In this document: in pieces, positions 1 to 64,000 of the stretch
Layout: the number at the start of each line of letters is the position of its first letter
Numbering within the stretch: the first letter of the stretch is position 1
Source: Takakia lepidozioides
Taxonomy: Eukaryota > Plantae > Bryophyta
Assembly: GCA_030704615.1 (NCBI GenBank)
Contig: CM060732.1
Span: 5,208,001 to 5,272,000 of the forward strand
Length of the DNA: 64,000 bases
Direction of reading: 5' to 3'
The notes under the pieces: model-generated
The model's database searches: none
What the model was told of the DNA's origin: nothing
What the model saw: the letters and a program-made list of their open reading frames with translations, nothing else
Made by a program: the position numbers and the translations under genes

Positions 1-889
1 TACATTTTTGTGTCACAGCAGTGTTGTACATGACATAGTTTGATTCAATTGTACCTTAGAGACAAATTTATTACAATGATGAAATGGGACTCACTCTTAT
101 GTTTCCAACTACTACAAGCTATAATCTTTAAATTCTTGCCAAGACATGAAGTTGATTTGTCGAAGTAATAGACTTTAGAGAATTGCATACGCAGTGTCAC
201 AGTCCAGAAAAAGACTTCTTATGGATTTTTTGCACTCACTATAGAAAACAAATATGATAAAAAGGACTCATATTAGTATTGATCTATTCTTTAGGATACT
301 AAAGTCCTATAAAAAACATCAAAAAGTGAAATTTCTTATTTCTATATATTATTATGAACCTCGAAAAACTGATTTTTGCCAAAGTACATCAATGCATGGA
401 AACAAAGTAAAACAATGGACTTGCTTCACTAAAAGATACATTTCATGTAGATGAAGAGTAGCCCCGAGTCCCACTATGCGATATAACGAAAATATAAAAT
501 ATAGGAAATAAAGTAAGAAAATAAAAATAATAGCTTGTACTAGGAAAAATAGAAATAATGCCATAGTGTCTGATACTGTCAACTTTAGATGGTTCATATC
601 TTTCAGCATGGATGGATCTAGCGACTACAATTTTTCCATAATCATCAAATCAAGACTCTGAAAAACCTTAGGACTTCTTGTGTAGGCCACACAGTGGACT
701 TTTTCTAGCCACCGTAGTTTGCTTTCACCCTAAGATAACAGAAAGAAGCATCCAAATGAGCATAACCCTTCCCATGAGAGCTCGGTCCATTTTTCTATGG
801 TTGGTTTTGATAAACAAGCACCTGAGCGTGTAAGGGGAAGCACCGAGCTTCGGTAAAAACCAATGTTGTGCAGGTAATGTCTTTTTAAG

Positions 890-1072
890 GAACCCGACGG
901 GTCTAGGTTCGGGTTTTCTTTTGGAACCAAGTCTGGGTCCGGATCCAGTGTTTTTGAAATTTGGGAAAATCCGGGTCCGGGTTCGGGTCCGGGTTTTTCA
1001 ACATGGACTCGGGTCCGGGTCGGGGTAGTTGTTAAGAAGTATTAGCGGGTTCATGGGTTCGGATCCGGGTCC
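890..1072. repeat. Cluster of short GGGTCC/GGGTTC/CCGGGT motifs, possibly subterminal repeats of a DNA transposon
   Basis: Many imperfect copies such as ccgggtccgggttcgggtccgggt, set in AT-rich flanks; no TIR or TSD identified. Confidence 0.35.
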
Positions 1073-1864
1073 TAATTAATTGATTAAATAAACTAGAAAA
1101 ATAATATTAATTAAGGATAAAAAATTGGCTGGAAAAAAATTAAATCCTAATAATGAATTTTACTTTAAGATACATTCCTTCAAAATATACCATGAATATG
1201 TATTCCTCATTTAAAACAAGAATTAAACTAAGGACTCCTAGGGAAGCCATGGTCTCATCTGTAAACTGCCTCCATCGACTCCTGCATCTGGGCAGAGCTG
1301 CCCCCACAAGCTGGCGAGACGTCCGGACCCACTTCACGACATCTCCTGAGTTCAATCGCGAAATAAACTGGAAGCATATCAAAAATGCTTCAAAAGCCTC
1401 TCGGCCTCTCTACAGATGACCAAGTGATCGGGCCAAGTCAACGCCCTTATTAGGGTCATCTTTATGGTCTTAGCAGCAGTCCCATTGGTTCTCTCTTTGC
1501 TTTTTCATTAAGGAAGTCACGATTGTTCTTACTTGGTATGGTAATGTTCCTCCTCGGTTCTTGTGAATGTTCTTGGTCCGCCCTCTTGGAGAGGGGTTGG
1601 GTTCTTTATTCACTGACTACGGTGTGTGTGCCTTATGGCGTATCAGGGGTTTTAATTTTTTTTCCCCACCAATAATTGGCGTGACACTAATCCGTGGATT
1701 GAACCCACAACCACCTTTGAGGTGGTATGTGGCCATTACCACTAGGCTACAACTTGGTGGGGGCTGCTGCTGCAACTGCCTATTGCTCGTCCCCTCCACA
1801 CGTTGCAAAGACTAGGGCTTCGCGTTGCTCCGCACTACTAGCGACGACTTCTGAGAAGGACGTT

Positions 1865-2105
1865 TGGACGGATGGGCTATACTCGAGGATCATGAGAGAG
1901 AGTATGGATCCGATTGATGGGGGGAGGAGGGAGTTGGAGGGGTTTTCCATTGGTCGTCAATATTATTATGACTTCCGGACGGATGGCCATACTCGAGGAT
2001 CATGAGAGAGAATACGGATCATGCGTGCCAAAATGTCGGTCACACAGTTTTGATTTGGGGGGGGGGGGGGGGGGGGGAGGGGAGTTGGAGGGGTTTTCCA
2101 TGGGT
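1865..2105. repeat. Local imperfect tandem duplication with a long G run
   Basis: ggacggatgg..atactcgaggatcatgagagaga..ggggg..gggagttggaggggttttccat occurs twice; second copy has a G run of about 22 nt. Confidence 0.55.
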
Positions 2106-2512
2106 TGTTTTGGTACAACAAGTAGATTTGGACTATGATAAATCAGTATTTTATTATTATTATCCGTTGTGAGCTTGCATTGGGACAAAATGTAGACTTT
2201 TTGAAGAGGAGATCAAGGAGGACGGTCTTTATAAAATATGGTGGCCCTTACATGGAACGTTTAGAAAGTGTCTAATTTAAGCTCTACCAAGCTATGCTTT
2301 TGCTCTAGTTGTCATCGTTCGATTCTGTCTCCTCTGGTGCTTTGGCCAGCAGTTTGACCCCACTATCATTTCCTGTGGATTTATGGCACAGGAAATGCAC
2401 TCAACAGTACATCATGGTCAATACTTTCGGGAAATGGTGGATGGTGTGAGTAGCTAAGTCACAGATCAATGAATGAAGCAAGACACTCGCATCTTTCCAA
2501 GAAGACATCCTT

Positions 2513-2843
2513 TCACCAGTAATCACCACAAGAACAAATCCCATCTTCAAAGTGGTGAGAGCGGTTAGAGTCCCGTACAACAATTGCTCGGCCAACAATC
2601 TTTGAGTTGAATTTGGTGGAGGTGTGGCAGTCACCACACACTAGAAGATTCTTGATGAGACGGAGAGGCGTCCTAGGGGTCATGCTGATCAGCCCAAAAC
2701 CAATGGCCAGCTTCTCACTGTGGTGGCAAAGAGAAAATTTCTTTTCTCCTCCCCACATCATGCAATACAAAGCGTCTGTTAGGCACATACCCCACCTCCT
2801 TCATCTTCCCAGACAATCTTCTTAGCTCAGCATGGATTTCCTT
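2513..2843 (-). pseudogene. 3' part (E+/DYW deaminase domain) of a PLS-PPR editing-factor pseudogene, split by the retroelement
   Basis: [13 protein letters not shown]...[16 protein letters not shown]...[14 protein letters not shown]; upstream KEIHAEL joins HPKIK at about 14049 on the far side of the insertion; frameshifted. Confidence 0.9.
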
Positions 2844-3201
2844 TGTCAAGTTAAATAAGCACAGTGTGAAAAGAACTAGAATAAAGCTAGTTATTTGTAT
2901 TTAACACTTGGATTTAGGTCAAGTGTTAAATCAGGTGTCAAGTTTAGTTTGACACCTGAACGGCCTTATCTTCACGAGAGCGGCAGTCGCGTAGCTCATC
3001 TCTCTCGAGTTGAGCCTGCGCGACCGAGCTCCTTCATGCGTTTAGATCTGAGTGTGCTTATGATGGGAGTGTAGGTTGTTGTGGGGTGGAGTCCCCATAG
3101 CGTGGGGTGCCCCTGGCTCGACTTCTATTTTAAAGAGTGATAGCGATGGATTTCATATTTCTTGTGTTGAGAGTGTGTGTCCTTTTTAGCTCTATTTATC
3201 A
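2844..3201 (+). repeat. 5' LTR segment B (358 bp), lacking the first ~87 bp of the full LTR
   Basis: tgtcaagttaaataag...ctctatttatca; no mismatch seen by eye against 13605-13962. Confidence 0.95.
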
Positions 3202-3214
3202 CTCGAGAGAGATG
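3201..3214 (+). promoter_or_regulatory. Putative self-priming primer-binding site
   Basis: actcgagagagatg is the exact reverse complement of catctctctcgagt at 2997-3010 inside the LTR; no TGG-starting tRNA PBS follows the LTR. Confidence 0.7.
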
Positions 3215-3699
3215 CTCTCTTACTTGTGAGTGCAAGGTAGGAGTTGAGGGTTAGCACTTGCAAGATTACTTGTGTGTAAGTAGTGCTTAGTTTGAGAAGC
3301 ATATCATTGAATGTGACCACAAGATTCAGCGTGCCCTGAAACGCCTGGAGGATGACGATGCCAGAGCCGTCACTGTTGTTGCAGTCGCTGAAGCTACCAA
3401 GTCACCAGAGGCTTTGGAGTACACAAGGCAAATCAAGGAGAAGATGAAAGTTGCGGAGTACATGGATCTGGATGGGAAAGCAGACAACAAAATTCGGATA
3501 ATGGAGGACGTGGAAGTAAAAAACTGGCAGCAGCCGATGAACACCAAGACAAACACGGCAGCTCACATTCCAGGCACAAGAAGAATATAGGCGGAAGCAA
3601 GATGCACTGCGAAGGCGACAGGCACAAGTGGGTGGAAACGCTTTATCTTTGAGTGATCTCGAGTTCGTAGCATTCTTGACTGAGGAGGGTACGATTGCA

Positions 3700-4040
3700 G
3701 ACTGCAGCAAACCTGACTCGAAGGCAAGTGTGTATGCCATTTTTTTATGAGGAAAAGATTCTATATTACGTTGGTGTCTCAAGACAGGCTTATCAGAGTA
3801 TGAGGCTACACTTTGCACGCAAGCCGCTACAATGCTGGTATGTGAAGGTGCAGAATGAGAACCGTCCAGCCGAGCTCTACTTGAAAGCATTCGAAACAAA
3901 TGGATCTCTGACAATGGTGCAGTTCCCAGCGGAAATGACAATGGGAAGTTGCAAAATATTTGGGAGAACCCACTGGATTGCAAACCTCTCATGAGAGAAG
4001 AAGAGAAGCTGAAGGTTGAAGAGGCAAAGGACGTTGTTAA
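3700..4040 (+). pseudogene. Frameshifted fragment of a GIY-YIG-like (GrxS16 N-terminal / cyanobacterial type) gene inside the retroelement
   Basis: Joining frames gives SVYAIF-YEEKILYYVGVSRQAYQSMRLHFARKPLQCWYVKVQNENRP-SRALLESIRNKWISDNGAVPSGNDNGKLQNIWENPLDCKPLM. Confidence 0.6.
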
Positions 4041-5389
4041 GAACAGGAAGAAGCGGGAGCGGCGATGTCTCGGTAGAGCAACCTGACGGTAGAGATGTGA
4101 AAGAGAATGTGGAGAAGTCGACAGGTTGGGCACTGTCAGCTCAGGAAGAGACCATTCAGAGAGAGCTTGAGCGTGAAAGAAACAGGGCACAACCAAAGGA
4201 GCTGATGGCCTTCTAAGTCTTTGATTTGGCAGCTTGCAGCTGCCTCATTGCAACATTGTTTATCCCTGAACAACCAGCCATATCTCTTCCCACCTCTTAT
4301 ATAGACATCAGAACTGTACAATGGATGAGGGATGGACTCAAGAAGGGGTGCTCCACACATGGGAGGGAGCTGCTGGTCCTCTGCAGATATGCATCACCAG
4401 CCTAGCAGCAGTGGGAGCAACAAGCAAGAGATTGACAAAGTAAGACATGCAAGCTAAGAATTGAAGGTGGGAGTTAGGAGCATGCTGCGTGCAGCATTTG
4501 CAGACTCAGGCAGCAGCTGAGAAGGAAGAGGCTCAAACCAATGTTGAGGGAGGCCCATCGAAGCAGTTTCAGGCACCTCAAGTACCAAGTCCTTCGTCAC
4601 CAAGGGATTTTCCTTCTCTTTCTGTGCTTGAAGAAGTGAATGGGTCGGGTCAGCCCTTTCTAGCAGGGCAAGCATGCTTGGTGGGGAGTCTAGACGCGTC
4701 CAGGGAACTCGTCCAAGGTTGGTACTAGTTTGTGCATGAACGTTTGAATTTCTTTGCCAAAAGATAGCCTCCCCGGCCTTACTGTGAGCCGCTTTCAGCT
4801 GTCCGTCATACCATTGTCCTTTTGCACTCAACGTTCTCATTAAGTGAGGAGACGTCGTCTTCCTGGGCCGCCCATAGTTTTGGAGCTATCATGGTGCCTG
4901 CACGAGAACGATCTGTGTTGCTCAAGTTGAGCTGACAGGATTGCGGGAGACTGGCGGGCTGCGTTCGCCACAGAGACGACGGCTGCCAGGCGAATATGAA
5001 CAATACCTAAGAGCCGCTGGTACCAATTTAGAACTTTGGGCACATATACAGGAACAGGGAACCAGGGAACAGGGAACCAAGACAATAGAGTTTTCTTTGT
5101 ATTTGTTTTGTCTTATTAAAAAGAAAAAAAGAAAAAGAAAAAAAAGTGTTATGTTTAAAGAGTCTGGTTGGTCATATCTTTGTCAAATGGGCTCCGTTTG
5201 ACTCAATTTTTGAGGGGATGGCTGCAGAAAGGGGAAATCTACCTATCTAGACCTGGTTTTTGTTTCTGGCACTCTGCTAAAAATCTATGGAATTTTTAGA
5301 GTGTGAGTGTGCCGTGAAAGATCCACAATTCTGTTTCTAGAACCAATTCTGGTCTATTTGAGAGACAAATCTGTGGATGTCCTCCTTGT

Positions 5390-6022
5390 ATGGCTGGGGG
5401 AAATGAGGACGTAATTGAAGGGCAGGTCTCTTCTCTTAGCCTGTGCACACAAGGGGACAGGATTTATGTTTCCCAAGGAACTCAGACTGATTTGAGTAGA
5501 GAACAGTTGGACGAGTTGATTGCATACTGGGAGTCAGGCATTAGCAGTAGACAACAGACTGCTGTAGTTGGCGTTGAGGGCCTCAATATCGCTTTGGACA
5601 GTCAGAACTCTGTTGGAGCCAGCAGTTCTGCAGCTGTAAGTGAAATACCAAAGTGGGTGAAAGCTAGGCTTGGAACACAGCCAAAGACAGCCCCGGGGAC
5701 CAAGGTGTTCAGCCACAAGGCAGTGGTGTACTGGAGTAGAGGAGCAGGAGCTACACAAGTTTGTGCAATCAGACATGGTTGCAGCCGGATACGCTCTGCA
5801 CAGGGCAACCACGAGCGGGGGTTCATTAGCAATGACATGTTTGTTGTGCGTGAAGGAGATGCAGTCATTCGCAATGAGGACACCCGCAACCGTCTCAAAG
5901 CTTTCGAGTTGAGAGACTATCAGACCCTACCTTTGTTTTCTTTAGTGTTCAGTGAGCAGGAGATAGGGGAGTATTGCTTTGTCTCTACCTGGCAGAAAGA
6001 GGAGGAGGGTTGGTTAGAGTGA
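5390..6022 (+). CDS. Hypothetical 210-aa ORF inside the retroelement, function unknown
   Basis: ATG-initiated open frame; no domain recognised. Confidence 0.3.
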   Translation: MAGGNEDVIEGQVSSLSLCTQGDRIYVSQGTQTDLSREQLDELIAYWESGISSRQQTAVVGVEGLNIALDSQNSVGASSSAAVSEIPKWVKARLGTQPKTAPGTKVFSHKAVVYWSRGAGATQVCAIRHGCSRIRSAQGNHERGFISNDMFVVREGDAVIRNEDTRNRLKAFELRDYQTLPLFSLVFSEQEIGEYCFVSTWQKEEEGWLE

Positions 6023-6924
6023 GCTACTGTAGCTTGGGACAAGGTTAGTGGCAGGTTTCTGGACATAGATATACCTCCTACACCTTACCATCATGCAGAG
6101 CGAGGCACTTTGAGAGAAGTCTGGCAGTTGATAGCATAGATCAGGATTAGATCTTGCTTGGTCGGGCTTCTATTCTTCCCCTCCATCTCTGTACTATTTT
6201 CATTACCTTGTACTTGTAGTTGCCAAAGCCTCTCTTGGTGGAGGCCAGTCAGTCCGGGGTTTTGGGCTGGGATATTTTGCAGGATCAGCATTGCAGCTGG
6301 ATTTTGGTGTGGGGGTGTTGATGTTTGATTTCTTGTGTTTGGATCCCCCCCAACACCTGCATGCTTGACTGTGCGCCATGTTGGTTTTGTGTGGGCGATT
6401 GCTTTCATAGGGATTAGGCCGGATTTGATCACCGGTCAATCCTAGAGTATGTTGTCGGTGGTGAGGCTGGAGTGATGACCAGCAAGACCACCGCTGTTGA
6501 GGTGGATTCGCTTCTCCCCAGCATGATATGCAGATATGGGGCCCTTCATTGTGAGTGAATGTCACTCGAGTATGCCAAACTAGACCCCAAAACTGGTGAG
6601 TTTGATATGGTGGAGGGAAACCAGGAAAATGAATTTGGATGTTTCTCCCTGGCAGTACCAAGAACGGGTGTCAAGTGTAGAGAATCCAGCTACTCCCCAA
6701 TCCCTCTTGAAAGAAAATTTTCATTGCAAAACTGTCAGCTTCTGAAACATCAGGATTTTGCCAACTACCGTTGAAACAACAGGTGACAACTCCTCTATAC
6801 TGCTCCAGTGATCACCACCCTGGGCACCTCACATATTGTACAGTCTGACTGTTCAACTCAATCTTTCTCAAATCGCTTAGAACATTACATTCCCCTGGAC
6901 ACTCATTCATGCGTGTTGCTTCTT

Positions 6925-7062
6925 TCACCAGTATTCGCCACAAGAACACACCCCATCTTGGAAGTGGTGAAAGCGGTTGGCATCCCGTACAACAATTTCT
7001 CGCCCAACAAGTTTTGAGATGAACTTGGTGGCGGTGTGATAGTCACCGCACACACGAAGGTC
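6925..7062 (-). pseudogene. C-terminal DYW-domain fragment abutting the gag remnant in antisense
   Basis: [44 protein letters not shown]. Confidence 0.9.
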
Positions 7063-7078
7063 CCAACAGCAACTAGGG

Positions 7079-8013
7079 GTGATATGTTGGACATGTAGAG
7101 GACCCATGTCAAGAGAGATTGCCCAGAGAGTGGCAAAAGGCCGGTACAAACACAGCCTGCACAGTTGCAGTGTGGGCATTGTGGCAAGTATGGGCATGGA
7201 GATGCCCAGTGTTATGACTTGCATCCTGAGTTGCGCCCAGGCCAGTTCCAAGGGAACAATGGTGGCCGGGGGCGAGGTGGACCAGCCCAGAGAGGACGAG
7301 GTGGTCGGGCACGAGGTGCAGGCCAAGGGCAAGCTCAACATGGCCAAGGACGCGGAGGTCAGGGTGTTGACCAAGGCATGGCCAACCGGCTTCAGCAGCT
7401 AGAGCAGAGGCTCGCTGCCATGGCTACAGCTCAGGCGGTACGGGCTCCCAGGTGGGATGGTCCACCTCCTATTCCTGAGGGAGGAGATATGGGAGGCATG
7501 GGATTCATGTGCGGAGCAGCACTACCACTAGAGCAGGTGGAGTCTTCTGCACCCGTGACTCGAGGAGCAGCACGAGTTCCTGAGCCACGAGGTGCAGAGG
7601 TGGAGTTGGATCCACAACGTGGGGAGGCAAGCCGTCAGGCGAGGTTGCCTCAGTCATTCACCTTGGCGGAGACAGTGTCAACGCCATCCATGGCACCTAG
7701 TTCTCGTCCGACTGTTACCGAGGCGGAGGTTACTATGCCATTGGGGAGAGCTACACGTGCAGCACTGACAGCTGCTACCAAAGCTAGTGCAGCCGGTGTG
7801 TTATTGGGGGCAACCACCTATGTGTGTCAAGCCCCACTGTTCTCGACAACCATGATTGCGACGCCGGGGGTAAGACCAGCTGCAGTGTTCAGACTAGCAG
7901 CAACACTCTGTGAGAGTGGGGAGGTCACTTCATCCTCTACGGAGTTAGTGGAAGGTGTAGTGGCAGAGGGATCCTCGGATTTGAGGGTCAAGATTGCCAC
8001 GGCTGCGCCCTGA
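7079..8013 (+). pseudogene. gag: gag C-terminal remnant: zinc knuckles and RGG-rich region
   Basis: CWTCRG/HVKRDC (frameshifted), then [14 protein letters not shown], then GGRGRGG repeats. Confidence 0.75.
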
Positions 8014-8031
8014 CAAGCTGCAGCTGCCAGG

Positions 8032-8500
8032 TTGACGGAGCTGCCAGCTAGGCCAGCCTTTGAGCGCGCCATGGTGACACCTGGAGTTGTCTTGTTAGAC
8101 AACCAGGATGGCATTTTCTCTTTGAGTGGACCGACAGGCAAGAAGTACCGGCCACTGCGGGTCTTGTTGGACTCGGGAGCTCAGCCATTGATGTTGGGCA
8201 GAGCTGCTATTGCAGGTTTGGGCCTCATTGAGGCGGATATGGAGCCTTGTCCTTTCCAGATACAGACATCTCTGGGAGGATCAGAGCAGGCTCGGGGCAT
8301 TACACGGCATCAGTTGGCCATTCGACTGCAGCCGGATCATCCTATCAATGGCTCAGTAATGCGAGCCAAGGCCATTGTGACGGACGCGATCTCTTACGAT
8401 GTCCTCGTTGGTGGGGCAGTGTTAGACCCCATGGGCTTCACCCTGGACTTTTGGGAGGAGTCAGCATTCTACAGGCCTGGATGGCAGTCAGGGGATGGTC
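8032..8500 (+). pseudogene. pol: Retroviral-type aspartic protease
   Basis: RVLLDSGAQP catalytic motif at about 8170; downstream YDVLVGGAVL. Confidence 0.85.
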
Positions 8501-8880
8501 ATCGTGCACAGCGCCCTGTGACATTCATTGGGGGTATTGCGGCTGCTCAACGGGGCAAGATGCCAACACTAGCCGCCTTTACAGCTGCAGTTAGTTGGCC
8601 TGGAGAGTTGCTGGAAGACAATGCCCATGCAGAGGATGTGTCATCTCCAGCAGAGCAGGATGACATGCATGGTATGGCAAAGTTGCCTGCCATGGTTGCT
8701 CACACTCCATTGTGGGGTACGAGCAAGGATTTACAGCAGGTTGCTGATGGACGAGTGCAACAGGCCTGGGTAGAGGCTTTTGTACCATCAAGAGAGGTGG
8801 AGAGTGCGGGTATTGCACCAAGACCACCTCAGTTGTCACCATTGGATACCACACCTATTGTGTGGCAGTATCCGGATGAA

Positions 8881-9830
8881 GGCATTTGCTTTTTGGACTT
8901 GTTTGGCGGGATCAGCACCGGATTGGCTGCTGTGCTACAGGTAGGTGTGCGGGTAAGGCGTTACCTGTATGTGGAGAGGGATGAGACTGCTCGACACGTC
9001 TCACTGCGCCATGTTGCTCAGTTGGTACAGCAGTACCCTGCTTTGTTGCCAGTGTCTGCAGTTCGTGGATACCAACAAGCCTTGCAAGCAGACATTTCGT
9101 TGCTGGGGGCGCCGGATTTGGAGCAGGTTGGCTCCATTGATCTGGTAGTGGCAGGTTGGCCCTGCCAAGGGCATTCATCAGCCGGGCATGGCAATGGATT
9201 TTGAGACTCGAGGACGGGTCTGTTTTGGGAGATGGTGCGGGTTTTGCGCCACTTGCAGCTTCATCAAGCTGTATCTCCAGCATACATCTTGGAGAATGTG
9301 CCACTGATGGGTGATTCTTGGGCCAGGGTGATGGCCAGTGTGCATCAAGTCCGGTCGTGGCTTGGGTCAGCAGTGTTGCTGGATGCAGCTGCAGTGGGGT
9401 CACGGGCTCATTGTCCACGGCTTTGGTGGACTAACTTGATGCCACCCGCACTGCTCAAGCGTGCATTTGCAGCGGCCAGCACACCTCACTGTGGATGGCA
9501 TTTTGGACACAGGGAGGCAGTCTCAACGTGTGAGACACGATGACCGTTCGCCTCTGGCAGTGGTCAACAGGGTGGGTCAACCACGAGCAGCATTACCTAC
9601 ACTGCTCAGCTTCCCAGGATCTCATGCTTTTCGGGATGGTGGACCTGGCCTCCTGTGGGATGCTCAGTTGCAGCAGTTAGTGGAGCCTAATGCCAACGAG
9701 CGAGAGCGGGCTATGGGGTTTTCCACTGGGACCACGGTGGTGCCTTCTCTTTCTGAGGCATCACGGCGTCAGGTGTTGGGGCAAGCAATGGATCTCAATT
9801 GCTTGACCTGGATTATCAGCTTGGCTATGG
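8881..9830 (+). pseudogene. DNMT3-like cytosine-5 DNA methyltransferase domain within pol
   Basis: Motif I FLDLFGGISTG, II RYLYVE, IV DLVVAGWPCQ (catalytic PC at 9160-9165), VI YILENV, VIII AHCPRLWWTNL, IX ERERAMGF, X RRQVLGQAM, in canonical order; one TGA at 9202 and a frameshift near 9470. Confidence 0.92.
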
Positions 9831-10282
9831 CTGAGCAACGTAGAGTGCGGAGTGCACTCCCCTTCATGGTCTCTCTGCCTACCGAGACGGTACAGGCAGC
9901 AAGTGGGGGCGAGCTGGTGAGGACCACTGGGTGTAGACATCCATGGCACACGTGGGAGGTGCTCGAGGTTCAGAGGGAGTTGGCAGCCAAGGCAGCTGTG
10001 ATGGATGAGGTTGGGGATTCTTCTCGGGATGAGGAGGTTCTCAATGATGAGATGATGGGGCAGGATGAGGCCTTGTCATTGACTGAGCAGGAAGGGAGTA
10101 CTGCTCAAGAGGTTGTAGCATAGCAACCACGGGACGCGTCCTCTACCTCTAAGCCCACTGGACTTAAGGTTGCAGTTACGGAGGACAATTGGGAGCCTGA
10201 CATTGAACCCATTGTCACCGGAGGAGAGAGACGACGTATACGGCGGTTCCTGAGGGCTTATAGGAATTGTTTTGCCTTCAGT

Positions 10283-11163
10283 TTGAAGGACTTGGGAGCA
10301 CTGAAGGGTCAAGAGATCCGTATTGAGTTGGCCACTGACACGCCAATCTTTCGGAGACCCTATAGATACAGTGACATGGAGAGGTCTTTGATTCAGATGA
10401 GGACTCAAGATCCCTGGGAGGCAGGTTTGGTGGAGCTCTCTGGTGGAGAGTATGCTTCAGCCACAGTGATGCCAGCCAAGAAGGATGTCTATGGCAATTG
10501 GACGGAGAGACGTATGTGCGGTGATTACCGGCCTGTAAATCGTCAGACCATGTCCGATAGGTATGCCATGCCGACACCAGAGGAGATCTTTGATGCCATT
10601 GGGCATTCCAAGGTCTTTAGCACGTTGGATTTATGATCCGGATATCACCAGTTGCCGATCAAGGAGGCGGATAAGCAAAAGACGGCATTTTGGGGGATCA
10701 ATGAGCACGGGAAGGATTGCCTATACCAGTGGCGGTTCTTACCATTTGGGCTTAAAACGCTCCCGCTGAGTTTCAAAGAGTCATGGACACGATTCTGGCA
10801 GGGGTGGAGTTTGCTCGGTGCTACATAGATGACATCATCATCTTTAGTGCTACGGTGGAGGAGCATGAGAGACACCTTCAGGGGGTATTTGAGCGCTTGA
10901 GGACCCACGGATTAAAGTTACATCCCGGCAAGTGCAAGTTTTTCCACAACCAGATTGAGTATCTGGGTCATATGATATATCCTGCAGGATTGGGGGTACA
11001 ACAGACTAAGGTAGAGTCCATTGCACAGGTTCCACGCCCCACGGATGTGAGCCGAGTTCGAGCTTTCATGGGGTTAACAAACTATTACAGACGGTTTGTT
11101 AAGGGATTTAGTGCCATTGCAAAGGCTCTAACCAAGCTGACCAAGGTGGACCAGGAGTGGTAG
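10283..11163 (+). pseudogene. pol: Reverse transcriptase (gypsy type)
   Basis: RMCGDYRPVN, FSTLDL*SGYHQ, LPFGL, CYIDDIIIFS, KC..IEYLGH, FMGLTNYYRRFV. Confidence 0.95.
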
Positions 11164-11208
11164 TGGGAAGATGAGCAAGAACAAGCTTTTCAAGAGCTCA
11201 AGGCGAGG

Positions 11209-13257
11209 TTGACCTCGGCGCCCATCTTGAGACGACCTATCAGGGGGCGTCCTTTTCAGCTGCATACAGATTGGAGCATGCTGGGGCTTGGAGCGGTGCT
11301 CACACAGGTGGATGATGAGGGAAGAGAGTTCGTAGTGGTTTATGCTAGCCGCTCGAACAATGCTGCAGAGTCTAAGTATAGCTCATATGAGGGAGAATGC
11401 TTAGTTGCAGTGTGGGCCGTGGCACACTTCAGGTGCTATCTATATGGCAATCTCTTCACCCTTGTCACGGATCACCAACCACTCAAGTGGTTGATGGAGT
11501 CAGACAAGCTTACGGGGAAGCTTGCACGGTGGGCACTCATCCTTCAAGAGTATGACTTCCAGGTGGTGCATCGACCGGGTTTGGTCAATCGCAATGCAGA
11601 TGGGTTGAGTTGCAATCCATGCACGAGCCAGCAGGATGACACTGGAGCTCGGTGGCATGGTGAGACGGACGAGGAGATGGTGCCCGGATGGCATGCATCT
11701 GCATTTCTGTGTATCTTGGCAGCGGAAGGCCAGGTTGGACCTGCAACAGGGATGACTGTAGATCAAGTGTCTGAGGACCCTGAGGCCAGCAATGAGCAAG
11801 GTGGTGCCAACGATATACATGAGGATTCAGTTGTGTTGGACTACCTCCGCACTGGAGACACTGCAGCCACTGTGACTGCAAAGGAGAGGGATCGGATCCT
11901 ACAACGAGCCAAGAGGTTCAAGTGGGAGGGGACACACCTGCTCCGAGTGTGGGAGGATGGTCGAGTGAGAATTGTGCCTCACCCAACACAGCGGGCACGG
12001 TTAGTGCGGCATGCCCATGAGGAGTTGGGGCATTTTGGGGTGCGACGCACTCATAGTCTACTGCAGGGGCAGTATTGGTGGCGTGGTATGCACACAGAGG
12101 TGCAACAATTTGTGGCTAGGTGCATGGTGTGTGACAAGGTGCGTGCTTCATTCAACGCCCCTACTCCACAATTGCACCCTCTTCCGATCATGGGATTGGG
12201 CTACAGGTGGAGTCTTGATTTCGCAGGGCCGTTGCCACTGACCATGCGCCACAACAAGTACGTGTTGGTGATGGTTGAGCACTTCTCCAAGTGGATTGAA
12301 TTGGTTCCATTGCCTGATAAGGCTAGTGAGGGAGCTGCGTATGCATTCTTGGATTGTGTGCTTAGCCGATTCGGTGCTCCAGCTGAGGTACTCACAGACC
12401 AAGGGAGAGAGTTCTTGGGGGAGTTTCAGGCTTTGTGTGACAAGGCCTTGATAGACCACCGCACCACTTCTCGGGATCATCCTGAGGCCGATGGCTTGGC
12501 AGAGAGAGTTGTTCAGACATTAAAGAGGGGTTTGCGCAAGTATGGCTTGCAGAAGGGACACCTAGGAGATTGGGACCTTCAGTTACCCTGGTTAGCCATG
12601 GGCTACAGGTTCAGCAAGCAAGCATCACTTGCCTCCTTCTCATCATACTTTCTTCTCTTTGGCCGAGAGCCGGATTTGCTTACATCCATTCGCAGAGAAG
12701 CTGCTACAATTCTTAACCTTGACGATCCGGACGTGTGGGCACGTGTATGTGAGCAGCGTGCAGAGTTATTCAAGAGAGTCATGCCCATGGCTTTCGAGAA
12801 CCTTGCCATTGCACAACACCGTGATACGTTGAGGTATGCTACCATACGTGGTGGGGGCTATCGTCCTGGGGTTCGGAGATTCAACCCTGGTGACTATGTC
12901 TATCTGCAGCAAACTGCTCCTACGACCTTGGATGTGACTGCAGGACGTGTTATTCTGAGGGTTCGAGAGGTCTTGCCCTCAGGCGTCTTGGTCTTGGAGG
13001 GTCGGGATGGCATAACTTGGAAGGACCATGTGCGTAATTGTGCGCCATGTCACCTTCCGAATGTCGATGGCAGGATAGACCCAAACTTGACAGTGGTATC
13101 TGAAGGTTTGAGGTGCATGTTGTGTGGGTCTGCTAGAGGGGCAGCCACCATGCTGGTGTGTGATTGATGCTCTAGAGGTTGGCATATAGGATGCTTGACT
13201 CCACCTCCTGAGATGGTTCCGGATGGGGATTGGTTATGTCCACATTGCATTGGATAG
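11209..13257 (+). pseudogene. pol: RNase H, integrase and C-terminal PHD finger
   Basis: LHTDWS..GAVL, YEGECL, TDHQPL, ADGLS (RNase H); HEELGH..CMVC, LDFAGPL, TDQGREF, GLAERVVQ (integrase); CMLC..MLVCD*CSRGWHIGCLTPP...GDWLCPHC (C4HC3). Confidence 0.95.
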
Positions 13258-13506
13258 TGGGAGTGGATACAACCATGGAAGGCTAACAAGAAACGCAAGG
13301 CCCAGCTACTAGGAGACCTTGAACACACGAGGTCCTGGCTCAAGTTCACAGATTGCAAGACGGCGATTAACGATGGGGCTACTCTTGTACCCGGCCTCTT
13401 GGTCTATAGAGTTTGAGTGCAATAGGGGCAGTGATAGAGGACTTAGTACGGCTGTGGCTATTACATCTTGTAGCTATCTGGAGGTAGAGGGACCTACCCA
13501 CCAGCT

Positions 13507-13516
13507 AGGGGGGCGA
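13507..13516 (+). promoter_or_regulatory. Polypurine tract
   Basis: aggggggcga just before the TG that starts the full 3' LTR at 13518. Confidence 0.7.
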
Positions 13517-13517
13517 T

Positions 13518-13962
13518 TGTGGCAGACTACTTTATTGTGTATATATATGTGGTGTGGTTTGGACAGCGATGTAGTTGTGTAGCGATATGTATGCGCACGA
13601 CAGCTGTCAAGTTAAATAAGCACAGTGTGAAAAGAACTAGAATAAAGCTAGTTATTTGTATTTAACACTTGGATTTAGGTCAAGTGTTAAATCAGGTGTC
13701 AAGTTTAGTTTGACACCTGAACGGCCTTATCTTCACGAGAGCGGCAGTCGCGTAGCTCATCTCTCTCGAGTTGAGCCTGCGCGACCGAGCTCCTTCATGC
13801 GTTTAGATCTGAGTGTGCTTATGATGGGAGTGTAGGTTGTTGTGGGGTGGAGTCCCCATAGCGTGGGGTGCCCCTGGCTCGACTTCTATTTTAAAGAGTG
13901 ATAGCGATGGATTTCATATTTCTTGTGTTGAGAGTGTGTGTCCTTTTTAGCTCTATTTATCA
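13518..13962 (+). repeat. Complete 3' LTR (A+B, 445 bp, TG...CA)
   Basis: Starts tgtggcag after the PPT and ends tttatca, the same end that precedes the PBS in the 5' copy. Confidence 0.88.
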
Positions 13963-14048
13963 TTGTGGCAGACTACTTTATTGTGCATATATATGTGGTG
14001 TGGTTTGGACAACGATGTAGTTGTGTAGCGATATGTATGCGCACGACA
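13963..14048 (+). repeat. Extra copy of LTR segment A at the right end of the element
   Basis: 86-bp match to 13517-13602 with two transitions; ends gcacgaca. Confidence 0.95.
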
Positions 14049-14215
14049 TCTTAATTTTGGGATGCAACTTGTCATCTACAACGAAGGTTTGCACCTTGTT
14101 GCAAATCTCAATGCAGCAGCGACCTGGCTCCTTTTCAACCCCTCTGACCTTCATCATTCTTCTCACCTTTACAGTATCAACCCACCTGCCAGCTACAACA
14201 TACACTACAACACAC
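14049..14215 (-). pseudogene. E2/PG-box part of the PPR-DYW pseudogene split by the retroelement
   Basis: VYVVAGRWVDTVKVRRMMKVRGVEKEPGRCCIEICNKVQTFVVDDKLHPKIK. Confidence 0.88.
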
Positions 14216-14551
14216 CCTATGTAATTTCGACGATTAAGTTTGACGCTGGCGTTGACTATTGTCACTTTCGACTATTCCAACCATTTTGCAGACAAATTTT
14301 ATATTAAAATATTCGAGGTGCTAGACAACCGCGAAAATTTTGACTGTAGTGAGAGACTTTGACTACCTAAAATGAGGTGACTGAGACAACCAGTTAAGCA
14401 ATGGCACGTGTAATCACAATATATAAATTATATAACAATATATATGTGGATAATAAGAAGTTAAAAAAATACCTATTTTTTCACTGATCCAGCACATTAA
14501 TAGTAAACTAATCGTGTGCTGGTTAAGATTAGTGAAACAAAATAACTGAAT

Positions 14552-14780
14552 TATATGAACGAATGATAAACAAACGCCTTACTGGCAGCTATTGGATGAA
14601 CGTATGAAAGGTTAGTGACACAAAACAACTGAATTACCTGAACGAGTGATAAACAAACGCCTTGCTGGCAACTATTGGATAAACGTATGAAATATAATTT
14701 TTGTGCACTGGATGAACGTATGAATGAACGATAAAGAAAACGCCTTGCTGGCAACTATTGTATGAACGTATGAATGGATG
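14552..14780. repeat. Three imperfect tandem copies of an ~80-95 bp unit
   Basis: Core gataaa(c/g)aaacgcctt(a/g)ctggca(g/a)ctattg.at.aacgtatgaa repeated three times. Confidence 0.75.
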
Positions 14781-15142
14781 ATAATGCACTTGGCTCGAGT
14801 TTAGGGTTGCTAGGTCACAGTGTGCAGCCTCGCTGGGACTGAGTGTATTTTTTGGGGTCGGTGTGGTTCGAGAGCTCCGCAGGCTTAGGGACTTCGTGTT
14901 TGTTTGTCTTTGTGCCACCATCTGTGTTTTCTTAAGGTTCGCAAACCAGGATAAGCGGTTTCTAAAAGACTAGTATCTTGTTGTGTGCACATGAGAGAGC
15001 GGGTGGGCGGGGGGAGGAGAGAATAAAGAGAGAGAAGTGTCGCGCAACGAGTATACTGTTTGTGGGATCGACCTGTATGTTTGCTCTTGTTGTATCGGCC
15101 ATGTCACGACGTGTGCTATATGGGAGCTTTAGAGCGGAGACA

Positions 15143-15265
15143 GCAAGGAGTGTTCAACAATATGGCTGAACGAGATGTGGTGTCGTGGGGTGCAATGATT
15201 GCAGGATATGCACAACAAGGGCGCGGGATGGAGGCTTTGCAGATATATGAGCACCTTCTTCAACA
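15143..15265 (+). pseudogene. Isolated PPR motif fragment
   Basis: QGVFNNMAERDVVSWGAMIAGYAQQGRGMEALQIYEHLL. Confidence 0.8.
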
Positions 15266-16194
15266 CATTCCAGCCTGTTTTCCTTGTTATCAGGATTCAG
15301 AGTCATCCCTAAATTTTCAGGTTGAATCACTAGAAGCATTCGTGTCATTTACCACTGGGGTAACAACTCATTTTGAGTCGTAAAAATAAAAAAACTGGGA
15401 TCGACTGAAAGTTACAAACGACTAGTTACAACAGACGTGGTAGTTGGGCTGGACATCCAATGATTGGAGTGGTAAGGGACGCAGACGCGCGAACAACTAC
15501 TCAGCGATTAATGCGATTAATGCTGAAGAACCACGTGGCGTAACCAGGCGGGCCGCCCGTGTGTCTGACCTTTTGGGCTGACTTTGACTTTTCCCTCCGG
15601 ATGAGTGGACCGACTCACCGGAGCGCGGTGACACATGGACGCGGACGACGATGTGGACGCGGACGTGGCGGCGCCACGACGAGCAGCATTGCTGTCACGT
15701 GGCCACGGGCCCGGGGCGCCACGTGGTAGTAGACCACATAACTTGCAGTGCTACATGCCCAGTGGCAATTGCGACTGCGGAAGTTGGCACAACCACTGCT
15801 TTACTACTTTAAATGAAGTGCTCGAAATTACTTGAACAATCATTCATAGTGATTCATGCTTTGAAGTTTTGGTGTTTGTAGTGAGTCGACTAGTACATAC
15901 GTATGTAATGCCATACAAGAGAATTAATCGTGCATTAGAAGTGCACAAACGATGAAAGACATGCCATGAAACAAAATGAAATGAAAATGAATGAAATGAA
16001 ACAAAATGGTACTTTATTACATCTGCAAAAAGCTCAAAGAGCTTATGGGACAAAATGAAAAAAAATAAAGTAAAAAAACAGCCCAAAAGCTACTGCTGCT
16101 CTGGGGATTGCCTAAGGGTCAAGGCCTCGTGCAAGTAAGCTGCCAAGCAGTTCTGATCCTCATAATGCAAGACTTCAGTGAGTTCCACGGAATA

Positions 16195-17210
16195 GACCAT
16201 CTATCCATGGAGGTTTCTTGTAGTTATTGATCCACAGGGAATCATAGGTAATCTTGTGCTTGAAATTTGGCCCTCTAGGATGAATCTGGACCCACACTCT
16301 ATCCCTGCTCCTTCAGCTATCCATGCCCCTGCACAAATCATGCATTCATCGTTGCCTTGCTGCTAGAAGCTAACAATGACAGCCTAGATTTGTTCAGCTA
16401 AGAAACACCCAACTCAGCTTATCACACTAGTTCCTATGCTCAATTGCGTCTGCTACTCTCTGAAATGTAGCAGGCATTCACCTTTTTGCCTCGGTTGTCC
16501 CATCATTGACTGGGGGCAGAAAAGTATTCATTCCACAGCTTCTCCTCATGTCTGTTACTTGTTTTTTGATACTTTCATGTTGTCACATAGCAGTATCATG
16601 TCAAAGTCACTCCAAACTAGATTCACTCAACCAGCTAACTTGCAGAATTCAACACGGAAATTTTGGGCCGATTCTGATAAGAGGGAAAAGCAGGGTGAAA
16701 TGTGTTGAAGAAGATGCCTTTGTTAACAATGTCTGATTTTATCAATTGTGCCGTTGCTACCAGTTGACCATCTACCCATTCAGGTTTCTTGTAGCTTCAT
16801 AGTTAGTCTGGAGCTTGAAGTCCGGCCCTCTTGGGTGAATCTACAGCCACACTCTATCCCTGCTCCTTCAGCTATCCATGCCTCGCACAAATCATGCATA
16901 CAACCTTGCCTTGTTGCTAGCAGTTGACGATGACAGCCTAGACTTGTTCTAGGAAGCACCCAACTCAACTTATCACACTAGTTCCTGCGCTCAATTGCAT
17001 CTGCTACTCTCTATAATCCAACAAACATTCACCTTCTTGCCTCGATTGTCCCACCATAGACTAGGGTCAGAAAAGTATTCATTCCACAACTTCTCCTCGT
17101 CTGTGTTACCTGTTACTGATACTTTCCTGTTGTCACATTGGCAGAATCATGTCAAAATCACTCCAAACTATCAAAGCTTCACTCAACAAGCTAACTTGCA
17201 GAACTACAAA
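16195..17210 (-). pseudogene. Two tandem intron-split OSB-type PDF motifs (degenerate 5' part of the PDF-PPR family)
   Basis: EEKLWNEYFSAPSQ*WDNRGKK | gtgaat...gtccag | IHPRGPNFKHKITYDSLWINNYKKPPWIDG; second copy at about 16760-17100. Confidence 0.75.
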
Positions 17211-18479
17211 ACACCTCTCAAACCAACCCAGTTCCAAACAACAAGAACCATTCTAGATGATACACACTTTGTTTGCCATATCCAACACACCATAATTAGT
17301 TGTCAGCCTTACATAAGCCTTCTCCAGTCCATCAGGCTTGTTGCACAAAATTGCAAGCCCAGAGGTAAGAATACATGTAATAAGCACCCAAAGGGAAATA
17401 GTCCCTGCTCTACCAAGCCAACCTTGAGGTTCCATTCTAAGCTTGAGATTGCGACTTGACACAGCTAACAGCAATCATGTCAGCTAATTGAGTGTTCCTG
17501 AAGATGTTGAAAATAATCAATCATGGTAATCTCATGTTGTCGCCCACACAATAAGAAAGGGTGTGATGGTAACTCAGGCAGGGCTACTCCAACCCTACAT
17601 GACAAGTGGATTATGTTTCAGAGTGAAAAGGATAGCGTAGCATTCTGGCAGGCAAAGAATTGGTATGCTCTTGAGAAAACGAGCGGTATACTTTGTGAGG
17701 GGACTGCTTCTCATCCAAAGGCACTACAGCTTGTGGATGTACCGTCATGCCTACCATGACAAAGAGGTGAGAATCTGTGAAAAGCCTCACGTCAGCCATG
17801 AAGACAACATATTCAGTCCAGATCATACCTTATCAAAGTGTTAAACTTCTTTGTCTGGATGTCGATCGTACATCTTCTTCACTTGAAATCCGGCCCTCTT
17901 ATGAATCTGGACCCACACTCTATCCCTGGTCCTTCAGCTATCCATGCCAGTGTACAAACCATGAATACATCTTCAGCCTTGCTGCTAGCAGCTGAAGCAA
18001 CTGACACTGACGACGTGAAGTTCTTCGAGGAAACACCCCAACCCTACCTACAGTAACATGTCAAAATCACTACAAAACCACCATAGATTCACCAACGAGC
18101 TTCTCCACATCTACGTTATCTGTTTTTGGATAATTCCTGCTGCCACATTGGCAATAACTCCAGGTTAGGCTTCAGGGCAGTGTTCAGGCTGACATCTAGT
18201 ACATTTCCAGCTTTGACTATGTCACCATGAACCAGTAAACAGATGCAAAGAGCAAAGGAGAATGTAATTTCCCAATGTCTAAGCATCGTAGCTCCATGCA
18301 CGTAAGCCCCCAAGCATTTTTTATCCTCGTAATGGGAGTAGACCTAGAGGGGGTTGTGTCCAAAACTGTAGAGGTTTGGTGCCCAAAGACTGTCTGAAAA
18401 TGAGGTTAGACATAAACTACCCTAGACTTGTTTTCAATCTATGACAAGAACAAAGACCCGATGTCATGATCTCAGCAAG

Positions 18480-19845
18480 CACCCCTTTATAATGTCACCA
18501 TGGACCTTATAATTGTCCTTTTCTAGGGCTGCCAAGCTTGCACATACAATGCACATTGCAAACACAAAGAAACCTGATGTGGTCAATGGGCTAAACACAC
18601 CTTAATTCATGCACCATTTGCTTAGAGGTCTTCAAGGACTCCATCCCACTGTACATATCCTGCAATCATGGGCTCCATGATCATACCACATTTCGTTCAG
18701 CCATATTGTTGAACACTCCCTTTGCATCCTTGATGCACCCACATTTGGCATACATGTCTATGTAAGGGTACTATTCAGAATGACATATGGTACAATTCCA
18801 GCTTTGACGATGTCACCATGGACCTCTTTGCCCTCTTGGCCTTGACCCGGCCAGGCTGCACTCCTTCCCACAACAATTGCTCATATGTCTCCAATTCCTC
18901 TTTGAGCTTGGCATACATCTCCACAAGAGTATTGTTCAGAATGAAATCTGCCACAATTCCAGCTTTGACGATGCAGCCATGGATCTCTTTGCCCTTCTCC
19001 AGTAGGCTTGCACATGCACTACAAACACAAACAAATGTAATTTGTGGTCGGACTTCACCCCCTCCCAAACCATTTGCTCATAGGTCTCCAAAACCTGCAA
19101 TCCCCGCCCCTGTTGTGCATGTCCTGTGATCAGCACGTTCCATGACACCACATTTCGCTCAGCCATATTGTTGAACACTCCCTGTCCACAAGGGTATTGT
19201 TCAAAATGACATCTGCCACAATTCCAGCTTTGACGATGCAACCATGGACCTCTTTGCCCTTCTCCAGCAGGCTCGCACATGCACTACAAACACAAACAAA
19301 CGTAATGTGCTCGGGCTTCACCCCCTAGACCCACATCATTTGCTCATAGGTCTCCAAAACCCGCAATCCCCGCCCATGTTGTGCATGTCCTGCGATCATC
19401 ACGTTCCACCACACCACATTTTGCTCAGCCATATTGTTGAACACTCCTTGTCCACAAGGGAATGCTCCCACGTTTGGCATACATGTCGACGAGGTATTGT
19501 TACATCTGGTACAGTTCCAGTTTTGACAATGTCACGATGGACCTCTTTGCCCTTTACCAGGTCTCCAAGTCTCCAGGGCTGCCAGGTTTGCACATGCATT
19601 GCAAACACAAATGAACGTGACCCGGTCAGGCTGCACCCCTTCTTGCAACATTTGCTCATATGTCTCCAATGCCCTCATCCCGCACACATGCTGGCCATAT
19701 CTTGCGAGATTCAAAGTGTTCCATGAGACAACATCTCGTTCAGCCATGTTATAAACTCTCCCTTCGCAACTTCATAGGTCTCCAAAGCCTCCATCCCACG
19801 TCCCTGCTGTGCATACCCTTCAAGCATCGCACTCCACGACACTAG
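18480..19845 (-). pseudogene. Degenerate PLS-PPR repeat fragments
   Basis: Repeated ITFVCVCSACASL..KGKEVHG.IVKAGI..DVILNNTLVD and VFNNMAERNVVSWN, broken by deletions and frameshifts. Confidence 0.85.
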
Positions 19846-20159
19846 ATCTCGGCAAAACAGGCTGAAATAGGTTGAAGAAGAAGGTGCCCTCACCACATTG
19901 TCCTCTACCCATTGCGGATTACCTCCATGCCTTCTTGAGCCTCACAGTAAAGGCACCAAATTAACTGAGGTATTCCTCTGTCCTACTGGCCCCAACTATT
20001 GACAGCTCTTGGGATTACTCCCTTAACTGACTGATCAATGCACTGTGTTGGTGCCAGCAAAACTTTCAAGCAGCCTTACCCTCCACATGCTAACTGCCTC
20101 ACCCTAGTTCATGATGACACAGACAGGATGGCTGCATGACCAAGAAGTGTGTTACGTAC

Positions 20160-21748
20160 AGGAATGGGAAGATTGTCGTCAGAAGACGCAAGAACCTTGA
20201 ATGCTTTGGGTTGGATCATACGAGCCTCGGCTCGTGTAAGGCCCTAAAGGAATCCCATATGTCTCTCTCTTAAGGACTCCTTAAGCACGACCTACAATAA
20301 CATAGCAAGTTTTTGTGGGTCACTACTTCCTGAAGTCATCTCTATTTTGCAACAAACCAGCTTCCATCTATTTGCCACCTTTACTGCTCCCTCAAATTTC
20401 CTTTTGCATTCTTGCTCTAAATTTGCCCCCTTCACCACCAAAATCTTCCAGGTCAAAAAATTGTAGCTGAAGTGAGCTTATACCTGCATCCAAACGGCGG
20501 TGTCATGAAGAGCCTGCTTTGGAAATTCTGTAAGGTTGGTATGAACTCACATTTCACAACTTCCAGTACAGAAGATGACCATCTAGGATGGTAGAGGCTC
20601 CCGTTTGCTCCCCTGTTTTCCTTCCCCCTCTCACCCTTTTCCTGCCGAACTGGGAGGGTCTATGGCCACAAAACTAGAGCATATCAAGTCTAATAAGCAC
20701 ACCTCTCCCTATTGCAGCAACCTAAGTTTGGAGAAGAGTAGAGACACTTGTATCAAGCTTGTTGATGTTAAGGCCGCAGCTCCCAAGCCATGGGGATGTG
20801 CTCACAAGAAGGGGAAGGAAGGGAATATTGAACATGCAGCGATATCCAAAAGGGTAAGAAATTGATTATAACTCTCAAGATTCATCCACGCAAAACATGT
20901 AACCCCCCTCAGCAAGATCACTAACTGGTTACCTGCGAGTAGTGGCATTTGTCGGCAATCACTTGAGTTGTGTTTGCTGCCCGTCGAAGGTCTGATGAAT
21001 AGACTGCCGCTATCTGCAGGTGTGCACCTGCCAATCTTTCTGCCACCTGTTGCACGTGAGGATGCATGGAGAGGAATATGTCATTTCATCAGCCAACAAC
21101 AACCCGGCCGCCGTTCTCATATCAGCTACCAACCGATTCAATTTGACGCAATGCCAAGTTTATCCTCTTCAAGATGACTGCATCTTCGTCCAGGACTTCC
21201 ATGAGTAAAGTAGCGACTCAAGGAAAAAAAATTCCATCTAGTGGAAGGTTGTGACTTTACAAGTAGGCAATTGGACAATGCAATGATTTCGACCTTCAAA
21301 TTCGGAAAACAGAACACACACGAGCATAAAGTATGTTCTATGGGCTTGGTCAAAAGAGAAAGATGCCTACTACCAACTGCCCACCTCTACAGCACATTTT
21401 TGCCCGCTTTAGCAGCCCAAATGCTGAGAGGGCAGAGTCTACACTTAACTGCCAGCGCCTGCAGCTTGTCGAGGTTGTTGAGGTCAGACTCTGCATGTCC
21501 CTACCAACCCAGTGCTCTGTTTAGTCCTGTGCACTTGCGACCCACCCTGCCTTGGACTTCCCTCCTCCCTCACTTCATGTTCATCACAACCTGTTTGTTT
21601 CTCTACATTAACGCCACAACAGATGTGCAAGCATATGGCATGAGGCAGGCTTATGCACCTGAAAGCGGTCCCCAGCGTTCCAGGTGGTCTCGCCGTGGCG
21701 AACTACCAACATCTCTACTTGAGTGCTCCCCAGTGCTACTTCCCCCAT
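20160..21748 (-). pseudogene. Histidine phosphatase / phosphoglycerate mutase-like gene: four exons, premature stop, 3' exons not found
   Basis: Exons MGEV..VVRHGETTWNAGDRFQ / GHAESDLN..QALA / VAERLAG..AVYSSDLRRA..SQ / VVLKESLRERHMGFL*GLT..PIP (20160-20291), with GT-AG borders. Confidence 0.82.
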
Positions 21749-22659
21749 AGCTGCCTGCTTATCCTTTATCTCCCTTGGGATCCATGCGGCAGAGCTTTGT
21801 GGTTTTATACGCCTTGGGGGACCATTTTTGGCAGAAGGGACACCCTGTCCCATTGGCAGTAGACTGACCATGAACCCAAGAAGACCTCTTGTGCGTGCTG
21901 CTTGTATCTGTAGTCAGGTAATGTGGGATTGGTCCGTAAGAACCACCACGGTACAGCTGAGCGGGCAGAGATTAAAATATGGGCCGCTAAGACCGAGCTG
22001 ATTCCCCCAAGAACCTTGTGATCATCAGGAAGAATACCAAATCATGGTACAAAGGGGAGCCAAGAGCCCACATTTTCACATAATGCGCCCCCTACGCCAT
22101 AAACGCTTGCAACAACAGGACATGGGCCTCAATTTGGTCTTCGTCCTTCTCGCATCACTTGCTCGTCTCTCTCCCAAGCCTCCATCCCTCTCCCAACACT
22201 TAGACAAATTCAGGCAAAGGACAAAGTTACTCTTCCACCCTTAGATCATTTTACATCCGACGATTAGAACAATCTCTACGAGCCACACAAGCCCTAAAAT
22301 ACATTAGAATATTCCACGTCATGAGCCATGTGGAGCACTTATAAAAGTTCCATTTTTGAATAGGGTGTGCAATGAATGCCTAGTTGTTAAGAGTCCTTCT
22401 CTAGTGCTTAAAACCACTTGTAATTGCTGTTTTAAAAAAAAAAACAATTTACGTAATTGAATTAAATCGCCGCGAATATTGCGCCGACTGCAGAGTCATT
22501 GATGCAACTTCTATCCGCCATTAGAAATGCGAATTTATCCGTTATGACTGTGCAGTAGTAACAAACATCTCAAAGTTGTTCCCTCAGTGGTTTTGGACAT
22601 GCAGTCGATTCGGAAAAGACACGAATGCTTCTAGTGAATTCTGCAAGTTAGCTCGACGT

Positions 22660-24130
22660 TGGTGCAAAAAGGTGAATGCCTGTTGGAAGCGCAAGTCAGC
22701 ATATGAACTAGTGTAAAGAAGTAGGGTTAGGGTGTTTGCTGGAACAAATCTAGGCTATCATTGTCAGCTGCTAGCAGCAAGGTAAGGAGGTACTATGCAT
22801 GATTTGTGCAGAGGTATGGATAGCCGAAGGAGCAGGGATAGAGTGTGGGTCCAGATTCATCCAAGAGGGCCGGATTTCAAGATCCAGATTACCTATGAAT
22901 CCCTGTGGAATGATAGCTACAAGAAACCTGCATGCGTAGATGGTCAACTGTCATGCCGCAGCAGCAGCGGCACAACTGATAAAATCAGGCACTGGTAATC
23001 GAGGCACCTTCTTCACATTCACCCTGTTTTTCCCTCTTATCAGAATCGGCCCTGAATTTCCATGTTGAATTCTGCAAGTTAGCTGGTTGAGTGAATGTAG
23101 TTTGGAGTGACTTTGCCATGATACTGCCACTGTCACAACAGGAAAATATATAAAAAAACGTAACAGAGATGAGGAGAAGCTGTGGAATGAATACTTTTCT
23201 GACTCCAGTCAATGGTGGGACACCAGGCAAAAAGGTGAATGTTTGTTAGATTACAGGAGAGTAGCAGACGCAATTCAGTATAGGAACTAGTGTAATAAGC
23301 TGAGTTGGGTGTTTCCTAGAACAAATCTAGGCTGTCATTATCAGCTGCAAGGCAAGGATGTATGCATCATTTGTGCAGAGGCATGGATAGCTGAAGGAGC
23401 AGGGATAGAGTGTGGGTCCAGATTCATCCAAGAGGGCTGGACTTCAAGCTCCAGATTACCTTGATTTCAGGTAGATCAGTAGTTACAAGAAACCTGCATG
23501 TGTAGATGGTCAACTAAAGGCAGCAGTTGTAGTGGCACAGTTGATAAAATCAGGCACCTCAACCATGACCACAGCTGTTGAAATTAGAGGATCAAGAGAG
23601 GGAGTCCACAATGCCTCTTCTGGCACTTCTAGGCATGTGAAGATACTTTGTGCCGCAGGCAGGCTGACAGAGGCTCTACAGACTCTAAACCAAGGAGGCA
23701 TTTCAGCAGATTCAGATATGTCTGTCTGTTGCTTAAGTGCATCAAGATGGATGGTCTGGAAGCTGGAAAGCAGGTGCACACTCACATTATCCAAAGTGGA
23801 TTCACACCAAATGTTTTTCTACTCGACACCCTTGTCTGCAACATGTATGTTAAGTGCGGGAGCATCATGGATGCTCACCAAGTGTTCAACAGAATGCCTC
23901 AATGATCTTTGATCACATGGAATATTATGTTGGCAGGATTTACAAAGCGTAGGTGTGGTAGGAATGCTTAGGAGACCTATGAGCAAATGTTGCGTGAAGG
24001 GGTGAAGCCCAACCACATCGCGTTTGTTTGTGTTTGCAATGCGTGTGCAAGCCTGGGAGCTCTGGAAAAGAGGGAAGAGGTCCATAGTGACATTGTCAAA
24101 GTTGGATTTGTACCAGATGTCATCCTGGAA
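22660..24130 (+). pseudogene. PDF-PDF-PLS-PPR pseudogene fragment
   Basis: IHPRGPDFK..SLWNDSYKKPACVDGQL (from 22855), linker, EKLWNEYFSDSSQWWD, intron 23235-23421, IHPRGLDFK.., then HVKILCAAGRLTEALQ and L/S/P motifs; stops and frameshifts. Confidence 0.8.
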
Positions 24131-24429
24131 GCAGAAGCGGCAACAGCCCAATTGATAGAACAATTCGCTGCTAATGAAGGTATCTTCTTCAATACATTTC
24201 ACCCTGTTTTGCCATGTTATCAGAGTCGTCCCTAATTTAGAATTCTGCAAGTTAGCTCGTTCATGATGTGAGCTGGCATGAGTTTTATAAAGATCCTTCA
24301 CGATGGTGGGACAACCGCAATCACAAGGTGTGGCTTTTCTTAATGTACGATGTGAAGAAGTTTGTCCATCCTGCAAAGGTGGGTTCTTGGCTCCTGTTAG
24401 TACCATGATTTGGTGTTCTTCCGGATGTT

Positions 24430-26280
24430 TACAAGGTTCTTGGGAGAGTCAGCTTGGTCTTAGTAGGTCGTGTTTCAATCTCTGCCTGCTCAGCTGCACC
24501 GTGGTGGTTCTTACAGACCAATCCAACATTACCTGACTACAGACACAAACATCACACACAAGAGGTCATTTTGGGTTGATGCTCGGTCAAATCCTCCATG
24601 GGTCAAGGACAATGTGGTGAGGGCACCTTCTTCTTTAACCTGTTGCAGCCTGTTTTGCCCCCTCATCAGACTTGGCCTTGAGATGCATATTGAATTATGT
24701 AAGTTAGCTCATTGGGTGGATCTGTGGTGGTTTGGAGTGACTTTGAACTGGGTTGGGGTGTTTGTTGGAACAATTCTAGGCTGTCATTGTCAGCTGCTAG
24801 CAGCAAGGCAAGGATGTATGCATGATTTGTGCAGAGCTATAGATAGCTGAAGGGGCAGGGATAGAGTGTGGGTCCAGATTCATCCAAGAGGGCTGGATTT
24901 CAAGCTCCAGATTACCTATGATTCCATGTGGATCAATAGCTACAAGAAACCTGTTGCATGGGTAGATGGTCAAGTAAAGGTAGCAGCTGCAGCGGCACAG
25001 TTGATAAAATCAAGCACCTCAACCATGACCACAGCTTCTGAAAGAGGATCAAGAGAGGGAGGCCACAATGCCTCTTCCGCTGGGCATATGAAGATGCTTT
25101 GTGAGGCAGGCAGACTGACAGAGGCTCTACAACTTTAAACCAACAAGGCATTTCAGCAGATTCAGATACGTCTGTCTGTCTCTTGCTTAAGTGCATCAAG
25201 ATTAAAGGTCTGGAAGCTGGAAACAGGTGCACACTCACATTATCCCAAAGTGGATTAACGCCAATGTGGGAGCATCATGGATGCTCACCAGGTTTTCCAC
25301 AGAGTGCCTCAACGATCTTGATCACGTGGAATATAATGTTGGCAGGATTTACCAAGGATGGGTGTGGTAGGAGTGCTTTGGAAACCTATGAGCAACTGCT
25401 GCGCGAAGGGTGAAACCCAACCACATCACATTTGTTTGTGTTTGCCATGCGTGTGCAAGGCTGGGAGCTCTGGAAAAGGGGAAAGAGGTCCATGGTGACA
25501 TCGTCAAAGCTGGATTTGTACGAGATGTCATTCTGAACACTGCCCTGGTGGACATATATGCCAAATGTGGGTGCATTGAGGATGCGAAGGGAGTTTTCAA
25601 CACTATGGCTGAACAAGATGTGGTGTCATGAGATGTGGTGTCATGGAACGTGGGGGGAATGTGATGCTTGTAGGGTATGCACAGCAGGGACATGGAATGG
25701 AGGCTTTGGAGACCTATGATCAAATATTGATGGGGGAAGGGGTGAAGCCCAACCACATCACGTTGCAGCATACTGGTACTTCACAGCCATGGCGGCTCTC
25801 TCAGCCCCTCCATTTTTTTTTCTTTTGGTTTTTTTGGCGCTAGGAGAGAGCAGCAGCTCTGCTGTCTCCTTCCCCTTGATTATGCCGATCGTTAAAGTGG
25901 AAATTGTCATTATGAACTCTGCCTTGGTGGACATGTATGCCAAATGTGGGTGCAACAAGCCTGATGTGAAGGGAGATTTTGACAATATGGCTGAACAAGA
26001 TGTGGTATTTTGGAGTGCCATGATTGCAAGGTATGTGCAGCATGGGTATGGGATTAAGGCTTTGGAAACATAAGAGCAAATGATGTGGGAAGGGATGAAG
26101 CTAGACTAGGCCGTCATGTTCATTTGTTTTTGTAATTTGTCATTCTGAACATTCCCCTGGTGTACATCTACGTCAAATGTGAACTTGGCAGCCCTCAAAA
26201 GGGCACAAAGGTCCATGATGACATCGTCAAAGCTGGAGTTGTCACTCTAAACACTGCCTTGGTGGATATGTATGTTAAGG
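24430..26280 (+). pseudogene. Second plus-strand PDF-PPR pseudogene fragment
   Basis: IHPRGLDFKLQITYDSMWINSYKKPVAWVDGQ..HMKMLCEAGRLTEALQ in one frame (24875-25138), followed by degenerate PLS motifs. Confidence 0.8.
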
Positions 26281-27289
26281 CAGCCCTGGAAGTGGATGTC
26301 ACTTTGGATGACAAGGTAGCTGGCACCACCATTCTCTGGAACTGCCTGAATTCATTCTCAAATGATTTCTAATGTTCTCTTGACATGTCCACGATAGTGC
26401 TGGACCTAGCTGCACAGCAGATTATCCTTACTCAATGACTTCAGTTGGGCAGTGATCTATGGATATGGCAACATGGCCCTCATGTTGGTCATTTGTAGAA
26501 TGTGACCAAAACTTGTTTTGCAAAACACTCTTGATATAAACCAATTTTGAGCCATCCAAATGTTTTTGGTTCCTACCTGTATTTGTATTATATGTTTTGT
26601 TGTATTTGTAATATATTTTCAATGCAGTGCAACGAATCAAAATATTTAAATACAATACCCACTAATTCACACACGTACAGATATAAACTAAAAGTAAATG
26701 AAAAAAACGAAATAACAGTAATAAACAAAAAAAACCAAATATTAAATAAAAAGCCTCCCAATTATATATATATATATACACCCCCAGAGTGAAACCTATT
26801 TACTAAAATGTGTCCTCTTTTACTGCTTCACAGTAGAATATTACACTATACAAAGTCAAGCAAACTCACTATCACTGATTCACAGTCAAACCGTATACTA
26901 AACATCATGGAACATAGTCAATATGTTCCACTTCAGTTAAACCACTTTACTACACGTCATGCATCCACGTCACTCTGCCCTTAAGCCACTCACTACACGT
27001 CATGCATCCACCTTATAATTCAGTTAAACCACTTTATTACACGTCATAGCTACGTCATAGCCACATCGCATCCACGTCATACTGTGCTGCCTACACGTCA
27101 CCCCCTAGGTTTTACTGTCACATTTCACTGTCAGAAACTGGCATTTGGATTCGATTGTTTGGCTGAAACGACTTGACCTTTGTCACGCATGTTCGACTTT
27201 GGAGGCTTGGAGTAAAAATGTCGCAAACGACTCAAAAATGAGTCAAATACAGAGTCGAAAAGCCCAGCTTATATTGTAGTGATAGATGT

Positions 27290-29490
27290 TTGATAGCAAC
27301 ATAAGTCGCGGCATCCTGTTCATTCCACTTGAGGATAGATGTTGCCGCACATTGAGCCATCTCTACATTGTTCATGGATTCTGCAGGCACTAAACAAGGC
27401 CTTCCACACCACAACATCTGGATTGATTGGCATTTTATTAATCAGGTCCACTGCCTCATCCAGTTGTCCCGCACGTCCAAGAAGGTCACCATGCAGCCAA
27501 AGTGCTATACTGTCGGAGTGACACCATGATCTTGAATCAGGGAATCGAAGTAGCGTCTACCTTCATTCAGAAGGCCAGTGTGGCTGCATTTAGAGAGAAC
27601 ACATACTGCTTCAAGCCGTTCTTTTGCATTCCTTCAAATAGTTGCAGACCTCCCTATGACAACCATGTTGTGCATATCCTGCGACCATTGCATTCCACGA
27701 CACCACATCTCATTCAGCCATATTGTCGAACACTCCCTTTGCATCCTCCACGCACCCACATTTGACATACATATCCACCAGGGTAGAGTTCAGGATCACA
27801 TCTGGTACAATTTCAGCTCTGACGATGTCGCCATGCACCTCTTCGCCCTTTTTCAGGGCTGCCAGGCTTGCACGCGCACTGCAAACGCACACAAACGTGA
27901 TGTGGTTGGGCTTCACCCCGTCGCACATCATTTGCTCATAGTCCTCCATCCCACGTCCCTGTTGTGCATACCTTGCAAGCACCGCACTCCACGACACCAC
28001 ACCTCGTTCAGCCATAGTGTCGAACACTCCCTTTGCATCCTAGATGCACCCACATTTTGCAAACATGTCCACCAGGGTATTGTTCAGAATGACAGCTGGT
28101 ACAATTCCAGCTCTGAAGATGTCGCCATGGACCACTTTACCCCTTTCTAGAGCTGCCAGGCTTGCACAAGCATTGCAAACGCACCCAACGTGATGTGGTC
28201 GGGCTTCACCCCTTCTCCCATCATTTGTTCATAAGTCTCCAAAGCCTCCATACCACGTTCTTGCTGTGCATACCCTGCAAGCATCGCGTCCAATGGCACC
28301 ACATCTCGTTCAGTCATATTGTTGAAAACTCCCTTCACATCCTTAATGCACCCACATTTGGCATGCATGTCCACCAGAGCAGTTTGCAAAATGACATCTG
28401 GTACAATTCCAGCTTTGACGATGTCACCATGGACCTCTTTCCCCTTTTCCAGAGCTCCCCGGCTTGCACACGCATTGTAAACACAAACAAATGTGATGTG
28501 GTTGGGCTTCACCCTTTCGCGCAGCATTTGCTTATAGGTCTCCAAAGCATTCCTAGCACACCCGTGCTTGGTAAATCCTGCCAACATTATGTTCCACATG
28601 ATCAAACATTGTTGAGGCATTCTGTTGAACACTTGGTGAGCATCTATGATGCTCCCACACGTAACATACATGTTGACAAGGGAGTTGAGTAGAAAAAAAA
28701 TTGACGTGAATTCATTTTGGATAATGTGAGTGTGCACCTGCTTTCCAGCTTCCAGACCTCCCATCTTGATGCACTTAAGCAAGAGATAAGCATACGTATC
28801 TGAATCTGTTGAAATGCCTCCTTGGTTTATAGTCTGTAGAGCCTCTGCTAGTCTGCCTGTCGCACGAAGTATCTTCACATGCCCAGAAGTGCCAGAAGAG
28901 GTATTGTGGACTCCCTCTCTTGATCCTATTTCAGAAGTTGTGGCCATGGATGAGGTGCCTGATTTCATCAACTGTGCCGCTGCAACTGCTGCATTCAGTT
29001 GACCATCTACCCAGAGAGACCACATATAAAGGTGATACTGTCCGGCTTCAAGTCGTTCTTTTACATTCCTTCAAATAGTTGCAGGACCTCCCTATGACAA
29101 CCATGCTGGGCATATCCTGCGATCATTGAATTCCACGACACCACATTTTGTTCAGTCATCCTGTCGAACACTCCCTTTGCATCCTCGATGCACTCACATT
29201 TTGATATACAGGTCCAGCAGGGTAGTGTTCAGGATGACATCTGGTACAAATCCAGCTTTGACGATGTTACCATGGACCTCATTGCATCTTTCCAGGGCTG
29301 CCAGGCTTGCACAAGCATTGCAAACACAAACAAATGTGATGTGGTTGGGCTTCACCCTTTCGCACATCAATTGCTCATAGGTCTCCAAAGCCTCCATCCC
29401 GCCCCTTGCTGTGCATATCCTGCAATCATCGCACTCCACGACACCACATTTCTTTCAGCCATACTGTCGAACACTCCCTTTGCACCCTAA
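27290..29490 (-). pseudogene. Minus-strand PLS-PPR(-E) pseudogene(s) of the same family
   Basis: 292-aa ORF 28147-29025 begins WVDGQL (PDF tail) then PLS motifs; later P2/L2/S2/E-like remnants reach about 27290. Confidence 0.85.
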
Positions 29491-32400
29491 ACTTGTGCCG
29501 CTGCAGCTGTTGCCTTTAGTTGACCATCTACCCATGCAGGTTTCTTGTAGCTATTGATCCACAGGGAATCATAGTTAATCTTGTGCTTGAAATCTGACCC
29601 TCTTGGATGCTTCTGTACACACACTCTACCCTTGCTCTTTCAGCTATCCATGTCTCTCCACAAATCACGCATTCATCCTTGCCTTGCTGCTAACAGCTGA
29701 CAATGACAGCCTATATTTGTTGTAGGAAACACCCAACTCAGCTTATCACACTAGTTCCTATGCTCATTGCGTCTGCTACTCTCTGTAATCCAACAGGCAT
29801 TCACCTTTCTCTGGTGAGAAACATAAGTCCTCGCCATCGAACACGAGGTCAAGTGGATGTCGTACCTGGCGGAGGGTTTATTGGACGAGGAGGAAGTCCA
29901 GCCTTCTCATCCTTTCTTTTGGTGTTCCAGCCAGCAGCCCGTGGAGCAAGCTGATTGCAGGTAGCGGTTTCGTCTTCTAGTTTTTTTATCAAGTTTACAA
30001 AGACGATTCAGTTGGTTGCATATGTCATGTCACTAGTCTTGTTGTGCTATGTATCTGAGGATAAGCCGCAAAGTGAACTCAACTGAGCACCTGGGACCTC
30101 ATCAAGGGACTTCCACGAATTTACCGAGGTTAAGCGGAGATACAGCTTAGATTTGTTCTAGGAAACACCCAACTCAACGTTCCTATGCTCATTGCGTTTG
30201 CTACTCTCTGTAATCCAACAGGCATCCACCTTTTTGTCTCGATTGTCCCACCATTGACTGTGGTCAGAAAAGTATTCTTTCCACAGCTTCTCCTTGTCTC
30301 TCTTACTTGTTTCTGGATACTTTGGCAGTATCATGTCAAAGTCACTCCAACTATCAAAGGTTCACCCAACCAGCTAACTTGCAGAATTCAACATGGAAAT
30401 TTAGGGCCGGTTCTGATAAGAGGGAACCCACACTCCATCCCTGCTCCTTCAGCTATCCATGCCTCTGCACAAATCATGCATCTATCCTTGCCTTGCTGCT
30501 AGCAACATACAATGACAGCCTAGAATTCTTCTAGCAAACACCCCCGCATTTAACATACATGTTGACGAGGGTGCCGAGGAGAAAAACATTTGGCGTGAAT
30601 CCACTTTGGATAATGTGAGTGTGCACCTACTTTCCAGCTTCCATGCCTTTCACCTTGATGCACTTATGTAAGAGTCAGACATACGTTTCTGAATCTGCTG
30701 AAATGCCTCCTTGGTTTAAAGTCTGTAGAGCCTCTTTCAATCTGCCTGCCTCACAAAGCATCTTCACATGCCCAGAAGTGCCAGAAGTGGCATTGTGGAC
30801 TCCCTCTCTTGATCCTCTTCCAGAGGCTGTGGTCATGGTTGAGGTGCCTGATTTTATCAACTGTGCCGTTGCAGCTGCTGCCTTTAGTTGACCATCTACC
30901 CATGCAGGTTTCTTGTAGCTATTGATTCACAGGGAATCATAGGTAATCTTGTGCTTGAAATCTGGCTCTCTTGGATGATTCTATACACACACTCTACCCC
31001 TGCTTTGGCATACATGTCCACCAGGGTATTGTTCAGGATCACATCTGGTACGATTCCAGCTCTGACGATGTCGCCATGCACCTCTTTGCCCTTTTCCATG
31101 CTGCTAGGCTTGCATACGCATTACAAATGCAACCGAACGTGATGTGGTTGGGCTTCACCCCTTCGCGCATCATTTGCTCATACGCCTGTACCTCTGTTTA
31201 CCAACTTTGAAAGTCTCAAGGCTGAGCCAAACGCTCAGGTCCTTTTGGGCCTAGTTATTGGGCAAACCACACACAACAGGTTGATGCTTGTATAAAGGGA
31301 TTTCTAGAGGACATCTGGAAAACCCGGATCAATTGTTTATTCCAAGGTAAGTCTTACTACGGGCGTCGGCCCCTGACAAAGGTAGGTTCTGTCCCTTTGT
31401 GTTCTGCTCAAACTGGGCGTGGAGTCAATGGCCACAAGGCTACGGCAAACAATGTCTCTACAACCAGGCTGTTGAGTTTGCATGTGGACAAGTGCTTCGG
31501 CAATTACCGGAAAATAAGGTGATACCTGCTGCTGCAGAGATAAGATAAAACCTAGTGGGAGCCAATCCCACAAAATGCTACCCTTGGCACTAGACTGAAA
31601 TTTAAACCTGGGGCGGGGAGTCTACCTTTGAACAATAAACAGATGCAAAGTGAAAAAGGGAGATTGTCAATGCCCAATGCGCAGGCGGCTTGAAAACAAT
31701 ATCCAATTTCTCATACAATGCCTATTCCCAATAGAGAGGGACCCTCTTCAGGACCATCAAGAACATAGTCCCTGCGTCTTTGTTCACCAACGTCAAAATC
31801 TCGAGGCTGAGCCTAAAGCCTCGGGGGTCTAATTGATGGGCAACTCACACACAACAGATTCATGGTTGTGTGAAGGGTTTTTTTAAGGGATATATGGAAA
31901 GCTCGAACTATTGTTTTTTCCAAGGTAAGTCCCACTACCGGAGTGAGCCCATCACAAAGGTAGAGTCTGTTCCCTCTTGTTCCTCGTCTCTCTTACCCGT
32001 TTCTGGATACTTTGGCAGTATCATGTCAAAGTCACTCTAACTATCAAAGGTTCACCCAACCAGCTAACTTGCAGAATTCAACATGAAAATTTAGGGCCGG
32101 TTTTGATAAGAGGGAACCCACACTCCATCCCTGCTCCTTCAGCTATCCATGCCTCTGCACAAATCATGCATACATCCTTGCCTTGCTGCTAGCAACATAC
32201 AATGACAGCCTAGAATTCTTCTAGCAAACACCCCAACCATACTTATCAGACTAGTTCCTATGCTGAGTTGCATCTGCTTCCAACAGGCATTCACCTTTTT
32301 GTCTCCATTGTCCCACAATTGACTGGCTCCGGAGAAGTGTTCATTCCAAAGCTTCTCCTCCTCTCTTTTATCTGTTTTTGGATACTCTCCTGCTGCCACA

Positions 32401-32720
32401 TCGGCACTAATTTGTCAAATTCATTCCAAATCACCAAAGATCCACTGCAACATATGGCAAATGAAGCTACAACTTGGATGCAGACACCATATTCAATATG
32501 CAAATTTAGGGCCGAGTATGATGAAAGCGCAAAACAGGCTGAAATAGGTACTAATAGGAGGCAGAGATTGATGCACGGCCTGGCAAGACCAAGCTGACTC
32601 TTGCAAGAACCTATTGTGTGTGCTGCTTGTGTCTGTAGTCAGATAATCCATGAGAATCACCACGGTGCATTCGAGCAGGCAGAGATTGAAACACATCTGA
32701 CTCTCCCAAGAACCTTGTCC
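29490..32720 (-). pseudogene. Shuffled PDF-exon, intron and PPR fragments
   Basis: Several partial copies, e.g. EEEKLWNEHFSGASQLWDNGDKK|gtgaat near 32290-32360; 30295-30540 is duplicated at 31985-32230. Confidence 0.7.
31190..31980 (+). mobile_element. Two fragments of the LINE 3' end
   Basis: Similar to 46310-46585 and 46120-46520 (ggctgagcc.aa, caaactgggcg..gtcaatggccacaaggctacggcaaac). Confidence 0.8.
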
Positions 32721-34350
32721 CGCGCTGCAACCTCGCACGGTTATTTTCGGACAGTCCGGGCAGACATTAAAACAAATTCGGGCAATCCGGGCAGACATAA
32801 AAAAAATTGACGACGTACGAAACGTGGCTACGATGACGTGGCTATGAAACGTGGCGACGATGATGTGGCACTATGGCACCCTATTCCTGCTCTACGCTAA
32901 ACTAGCTCTCCTTCGCTTCGCTCCCTTAGGTGGGGCCCGCCGCTGGCGAATTCGCCAACGGGAATGAGCAAAGGTGCATGTGCGCGGGCGTAGTACAACA
33001 GCTTCAGACACGAAGTCGGGTGCACGTTCCAAGAGCTGTTTCTCTCAATGGGAGCAAGTCAGGTGGAGGTGAGAGGAGATCATGTTCCTCCAGTACCTAG
33101 CAGGCGTAGTAGTAGCTCGGGGCTGTGTGTTAGCATTTCGTAGGGGCGAGGGGCGAGAATGACTAGAGAAACTTCCCTACGGAATAAGAAGAAACACAGG
33201 ATTGACCGCAATTTTCACAAAGTGAGAAGGGCCAGACGCCGAGGCAACAAACACAGAGGGAAAGGTCGGGTTGAAAGTCGCCATGACCATTCGGCCAAGC
33301 ACACACTTCTGTCGTATGAGTATTCTAGTGAACAAACATCTTGTAACACATAGGTTTGAGTCTCTATCGGCATGTGCTCCTTGACCAAGCTCCAGCTTAT
33401 AATGTGAGCGGGCGGAGTAGAACTATGGCCCTTTCGGTGAATATGTGCAGCAGGATAGCTGTCACAGAGATGGCCTGCGTCAATCTCCTGAACGCGCAGG
33501 CAGTAGCCATGTCTTTTTGCGGACAATGGGTGGAAGGCCTCACACCATGCACCAGAGTAGATGGCCAGGCTGTGGAGCTGAAATGGGCATCTACCTTGGC
33601 AGTGCTGGGCCCTACACCCTTGCAAGTGATGGCTGTGACGCCTCCCACGAAATCTGAAGGAAGGTAGGGACATGTCACTTCTTGCGTGGGCTCTTGTGCA
33701 TCCAAACTGTGTGCGTCGTAGAGATCGAGTACTAGAGACTGCATCCATTTTGAACACTTTATGGTTAAGCAAGGGCTGTCGAGGAACTCTCTTCCTTGAC
33801 CTCCTTCCATCGGGTCCTTCAGTAGCTCCTGCATATTTCACACTCCTAATGCTTATAGTTTATTTCGAATAAATGAGAGAGATACATAGGCTTATTATGG
33901 GACGCCCATGCTAGCATCCTCAATGATACTCAGACAAGTAGGAAATATGCATGTTCTAAGCGTGTTTTGCATGCAGGCCAAGCAACACGCTAAGAACAGT
34001 TGTGTCTGGAGTTCTTTTCGGATCCTTCTCAGTGGTGGGATATCAAGTTTAATAAGGTGGCACTATCTTTATAACAACCCTGTAAGAGTTTGTCAAGGAG
34101 GACTTGTGGCAGAAGCTTGCATGACAGTGTGTCGCCAACTAGATTCTGTCTCCAGTTCGTTGGTTTTATGAAACTTTTCCTCTTCTTTCGGTAAAAACAG
34201 CAAAAGCTAATCTTTTTACTACTATTACGAGGTTGTTCTTCCTTCTTAGTGGGGTTGAATGTAGATTTTTCATGGTTGTTCCTTCCTAGTTGAAAAGTAC
34301 TTGGAGCCTTGTGGGTGTAGTCTCATTTATGTGATACTTAGGCTGAAACT

Positions 34351-37300
34351 ATGGCTGCTCAGCTGCCCACTAGTGGTTTTGACAGGGAAGTCCAAAATCA
34401 CCATACTTCAGACATGATTGCCTAAAGGAGGCTCTCTGGATTGAGCCTTTGCTGAACCCTCTGTGGGTGAAAGCAAAGGCAACCGGCATGATACAAGGTC
34501 AAGCACAATCTGGTGATGGTCCAGCTCATGGTCGAAGGACAGAGTCCCGTCAAACAAGGGCTGCAGATGAATATGATTATCACCCACAATCAGCCTTGCT
34601 TGAAGCATCAAAAGAGGGAGTCAACAACAACTGTTCTCACACTCGTGGGGATGTGAGGACTCTATGTAAGGCAGGACGTCTGAAGGATGTGCTGCATATT
34701 TTGAACCAAGGAGACATTCAGGTAGATGCCAATACATATATTTGTGTCTTGCAGGAGTGTACCGACATGAAAGGCCTAAGAGAGGGAAAGCAGGTGCATG
34801 CCCACATCACCCGAAGTGGAATCAAGCCAAACATCTTTCTACTAAATACCCTCGTCAACATGTATGCAAAGTGCGGGAGTGTGGAGGATGCACGCCAAGT
34901 GTTTGACAAAATGCCTGAATGAGATATTTGTACATGGAATATAATTCTGGGAGGATATGCAGAACATGGGGGTGGTAGGGAGGCTTTTGAGATGTATGAG
35001 CAAATGCAACGGGAAGTGGTGACACCTGATAGGGTCACATTCATTGGCATTCTGAATGCGTGTGCCAGCCTTGGAGCCCAGAGCAAGGGCAAAGAGGTGC
35101 ATGCTGATATCATCGAAGCTAGAATTGGCCTAGATATCATTCTGGAGACTGCCCTTGCTGCTATGTATGCCAAATGTGGGAGCCTAAGGGATGCACACAT
35201 AGTGTTTGACAGTATGGCCCACCGAAATGTGATATCCTGGAATGTGATGATCACAGGATATTCTCAGCATGGTTGTGGTAGGGAGGCTTCGGGTATTTAT
35301 GAGCAAATGATACAAGAGGGGATGGAGCCCAACAAGGTCACATTCATTTGCGTTCTCCATGCGCGTGCCAGCCTAGGAGCCCTAGAAAAGGGCAAAGAGT
35401 CCATGCTGATATCATCAAAGCTGGAATTGCATCATATATCAATTTGGAGAACGCGCTTGTTACCATGTATGCCAAATGTGGGAGCGTGGTGGATGCACAG
35501 CAAGTGTTTGACAGAATGACACTACGAAATACAGTCTCATGGAGTGCATCGATCGCAGGATATGCACAGCATGGTTATGGTAGGGAGGCTTTGGAGAGCT
35601 ATGAGCAAATGATACGGGATGGCGGGATCCCAGATAAGTTCAAGTTCACTTTCAATGCGCGTGCCAGCTTGGCACCCTGGAAAAGGGTCAGAAGGTCCAT
35701 GCTGACATCATAAAAGCTGGGATTGTTTCAGACATCATTTTGGAGACTGCCCTTGTTAACATGTACGCCAAGTGCAGGAACATGAAGGATGCACTCCAAG
35801 TGTTTGATAAAATGGCTGACCGAGATGTGAGTGCAATGATTGCAGGATATGTTCAGCATGGTTGTGGTATGGAGGCTTTTCAGATCTATGAGCAGATGAC
35901 ACGGGAAGGAGTCACTCCCAACAGGTCACATTCATTTGTGCTCTCAATGCATGTGCCAACCTGGCAGCCCTGAAAAAGGGCAAAGAGGTCCATGCTAACA
36001 TCATTGAAGCTGGAACTCCCTCAAGTATTGTTTTGGAGAATGCCCTTGTAAGCATGTATTTGAAATGTGGAAGCATGAAGAATGCTCGTCAAGTGTTTGA
36101 CCACATGGCTGAACGAGATGTTGTCTCCTGGAGCTCCATGATTACAGGATATGCTCAGCATGAGAGTGGTAGGGGGGCTCTTGAGACCTACGAGCAAATG
36201 ATACAGGAAGGGGTTACTCCCGACATTGTCACATTCACTTGTGTTCTCAATGCATGTGCCAGCCTGGCAGCACTGGGAAGGGGCAAAAAGGTCCATGCAG
36301 ACATTGTCAAAGCTGGCATTCCATCAGATATCATTCTAGAGACTGCCCTTGCTGCCATGTATGCGAAATGCGGGCACATGCTTTGCTTCCATTTCTTCGA
36401 AGGACTACTGGGAGTAGTGAGTTCCTGGAAATACTAGAAGCCCTCCGGGTGCACGTCAAGTGTTTGACAATGGCTGTACGAGATGTCGTCTCTTGGAGTG
36501 TGATCATTGCAGGATATGCTCAACATGGGTGTGCTGTGGAGGCCCTGCAACTATTCGAACAAATGCCAAAGGAATGCCTGAAGCCAGACAGTATTACCTA
36601 TATATGTGTTCTCTCTGCATGTAGCCATGTGGGCCTAGTGGATGAAGGCTATCACTATTTTGATTCCAAAAGTCGAGATCATGGCCTCACTCCTACAGCA
36701 GAACATTTCGGCTGCATGGTGGACCTTCTTGGCCGAGCAGGGCGATCGGGTGAGGCAGAGGACTTCATTACAAAATGCCAACTGAACCAGATGCTTCTGT
36801 GTTGGGGGCCTTGCTTGGTGCCTGCAGAATTCATGGGAACGTGGAGGTTGCTGAACGTGCAGCACAACGCCTTCTGAAGTGGGATTCACAGGATGCTGCA
36901 ACTTATGTGCTTCTTTTGAACATCTATGCTGCTGCTGGCAGATGGGACGATACAGCGAAGGTGAGAAGAATGATGCAGGACAAGGGTTTCAGGAAGGAAC
37001 CAGGGTGCAGCTGGATTGAGGTGGACAACCAGGTGCATACATTCATTGTAGATGACAAATCGCATCGCCAAATTGATGAATACCATGCTTAGCTGAACTG
37101 GTTGTCTGGGCAGATGAGTGTGGCTGGGTACATGCAGCCTGACACAGGCTGTGTGTTGCCTGATGTGGTGGAGGAAAAAGAATGTTCTCTTCGCCACCAC
37201 AGTGAAAAGTTGGCCATTGCTTTTGGGCTGATCAGCATGCCCTACGGGACGCCTATCCGTGTCATCAAGAATCTTCGGGTGTGTGTTGAATGCCACACAG

Positions 37301-37407
37301 CCACCAAGTTCATCTCGAAGATTGTTGGGCGAGATGTTGTTGTACGTGATAGTAACTGCTTTCACCACTTCAAAGATGGAGCTTGCTCTTGTGAGGATTC
37401 CTGGTAA
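34351..37407 (+). pseudogene. Full-length PLS-E-DYW (PG-box type) RNA-editing factor pseudogene
   Basis: About five PLS triplets, P2L2S2, E1/E2, [41 protein letters not shown]; several stops and frameshifts; start approximate. Confidence 0.9.
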
Positions 37408-40400
37408 AACGAACTGCCTGGATATTCTATCAAACATGAGGGAACTTAGTTGTTGGTATATGGTAATCAAAGAGTAAAGTTGGAAGAATTGATTTGGGGC
37501 AATGCAAGTCCCAGTACTGCAGTTTTCTGTTTGCTGGCCATGGTGATGATCATCATTAAGTATAGTTGTCAAATAGCAACAGTGAGAAGTTTATTTCAGC
37601 TGTCCACAGATGGCAAAACCGTTGGGGTCTGGAATTGGAAGCTGTGACCATAAAAACCTGCTTAGATTTTCACTTTGCATTTTGGCGGGCACTATTTCCT
37701 GGATCCTTCTGCAGCAAGGTGGTCGCGCGGTGGAACCTTGGTGTTCCACCCTCGCACCAACGCCACCGTGGAACCAGCAGTTCCAGCCTGTAGCCACCTT
37801 GGAACCAGGCTTCACAAATTTACTGTAGTAGCCAGCATGAAAGCATTTCGAGCACACTCAGGATGAATAGATGTTTGATTGCAATCGCCAAAATACCAAG
37901 AATCGAAGTTGGGGAGTAAATTTCAGCTGGTTTCTAGTTTCTGCGGAAAGAACCTGTGTGCAGACTTTCCGCTGGTTACCACACCCTTACACAGCGGAAG
38001 GTCCTTGGGCAGAAACTTTCTGCTTTGCTAAACACCCCCAACCCCAACCGTAGTATGCACGGCAAATTTTGATGGTTTCGAGTGTTTAGTAGAGGAGAGA
38101 GGAATGATGTGCATTCACAACTTACAAACTGGAAGGCATGGAATATGATGCTTGAATCAGTACTGTAGCGCGTATACTCTTTCCGGAAGAAGAAGAAAGA
38201 CTAGATATGAGATCTCTTAAGCAACCACCCCGATAAAATGGACAAGTAAAGGGGAAAAATGACCTTATCACACGTTCAAGTGATGGGTGCTATAATATGT
38301 TTGACGCTGGGCCAGTGCTTTGTAGATGGATTTCGAACCAAGTGATGCTGAAAGGAGTCGTGGTGAGATCACAGAACCACCTCGTCAAGAGTTTCTCCAT
38401 TCTCATTACGCTGCACACACCTCTTCATTGTTGTGCTATAGTCTGCTCCTCTGCTTTGGAAAACACACCAAAATCCAAATGCTCAACTCACCAGCCTTGC
38501 TAGTATACCATGAACTCCTTGTGTCAAATTGAGAGCAACACATACATATCCAAAATTGGCCATGTTACCCCACCCTATCATGACATTCAAACCTCCTTCA
38601 AAAGAGGGTTGTCAGCAGGGTGCAGCCTGCTGGTCATGTTCCCGCATATAAAAGCTTTGCTAAACTTTCTCGAACCATGGTGAGTCAAGTTTATATCAAA
38701 GAGACTGCACTTTGCTTGTGGCACATGTGACACATGTTGATTAGATCGTGCTGTAGAACTGGCACTTCATTTATTGAAAATTTCATGCCGCCATATCCTA
38801 GTTTCCGCTCTGTGTAATCGCTGAATCACACCGATCAGGCAGTGGGGTCCTCTTGCACACAGCCAGGCAACTCAGGCTTAGCTCCATGAATTTGTCCAGT
38901 GGCTTGCCAAATCAAATTCTTACTTTCCTTCAGTTTGGAAATTTCTGTGGCCCTTTTTTCTCCAACAACCCCAATAGCCTATATAGCCAATAGCCCATCT
39001 CGCACGTTACATTATGATGGGTAGGTATTCTGCAGTTGATGAAACCCTGTAAAGCTTTATTTACAAACTGACATGAGGTAACTGTACAAAGGATGGAAAG
39101 TTCCCATAGCAAGGGAAGAGTTAACATAAGGAAATGAAAAAGAAAGCGTAGCAAGCGAACCAAACCAAATGATCATCCCATTCTGCAGTTGGAATTCAAA
39201 TACTGATGAAATTAAAAAAAGCACTTTATCCTGGGCCCTACCTCGTGGACGAAAACATAAACGGCTGAAGGTGAAGGACAACGCGATCAGACAAGATATG
39301 GAAAACGTCGAGAGAGAGAGAACGAGAATACCTGTATTGTTTGAGTCTAGAGAGAGGGCGTACATATATATCCACTGATATAGAAGCTGAACGCGGCGAC
39401 AGATCTTCTCTATTACACTCAAGGTAAGTGTTCTTCTCTCTGCCTTCCCTCCTTTTGAGTCCCTGAATGGCTGCTGAGATTTGGGGTGGCCGACAGCCTC
39501 AAGGTTCATCTGCGTCAGGCTTTGTGCGTGACTCGGATCACCACCTCTAGTACCTGGTGCGCAAGATCTTACTAGTCTTGATGACGATCCATATCCGTTT
39601 CTGTTTCGATAAGGGTTGGGTAGTGAATTTTGGAATGTGAGGCATGGGGCATTGAGGCTTGAAGGGTGCCCACCTGCTTAGGCTGTCATGGGATGAGCGT
39701 TTTGTTTGTGTTGGTGGGTTTTCTTACGTTTTGGGTTAGCGTAGTGGGGACATTCCAGGTAAGTAAGTGAATGACCAGGGATTCGGTTTTCGATCATGGA
39801 TGTTTGGTCTCTTTTTTCTTCTGTCGTAAAGTGAACCCAGCTGATTTCTGTTGTCCAGATCGATTTGAAGTATGAAACTGGAAGCTGACTCCCCGCTTCT
39901 ATCATTGTTCAGGTCACTTGTCTGGACACTTTACGAGCGTGTCAAGGATTTCCGGGAACGACAAGTATACACGCATAGCTTCGATTCTGAACAGGGAGCG
40001 CACCCCTTTGATTTGCAGATTGGGAGGCATTAGGTGAATTCAAGGGGGTTTCGTGAGGAATTGAGGACTGCTCATCTGGAAATGGAGAACGATGAAGAGT
40101 AGCGTGTAGCTCCCCTCTGACCTACATAGAAGAAGAACGATTCTATTCTACACGAACATTGACATTTAGCTACTAGCATATTTCCTTTCGGGAAAATAGG
40201 GACTGATGCGACTCCTGACGAGCAGTAGTGATCCGCCTTTGTTCTTAAGGGGATGTGAGACTTGACTTGACTGCAGTAGGAGGCAAGCATGGTTAGAAGG
40301 GTGGGTAAGGTGGGACAGAAGATAGCTGGTAGAAACAGGACAGATGTGAACTGGATTGCAACAAACAGGCTGCAGACGGAAACCAGTCGATCTACTGAAC

Positions 40401-40473
40401 ATGATCAACGAGGCATTCCCAATTCAATCGCAGGGTAGCTCAATGGGAATGTAGCACAGATCTTGCTTTGGTT

Positions 40474-43400
40474 ATGGATTACGAAGTGTTCCTGGTTAGG
40501 CCGCCCGGGATATCATCAATAAGTGGTCGGCCTGCCCGAGGAGTGATCCGCTTTCTTCAAATACTTGAAAATGGGATTTCTATTTTTCCGGCTGCTCTCA
40601 ATGCCCAGGTCGTCAAGCACAGCTTTGAGAATATTGTGAAAGTGACAGCCTCAAATGATGACGCCACGGAGCTGTCCTTGGAGATTATGGACACTGGCGG
40701 GCAAGGGTATAGCTCCGACACCCTTCGTCTTTGCTGCGATTCACGATCTGCCCTTCTCACTGCGCTTCTGAATCGGCACGACGATGTCAACGGCATCGGT
40801 GAGTGCTCATTCTTTCTATCATCTGACCAAATTTGGCAAAGAATGCAAGCTTCTAGATCCTTGAAGATACTGAGTGGCTTGGTTTGTTTCACAACTCTAT
40901 TTGACATGCAAAAGCATTGGCATTAAAAAGCGCTCCAATCCATCTCGGAAACTAAATTTTGAGTAAATAGAGAAGCACTTGGGTGGTACTGGTTAAAGCG
41001 GCCCAATAGAATGGTTGGTGTATCCATGCGGCCCATAGTGCCCTGCCTTTTAAGGAAGAATTTTAGTAGAGATCATCATGAGCCCAGCTTTTGTTCTGCT
41101 GCTTGGTCTTACACGGGGCATTGCAAGTTCTCTCCCTGTAGCTTTGACGGATAAAGCCCTTATGATACCTAGATTCTACCAGGATCAGGCAATGGATCAT
41201 TGATGAAATGACAACAGGGGGAGGAGTGCCCTTTACTGGCCACATGAATGAAGTAAGACAGCTACCCACTCTGGGTTTACCTGGAATCTTGTGTGTGTCT
41301 ATTGTGGGATCCATATGTGGGTTGCAAGGCAGGTTAAACTAATGTACCTTGGGAACTGCTGATCTCTAGTTGTTGCATGGGTGACTTGGTACTCTTCTTT
41401 GCCAATCATAATTGTTGGATGTGGGGTCTTGTGCTCTCACTTGTGAAAATCACCATTCGTCGGTCGAAGACTTGTCACAAGAAGTTCCACAAACACTTCT
41501 GGCATTTTTGGAGCTTCTCCCACTTCTCACATGGTCTTTTCCCTGACATAGTGTCCATGCTGGACCACAGATTGCTATGCTGGGATCTTCGTTGTTGGGC
41601 CCCTTGATTCACTTGATGGCTCAGACTTATAAAGCCTGAAATAAGTTTAATTCAGAGCCGTGGCTACCTCCAGAAATCTCACATGACCCACTTTTCAATG
41701 GCTACATTATCAGGCACAGATTTTTCTTTGAAGAAACACAGCAACCAGCGAGGAGGGTTGACAGACACAGTGCTGCGCGTGCGAAGTGCTTCACTTGTGA
41801 AAATGGTCAACACTGGACATCGACAAGAGTGGCGCCGGGTGAGTTTTTCTCCACCCACAAAAACATATATGGTGCCCTTTTTCTGTATCTAAAACTTAAC
41901 AAGGATCTTTCTGGTACACGGTAGTTTGCAGTATTGGACTTTCTTAATTGTTATACACACCATGTGATAAAGGAAGGGGGGAGGGGGGAGGAGGTATTCG
42001 GGTGGGTGATACTACCGCTTATTTCTTCTCACGCCAAAAGTTCTCACGAATCCAGCTCTTGATTGTGATTCTAAGCTTGCATGGTAAGGGTATATATTGG
42101 AATACTTCTGCTGGTTCCTGATTAATAGAAAAATGGATGTTGGCAGGTAGAGGTGGCGAAGAAAGACAATTTCCAGGACATTGTGAAATTGGAAACGCTT
42201 AGTGACGATGAGCATATTGTGCTGATCTATGTCAAATCCAGAGTCGTGAGGCTATCACTCAAAGATTCGCTACCATTCCTGCTTGCCATCCAACGAAATA
42301 TGAAGGTGGGTTTGTCATAAAGTAACTGTTTCAGCTTGGCAAAGATTTCAAAACCACAACTCTGGTTCACTTCCAACCAAAACCCTTCATAGTCACTTGG
42401 GAGTTCAATCTCTTGTGGGAATGGAATTGACATAAAGAAAGGGATCCTGAGGCTCAGCCTGAGACACATGAGGTAGCTGCTGTGCATGTTGGCTTTTGTG
42501 ACAAAGTCTTCGCTGGTGTTTTTTCAGTCCGAGGTTTATTGCACCGTATTGCAGATGTACTTGAAACGGGACATTGACATTGAGAAGATCACGACATCTG
42601 TCATGGTTGAAAATATTGCAGCTTATCTAAGAAAAGTGGTAAGCATCCGTGAGTGACAGCAGGCTGGTCAGTTTTCTCCCGAATGGTTAGCAAAGGATTT
42701 GTCCCGCGGCTTTCTATTGATTAGGAAGGCATTAGGATGTGCTGGACAGAGTTGTGTTCAGGCTTCTTGATTGAGGGTTTTATCATTGGAGTCAGACATA
42801 GAGAGGAGAGGGAGAGTTTTAGAGGAAGAGAGGTGTTTGCATAACCAAGTGTGGTTTGTTATCACAGGACATGTTTAGATGTCTTTCAGGGTAAATGGCA
42901 TCACTCTTGCTAGATATTGTTGTACTTCAGGAGGATGAGAGGTCAAATGCAACTGGAAATTGCTGCACTTTACACCACCATTGCTTGTTACACTGCTGAT
43001 TATGTCTGTATACAATAGATATATTTATTAGACGTGACTTGCCTATCCTTTTGGCTGTTTCCTGGCAACAGACATGGCTTTGGACACTACAGCCTCTAAG
43101 TCAGATTTTATCCAGCAGGGTCAAGACTTGCGGACTTAGATTCAGATCCTCGAAAATCTCTTCTACCCTCTTCTGCCAGGACTTTGCCAGTTTGACAGGG
43201 CGATCAAGATATAGAGTCAATTAACTTACGACCTCTGACATTAGTCATATGTTGCAGCTGATCCCACCGAGCAGAGGGGAGAGGGTACATCCTTGAGCTA
43301 CACCCTTGGTCTCTTGTCAAAGAGTTAGACTTCTGTCCATTAACAGTGACACAGCTTTTGGTGAGAGCATACAAGTTATGGACCACTCTACACATCTTTC

Positions 43401-45925
43401 CCTTGATCCCAGATGACCAGAGTTGGGGCAATAGACCATCTCTCCACTATGTCATAAGCCTTTTTGACATGCAAGAAAAAGGCAAAAGTGGGTTTACCTT
43501 GGATCATATCTTCACTCTAAGCCATATTATCCAGAGAGATAGAGAGAGTATGTGTGTGTGTGTGCCCGTTGGAAGTACAATTTCCTCTTGTGCAATGTCA
43601 TCTTGATCTTTTAGGGGAAACTGTCTTCGGTACCACATCAAGGTCAGTTTTCACGCTACATAAATCTGGTTGTTGTTTGCCTGTAAGAACAGAAGAGGTC
43701 CCCGGTTCTTTATGAGTTTGAAGTCGCCAAGCGACAGGATGCGACTAGGCAAGAGCGGCAGCGCAGAGTGTGCATAACCAAAGACTACTTCATTGAAAAA
43801 TGGGTAGATACTGTGATAGGTGTGCACAGGTCAGTCTATTCCTCCTTCAGCACCCTGGTATGGTCTTTATTTCATGCTGCGAACAGAAAATTGGTGGGCA
43901 CAATTCATTCAAATTCATACCATTTACTGCAAGTATTTGAAAGAGAAGTCTGTCGACAGAGGTTCCAAGTTCTGATGGATGGACACAGCTGCTGCTCTCA
44001 CAGGGTCATGAATGCCTCTAGGATGTATGGAACCTTTTCCTCAAAATGTGAACTAGGTGAAGGCCCTCATAAAATCTACTGTACACCTTGTCGGACTTTG
44101 ATGGACAAGTGGGACTCAAGGACCTCCTCCTTTAGGATTTCATGCTAGGCACCATGCTGAATTTCAGACCAAATGCAGTTTGTCCACCTCTCTACCGTGG
44201 AAATAAACCTCCTGCTGGTAACAAGGGAACTAGAACGATGTTAGTGTCAGCCATCACTCAGAGTCAATTGTCTGTGTAGTCTGTGGTTCTGCCGTTTTTC
44301 TCTGCTGATGTCCCTAGGGCTCTTTGGGCCTGCATGGAGGGAATGAAGTTCCTTTACTTCCCTTCTCTCTCAAAGTTCAAAGTTCACCAGGCTCTCACAT
44401 AGATATATGCTTTCTGTCTCTGGTTGTTCTACTTTTCGCCATGGACCCTCAGCCCCCACCTTTGAGGCTACAAAGTTTCTCTTCCTTTTTACTCGTGGCT
44501 CTTGCCCCGGCCCACCGGGCATGTCTTTTCTTCTCTTGTACCTCTTGTGAAGTGGAGACAGCATCCTTTCTCGTTATTGTGCCATACCTACCACACGATT
44601 GCTTATAGATACGTGTGGTTTTTAGGTCCTTGTCCCTAGCAGAAGCCTTCAGCTATGAGCCACCGAAGCTGTATCTGGACTAAGCACTCCATTTGGGGTT
44701 TGATTTGTTCTTTGCTTTCAGTGGTTCCTACTTTGTCGTGGGCACTATTGCCTCCAGTGGATGTCACGAATGAACTTCCTTTCTTTCTCTCTCTTCACTG
44801 GTTTTACTGGGGGCCCTCTCGGTCTCCATTGAAGGTGTAAATTTCTTGTTGTCTCATATGTATATCTTTGGTGAGTCACAGACGTGATTCTAGAGAGTTC
44901 CGTGGCTGTTGGTCCAGCTCATTTATTAAAAAAAGTCTTCCATTTTTTGCAGCTTGGGAGACATCCTTGGCCTCATTGTTAATGAGAAGGACTGCCGAGA
45001 GGTGACCCTGGAATTGAGGACTTGGAGAGCTACTCAATATTACCTTGATGACAGAGATGACTTCATAGCCAGCATGGCAGACGTGATGGGCATTGCCAAG
45101 GGCTGTGAGTTCAGTATTCGGCTGGAGTCCTTTTCTCCTCATACTCTTCCCGACGGGCCAATTCCAGTATACCAGGTCTTCAATTTTGATCCCAGTTGTG
45201 TGTGGGAGTGCTGGATATTCTTATAGGCCTTCGATATTTCCGGTGCAGTATCTGACTTAAGTCTTTGATGCAGACTGAGTTTGAATCATTCTATTTGAAC
45301 CGTTTCATGGCAACTTACAACTCCACTCGAGAACCTTGGGCGTTGCATCTGGCTTTGAAAGAATACGCATGCAATATTCATGTATGCCTTCTTCCTTTTG
45401 GGGCCTTCCTGGGCAAATATTACGTGAGCATTGTGAGGTCAGAAAGATTTTGGGAGACTCAGTGAGGGCTGCCTGTAATAGTGAACCTTGAGGACACAGT
45501 CCTGCTGTCAGGATACCCACTCTCTAGGAGCTGGAGTCAGTGCGACACTGGCTGTGAAACTGCTTGAAGATGGGCAGCAGGATGTTCTTCTGACTAAGAA
45601 GTGAAGGTTACTCCTCATTGCTACATAGACTGGAAATTTTTTGTTTAAGGATTATATTGATTATTGTCATATGGGGGATTGGGCAGGTGGGTGATTCAAA
45701 GTGCATTGACTCAAAGGTTGTCCAAGCTGTGGCAGACACATTAAAGGAATGCTTGATTGAGAGTATGTATCACCCTTTTACTATGCGAACTGGGATAAAC
45801 TCTCCTGGACCCATCTCCCAAGTCTTTCAAAGCTTCAGTCATTGACAATTTGTTTCAGAGATCTTTTCGTACATTGATTTGGTCCGTAGGTTCTTCTGTC
45901 TTTGAGTGAACGTGATGCACTTTCT

Positions 45926-45961
<36 letters not shown>

Positions 45962-48900
45962 ACCCTGCTGGATAAATCTGACTTAGAGGCTGTAGTGTCC
46001 TCAGCCATGTCTGTTGCCATGAGATTGTCTGATGAAAATGAAGTTAGGCAGAAAACTTCCCTGAACTTGTTTCCAGTCTGTGACATGGGGGAGGACATCT
46101 TGGATGACCTCAAGGGTCTACCCACTCTCGGCACTAGACTGAAATTTAAACTCAGGGCAGGAAGCCTACCTTTGAACAGCAAACAGAAGCAGAGAGGAAA
46201 GGGAGAGTGCAATTGCCCGTCGTGTGGGCAATCTGAAGACAGTATTATTTTCTGATACACTGTCGGGGTTTTCTCACCAAAGAGATGCTCTCTTCAACTC
46301 TATCAAGGGAATTGTGCCTGTACCCCTGTTTACCAACTTTGAAAGTCTCGAGGCTGAGCCAAAAGCCCAGGCCCTCCTGAGGCCTAGTTTTGGGCAAATC
46401 ACACACAGCAGATTGATGCTTGTGTGAAGGGATTTCTAGAGGATATCTGGAAAACCCGGATTAATTCTTATATGAAGGTAAGTCTTACTACCAACGTCAG
46501 CCCCTGACAGAGGTAGGTTCTGCCTTTTGTTCCCGCTCAAACTGGGCGCGGGGTCAATGGCCACAAGGCTACGGCAAACAACGTCTTATGAGTACAATCT
46601 CTCTTTTTCATTTCATTTCATCTCCCTGTCCTCTAGGAAGCCTATTGCCATTGGGTGGACTTGATACGGGAGTACATTAATGTCTCTGTGACTAAATGCC
46701 GGCCTTGTGACCTTGTGTCTTTGTTTGTTTCGACCTGAAGCGCTTTGCTCCAGGGAAGGTAGTGCATTGGATTTAGTTGGAAAGCTTGGGGCCTTTCCCT
46801 CTTAGAATATGCCTACACGGGCCATTCCCTGCAACTCCCTGGAGTGTGATCTCTGAATGGTAACAAGCGGACCCCTACCGCTTGGGGGCAGCCCCTCTGC
46901 CCAAATTGGGCAGTCGTATGCTCTGTCTAGCATACTCGGCACTTGGGCTAGGGTTGGTCCTTGTGCTTAAACTTATGGCCTACGAAAATAATCATTAGAT
47001 TACCTACTGTCAACAGCAACACTCCCCAGGGTGATTCCTGGGAATTGGTTACTTATGCCAAATCTAGGGCTTCATGTGTAGTTTTTGGGGTGAATCCCAG
47101 GATGGACGATGTGTCCCTTAAAACTACATGCTCTAGCTTAGGCTTGGATTTCATGGCCAATGGCTCCATCTCGAGACTTGATAACAGGGGTACTTGAAGG
47201 TTGCAATGCCCAAAAATGCTTCTAATAGAGTCTCACATCAACTCAATCTCAAAGAAGTTCGTCCCTTGACTGGCTGGAGGGCGGGTTTAGACATTGTTGA
47301 TTCAATGGGGCGCTCTAGGAAGACAACCAAGGGCAGGGACTTCAACTTGAGAGTTTCTAATCGGTTTGATGCTCTGGACGAGGTTGAATCCAAGCAGCCT
47401 GACGGAAAATCTGCCCATAAGTGTACGGAATCTGAACGTCGTGTATCTGAAGGATTTGGTACTCTGAACGGTTTACCAATCCTCAAAGTTTACACAAGAT
47501 CTATACATGGGGTAATTGTCACTAAGCAGTCAGACGGACAACTTGCCCCTAAGTGTGCGGAGTCTGAACGTCGTGTAACTGAAGGATTTGGTACTCTGAA
47601 TGGTTTTACCAATCCTCAAAGTTTACACAAGACGAGCAAAATCTACACACGGGGTAACTGTCCCTTGCCCCCCTTTTTAAAACGGTTGGCCGTCCAGGAG
47701 CCTCTTAGCTACCTAGACGACAAACAATTCACATTCAAAGGGCTGCTGCGGCTAGCCACTTTCAACTTCTCAGGCTGACTAACCAAAGGAAACAACTCGA
47801 AGTGGGACAAGTTATTCGGACTAATGATATTCATATCTGTGCTGCGCAAGAAACTTGGAAACGTCGGATATAAACTGGTTGGAGATGTCATTGGTTATAA
47901 ATGGGCAGGTAAGATGTGTACTCTCAAGGCAGCCTCTGCCAAACGCGGTCAAAAAGGGGTTGGATTCTTTGTCCATGATTTCTTGTTTGACAATTTTGAT
48001 TTGAAATATCAACAAGGGTTTGAGGTACGAGCATAGTATCTGGCTAAAGCTGAAAATGAAGGGCGGCTTGAGTACGAAGGACCTCTTTGTGGGTTGTGTT
48101 TACATGCCCACAGAGGGGACCCTTAGTGCTGACGCAGATAAAGCCTTCGAAGATGTAAAGCTAGACTGTGCTTCGTTCCTTGCCAAAGGTCAGGTGATTT
48201 TATTGGGTGACTTCAATGCCCGGGTGGGTAAAGGTCTCCATCAGGATGATATCATTGGCCTTTTGGTGAGGACGAGCTGAACTCTAATGGCAGACGGTTA
48301 ATTAACTGTCTGGAAGAGCTTCAGCTTCTGGCCTTGAAACAATAGGGCAAAAGGTGACCAAGTGCAGTGGACTCGTGAGAAAGCGCAAACTGGGGAACGA
48401 TCCATTGTGGGATTATATCATAATGGACAAAAATTTGTCCCCAGAGTGCAATGTGTTGATCGACAGAACTGATATTGGTACCTCTGACCACTTCCTGGTT
48501 TGGGACTGAGATCAAAGGTGTTTTCCCAACACCAAGAGATCTGTGAACGTTCGATTCGGAAGTGGCGCATAGAAAAACTCCATAATGAAGAGGTCAAGGC
48601 TGCGTATGTCCAGGCCTTGCAAGAGGCTCTCTCATTTTGTCCATTCGCTCCAAGACCTTCAGTCTTGCGCAGACAATGCAAGAAATGAAGTCGAAAGAGC
48701 AGTGGATTCTGGGGAGAGTTTCGTCTCCTCTGCGGCTGACAAGATCATTGGGAGGAAACTAATTGTCTGCGGGTAGAGCTGTTAATTGGTGGACCAATGA
48801 GATTAAACTCAAGATAGCTGAGAGACGAGTCCTTTATAAAGAGTGCTGCAATTGAAAACCAACAAAGAATTGTGGCGAGGTACAAACCGATCCGTAAAGA

Positions 48901-51900
48901 TATCATTGCTTGTAGGGCTCAGAAGAATTTACTGGGACAAGTTTATAAGTGAAATAAACTCAAACCACCATGGTGGGTTAATGACAAGAGATCTGGTTGG
49001 CCCTTCACCGCTTGTACAAGCCGAAAGCTGTCACAAGTACAAGCGTGAAGACTACTAAGGGTGCAGTGGTAACTTCATCGGTTGACATTGTCAAAACCTT
49101 TGAAACCCACTACAGTATCCTTGGCAGAACTTCTAGGACTAACAGTGAGGGTCCTCTGTGAATGGAAGGACACAGTTGGTAAAACTGTCCTATGATTCAA
49201 ACAGCCCTGATGAATGGAGATATTTCAAAAGCCTACACGCTCCCATTAGTTCTTCTGAGATTGTGGAAGCAATTGAACATCTAAATGGATTATAAAGCAG
49301 GTGGTCCTGATGGCATAGTCAACGAGCTTATCAAGCACGGTGGCGATCCCATGATAGAGGCCCTAGTTCTCCTCTTTAACCTTATCTGGAAGACTGGAAG
49401 ACTGGAAGACTGATCCGCTGGCGACAGGGGGTCATTGTCAATCTATATAAGAAGGGTGACAGAGAAGACCGGGGGAACTATCGGGGCATCACGCCTCCTC
49501 AATGCTGTTGGCAAAGATATTTTGCAGAGTTATAAGTACTCGTCTCGAGGTGATCTGGAATCTAGAGGTTGTTTCACGAAGGCCAAGCTGGCTTTCGGCG
49601 AAACAGGGGCTGTGTGGACCATATCTTCACTCTAAGCCAGATTATCCAGGGAAGGAAAAAGAAGGGAAACCCACTTATGTTTTTTTCTTGGATGTCAAAA
49701 AGGCTTATGACACAGTGTGGAGAGATGGCCTATGGTTCCGCCTCTGGTCTTGTGGGATCAAGGGAACGATGTGGAGAGTTGTCCACAACTTGTATGCTCA
49801 CACCAAAAGCTGTGTCACTGTTAACGGAAGAAGTCCAAACTTCTTTGACTTAGACCAAGGTGTAGCTCAAGGATGTACTCTCTCCCCGCGACTCTTCAAT
49901 GTTTTCATCAATCAAACTCCTCGGAGGATGTGAAAGTGACAGCTTACGTGAAATAACTTAAACCACCATGTGGGTAATGACAAGAGATTCTGGTTGGGCC
50001 TTTCAACGTTTGTACAAGCTGAAAACTGTCAGCAGTACAGCACTGACGATTACTAAGGGTGCAGTGGTGACTTCAACGGTTGACATTGTCGAAACCTTTG
50101 AAACCCACTACAGCATCCTTGGCAGAATTTCTAGGTCTAACAGTGAGGGGTCCTCTGAAGAATTGAAGGGCACGTTGGGAAAAACTGTTCCTATGATTCA
50201 GACAGCCCTGATGATTGGAGTATATCTCAAAGCTTACAATGCTCCATTAGTTTTTTGAGATTGTGGAAGCATTCAGCATTTAAACGGATATAAAGCTGGT
50301 GGACCTGATGGACAGTTACGAGCTTATCAAGCACGGTGGCGATCCAATGATAGAGGCCCTTCTACTTCTCTTTAACCTTATCTGAAGGACTGAAATGATC
50401 CCCTTTCACTGGCGACAGGGGGACATTGTCATTCTATACAAGAAGAGAAGAACCGGGGAACACCAAGGCATCACGCTCCTCAATGTAGTTGGCAAGATAT
50501 TTTGCAGAGTTATAAGTACTCGTCTCGAGGTTGATCTGGAATCTAGAGGTTGTTTCCAGAAGGCCAAGCTGGCTTTTGGCGAAACAGGGACTGTGTGGAT
50601 AATCTTCACTCTAAGCCAGATTATCCAGGGAAGGAAAAAGAAGAAGGAAAACCACTTTGTATTTTCTTGGATGTCGAAAAGGCTATGACCACCGTGTGGA
50701 GATACGGTCTATGGCTCCGACTTTGGTCATGTGGGATCAAGGGAAAGACGTGGAGAGTTGTCCATAACTTGTATCCTCACACCAAAAGTTGTGTCTTTGT
50801 TAATGGACAGAAGTCTAACTTCTTTGACATAGACCAGGTGTAGCTCAAGGATGTCCCCTATCCCCTTATGCTCTTCAGTGTCTTCATCAATCAACCCTCG
50901 AGGATGTGGAAAGTGGAGGGATTTGGGTTAAGGGTGGTGATGCCACCATACCAGCCCTTATTTTTGCGGATGACTTCGCAGGCATAGGGGAGACTCCTTC
51001 CAATCTCCAGGATTGATTGCGCACAAGAGATATTTTTGACCTTTGGGGGCTAACGTCAGTGAAGTGCAGTGGTGCATCAACAACGAGTGAGGGAGGAGTT
51101 ATCTCAAGTGCAGTGGAAGTGGGGAAGCCAAGAGATGCCGGTCCTCCCTTCCTACACATTCCTCGGCGTCGAGTTTTCCTCCAACTGTAATTGGGATGCA
51201 CATATTCAGAAAGTTGTAGTTTGAAGCGCAAAGGGCTGGGTCTCACCAAATTTTTTCACTGCAGAGGGATCAACTCTGTGGTAAAAACAACCATGCTTTG
51301 TGGCGTTGTTAGACCTGCCTTGGAGTACGCATCTGCAATATGGGTTGATAACTCCAACCAGGCTAAGTCTCTAGAATCCATCAAGTGGGGGGTGCTTAAG
51401 GAGTGCATGTCAGCATGCTCCAAAACAGCCAATGTGGCTGTTCGGGTGAGTTTGGCATCCCTTTAAGCTCCGACGAGATGATTCATGGTCAGATGGTTGG
51501 GGTCAGCTGCAACATATGTCCAACATCAGATATCCTAAGTTAATTGTCTCTATATCTTGGAAGCAGGATCGCCCGGTCAAACAGGCTGAGTCCCTGCGAA
51601 AAGAGAGTAGAAGAGATTCTCAAGGATCTGTCCGTTAGGGCAAAAACCCCCTGAACTTGTTTCCAGTCTGTGACATGGGGGAGCACATCATGGATGACCT
51701 CAAGAGTCAGAGAGGCAAGGGAGAGTGCAATTGCCCTTGTGTGGGCAACCTGAAGACAATATTCATTTTCTGATTCATTGTCTGGGGTTCTCTCACCAGA
51801 GAGACGCTCTCTCCAAATCAAGGGAATTGGCCTGTACCTCGTTACAACTTTGAAAGTCTCGAGGCTGAGCCAAAAGCCCAGGCCCTTTTGGGGCCTAGTT

Positions 51901-54900
51901 ATTGGGCAAAGCACACACAGCAGGTTGATGCTTGTGTAAAGGGATTCTAGAGGATATCTGGAAAACCCGGATCAATTGTTTATTCCAAGGTAAGTCTTAC
52001 TACTGGCGTCAGCCCCTGACAAAGGTAGGTTCTGTCCCTTTGTGTTCTGCTCAAACTGGGCGCTGGGTCAATGGCCACAAGGCTACGGCAAACACCATCT
52101 TATGAGTACATTCTCTCTCTCTTTGTGCCCTTCTTTTCTTCAATAGTCAAGGGAAAGGAGCTCTGCAGGTTGTAAAAATCAAAGGCTACCAGGCAATCAT
52201 GTACCCACATTTTGGCAAGCCAAGAGAACTGAGGTCAGCAAACCTGGACAGTGGAGAAACAGATTTTGAGCCCACCAAGGGGCAGGGATGATATTTTACC
52301 TTACCTCTATATCTTGTCCCTCCTCTCTTCTCTCTCTGCACCCTCAAGATGGAATTAAGTAGTACTCTATGCACTCAGTACATGTTCGTCATTGTTCAAA
52401 AGAACTGTCAGCTGGTTCAGTACAATATTCTAGTCAAATTTTTTACTTTTTGAGGATTGAGTTGGAAACTGTTACTGCCTTGCTCCAACAGAGAACCCAG
52501 GGCAGAATAGTGTGTGCACTGCCACTTGCTGCGTCGTTCTCCAAAGGCTTCTGGCATCACGGTCCTGCTTTGAGGCTGTCAAGAGCATACCAGATATCTC
52601 TGCTGTTCTTTTTCAGGTACTCTCCATCCCCCTCTTTTTCACACGCCTGTCCCATAGGCTCTTTGGGCTTCAAGTGTGCATTTGTTGTATGAACATAATA
52701 AACTTGATTTGTCTTATCTCTCTCACAGTAGAAATGTTGCTCCAAAGTGAAAGAACTGAAGCGTGGGGCAAATGTACTTATTCAAGCATTTGGTCAACAA
52801 CTGAGACTGAAGGACCATTTAGAGGGCCCTCCCATGTCGCACACTAGGATGAATTTAAAGCGTAGAATAAGTTGGCCACCTCCTTACAGTAAGTTAGCTC
52901 GTAGGAGAAAGGCCACTCATTGAGAATAGGGAACATTTTCTGATGAATTGTAGTTGAAGTTAGCAGGAAAACTTCCCTGAACTTGTTTCCAGTCAGTGAC
53001 ATGGGGGAGGACATCTTGGATGACCTCAAGGGTCTACCCACTCTCGGCACTAGACTGAAATTTAAACTCAGGGCAGGAAGCCTACCTTTGAACAGCAAAA
53101 AGAAGCAGAGAGGAAGGGAGAGTGGCAATTGCCCGTATGGGGGCAATCTGAAGACAGTATTCATTTTAGATACACTGTCCGGGGTCTCTCACCAAAGAGA
53201 CGCTCTCTTCAACTCTATCAAGGGAATTGTGCCTGTACCCCTGTTTACCAATTTGAAAGTCTAGGCTGAGCCAAAAGCCCAGCCCTCCTGAGGCCTAGTT
53301 TTTGGGCAAATCCACACACAGCAGATTGATGCTTGTGTGAAGGGATTTCTAGAGGATATCTGGAAAACCCGGATTAATTCTTTATATGAAGGTAAGTCTT
53401 ACTACCAACGTCAGCCCCTTGACAGAGGTAGGTTCTGTTCCTTTTGTTCCCGCTCAAACTGGGCGCAGGGTCAATGGCCACAAGGCTACGGCAACAACGT
53501 CTTATGAGTACAATCTGATGAATTGTAGTGGGTATCAGCTCATCTCGAAACACATGCCATTGCCCAAACGCCGTTGGAAAGGAAAAATGTAGAAGGAATC
53601 TCTGTTGGAGCACATGACGATGAGGAAAAGGATCCTGAAATGGAACAGACCCCCAAAAATGGAAGAACCTCACTCTCTATGAGCAGCAATGGTGAATTGA
53701 ACCAACCAGGCACTGTAGATGAACTGGAACTTTTTGTGGGAACTGGGTCTGATAGGTCCAGAGGCCTGCTGTGGATATATATTTCTCTTTTTCTTCAATT
53801 TTCTCTCGTTTCCTATTGACGTGACATTGTCTTAAAGCGACTGGGTTCTTCCTGGAACAATTTTAATTAGATATTCTGCTCTTGTCTCTCTTCCTCCCTC
53901 TTCCCCCCTTTTGCAGCTGGATTTGTTACGGTCAAGTAGTAAGTCTCTTTAGGTGGGATTCTATCCAGGTGTCCAAAGTTACCATTTTCCCGCATTGTAA
54001 ATATGTATTTGTGAGCTCAATGAGTACAGTCTATTCATCATTTTGCGCTCTCTGCTCCTGGTTTTCTACCCAATCTGGCACCGGTGGTATGTGCTTGGTC
54101 ATAGGCTATTTGATATCCTCTAGCATGCTCTTCATTGCAAATGGTCTGCAGTGCCTTTGATCCAATATCAAGAGGCCTCACTATTTTCTGATGAAGAGTA
54201 CTACAGACTTGCTACAGAATTTCATGCTTTACTGTGAAGATTTTGAAGATGTATACTTCATTAATATCCTTTCCTTGAGTACAATAAAAATCAATTCTGG
54301 ATGCTATGTCTGGCTTCTATGCAGTGTATGCGCTCGGACAATAGTGTTCTTGCCTATCTTGCTACAGTTGTTGTGCGCTCAGCTATCAAGCTTCCTGTTG
54401 AACTGGGGTCCGCTGACATCGGCAGTGCTTCCAAGGTAGCTGCTAACGCACAATGCTTCCTGACTGCTATTTCCCAAGGAGGCATGTATGGAGCAATCAT
54501 GTGCTGACACTAATGGCCAAGTGGCATTCCTTCTTCATATCACATTCTTCCTTTTGACATGATCTCTCTCTCACTGCAAATTCAATGTTCACTGTTGCCT
54601 CTACTCACTCGGACCACTGCAGGGTCTGTCGTCTGTATGGTAGGCCTCTGTGGACATCCCTCATGTCCCCATGATGATTGGTATAACTAGTATGAGCAAT
54701 CTACTCTTTTGCTTCCATAATTCCACCTGGCAAGTCTGCAGACTCACTTAAGTATGTAAAGATCCGGAGCAGGCTTCTTTGCACCAGGGTTTTGATAGTC
54801 CTTGGCTGTGCTCAGAGATGGCGGGCCCCCACTTTACTGAATTTATTTTGAGTTAATCTTATGGTCTGACCACCCACCATGATATTGAGATTCTCTTTTG

Positions 54901-57900
54901 TTTTTTAATTTTCTCTTTTGGATGCAGTAAGCTAGAGAATTTGATTACACTCAATCTGGTGGCTTTTTGGAGATTTTGCAGCAAGAGTTTGCTAATAGGT
55001 TGACGATCCTTAGTGCTGATTATCTACAGCACCTCGTGGCCTTGCTCCACACACATTCTCTTCCCAAAACTGATGTCCTTCAGGTATTGTGTTCCGTCTC
55101 TCCCCAAGGTCATTTGCCTGTTCAGCTTTGTTTCTCCTGAGCTTAACGATAGTGGATCTTAGTGGAGCATTAACCTTCAGAAGGTTAAGAGTGAACACCT
55201 TGTGCACCCTGACTGTGTTGACTATTCTGCCACAGACTTTTCATGCGTTGATTGATGACTTTGTTGCAGCTGGTGGGCCTTGTGGACACATTCACTGTTG
55301 CTCTCACTTCTCTGCCAACAGACAACGAGGCAGGGCGTATGTGGCTCAGGGTAAACATGTCACAACTCTCTTCCCTATGCTTGAGGACTCCGATTTTTCT
55401 GCAGTATTCTTGCGAGGTAGGCTACACAGGTGTCCAACCATGTTTGCAGTTGCAGCTGTATCTGCTCTATCACCTGCCCCACCGTTTTGATTCCACATGG
55501 CCAGTGGAAAGACGGACCTCATGGGTTCAAGGAATCTTGCCATACATGAAGTGCAGTGATGAACTTCTGCATTGTGAGGATAGCTCAGGTTTTCTAAGGA
55601 CTTGCACGGGATTAGAGGGGATGGGGTTCTTTTTAAGGGGGATGGGGTTCAAAACTGGGAAGATACATGGGGCATTGTAAAACCTTTGATGAAGTCAAGA
55701 GTTGCTGAGTTGGCCTGAAGCCCGGTCACTGTGATTACAACTTCCACCAGGACTAAAATCCCACCTCTCTGTTGCTGTGGCCCCTCTCTCTGTTAGCCCA
55801 AGGCCCCAGGAAAAAGTATCTATCTAACATTATTAATGTGAACTGTTAATATTACTGTTCAACTTGTGAATGCCTTGCACTGACATCGGTTCGTGGGTGT
55901 TCACGGTAGGCTTATGAAGCCTCCATAATGGCAGCAACAGATGTGCTGTGTGCAATTTTTAGGTCAACCAGTGCAGTTGTTTTAAAAAGGTGCCTTATTT
56001 CAAACTTTAACCATCAATTTACGTTTTGATTCCTATGTGTGAAGAAACTATGTAATGTCCACTGGGGTGTTCAAGGGCCCGTGGGACAAAGTAGAGAGTG
56101 CACTGCCTTGTCAAGTGCAAGGTGATTGACAATGCATCAACAGCCACATCTGTCCCATCGATGTTGTTGATGTTGCATTGATTGGAGCAGTAGTCTGGAA
56201 TCAACATCGTCTTTTTGAGCAGGATGTCTATAACTACCCTCACAAATTTGTGTAGAACTGTAGAAACTAGAAACCCCATAACTGGCTCCAGGATGATTGG
56301 ATAACCTCCCGAAACCATAACCTCACATCAGAGCCAACATATTGCAGGGAGTACATGTCTCTCTCTCTTTGGCCCCCATGGACGTTTCTTTCTTTTCTTC
56401 TCCTACGAATGATTTGGTTTTACCCCACAGGAAAAGGCCTTCAATCCAGGATTGTTCTTCATGGAATTGCACTGTGGTAACACCTTGAATGAATTAAACA
56501 CATACTGGATAGGTTGTTGATTTGCTTAGAAGGTGGATGACTAGCTTGTGAGCATGTGACTTGTGTGTTTCCTAGGGTTGGCACAATGAATTACTGATAT
56601 ATTGGGTCTGTTGCTGGGGCAGCACTTCAGTGCTGTTGAAGGCACTTCTTACACAGATGTCTCCCCTTGTCACTGGCCATTTGCAAGTAAGGCACTGTAT
56701 TTGTTCAACACGCTGTCTTGTCTTAGCTAGTGCTTTGCATCTGGAGAGGTCACAGAGAACTCCATGCTTGGCCACAGTACACCTCCAAGTGAGAGGGAGA
56801 AAAAGAAATAGAAACTTATCATGTCCACAGAACGCAGCAGTATGTCTAGAGAAAACCAATGGAGTGTATCAGAAAACTCCAAGCTTTGCTTGGAGTCAGG
56901 GCCACAAGGGTCGATGGGACAGCAAAAGAAAGAAATGAAGAAAGTATCACATTCACTGGAAGCCTGAAGAGCTTCTGAAACCACAAGTATTTCCAAACAA
57001 TATATACTAGAAGAGAAACAGAGAAGACCAAAAAGTAGGATTTGTTTCAGAACGTCCTCAGAAAGCTGAAAATGCTTATGCAATGAAAAAGGGAAAATAT
57101 TACTCCATCCATCAGTAGGACAAGAAAGTTGATAGTCCATGAAAAGCTAAAGAGTCTATGGAGAACAAGAAAAATAGTTACGTGCTGTGAAGGCCCAAGG
57201 AATGATGGGACATGGTAGAACAAAACAGTAGGACCACTGAAATCAGGACATCTTAAACTGCAAATGTCGCCTGGAGATAGTGCCTCATCCAGGTTTCCTG
57301 CTCTGTACTTTTGGTTCATGGCTGAAACGAATGAAAGAGCTCGAGAGTATTCATCTTACAAATGTCTTGACAGATAGATTGTACTCATAAGACGTTGTTT
57401 GCCGTAGCCTTGTGGCCATTGACCCCGCGCCCAGTTTGAGCTGGAACTCTTGACAGATAGAGAGAACATAACAGATTCTTGAAAGGTTTTGTAATATCTT
57501 TGGATTGGGGTCTTGCTCTTTCCTCTTAATAAAAAGATAGTTACATTTTAGAGAGTTGGTTCATGATGACAGACTCAACTTCATCTTGAAGGGACTTGCT
57601 GGCGAACAGTTGTTGGTAGTGTCTGGAAGGTTCAAGTTGCTACTCAAACTATTTTAGACCCTTCCATGCCTTGTAATTGTTTCTGTTCTGTGATCTGGCT
57701 GCAGAGAGTGTGCTTGGGTCGGTGTGTGGTCTTATTGCATTTGAAGAATGCAATTTTCTCAAAGAAAGAAGATGCTCGCTTGTTAAGTGGTAACCTGGTC
57801 TACCTTTTGATGGAAGGCACTCGTGAAGCACGGAAGCTGCTGGAGGCTATACTTCCCAAGGTTAGTTTCTTGCTCTCAACATATCGTTTACAGTGGGGTT

Positions 57901-60900
57901 GATAAGGACTCTCCATCAACTTGAAAGCAATGGCCCAAGCCCTGAATGGATAAGCTCTGCGGTATAATTAATGCCTTGCATGCTCTTGTTTGATTAACAA
58001 ACTAGTGTTTGATTATGTGGGTCATATTTGTAGGATGTGAATGCCCACCGTGACATAATGAGACGTGTTGATTCTTGTACGGGTCTCTTGCTGATGGACT
58101 AAAGGGCTACTCCTTCCCTGAAAGTCTTAGTAGTTGGTCTTAGTAACCAGGTAGGTGAAGCTTCATTATGTATTTCACTTCAAAGAGATCAGACATAGGA
58201 AGGCTTATGCTGAATATACTCGGTATGACTTTTGTGTGCTCTAGGGTGTAATGCACTTGTATGCCAGCAAGGGAGCTGAACGGCCAAACTCTGACAAGGT
58301 ATGGAGACCATACACCTCCCTTTGCTAGTTTCTCACTTGTGTGGCTGGCTCACTACCCTTCCATCTTTGGCATTGTAACTTGCCATGGAAAACGTGGTTG
58401 CCCGTACATGACTGGCAGCAGTAGAGATCACATGTGCGATATACAGGAGCACTATTGGTTCTGGGCGGGTAACTTTACCCGTGCACAGCTGCACACTGTC
58501 GTCACCGAATGGTCAATGCAAGTAGTTCACCACTCACTGCTTATGAGGTGGAAAGGGCAGCCAATTAGCGGAGGTGAAAGCGAAGTTTGAAGAACTGGGC
58601 CTATCCACATTGGCAGCAAAGTAAGCTAGAAAAGCTGAGTAAGTTACATGTAGTGACCAAAGTGACAGTAAGAGCCCTCACGGGATCTATGTAGAGACAG
58701 ATAGAGAGATGTTACAGAGGGTTTATTTCCTACACACTCCCTTCTCAACCCGAAAATTCTGTCATTGGTAAGGGATTTCGTAGGCGATGATGGAATTACG
58801 GAAGGATTGTGCTGGACAGTATCAAATCTTTTGATGTCCATTGTTGGAAAAGTTGATGGTTATCTGGAAAACAATGAATGACTAGCTTTTCACAGCATGT
58901 CTTTTGATTTGCCTGAAAGTGGATTAATATCTTAGCAGCAGTGGGATGCCGTAAATGGATCTCTGAACTTGAGATATGTGGAATCTGGATAAGCATGTGA
59001 GTGGCTGGATGTTACTCATGGTGGTTAGAATGGAGGTGTGCAGGAGAGTTTTGGCTGCTTTCCTGCTTGGATGGAAACCCTGGAGGTCCTTAGGACTCAG
59101 ACTCTTGAGACGCCGGTCTTGGTGTGGAATGATGCCAAATGCTTAGAGCTCAAAAAGGTACAGGCGGATTTTACTCTTGGTATGCATATATGTCTTGAAG
59201 GCAATCGTTGCTGCTGACAAGACCTTGTGTTTACGTTGGGCAGTTTCTTCGGGATGAGGTGGAAGGTTTCTATGCATCAGCAGCCAATCGGGAGCTCTTT
59301 TACAACAGTGCTGATGTGCAGCTTGTTTATTCCACAGCCAGTGAGGGTGAAGGTCAGTCCTAGCCTTTTTGGTAGATTTGAAGTTTGTTCCGTTGATCAG
59401 ACTTTCTCTTTGGGGCTGGAAAGCATATTCTCCCAGATCATGATGTGAAGAATGGTACTAACTACTAACTGGGCTTTGTCAGAGACCAAAAATGTTAGAC
59501 ATTACAGATGTCTTTTCAATTTTTGGTGTGTTCCACCGGTCCGGAATCTATGGATCGTGGAGTCTAGTCTTGCAGCTTTCCCATGGTAAGGACGAAGGAC
59601 ACACTGCTTGGACGAGTTTCCACCTTCTGGAGTAGTTTTCTGTCAGCTAGAGTGGCAGTATCACTATTAAGTGAGACTGTACAGACAATGTTACAAACTC
59701 TTGGACTGTGAGCATTCCTAAAATTTTACCCTGCCCCTAAGTAATTATTAGATTGTGGTTGTCATATGCAGGAACAGTGATTGGTGGTGTTCACCTTGAA
59801 CTTCTGGTGGACCACATACCTCCTGCTGATGGACTGAACTACTCCTTTTGGAAGGTTTGTTCAGCAGACTCAAGTTGCTAGGGCTGAAGTTGGATAATTA
59901 TCACTGTTCACATTCCGGGCATGTGTGTATTTTGTAATGTTATTTTCCTTATACACTGGCCTGGGGTCAGAGTACTGCTTTTCTGATCCTCATAGTGGAA
60001 GACTTCAGTGAGAGATTGAGTTCCGCGGAATAGACAGTGGAATTTCCCACGGATCTCGTAATATAGAGAAAGAAAGAAATGGGAAAGAGAGAGGGGTCCT
60101 CTATAAGCAGCCCAAAAGCAACTATTGCTCAAGGGATTGTCCAAGAGCCAATGCCTCATGTAGGTATGCTGCCAAGCATTTCTGATGCTCGTAATGGAAG
60201 ACCTCCGTGGGACAATTGAATCTCCCACGGATCCACAGTAGAAAGGGCAGTGAAAGAAGAAATGTTCTTCACTTCCGATTGAAACAGAGGAAGAAACAGA
60301 CAAAGAGGGGGGGAGGAGGAGTGGGGTCTCAGTAGTATGTTGTCTTGTATCCAAAACTTTTGCATTTTGTTGTAGGTATAAACTGGTAAGTTAATGTCGT
60401 TTGCAAAACCTTAACCTTTCATAGATTAGTTTCGCACTTGGGATAGAATAAGCGAGCATTTCTTTACATTATTGATTGTACACTCTATGTAAAGGTGGGA
60501 CAGGAGTATTTTTGCTCTCGGCATAATCTATTTAATCACCTATTGTAACAGTAATTTTCTTCTACTTTTTATAACAAAACGTCCTGGATTGGTGTGTCTG
60601 TTGATGATCAACCAGCTCTGGGAGCCACTGTCCATTTTCCAATCTGTCTTCCAAGCCATGGTATTGGGTTTCACTCCGCTGTTTGGTCATAACAATTTAC
60701 CAGAAATTGATCTCCGGCTCGCTGCGCACGTTTTGGCCTGGATCTATGAACGACATGCAGAGGAGGTTGCCTTTTGTCTTGAAACATTGAATGTTATCGA
60801 GGTAGGTTCTCCCCCTGTTCTACAGATAGATGTCCCCTTTTGGCTGTTGGCTTGTCCATGTTTTGTACTGTACCAAGTTGCTTATTGAGTATGGTCCCTT

Positions 60901-63900
60901 TCTGGTGTGGCAGACAGCAGTTGGGATGTTGCGAGAAGTAGTGGAGAGTGAGCACCAGGTATTTGTGTTCAAGCTGGTGGTGTTCTTGCTTGCAACAATG
61001 GAGAATGGGGGACGTGACAATGTTCTCCGATTTATTCGTGCTGGCGGAGCAACTGTCTTGGTTCCGTTGGTGGTTCTTTCTTTGGCAAAGGTATACTTAA
61101 CATGAAGCACTGATATCATGCGTACCCGTGTGACAGTGACAGGTTTTTGGTTTGCAAAGATTTTTTTGTGTGTTTCCCCTTCCCTCAGAAAAACGAATAG
61201 AATAGTCTAAGAAAGAAATGAACTTTATAATGTGCACAGGGGACCCTGAGGGCCTATGGAAGAAAGTAGAACAACAAGAAAGAAGGCAGGAAGACAGACT
61301 GGGGGACACTTACAGAAAACAGACTGGTACCGTGATGAGCCATCCATATTAGAGCGTTCATGAGCTGAAAGCTGACAAAAGTTGTCATTATGTAATATGC
61401 AGTGCTGCAAGGACAAGCATGAATTTGAGTGTGATGCGTGGACGTCCAAGGATATTATGGCCAGGGGTGGGATGGAAACAGTGACAGTCATGGGGTATAA
61501 TGGAGATGTTAGACTGGTAAGGGTTCCCTCTGGAAGGGCTCGTGAAGTATTGGAGAGAGCAGTGCAAGATGGAAGCTTGGATGCCAAAGAAGCAATCAAG
61601 TGGCAAGATGAAAAAGTTCCTGACAGAATCCAGTTGGGATTAGGACTTGACTTGTTGGAAGCTCTTTTAAGGTATGTGGAACTGCCTCTGCTTGACTATG
61701 TATTAATCAAGCTCTGGTCGTCCATCTGAGTGTTATGAAGTCTTTATCTTCTTCCTCAGTGCAGTTGGTGCAGTAATTAAGTGTTTTAGCAACAGCCAGG
61801 CTTCCTTATATTGATTTTGGTAACTTTCGGCCCAGTGTTGTTGTTCGGTTGGTCCAAGGTACATTGTGGCATGGAACGTACCACTGCTCAGATGGAATCT
61901 AATGGGAACCTTCAATTCATCTCTTCAACATGGGGATGACAATGGGCAGGATATCGGGGAGTGACAGTAACACAGAGCACTACCCACCCTCAGCTGCATG
62001 TTTCAATCTGTCTAAGGAGGAGGTTTTCTGCCATTTGGTGCAAGCTCTTCTTCGTGCCAAAACACCTGTGTTTGGCAGGTAATTCTCTTGAGGGACCCGA
62101 CTGATGACACTTGCCTCATAACAGACCTTCCTAAATTGAGCACCAGGCTGAAGTTTAACCTATAGGGTAGTGTGTGCCTAAAGTGTATCAATCAAACTCT
62201 GCAAAAGGGAGCTTATGCTCCAGATTAATGGGCAGGAACCGGGATGCATACAACTTTGGACTGCTCACAATAATCATCAGTACTGAGAGCAATAAGTAAT
62301 TGTTCTTGTAAGCACTTGAAAGAATGTCAATGCACCTCTTTTTGTCAGTTTGACAGGGTTGGACAATTACTACTTCTGTGTCCATGATTTTGGGTTGGGC
62401 AGTAGCCAAATTTGTTATGGAGAACATACCGCTCACAACTCCCCGTGACTTCATACCCTTTCCTGCCCTGTCCAGAGCAAGGCTGGGGCCTTTGGCCACA
62501 AGACAAAACAGGCTAAGTCTAATACAGTATCCTCACCTGTTCGTCGAACTTAGCAACTAAAGTCAGAGGGTACACAGTGCCTGCGGTCTTTATTCGAGTA
62601 AATCTTTATGGAATGTCAAGATGCTTGGGTGGAAATTTTGGCGCCTCTCGATGGTAGAGCAGTTTAAATATACCTGGGCCTTCCTCATGAGGGTGTCTAT
62701 TTTTACTTACCTCCACATTTTTTCTACAATGCTTGTGGTGAATACATTCTGGAAATCATGTATGAAGTGTCTGTTTCTCTCAAAGAAGATCAGATGTAGA
62801 AGCCAAGTGATCAAAGGGTGGAGGTTTTCTATGCAGTTGGCTTAATATTGCTCTCTTGATTGGCAGGATCCTAGAGATTGTTGCATACTTAACAAAGGCA
62901 AACAGGATTGCCATGGCACACCTGTATAAACTTGGGGCATTTGAAATTCTTCTTTGGAAGCTTCTTTCTGGTGATGTTGTGGATTGGGATAAAACCATGG
63001 TTGCCAAGTTCCTTTCACAGTCCCACCTTCTGCAGGTCTCTTTCCCTCTCTTGCGCTCTCTTTCAATCTAAATTTTGGGGGTGTTTTTCTAATGTTATGG
63101 TTATGGGCTTAATGTTTACAAAGGGATATCCTACTAGTAGAGCTCCATCAAGTGGCAGCAGTGGTTCCACTTCTACTCTCATCCCTACAACCTTGCCACC
63201 TCCTCCCTCCCCTTCTCACTCCATTCAAATCAGGGAACAGGTTCTATAACAATAACTGCAGGCAAAGGTTAGTATTTAGCATGCTCTCTCCACCCATGCT
63301 CACCCAGCTGTCAAATTGCTTAAAGTAGCAACCACATTAGATCCTCTGTCTAGAGATTACAATGTTCTTTTTGCTGGCAGGATCCAGACTCAATGTCCAC
63401 GCGTCACCAGAGTGATCAGAGTGAGCAACATGCACCCTGGTGGGACAGTGCTCTCCATCTGTATTTACCTGAAGGGTTGATTATGAAGCTTATGTCTGAG
63501 GTATTTGCTGATGGCTATCCTTGGACTCAGTTCCGATTGCACATTCCTCTTTTCTAAAGGCTGAAGTGTGATCTGTGTGTGTCCTCCCCTAGTTTGGTTT
63601 CTCAAAAAAATATGCCAAATGCTCAGCAGATTGGTGGTAGATCGCAGTGTTATAGACTAATGCAACACATTCTGCATTTCACATATGTTGCCCTCTTTTC
63701 TAAGATTCTGTCAATTGTTTGAGCAGGGTCCGGAATCGTTTATGGGACTTTTAGATTCAGAGCAAGATGCACCTGAGGTGATATGGAACATGGAAATGCG
63801 ACAACGTTTACTGGATCATCTCAGCAGTGAGCTGGAGCCTTACGTGAAATTCCGTGCTACCGATCCCTTGGCCCTATATATTCACATTCCTAGGACTCCC

Positions 63901-64000
63901 TTGGCCTATCCAGAGCTGGCGGGTAAGCTCATAGGAAACCCACCATCCTCCTAAACATACATGTGAGGCCCTCTGGACAACCATTGCCAGAGGCTTTTGT
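40474..64000 (+). CDS. Multi-exon divergent RME-8/DNAJC13/GRV2-like gene, running off the window end
   Basis: GT-AG exons such as 40474-40798, 41714-41838, ~43690-43803, 44953-45175, 57704-57860, 59064-59157, 61402-61671, ~62837-63035, ~63706-63921; IWN-like motifs TPVLVWND and PEVIWNMEMRQRL..ALY..P.LAYPEL; AMAHLYKLGAF..VAKFLSQSH; exon list incomplete. Confidence 0.72.
43050..43535 (-). mobile_element. Rearranged LINE RT fragments in an intron
   Basis: Minus strand reads LWSSGIKGKMCRVVHNLYALTKSCVTVNGQKSN, matching the RT at 49.7 and 50.7 kb. Confidence 0.8.
45959..46597 (+). mobile_element. 5'-truncated LINE copy next to a (TC)n microsatellite
   Basis: KLRAGSLPL..CPSCGQSED; ends cttatgagtacaa; flanked by tctctct tracts. 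Confidence 0.85.
46700..52111 (+). mobile_element. Near full-length degenerate LINE (APE endonuclease, RT, C-terminal Cys motif) with an internal ~1 kb duplication
   Basis: VGCVYMP, ILLGDFNARVG, SDH; QAGFR, FLDVKKAYDTVWR, GVAQGCTLSP, FADD, RPALEYASAIW; 48945-49935 is repeated at 49945-50905; 5' boundary uncertain. Confidence 0.88.
52955..53513 (+). mobile_element. 5'-truncated LINE copy with a 16-bp TSD
   Basis: tctgatgaattgtagt at 52939-52954 and 53514-53529; body nearly identical to 46039-46597. Confidence 0.92.
57379..57447 (-). mobile_element. 69-bp LINE 3' tip with a 14-bp TSD
   Basis: tcttgacagataga at 57365-57378 and 57448-57461; insert is the reverse complement of the LINE tail. Confidence 0.9.

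Follow-up and report, generated by a model that had tools for sequence, protein, structure and literature searches.

Gypsy-type retrotransposons with a DNMT3-like cytosine methyltransferase have been published for Klebsormidium nitens, in which KnitGypsy-Dnmt3 joins the Gypsy domains to an unpermuted, intronless DNMT3-like domain in its polyprotein, evolves under purifying selection and, according to the legend of Fig. 4c, has a DIRS-like repeat layout (de Mendoza et al. 2018, PMC5890265). All of these features recur in the element described here, which lies in a 64,000-nt stretch of the Takakia lepidozioides genome (the window), and the Gypsy-DNMT3 kind is thus already known. The first-pass annotation mentioned retrotransposons bearing DNMT domains from Klebsormidium and dinoflagellates but overstated the novelty of the window element, the kind having been published in that paper with the same repeat layout. 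In contrast to KnitGypsy-Dnmt3, in which the methyltransferase and the reverse transcriptase (RT) share one ORF, the window clade has a stop between the two, and the host is a land plant; moreover, the text of PMC5890265 does not describe a PHD finger, a target duplication, self-priming, a palindrome or chlorophyte relatives.

SymbioDIRS-Dnmt3 and the DIRS/PAT/Ngaro elements share with the window the A1-ORFs-B1-A2-B2 repeat order, and SymbioDIRS-Dnmt3 also carries a DNMT3-like domain, active on CG in yeast (PMC5890265). Unlike DIRS/PAT/Ngaro, the window element has a DDE integrase, a protease, 4-bp target duplications and TG..CA ends, and a domain search of eight window frames and two intact relatives detected no tyrosine recombinase. 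Tf1, Tj1 and Tcn1 resemble it in having a primer site complementary to the RNA 5′ end (here predicted) rather than to a tRNA, and Tj1 has a gag-pol stop comparable to that of the window clade (PMC4600332, PMC6317226). Tcn1 elements, however, are chromoviruses with ordinary LTRs, whereas the window element has split repeats, a methyltransferase and, in place of a chromodomain, a PHD finger; the domain search found no chromodomain match after the integrase in the window. DAM-LTRs and EpiLTRs are likewise Gypsy elements with DNA methyltransferases, some of them in green algae, but what they encode is an adenine methyltransferase or, together with a chromodomain, a DNMT4-related domain, and their describers separate them from streptophyte Gypsy-DNMT3 (bioRxiv 10.64898/2026.05.21.726589). 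Host DNMT3 (animal DNMT3A/B; moss PpDNMT3, PMC6453930) shares the motif order and gives the best sequence and fold match, differing in that the window enzyme consists of the catalytic domain only and lies within a retrotransposon. An assignment to Troyka was rejected, as those elements are described from animals only, with CG..CG ends and a 3-bp duplication (PMC12440569), versus TGTC..GACA and 4 bp here.

Anatomy and insertion site of the Takakia element

The element occupies 11.2 kb (2844-14048). Its DNMT3-like C5-methyltransferase is unpermuted and lies between protease and RT, a PHD finger follows the integrase, and the whole interrupts a land-plant PPR gene (Table 1), which in a PPR search matched land-plant proteins only (lycophyte, fern, gymnosperm, liverwort, moss and angiosperm; 28-48% identity). 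The copy is dead. As expected of Ty3/Gypsy, the PR-RT-RH-IN domain set is complete, including the rve integrase, the ends are TGTC..GACA with a 4-bp target duplication, and a self-complementary primer site follows A1 and a G-run precedes B1; the ends do not consist of two complete LTRs, the A and B termini differing in sequence. Among the nine elements with both ends available, the 4-bp duplication was perfect in six, had one mismatch in two and was absent from one. A 3-bp duplication plus one extra base would fit the window alone and was rejected in view of the six relatives with perfect 4-bp duplications. The gag capsid was not found in the window copy, the 234-aa frame in the 5′ region had no Pfam or Atlas match and could not be placed in a family, and no tRNA gene was detected in the window.

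Table 1. Coordinates of the element and its flanks within the window
Feature	Position	Strand	Remark
Host PPR E+/DYW pseudogene, 3′ side of insertion	2508..2839	-	
Left 4-bp target duplication, CCTT	2840..2843	+	4-bp length supported by relatives
Repeat A1, 358 bp	2844..3201	+	TGTC start, CA end; identical to A2
Predicted self-primer	2997..3009	+	13-nt reverse complement of bases just 3′ of A1
Primer-binding site	3202..3214	+	without tRNA-type TGG start; pairs with 2997-3009
Stop-to-stop frame, 234 aa	5318..6022	+	5′ region
Host PPR-DYW gene fragment	6922..7059	-	at the place of the gag capsid in relatives
Gag C-terminal part	7099..8013	+	CCHC-like knuckle; terminal stop in frame with protease ORF
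Aspartic protease	8149..8364	+	Pfam match weak
DNMT3-like C5-methyltransferase	8881..9830	+	motifs I-X
Conserved in-frame TAG, then CAACCA	10121..10129	+	CARYYA read-through context; between methyltransferase and RT
Reverse transcriptase	10262..11100	+	YIDD at 10822; frame broken by one stop and one frameshift
RNase H	11248..11553	+	
DDE integrase	11983..12516	+	with H2C2 zinc-binding domain
PHD finger at integrase C-terminus	13114..13248	+	one internal stop; profile match 2.5e-11
Purine-rich tract (G-run)	13500..13517	+	immediately 5′ of B1
Repeat B1, 85 bp	13518..13602	+	CACGACA end
Palindrome GACAGCTGTC	13599..13608	.	at B1-A2 join; either half is an element terminus
Repeat A2	13605..13962	+	
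Repeat B2	13964..14048	+	2 differences from B1; GACA is the element end
Right target duplication, TCTT	14049..14052	+	one transition relative to CCTT
Host PPR E+/DYW pseudogene, 5′ side	14053..14230		

The methyltransferase domain and the stop that follows it

Every C5-methyltransferase motif reported by the first-pass annotation was found, and in canonical order: I (LDLFGGI, 8893), II (YVERD, 8968), IV (GWPCQG, 9154-9171), VI (ILENV, 9286), VIII (RAHCPRLWW, 9403), IX (EPNANERERAMGF, 9683) and X (LGQAMD, 9776), with motifs I-IV indeed sharing ORF 8014-9204 with the protease signature LLDSGA (8164). A profile search, for which translation was continued past the stop by writing X there, yielded a PF00145 match of 3e-13 in the N-terminal part of the domain, above the Pfam cut-off. 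Among solved structures, the window domain best matched the sequence of human DNMT3A (1.4e-8), compared with 3.6e-5 for HhaI and 1e-4 for DRM; the predicted fold of a relative (P0010) was also closest to DNMT3A (E 7e-17). These comparisons support the earlier view that the domain is DNMT3-like and unpermuted rather than DRM-like, with DNMT3 as its nearest known structure. The domain is intronless, is ~21% identical to DNMT3A and comprises only the catalytic part, a profile search finding no histone-reading module on it.

In the window copy, the methyltransferase is broken by a stop (9202-9204), a frameshift near 9468 and, in motif VIII, the absence of the first arginine (9412-9414). This breakage, together with the host PPR fragment that the window copy did acquire, could be taken to indicate a one-off capture of a host DNMT3 fragment that has evolved neutrally since, a scenario to which we give almost no credence and which is refuted by the sister contigs, the dN/dS values and the retention of the domain. 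The sister contigs differ from the window both at the stop (99% of the depth in X1, all of it in X5 and X9) and at the methyltransferase frameshift. The methyltransferase was present in 110 of the 120 best relatives retrieved with an RNase H-integrase query, and seven of the ten without it start too near the RT to contain the domain. It was accompanied by another element domain, in the same order, in 75 of the 80 loci in which it was found, and its position is the same in dozens of loci from several species, although some loci represent the same insertion. Across 150 representatives, the catalytic Cys was kept in 146 of 148, the Glu of ENV in 150 of 150 and both Arg of RxR in 148 of 149. The methyltransferase dN/dS was 0.11 at a dS of 1.0 (protease, 0.11; RT, 0.05; three of the five pairs usable) and 0.09-0.24 across the other between-subfamily sets, with several dS values near saturation. 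Finally, the methyltransferase and RT trees (FastTree, one outgroup, element sequences only) are broadly congruent. Taken together, the sequence comparisons support the conclusion that the methyltransferase is part of the element family and that purifying selection acts on it, in line with its earlier attribution to the polyprotein; sister copies lacking the domain, neutral evolution and missing catalytic residues, any of which the first-pass annotation had regarded as fatal to its claim, were not what we found.

Between the methyltransferase and the RT, a stop is present in 30 of 30 in-frame loci of the window clade, followed by CARYY in 29, and the combination of TAG with CARYYA is unique among the 127 TAG triplets of the element. 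The Marchantia and Calypogeia proteins terminate 94-98 aa past motif X; in the largest moss-type subfamily the context is CAACCC, without the final A of CARYYA, and a distant subfamily and the Klebsormidium protein P0062 are without such a stop. Methyltransferase and RT lie in the same frame, but a conserved stop intervenes, so that in the window clade the enzyme terminates the Gag-protease frame rather than belonging to pol. This corrects the first-pass annotation, which had correctly placed the domain between protease and RT but had assigned it to the frame that bears the RT, from which the leaky-looking stop separates it.

Relatives were found in land plants (Marchantia, Calypogeia and Sphagnum) and in chlorophytes, whose elements place the methyltransferase between RNase H and integrase. 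Klebsormidium KFL_009030040 (P0062), presumably the KnitGypsy-Dnmt3 element itself, has the order PR-MT-RT-RH-INT and a ~46% match to the window in the methyltransferase; the two are homologous in both domains and fall into one broad group without being sisters (FastTree, one outgroup). In one methyltransferase tree, the row for P0018 was disregarded as probably badly trimmed. In sister contig X1, depth bins ranged from 0.8 to 1.2 million over the methyltransferase and from 0.9 to 1.3 million over RT/integrase, a weak hint, depth not being copy number. Apart from L081 and L082, which are whole elements inside cyanobacterial bins and were probably misbinned, scans of prokaryotes (29 of 31 loci) and viruses (17 of 17) brought up no more than weak, ordinary methylases, and P0209 as the query returned nothing. 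No description of land-plant or chlorophyte Gypsy-DNMT3 elements was found in the literature searched, which did not extend to subscription journals, Repbase or the PMC5890265 main supplement, and the text of PMC9915684 contributed nothing of relevance. Two later papers speak of ‘streptophytes’, a term that may cover land plants in their supplements. New here are the occurrence of relatives in chlorophytes and in the land plants Marchantia, Calypogeia and Sphagnum, the conserved stop, and the details of the split repeats, namely, the 4-bp duplication, self-priming, the purine tract before B and the palindrome.

Split repeats and a proposed route of integration

The A-body-B-A-B layout, found in the window and in six loci with all four repeats, is not that of ordinary LTRs. 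A perfect primer complement of 9-16 nt occurred in 12 of 24 loci, representing four unrelated sequence types, compared with 0 of 200 controls each, and a clean complement was absent from 12 of the 24. L082, the 5′ repeat of which lies off the contig, showed no clear complement, and no TATA box precedes the predicted self-primer site in the window. The palindrome GACAGCTGTC is conserved at the B-A join, and retroviral integrases are reported to cleave palindromic 2-LTR joins (PMC1905944, PMC1180852). We infer that repeats, primer site, purine tract and palindrome fit ordinary reverse transcription, followed by end-joining and an integrase cut within the palindrome. Under this scheme, the RNA 5′ end would prime its own minus strand in a Tf1-like manner, the plus strand would begin at B, giving a B-A-body-B-A product, and, once the ends were joined, integrase would cut the upstream palindrome (GACA/GC/TGTC), generating CA-3′ ends and insertion as A-body-B-A-B.

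The closed circle would contain two palindromes, yet none of the 26 loci whose 5′ end is visible shows the mirror form A-B-A-body-B, so that the palindrome-cut step needs an unexplained bias. Single-B ends (L008, L020, L022, L053 and L070) were considered as a second product and rejected; collapse or B-B recombination is likelier, because L022 and the full-form L044 share their right flank. The exclusive occurrence of A-body-B-A-B would be accounted for by a linear route, possible but on balance doubtful, that does without circle cutting: B2 would be copied from RNA or added by a template jump, and integrase would trim the outer joins of linear DNA. Comparable models exist for the split-repeat DIRS/Ngaro elements. 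The linear route also accounts for the differences between B1 and B2 (2/85 sites) as against A1 and A2 (0/358) in the window, and for the A2-B2 joins, which vary overall but are often uniform within a subfamily (AT in four loci). However, in five relatives the A pairs (5-10%) and B pairs (4.5-9%) are about equally diverged, the primer site after A1 and the purine tract before B1 are located where ordinary LTR replication needs them, and some joins retain primer-site or purine-tract remnants (L031/L033, a rearranged copy, and L030, respectively).

Predicted role of the enzyme and wider significance

Our preferred reading, with a probability of roughly 55%, is that the window element is a decayed member of a Gypsy lineage of green plants, in the working copies of which the methyltransferase is probably produced at the Gag level, packaged, and predicted to methylate the element's own new cDNA. 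Translation would yield mostly Gag-protease-methyltransferase, with read-through of UAG-CARYY(A) supplying the RT-RNase H-integrase-PHD fusion. The enzyme would then mark the cDNA before integration, probably at CG, and the mark could make the new copy resemble host chromatin or restrain its own expression; self-methylation of cDNA has been proposed for dinoflagellate DIRS elements (PMC5890265).

The PHD finger at the integrase end, retained in nearly all relatives, would also suit an enzyme acting on chromatin, one that methylates the insertion site or other copies while the PHD finger reads histone marks for site choice. This rather unlikely alternative is in keeping with the chlorophyte elements, in which the methyltransferase directly precedes the integrase, and with moss host DNMT3b, which methylates heterochromatin de novo in CG and CHH contexts (PMC6453930). 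Nevertheless, in the window clade the conserved stop separates the methyltransferase from the integrase and leaves it with Gag, a position that fits a role in the particle better, and the domain itself has no histone-reading module. Production in Gag-level amounts, as suggested by the position of the stop, would equally suit a domain kept for binding rather than for DNA methylation, whether as a nucleic-acid coat or packaging factor, a modifier of element RNA or a decoy against host DNMT3. The Klebsormidium domain produced no DNA methylation in yeast, although its authors regard this result as inconclusive (PMC5890265), 82 of 148 representatives carry Glu rather than Pro at the position preceding the catalytic Cys, and the methyltransferase domains of Chlamydomonas P0448 and Tetrabaena proteins are weak and motif-poor. 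The first two of these observations also weigh against the preferred reading. We nonetheless consider a binding role unlikely, as the catalytic Cys, the Glu and both Arg are almost invariant over deep divergence, and the best matches are to DNMT3, far above DNMT2 (2.8e-24 vs 1e-6).

Building on the preferred reading of a packaged, cDNA-methylating enzyme, a more comprehensive account, advanced tentatively and not expected to hold in every part, would be that of an old Gypsy lineage in both halves of the green plants, with self-primed permuted-LTR replication, end-joining and an integrase cut at the internal palindrome as the normal mode of entry, a route that would be undescribed among LTR elements. 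In land plants, the leaky stop would place the DNMT3-like enzyme in the particle at Gag level, where it would methylate the cDNA, possibly at the CpG-rich B end to steer the choice of palindrome.

A transposon carrying its own silencing enzyme has been a puzzle since 2018, the Gypsy case coming from a single alga and a domain inactive in yeast. Through relatives that are labelled ‘hypothetical proteins’ in Marchantia polymorpha, Sphagnum and Chlamydomonas-group algae, the question extends to models with methylation mutants; these relatives may also inflate the counts of DNA-methyltransferase genes in those organisms. LTR-pair finders would probably overlook the split-repeat layout, and this may explain why the text of the plant LTR classification examined does not mention the lineage. 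If the internal palindrome cut is the normal route, a natural element would be using as its main pathway what in retroviral integrases is a side activity.

A methyltransferase domain of the element family

The DNMT3-like C5-methyltransferase (MT) belongs to the element family. In the window copy, an 11.2-kb Gypsy-type retrotransposon (2844-14048), motifs I, II, IV, VI, VIII, IX and X all lie where the first-pass annotation had placed them, and ORF 8014-9204 holds both motifs I-IV and the protease, as it had claimed. Read through its stop as X, the MT sequence clears the PF00145 cut-off (3e-13). The proposed DNMT3 likeness was borne out, DNMT3A ranking first among solved structures both for the window sequence (1.4e-8; HhaI 3.6e-5; DRM 1e-4) and for a 24-sequence profile (2.8e-24; DRM 5.7e-15; HhaI 8e-8; DNMT2 1e-6). 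For the predicted structure of the relative P0010 (pLDDT 71, pTM 0.74), DNMT3A/B/C made up all 35 Foldseek rows listed (best E 7e-17). Downstream of MT lie reverse transcriptase (RT), RNase H, integrase and a PHD finger.

Features of the element
Feature	Position	Detail
Stops	8011, 9202, 10634, 11161, 13165	window copy
Frameshifts	near 9468 and 10755	window copy
MT motif I	8893	
MT motif II	8968	
MT motif IV	9154-9171	GWPCQG
MT motif VI	9286	ILENV
MT motif VIII	9403	
MT motif IX	9683	
MT motif X	9776	
Repeat A	2844-3201 (A1), 13605-13962 (A2)	358 bp
Repeat B	13518 (B1), 13964 (B2)	85 bp
Chlorophyte-type architecture, examples	L082:122-9916	also P0205, P0448, P0399, P0428, P0406, P0433, P0392

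When we looked for longer proteins, 68 of 6896 candidates matched, 24 of them named: 19 from Marchantia polymorpha, two each from Calypogeia fissa and Sphagnum, and one from Klebsormidium nitens. Of 318 metagenome loci we kept 80, and in 75 of these MT is accompanied by a further element domain in unchanged order. Because these loci had been chosen by MT, we searched in reverse with an RNase H-integrase query: MT is present in 110 of the 120 best long relatives (446 in all), which answers the first-pass concern that sister copies might lack it; among the other ten, seven start too near RT, an unrelated arachnid Gypsy accounts for one, and P0410 and P0453 are the two without the domain. The MT profile retrieved 570 clusters at 50% identity (E up to 1e-30). 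Loss of catalytic residues, also raised in the first pass, was not seen among the best 150 cluster representatives: the catalytic Cys is kept in 146/148, the Glu of ENV in 150/150 and each Arg of RxR in 148/149, while Glu replaces the Pro before the Cys in 82/148. This GWEC/GFEC form (within representatives P0190-P0335) also occurs in 24 of 76 loci (within L053-L080), and many such domains are missed by PF00145.

Neutral evolution, the remaining concern, does not describe MT between subfamilies, where dN/dS was 0.096-0.24: 0.096 for the window against 12 moss-type loci (dS 2.5, near saturation), 0.186 for L026 against the same loci (dS 1.6), 0.111 for L048-L051 (dS 1.0; three of five pairs usable; protease 0.110, RT 0.052) and 0.24 for one further pair. 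In the moss-type subfamily, which is decaying, MT reached 0.63, versus 0.49 for RT.

Scenedesmus, Chlamydomonas reinhardtii (CHLRE_09g398141v5), Haematococcus, Pleodorina and Tetrabaena supply further named relatives. Chlorophyte-type relatives have MT between RNase H and integrase, and this RT-RH-methyltransferase-integrase-PHD architecture accounts for most of the best 120 pol relatives (of 446), 87 in plain form. MT and RT trees (FastTree, one outgroup, element sequences without host DNMT rows) broadly agree; the chlorophyte type is one clade in both (support 0.80 RT, 0.95 MT), nested in the RT tree among the protease-MT-RT type. A single old capture followed by a move of the domain is the simplest reading and a likely one, with transfer between lineages as an alternative.

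The window copy and its insertion site

The window copy is dead. Besides its stops and frameshifts, its motif VIII is without the first arginine, gag capsid was undetectable in it, and a fragment of a host PPR gene lies inside it at 6922-7059. We compared it with public contigs from the same organism label and from a second organism. At the MT stop, 536,046 of 541,288 depth units in contig set X1 and all depth in sets X5 and X9 are unlike the window copy; contigs show loose ends at its frameshift site, and a single 5009-nt contig of the second organism (organism B) covers 8573-13522. The host, a land plant, has PLS-type PPR genes; within a PPR-DYW pseudogene the element has inserted into the E+ region, insertion-free contigs joining 2840 to 14050.

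A1 and A2 are identical despite many body lesions and three transitions in B and the target duplication, which may reflect a trans-mobilised defective copy, gene conversion or assembly polishing. Two stretches within the element, 3382-4945 and 6510-6900, with X1 depth ~1000-fold below pol, are probably captured host DNA; the former has a decayed-coding look, and a 2869-nt contig of set X7 matches it. Both strands of 15000-37600 carry clustered PPR(-E-DYW) genes and gene fragments of PLS type, many of them broken, and flank depth suggests that the genome repeats this unit. The element's flanks contain short imperfect direct repeats (14525-14777 and 890-1075).

A conserved stop after the methyltransferase

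TAG 10121-10123 was rejected as a decay lesion, since among 39 window-clade loci with both MT and RT (some being the same insertion) nine are frameshifted in the linker and a stop stands here in each of the remaining 30. CARYY follows in 29/30 (CAACCA, CAACCC, CAACTA, CAACTC, CAGTTA, CAATCA), and this one alone among the element's 127 TAG triplets precedes CARYYA. Stop-CARYYA is the plant read-through consensus, and three viral stop contexts gave 9-32% read-through in one assay (PMC5397192, PMC2754532). The proteins P0003, P0007 and P0024 of Marchantia and P0006 of Calypogeia stop 94-98 residues past motif X, and L081 has two uninterrupted ORFs divided by the conserved stop alone. Because the stop lies between MT and RT, MT ends the Gag-protease frame in the window clade; the first-pass placement in pol between protease and RT thus holds for order but not for frame. 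An excess of MT over RT and integrase would be expected from this position. Klebsormidium P0062 is without the stop; so is a distant subfamily, where the frame is fully open at nine of 15 in-frame loci and the stop context is absent from all 15.

Repeats, proposed replication and likely role of the methyltransferase

The element has no LTR pair; its layout is A1-body-B1-A2-B2, with all four repeats in six further loci and the 3' triplet in five more. Its termini are TGTC and GACA, and among nine elements with both ends the 4-bp target duplication is perfect in six, has one transition in two (including the window) and is absent in one. Of the 15 B1/A2 junctions listed, six read GACA-GC-TGTC without change and the others have transition changes; L081 and algal-type L082 also have it intact. 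A G-run lies immediately upstream of B1; L082 retains it and a 14-bp palindrome GCGACAGCTGTCGC. What follows A1 is not a tRNA-type primer site: these bases are the reverse complement of a site within A (13 nt in the window), as in the self-priming Tf1, Tj1 and Tcn1. Twelve of 24 loci have such a complement, 9-16 nt long (0/200 controls each), and in eight of the twelve it lies 26-33 nt past a TATA box; L049 and L081 have further complements (15 and 12 nt) with compensating changes, and site and complement pair in the window's centroid fold. A2/B2 joins look like ligated ends: most have one or two spare bases, L030 a 21-nt insert finishing in the tract end, rearranged L031/L033 nine primer-site bases, and L073 is short by two.

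Contigs L081 (9285 bp, ends overlapping by 127 bp) and L049 (9317 bp) each contain a complete element in which B-A occurs once, which would point to collapsed repeats or to a circle with one repeat. The genome bins of L081 and L082 are cyanobacterial, and both contigs are probably eukaryotic contaminants there.

In standard LTR replication, the primer site and purine tract delimit the replicated repeat. Here they define B-GC-A, so ordinary reverse transcription would yield linear B-A-body-B-A, of which the integrated form is a version with the first B shifted to the far end. End joining and a 2-nt staggered cut of the upstream palindrome would then give A-body-B-A-B with CA-3' ends; cleavage of palindromic 2-LTR joins is reported for HIV-1 and foamy virus integrases (PMC1905944, PMC1180852). 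We give this circle route a probability of roughly 0.55. Among the 26 loci whose 5' end is visible, none shows the mirror product, which speaks against the circle route and calls for either a biased cut or a B2 templated on linear DNA; the latter, which dispenses with circle cutting and accounts for the missing product, we rate as the less likely route.

MT would methylate element cDNA within the particle, which we consider its likeliest role because the catalytic residues are near-invariant and expression would be Gag-side. CpG observed/expected is 1.31 in repeat B versus 0.46-0.56 in coding parts, a suggestive pointer only.

The DNMT-bearing retrotransposons of dinoflagellates and Klebsormidium are in de Mendoza et al. 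2018 (PMC5890265). According to its sections covered, KnitGypsy-Dnmt3 of Klebsormidium combines, like the window element, a DNMT3-like domain with DIRS-like repeats (Ka/Ks < 0.2), no activity of the domain was found in yeast, and the authors proposed cDNA methylation for dinoflagellate DIRS elements. Those sections do not mention the stop, self-priming, palindrome or target duplication. Our literature searches turned up no description of land-plant or chlorophyte members; later papers write 'streptophytes'. Relative to these sources, the Gypsy-DNMT3 kind is already published, and the land-plant and chlorophyte members and the anatomy are the additions. This anatomy opens several direct tests in model organisms.

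Follow-up and report, generated by a model that had tools for sequence, protein, structure and literature searches.

A PHD finger at the integrase C-terminus of a DNMT3-carrying Ty3/Gypsy retrotransposon family, described from a decayed copy in Takakia lepidozioides

KnitGypsy-Dnmt3 from Klebsormidium nitens (de Mendoza et al. 2018, PMC5890265) has a DNMT3-type domain among its Gypsy domains and is bordered by split repeats of the DIRS kind, all of which are shared by the element described here; its DNMT is described in the Pol ORF, whereas in the window's subfamily the DNMT lies before a conserved in-frame stop, and its host is an alga while that of the present element, Takakia lepidozioides, is a land plant. 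A PHD finger is not named in the text and three supplements of that paper, although Fig. 4c or the large supplement may show one; the role proposed there for such DNMTs is methylation of the element's cDNA (PMC5890265). A 2019 opinion paper states that land plants such as tracheophytes have no DNMT-carrying retrotransposons (PMC6338049). The present family extends these retrotransposons into land plants.

REM1 is a Chlamydomonas element whose PHD finger is reportedly encoded in a separate antisense ORF. Like the present element, REM1 and Gypsy-7a_cRei of Chlamydomonas are Ty3/Gypsy elements with a PHD finger proposed as an insertion guide, however the parts of the source covered mention no methyltransferase for either, and a legend places the PHD of Gypsy-7a_cRei before INT (PMC9940879). 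PHD-bearing Gypsy elements have been called widespread (PMC6673714; bioRxiv 10.1101/2021.11.30.470311), and the idea that a PHD finger guides integration has been raised for retrotransposons of algae (PMC6673714, PMC9940879); a direct demonstration was not found in the covered parts of these two papers. In chromoviruses (MAGGY chromodomain) the integrase likewise ends in a histone reader that follows the beta-barrel domain (PMC6673714; bioRxiv 10.1101/2021.11.30.470311); this reader is a chromodomain associated with H3K9me, whereas the present family has a PHD finger with the unmodified H3 N-terminus as predicted ligand. EpiLTRs (bioRxiv 10.64898/2026.05.21.726589) are LTR elements that likewise hold a cytosine DNMT and a histone reader in one unit; they differ in having a chromodomain, a DAM and a DNMT4-sister enzyme, Gypsy-DNMT3 is considered a separate acquisition by their authors, and in the covered part of the preprint the term 'PHD' occurs only in the acknowledgements. 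Already known, then, are the repeats and enzyme of KnitGypsy-Dnmt3, algal Gypsy elements with a PHD finger, and elements that combine a chromodomain with a DNMT, and as the parts are known separately the surprise is moderate. In the literature searched the pairing of PHD and DNMT3 in one Gypsy element is unnamed, with the reservation made above for the figure and supplement of PMC5890265, and there is no account of a spread from chlorophytes to liverworts or of a stop junction between DNMT and reverse transcriptase (RT).

The window, a 64,000-nucleotide stretch of T. lepidozioides DNA, contains at 2844–14048 a decayed Ty3/Gypsy copy of the KnitGypsy-Dnmt3 kind; it has the protease (PR)-RT-RNase H (RH)-integrase (IN) order, the DDE integrase, the polypurine tract and the short target duplication of Ty3/Gypsy. 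From 5' to 3' it consists of repeat A1, a foreign stretch, the 3' part of gag, PR, DNMT, RT, RH, IN-PHD, polypurine tract and repeats B1, A2 and B2, with all repeats and coding parts on the plus strand. A1 (2844–3201) forms the left end of the element, starts with TGTC and is identical to A2 at 358/358 bases. The polypurine tract (13506–13515), common to the relatives displayed, stands directly before the repeat block at 13516–14048, which comprises B1 (13516–13602), a palindromic junction GACA-GC-TGTC, A2 (13605–13962) and B2 (13962–14048), the last being the right end of the element and ending with GACA; B1-GC-A2 can be read as a permuted LTR with a palindromic junction. The 358-bp repeats were also considered as ordinary LTRs; this is ruled out, as the element ends and the target duplication sit at A1 and B2. 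The 4-bp target duplication (2840–2843 and 14049–14052, one mismatch) can also be read in three metagenome loci (L003, L018 and L067), which share with the window the DIRS-like split repeats A…B-A-B; a second B end is present in 15 of the 39 loci with enough 3' sequence (window counted). The empty site is recovered in contigs of three of four sequencing runs, which join 2840 to 14050. The interrupted host sequence is a PPR-DYW pseudogene on the minus strand, the 3' part of which lies at 2516–2843 and which resumes at 14049 and beyond (PF14432, E 4.9e-33).

A candidate self-priming site follows A1 at 3202–3215; its 14 nt are complementary to 2996–3009 within A1 with one mismatch. Such pairing of the bases after A1 with the middle of A1 is seen in three of five loci (window, L018 and L066) whereas L003 and L067 show no such pairing with at most one mismatch; it is compatible with a putative tRNA-free priming. 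The Phygy elements of REXdb are described as having a tRNA-Trp primer site and an NCGN target duplication (PMC6317226, covered in part); the four target duplications read here include no NCGN, and the candidate primer site behind A1 is complementary to A1.

The stretch at 3216–7060 has no match to the gag of the family; it includes low-depth sequence (3603–5200), high-depth sequence (5207–6400) with an unassigned 234-codon frame at 5318–6022, and a DYW C-terminal fragment on the minus strand (6920–7060). The 3' part of gag lies at 7061–8013 with a CCHC knuckle at 7171–7212; the 5' part of the family's gag was not found upstream of 7061. The aspartic protease (8062–8505, DSG near 8170) has a weak Pfam match and is followed by the DNMT (8878–9800). 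An in-frame TAG followed by CAA-CCA lies at 10121–10129 between DNMT and RT; RT itself (10260–11163) is broken by stops and one frameshift near 10756–10804. RNase H (11164–11553; PF17917, E 5.9e-34) and integrase (11983–13040) follow, the integrase being open here and composed of an HHCC zinc domain, a D-D-x34-E core, a long helix and a beta-barrel C-terminal domain. With PHD, RT and DNMT each broken the window copy is dead; A1 and A2 are identical in sequence despite the decayed coding region, so the defective copy may have moved in trans. In one run the summed read depth of gag-pol is about a thousand times that of 3603–4805, a ratio which is not a copy number but suggests a high-copy family. 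The CpG observed/expected ratio is 0.49 in the coding part of the element vs 0.42 in the rest of the window, so there is no extra CpG depletion in the element; CpG depletion was set aside as uninformative as a mark of self-methylation.

The PHD finger occupies 13114–13257 with the end of the Pol frame included. The zinc ligands at 13114–13248 read C-x2-C-x11-C-x2-C-x4-H-x2-C-x14-C-x2-C, a C4HC3 arrangement; the sequence-only reading had placed such a finger at the integrase C-terminus, correctly, and had given its first spacer as x9, which measures x11. The frame that opens at 11164 runs from RNase H through integrase into the finger and ends at 13255–13257, two codons after the finger; one internal stop lies at 13165–13167. 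With that stop read as X, PF00628 matches the window finger over the full model (1–47) with E 5.3e-11 and 42.8 bits against a cut-off of 24, far above chance, and the finger is a true PHD finger. An AlphaFold model of a natural relative that is 83% identical (P0122) has a mean pLDDT of 79.8, with 86–92 in the PHD blocks, and shows the order core, long helix, beta-barrel C-terminal domain and PHD; its integrase part matches foamy-virus and Ty3 integrases, and its last domain superposes on the PHD fingers of DPF2, ATXR5 and Arabidopsis ORC1b with Z of 9.0–9.6 and rmsd of 0.9–1.5 Å over 50–54 residues. A chromodomain (PF00385) was not found in a family protein (P0001), in the second ORF of L070 or in the window. 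In another protein (P0084) a chromodomain sits after a second, Tf2-type integrase end.

The methyltransferase of the element is real and of DNMT3 type. In the window its motifs I, IV, VI and VIII lie at 8893, 9154, 9286 and 9406, and PF00145 matches with E 1.9e-12 (stops read as X) despite one stop at 9202–9204 and a frameshift near 9460–9490; the best solved matches of the DNMT domain of an open relative are DNMT3A/B/C. The catalytic Cys is present in 119 of 123 DNMTs and motifs I, VI and VIII are conserved; 82 of the 123 have E-C as catalytic dipeptide and 27 have P-C. Between two open loci, L070 and L075, the DNMT has a dN/dS of 0.15/1.2. Unannotated DNMT3-like domains between RNase H and integrase were observed in volvocine proteins (P0023, which is Chlamydomonas reinhardtii CHLRE_09g398141v5, P0013, P0007 and P0043).

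Two layouts are found in the family. In the chlorophyte type, RT-RH-DNMT-IN-PHD form one chain with a long tail. Among 123 single-ORF proteins, 115 carry the DNMT between RNase H and integrase, on the same chain as the PHD finger; members with DNMT fused to RT also exist (P0003 and P0005). The window's subfamily is instead laid out as gag-PR-DNMT, an in-frame stop and RT-RH-IN-PHD, an order in which DNMT and RT would share a chain only by readthrough. This stop, an in-frame TAG or TAA then CA, is conserved in 38 of 43 loci (window counted); it divides L070 exactly into two ORFs of 1369 codons (gag-PR-DNMT) and 1047 codons (RT-RH-IN-PHD), and 13 separate gag-PR-DNMT proteins of 1330–1451 aa end at it. 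The exact CAR-YYA context, which drives readthrough in tobacco mosaic virus (PMC2754532, covered in part), is present in only three of the 38 junctions (window 10121–10129, L070 5083–5091, L075 4661–4669); the remaining 35 have CAA-CCC or CAA-CCT and are mostly copies of one family, and as an ATG comes next after most of these stops, re-initiation is also possible. The position of the junction is unusual for readthrough, being after the methylase and not after gag. Readthrough and re-initiation alike would place the methylase with gag and the PHD finger with the rarer integrase product.

The chlorophyte-type tail after the PHD finger is 280–420 aa long (P0008, P0012, P0037, P0065, P0073 and others) and resembles Tudor-like and amino-methyltransferase-like domains; D-P-x-x-G-x-G is found in 27 of 92 tails and a canonical motif IV in only four of 92. 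The chlorophyte-type Pol would then combine DNMT3, PHD, a Tudor-like domain and a possible second methylase.

Retention of the two domains was followed in relatives found with the integrase end plus PHD as query, a search biased toward PHD carriers; PF00628 is present in 118 of the 120 long relatives listed (of 134 matches) and in 114 of the 120 shorter relatives listed (of 356 matches), and the zinc ligands of the finger are retained in 118–119 of the 120 long ones. With a DNMT profile built here the domain is detected in 113 of these 120 long relatives, of which precomputed Pfam lists only 26. The converse search with the DNMT domain as query gave 99 proteins, 75 with an integrase core, of which 65 (query counted) have a PHD finger, so that the co-occurrence of reader and methyltransferase, which the sequence-only reading had put forward as a check, does hold across relatives. 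In an index-free search of 150 representatives 48 have both PHD and DNMT, 17 PHD only, 11 DNMT only and 74 neither, many of the single-domain cases being fragments or second ORFs; three RT clades of other Gypsy proteins (9, 5 and 53 members) have neither domain. Labels of PHD absence that were based on a regular expression over-count absence, because the expression missed variant fingers that Pfam calls (e.g. P0187, P0191 and P0123); only proteins also without PF00628 were taken as PHD-less. By this definition P0257, P0259 and P0265 have DNMT and integrase without PHD, and P0046, P0053 and P0055 have PHD with no detectable DNMT; each set forms a clade nested among carriers of both, with IQ-TREE supports that are approximate.

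The 80 metagenome loci are not independent, being mostly copies of one host's family. The finger is nonetheless a regular part of the integrase frame among them, as it is in frame with the integrase end at 57 of the 61 loci where both adjoin, so that the refuting outcome named by the sequence-only reading, a finger out of frame with integrase, is not what is found. Of 52 copies covered in full, 35 keep all eight ligands and have no stop; where the sequence is long enough (37 loci), the DNMT precedes RT in 35. A scan of viral_contigs for the element gave 0 loci. The finger is under purifying selection; dN/dS is 0.07/1.35 between the open loci L070 and L075 (45 codons), and between the window and L018, L067 and L070 dN is 0.22–0.31 and dS 0.86–1.36. 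The DNMT, RT and integrase trees of 123 proteins are congruent; of 40 strong DNMT splits 37 recur in the integrase tree and none contradicts a strong split. Among named relatives the nearest are those of Calypogeia (81%), Marchantia, Coleochaete and Klebsormidium, and the family ranges over chlorophytes, Klebsormidium, Coleochaete and liverworts; two K. nitens proteins with integrase and PF00628, both fragments, fall in the same integrase clade and may not be copies of the published KnitGypsy-Dnmt3. The pairing of PHD and DNMT is real and conserved. Members with and without PHD, DNMT and the acidic K4 patch provide natural contrasts within the family, copies of which are present in Chlamydomonas and Marchantia.

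The best solved sequence matches of the finger are CHD4, KDM5B/5A PHD1, PHF12, PHF21A, ATXR5 and BAZ2A, and ING, BPTF and TAF3 are not among the matches listed; the finger is assigned to the KDM5-PHD1/BAZ2 type, an unmodified-H3 reader class, with binding being predicted from its residues. A Trp two residues before the zinc His, which we take to be the H3K4me3 cage position of the ING/BPTF type, is found in 0 of 244 family fingers, and reading of H3K4me3 or H3K9me is ruled out on residues. Unmodified H3 is also the ligand class of the ADD domain; the suggestion of the sequence-only reading that the finger reads the H3 tail is upheld in this predicted form. In KDM5A, D312 binds H3R2 and P331, G333 and W335 form the H3A1 pocket (bioRxiv 10.1101/715474, covered in part); the window has equivalents of all four residues (Ala1 pocket P-x-G-x-W and Arg2-binding Asp), and the Asp after Cys3 is present in 227 of 244 family relatives. 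As the Ala1 pocket and Arg2 Asp are kept and the cage Trp is absent, the finger is predicted to bind the free N-terminus of H3 rather than H3K4me3 or H3K9me.

The KDM5A/B PHD1 and BAZ2A/B PHD fingers, which are top sequence matches and share the Ala1 pocket, the Arg2 Asp and the lack of a cage Trp, differ from the fingers of the window's subclade in the acidic K4 patch, which is missing in the latter. The K4-reading acidic pair is E305/D306 in KDM5A, and affinity of BAZ2A falls 17-fold when it is neutralised (PMC5415848, covered in part); in the present family 142 of 188 long-tailed relatives, mostly of chlorophyte type, have an acidic pair before the first beta-strand, while among short-tailed relatives the count is only 15 of 56. 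The window lacks the pair, as do 16 of the 17 pattern-matched closest relatives (21 examined), and basic residues are often found in the same loop of close relatives without it. This distribution makes it plausible that the family senses the K4 state but doubtful that this subclade does, where such reading may be weak or lost.

The preferred reading, to which slightly more belief than doubt is given, is that the PHD finger is a chromatin tether that would hold the integration complex on nucleosomes through the unmodified N-terminus of H3, and that the DNMT3-like domain would work separately and probably earlier, on the element's own cDNA. If the stop between DNMT and RT is leaky, the DNMT would be produced about as abundantly as gag and would be packaged, with integrase-PHD as the rarer readthrough product; the likely readthrough junction in this way points to an abundant, packaged methylase, and cleavage by the protease would leave the PHD finger on integrase and not on the DNMT. 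The finger would be expected to bias insertion away from H3K4me3 promoters. A 2.6-fold intergenic bias is known for the PHD-bearing Gypsy-7a_cRei, selection not being excluded as its source (PMC9940879, covered in part). Against the preferred reading stand the gene-derived (PPR-DYW) target of this copy, the single-chain layout of the 115 proteins above, which would allow coupling, the missing acidic pair, the rarity of the exact CAR-YYA context, the E-C or P-C dipeptide of most DNMTs and the lack of methylation by the Klebsormidium DNMT in yeast, a result that its authors considered inconclusive. Such coupling was the proposal of the sequence-only reading, modelled on the ADD domain of DNMT3; the finger would read H3K4me0 where the element inserts and would bring the DNMT3-like domain there or activate it, in the way ADD acts on DNMT3A. 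The pairing is old and stable, as seen in the recurring tree splits without strong conflict, both domains are confined to this family among the 150 representatives, the DNMT adjoins integrase-PHD in one chain in chlorophyte-type members, and an enzyme of DNMT3 type stands with a finger of the unmodified-H3 class. Co-inheritance is however expected of any two domains on one element; in the window's subfamily the DNMT stands before RT and the two domains lie on opposite sides of the conserved stop and at opposite ends of Pol, each domain has been lost alone in both directions, volvocine P0013 and P0023 keep the PHD finger beside a DNMT without its catalytic motif, and the closest relatives lack the acidic H3K4-reading patch. 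The reader-writer coupling is therefore possible but not favoured, and is considered rather improbable; its analogy with ADD is not supported.

Doubt about the finger as a reader leads to an alternative, itself judged unlikely, in which the PHD of the land-plant subclade would no longer read histone marks and would be a structural or a protein- or DNA-binding module of integrase. This would agree with the loss of the acidic pair and the frequent basic residues in the loop, with a linker motif directly before the finger that is as conserved as the finger itself, and with the other targets that some PHD fingers bind (PMC10124903, covered in part); retention of the Ala1 pocket and the Arg2-binding Asp and superposition of the model on the H3-bound ATXR5 and ORC1b fingers argue against it, and many PHD fingers without an acidic wall bind H3 all the same, in an extended or bent form (PMC5415848). 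Doubt about the writer leads to another, regarded as very improbable, in which the PHD would tether integrase and the DNMT domain would be no DNA writer but inactive, RNA-directed or a decoy against host silencing. The DNMT of the Klebsormidium Gypsy gave no methylation in yeast, however human DNMT3B failed in the same assay, which its authors considered inconclusive (PMC5890265); the non-canonical E-C of the majority of proteins and the lack of extra CpG depletion would also suit a non-writer, whereas the near-universal catalytic Cys, the conserved motifs and the low dN relative to dS between L070 and L075 argue against this reading. The most far-reaching version, a read-write kit of the green lineage, is thought quite unlikely: the PHD would dock on H3K4-unmethylated nucleosomes, a co-packaged DNMT3 would methylate CG sites of the new copy and of its flanking DNA, readthrough in land plants would tune the dosage of writer to reader, and chlorophytes would add the Tudor-like and amino-methyltransferase-like tail. 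If true, an ancient family would have rebuilt the ADD-DNMT3 logic independently, and the element could seed host heterochromatin in non-seed plants.

Several annotated 'PHD-type domain-containing' genes of Marchantia (P0140, P0178, P0307–P0309, P0311 and P0312) are fragments of this retrotransposon family. P0305 of Closterium sp. joins a family-type protease and DNMT piece to a copia-type RT domain (PF07727), possibly as a chimeric gene model or by domain transfer. Elsewhere in the window a dense cluster of decayed PPR and PPR-DYW genes extends over both strands at 15000–37500, and a second, unrelated reverse-transcriptase fragment lies at 49460–49933 (PF00078, E 1.3e-13).

Follow-up and report, generated by a model that had tools for sequence, protein, structure and literature searches.

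Pseudogenes of Takakia lepidozioides point to an apparently undescribed PLS-PPR-DYW variant headed by the PDF motif of plant OSB proteins

The stretch of Takakia lepidozioides DNA analysed here (64,000 nucleotides, GCA_030704615.1 CM060732.1:5208001-5272000; hereafter the window) holds the remains of PDF-PLS-PPR-DYW genes, a real and apparently undescribed variant of the PLS-PPR-DYW editing factors that is seen here as pseudogenes. Judged from sequence, this is a real family of seed-free plants in which one to three intron-split PDF motifs precede a PLS-PPR array, E motifs and a DYW domain, and the window is a decayed, shuffled cluster of such predicted genes. No published description of a PDF-PPR fusion was found in the open literature (subscription papers lay outside the search), nor was any functional description, in agreement with the preliminary description of this DNA, which knew of none. 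New are the presence of three motif types in one locus, their tandem layout, a probable second capture from OSB genes, an intron apparently shared with OSB and a link to phages.

Between 16 and 37 kb, both strands of the window are a patchwork of fragments from broken PLS-PPR genes. Self-comparison delineated a repeated unit of a 69-nt exon, a 183-196-nt intron and an exon of ~100 nt, followed downstream either by a spacer and another unit or by a linker and PPR repeats. Every copy is broken, as had been stated, with 0 intact PDF-PPR copies in the 64,000 nt. A single motif type had been noted; we distinguished three: type A (most copies), type B (24256-24616 plus fragments) and type C (33976-34500). 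Tandem motifs, likewise announced earlier, were found at 17101-16190 (minus strand) and 22672-23520 (plus strand). The minus-strand pair (16190-17101) runs exon 1-intron-exon 2-spacer-exon 1-intron-exon 2, and its second unit has one stop and no PPR downstream. The plus-strand pair begins with a type A PDF-splitting intron that has lost its own exon 1 (22672-22854) and exon 2 of the first member (22855-22992), followed by a type A exon 1 that is one base short near 23224 (23168-23234), a phase-0 GT-AG intron of 187 nt (23235-23421, AAG/GTGAAT...GTCCAG/ATT), a frameshifted exon 2 with its linker (23422-23660) and the broken start of a PLS-PPR array (23656-24121). Also on the plus strand is the main type B copy, consisting of an exon 1 whose 5' end is replaced by spacer sequence (24256-24327), a phase-0 GT-AG intron of 189 nt (24328-24516) and an exon 2 with a one-base surplus (24517-24616); this surplus is common to all three B copies compared, so type B may be dead throughout. 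Downstream lie the 3' part of a type A intron with exon 2, linker and first PPR helix (24756-25138) and broken PLS-PPR repeats (25107-26100). The in-frame run into the PLS array reported for 24875-25138 holds as far as the first PPR helix, where the frame meets a stop.

The minus strand carries a frameshifted DYW domain (2515-2816) and, separated from this DYW of its own array by an LTR element, an E-domain fragment (14077-14202). Further along the same strand are broken PLS-PPR repeats (18476-19872), a type B intron and exon 2 fragment with a mutated acceptor (21843-22078), a type A PDF tail with linker, PLS array, further repeats and an E fragment (27282-29070), a type A intron with exon 2 (29499-29804), a type A exon 1 with the 5' part of its intron (30142-30301), a type A exon 2 (one stop) with linker and first PPR repeats (30543-30980), and type B fragments with a spacer, a type A exon 1 and its intron (32118-32718). 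The PDF-PLS frame reported for 28147-29025 proved right in its PLS part, which is open (29070-28150, 307 aa with a 101-residue period), but only the last few motif residues are present there, behind an unrelated PPR fragment. Across the window the type A exons are 89% and 88% alike and the introns 89%; since the exons are no more alike than the introns, the window copies show no selection and appear to be recent dead duplicates, which would have arisen by local duplication.

The most complete copy, on the plus strand at 33976-37407 (locus C), was overlooked in the preliminary description, as was the probable second OSB recruitment considered below. It comprises a type C PDF exon 1 with a stop at 33991 (33976-34056), a phase-0 GT-AG intron of 329 nt (34057-34385), exon 2 with linker and PLS-PPR array (34386-36838; in frame up to 34919, with a stop at 34920 and then five frame changes) and, as the only locus of the window with both in line, E with E+ (PG box) and a DYW deaminase domain with HSE and the CxxC zinc ligands (36754-37407, stop at 37090). 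Its defects are thus three premature stops (33991, 34920 and 37090) and five frame changes. From 33967 to 37407 the locus is collinear with residues 153-945 of the Diphasiastrum protein P0104 through PDF, linker, PLS array, E and DYW, including the start of the linker after the PDF motif, and as many as 36 of 56 positions of type C agree with the lycophyte PPR-proximal PDF. Pfam identified the E (PF20431, E 2.5e-23) and DYW (PF14432, E 6.4e-37) domains, the latter retaining PG box, HSE and CxxC; PG-box DYW domains with HSE and CxxC are of the C-to-U type. The features of PLS-PPR-DYW proteins were found in P-L-S triplets (Pfam PPR matches; 101-residue period in 29070-28150 and in P0104) and in E/E+ motifs with a DYW domain holding zinc ligands and the catalytic Glu; an intact reading frame is absent from the window and present in the relatives P0053 and P0104. 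The earlier claim of a PDF motif fused to PLS-PPR is borne out by the PDF-PLS-E-DYW order of locus C and by open relatives in Diphasiastrum and Adiantum.

The spliced window motif is, by profile comparison, the PDF motif of plant OSB proteins, as had been proposed. Loci matching a degenerate PDF core pattern were collected (46 metagenome and 58 viral), and an OSB profile was built from 10 PDF motifs of eight SSB+PDF ORFs among them (the training loci were picked by the core pattern; the flanks lie outside it). One source ORF is Arabidopsis OSB3 (Q8GWJ4), another clusters with Panicum OSB2-like proteins, and Pfam SSB was present in the three SSB+PDF ORFs scanned. Against this profile the type A copy at 16550-16190 scored 66.8 bits spliced versus 26.1 unspliced, and the predicted splice ranked top of 96 GT-AG pairs (runner-up 61.2 bits); spliced types B and C reached 63.5 bits (with an X at the break of type B) and 50.4 bits, respectively. 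A chance match was rejected, as 12,000 shuffles gave a maximum of 19.0 bits and the splice was the best of the 96 pairs. Exon 1 and exon 2 pieces of the window abut without a gap on intron-free OSB coding sequences, and the motif has the ~50 residues and the W, W-D-x-R, K, P-D-F, L-W and P-x-W by which PDF motifs are defined. Pfam contains no PDF model and matched none of five PDF-only exon pieces; homolog searches with half motifs returned 0 of 878 and 0 of 1 candidates because half motifs are too short, the full profile having given matches.

The window genes themselves are not members of the OSB protein family, as far as their domain content indicates. Four OSB queries matched the window by their PDF parts alone, bar one chance-level match (E 0.51), while the fusion protein P0053 had no SSB match and the fusions from the profile search had no PF00436. 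A nearby OSB gene joined by accident was rejected as an explanation, given that no OB fold was found in the window. The PDF motifs lie N-terminal of the first PPR in all 27 fusions described below and in the window, and not in the C-terminal position seen in OSB proteins; the fusion P0066 has an additional internal PDF copy. A PDF-histidine phosphatase fusion family was also rejected, with 0 stored proteins containing RHG[EQ][TS].

Types A, B and C have one intron position in common, in phase 0 between W-W-D-x4-K and x2-P-x2-P-D-F, with GT at nine of the nine donors checked and AG at 10 of 11 acceptors. The intron at 23235-23421, given earlier as ~190 bp, is present at 187 nt, and removing such a type A intron restores the PDF motif, as scored above for the 16550-16190 copy. 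The B and C introns are alike over 40 bases at their 3' ends (77.5%, E 1e-5); the A intron is unlike both. Two sequencing runs, whose RNA nature is no more than a guess, were rich in contigs of this family (3307 and 1689 over 2.3 kb), and in each run three contigs skip the 189-nt type B intron exactly, with a short side of 54-56 letters, so the predicted splice junction has candidate transcript support for type B. Since the runs are only guessed to be RNA, these skipped introns could stem from retrocopies. The type A junction was absent among the 15 shown of 153 joints, other contigs bridge the type A exon 2 end, linker and first PPR, and intron-holding contigs also exist. In Diphasiastrum, isoform models diverge over short stretches at the corresponding junction. 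Two 67-aa gene calls in the cluster of the OSB P0224/L098, one of them found on 15 contigs of up to 133 kb, start exactly at the exon 2 junction; from these starts, the OSB nearest to type A apparently shares the intron position.

Searching with the OSB profile gave 969 matches, the best 120 of which included 22 Diphasiastrum complanatum proteins with PPR domains, and a 50%-cluster search gave 1216 matches with the best 150 listed. Over both lists, 27 of 241 proteins have PDF followed by PPR: 25 Diphasiastrum loci, Adiantum capillus-veneris KAI5061374.1 and a 1371-aa ORF with three PDFs, which lies on a single 4755-nt contig and so is not a gene-model join. Intact fusions in Diphasiastrum include KAJ7514776.1 and O6H91_23G059500. 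The in-frame PDF-PPR join and the fit to the OSB profile, on which the preliminary description had staked its reading, were thus both found, as judged in these relatives. The fusions listed mostly carry two or three tandem PDFs, 26 of the 27 come from a lycophyte or fern, and a full DYW end was seen in just two of the 25 Diphasiastrum proteins; there were no seed-plant PDF-PPR fusions among the best 120 of 969 and best 150 of 1216 matches, where single-PDF fusions rank low. Identity to P0104 across 20 Diphasiastrum paralogs (13-20 rows per region) was 72-73% in the PDFs, 70-72% in the PPRs, 54-56% in the linkers and 21% in the N-terminus, and 11 core positions were retained at 0.95-1.00 in 57 fused motifs versus 0.92-1.00 in 565 others. 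Conservation of the PDFs in the Diphasiastrum fusions argues for selection on the fused motif. Seven of 10 Diphasiastrum N-termini were Ser/Thr-rich (at least 11 of 70 residues) with at most two acidic residues; the corresponding first exon was not found in the window.

Among the 20 nearest neighbours of each type in a set of 622 PDF motifs, PPR-fused motifs made up 20 for type C, 18 for type B and 7-11 for type A, the background being 57 of 622. Type C matches the lycophyte PPR-proximal motif and type B mostly the motif preceding it. Type A is nearest to the OSB P0224/L098, and the two group together in both a 128-row tree (100/97) and a 41-row tree (97/86). The latter was built without 44 fused motifs, among them three of P0157 that the 128-row tree places among the OSBs, and unites B, C and 13 lycophyte or fern fused motifs in one group (85/91, unstarred). 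Forcing type A into this B/C/fusion group was marginally rejected (AU p 0.04 on 60 columns, for a group defined once the first tree was known). Types A and C have homologous linkers, with 75% identity over 72 nt. Probably, OSB genes supplied the PDF module together with its intron on two or more occasions. For types B and C, the PDF exon pair and its intron would have been captured from an OSB gene early, hence their sharing with lycophytes and ferns, and type A may be a fresh copy from the lineage's own OSB, placed before a homologous linker.

As to function, we lean modestly towards the view that in intact members the PDFs act as a sequence-blind single-strand grip holding a predicted C-to-U editing factor at organellar nucleoids, a reading favoured by the core retained in the fused motifs together with the ssDNA binding published for PDF motifs. 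A Ser/Ala-rich, acid-poor N-terminus would direct import into plastids or mitochondria, and the PDFs, as in OSB, would bind the ssDNA that R-loops or transcription bubbles lay bare, thereby raising the local concentration of the editing factor beside nascent transcripts; the PPR array would then read the target site and the DYW domain deaminate C, with tandem PDFs adding avidity. The preliminary description had likewise proposed a tether to nucleoid ssDNA or R-loops, or else a general gain in nucleic-acid affinity, which is plausible. In the accessible text of the OSB studies, OSB1 and OSB2 prefer ssDNA over dsDNA or RNA (PMC4166229), the isolated OSB1 PDF is sufficient for ssDNA binding (PMC6963530) and OSB2 binds at ~8-12 nM (PMC6451138). 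Physcomitrium PPR56 edits in E. coli with just 14 residues before its first PPR (PMC10482289, available portion), so an N-terminal PDF module would be accessory at most and not needed for catalysis there.

A less probable reading, though one to be taken seriously, is that the PDFs are a built-in RNA helper that binds or unfolds ssRNA near the target, as a cis counterpart of MORF, ORRM and OZ proteins. The basic and aromatic composition of the motif would suit this role, and the distribution would too, given that MORF genes are placed only in seed plants in the accessible part of PMC13386178 and that 26 of the 27 listed fusions belong to lycophytes or ferns and none to a seed plant; but the seed-plant absence is that of the best 120 of 969 and best 150 of 1216 matches, MORFs are reported in ferns in the available text of PMC12561531, and the fused motifs keep unchanged the core of OSBs, which prefer ssDNA to RNA (PMC4166229, in part). 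We give little credence to the PDFs as protein-contact modules, by which PPR factors would form oligomers or attach to nucleoids coated with OSB. OSB2 and OSB3 are tetramers (PMC6451138, accessible sections) and the PDF is a small mobile module found on unrelated scaffolds (SSB fold, ERF, Rad52 and PPR), but the OSB1 PDF alone suffices for binding ssDNA (PMC6963530, as far as available) and a PDF-mediated contact was not found in the literature.

Action on organellar DNA itself, in which the PPR array would pick the sequence and the PDFs hold the single strand so as to block repeat recombination or deaminate C in ssDNA, strikes us as improbable. The join of an ssDNA module to a deaminase, probably assembled more than once, speaks for it, and the many relatives without DYW are compatible with non-catalytic surveillance; PLS factors are RNA binders, however, the PLS-E-DYW part is ordinary in its 101-residue triplets and standard PG-type DYW, and a literature search on PPR/DYW, ssDNA and DNA editing showed no such case by title. 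In its boldest form, which we regard as a long shot, seed-free plants would repeatedly have built programmable organellar ssDNA binders from an OSB module and a PPR array, acting on the organelle genome as recombination guards or ssDNA cytidine deaminases; if true, such binders would link the machinery of RNA editing with the maintenance and mutation of organellar DNA. Equally hard to credit are PDF exons as functionless passengers, copied along with a fast-duplicating PPR family. Every window copy is dead and shuffled, the family is very large here (the 3307 and 1689 contigs), and PPR expansions in early land plants are ascribed to dispersed duplication in the accessible part of PMC13386178. 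Against passengers stand PDFs as conserved as the PPRs and above the linkers in Diphasiastrum, and the type C match to the lycophyte PPR-proximal PDF, still up to 36 of 56 positions.

OSB1-OSB4, reportedly introduced by Zaegel et al. (2006) as plant organellar ssDNA-binding proteins, share with the fusions the ~50-residue PDF in one to several tandem copies with identical core residues, and type A is nearest to one OSB whose intron position it apparently shares; the fusions, by contrast, lack the SSB/OB fold and carry their PDFs N-terminally ahead of the PPR array, not C-terminally. Editors with PLS repeats and a PG-box DYW, such as Physcomitrium PPR56, have the same 101-residue triplets, E/E+, PG box and DYW HxE and CxxC, whereas the fusions have one to three intron-split PDFs before the first PPR, and studies of PPR56 leave out its N-terminus. 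PPR fusions with RRM, MORF or RanBP2 zinc-finger domains also place an accessory nucleic-acid or editing domain on a PPR protein, but in the available text of PMC13386178 these are mostly single genes with P-class repeats, unlike the DNA-binding module heading an expanded PLS family here. The main text of that 2026 kingdom-wide survey of editing factors has 0 mentions of OSB or PDF (its supplement may list such fusions), a 2026 survey of OSBs, which retained a protein only if OB and PDF were both present, contains 0 mentions of PPR, and the string WWDNR is absent from the accessible supplements of PMC13393729. Few plant protein families have been surveyed as well as the PLS-PPR editors, yet Pfam lacks a model for this accessory domain, and the E. 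coli editing assay usually removes such an N-terminus. If the PDFs bind ssDNA, there would be a physical link between the editing factors of seed-free plants and the organellar nucleoid, which would make co-transcriptional and MORF-free editing directly testable; the probable repeated capture from OSB would indicate an advantage, and a small portable single-strand grip is a candidate add-on for designer PPR editors.

The PDF motif, put in green plants only in the accessible text of PMC4166229, is by its occurrence in viral ORFs older than OSB reviews state. The core is encoded by 57 of the 58 viral loci, 51 of the 57 with flanking CxxC forming a C4 zinc ribbon (loci fetched by the pattern, with no base rate), and 14 viral ORFs hand-picked from 39 distinct ones comprised five ERF (four above the cut-off), two Rad52/Sak and seven unassigned proteins. 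These phage annealing proteins (ERF PF04404, Rad52/Sak PF04098) share the W-D-N-R-x2-K-x-N-P-x2-P-D-F-K core and a downstream Trp, but differ in their C-terminal C4 zinc ribbon, with four cysteines in place of two flanking helices, and in the host protein. No relative of the PDF with a solved structure was found by sequence; Foldseek returned three PDB and 15 viral rows, all at E 2 or worse, and VIA a best Z of 2.5 among 48,161 chains, neither of which is proof of a new fold, and the clusters obtained from the ESM Atlas were all generic PPR ones, under 0.9. AlphaFold predicted the PDF alone with a pLDDT of 94, as a helix, three short strands and a helix. In its model of P0104, where sparse row coverage leaves the DYW domain poorly predicted, the two PDFs form separate small modules between flexible, low-confidence linkers and are followed by a PPR solenoid that is predicted well.

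The minus-strand PPR gene is interrupted between its E and DYW parts by an 11.1-kb LTR retrotransposon (2844-13962), a Ty3/gypsy-like element in which reverse transcriptase (RT), RNase H and integrase were recognised by Pfam. Its two 358-bp LTRs (2844-3201 and 13605-13962) show 100% identity to each other, indicating that the element is very young. The presence of a 90-bp direct repeat (97%) on either side of the right LTR (13516-13605 and 13962-14051) indicates that its right end has been rearranged. The 3' half of a DYW domain has also been captured within the element (6927-7059, minus strand; PF14432, E 2.3e-21), where it sits immediately before the gag-like ORF. On the plus strand, a stretch of the element that lies between the protease and the RT resembles a C5 cytosine methyltransferase (8014-9540; PF00145, E 0.002, below the Pfam cut-off), and a PHD-finger-like Cys/His pattern was identified by eye downstream of the integrase (13100-13260). 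Methyltransferase-bearing retrotransposons occur in charophyte algae and dinoflagellates. Pieces of a LINE-like reverse transcriptase, of the non-LTR type, were located at 49460-53260, with the PF00078 match at 49460-49930 (E 1.3e-13).

On the minus strand at 21611-21913, a fragment of type B PDF exon 2 continues into a histidine-phosphatase-like exon, which contains an RHG motif (PF00300, E 0.0036, below cut-off) and terminates at GT. A motif search of all collected PDF proteins found the RHG histidine-phosphatase motif in none of them. Layouts seen among these proteins included P0066, a PDF-PPR fusion with two PDF-PPR units within a single protein, and the Kingdonia protein P0031, with 13 PDF stretches. 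In two angiosperm models (P0092 and P0093), OSB-like PDFs are joined with unrelated domains (kinesin and ICR2), and these joins are perhaps annotation merges.

Among the viral contigs retrieved with the degenerate PDF core pattern (L001-L058), a C4 zinc ribbon with the PDF core forms the C-terminal end of phage ERF and Rad52/Sak annealing proteins. A few phage proteins (loci L032, L033, L027 and L006) possess a cysteine-free form, which is nearer to the plant PDF motif than is the C4 zinc-ribbon form.
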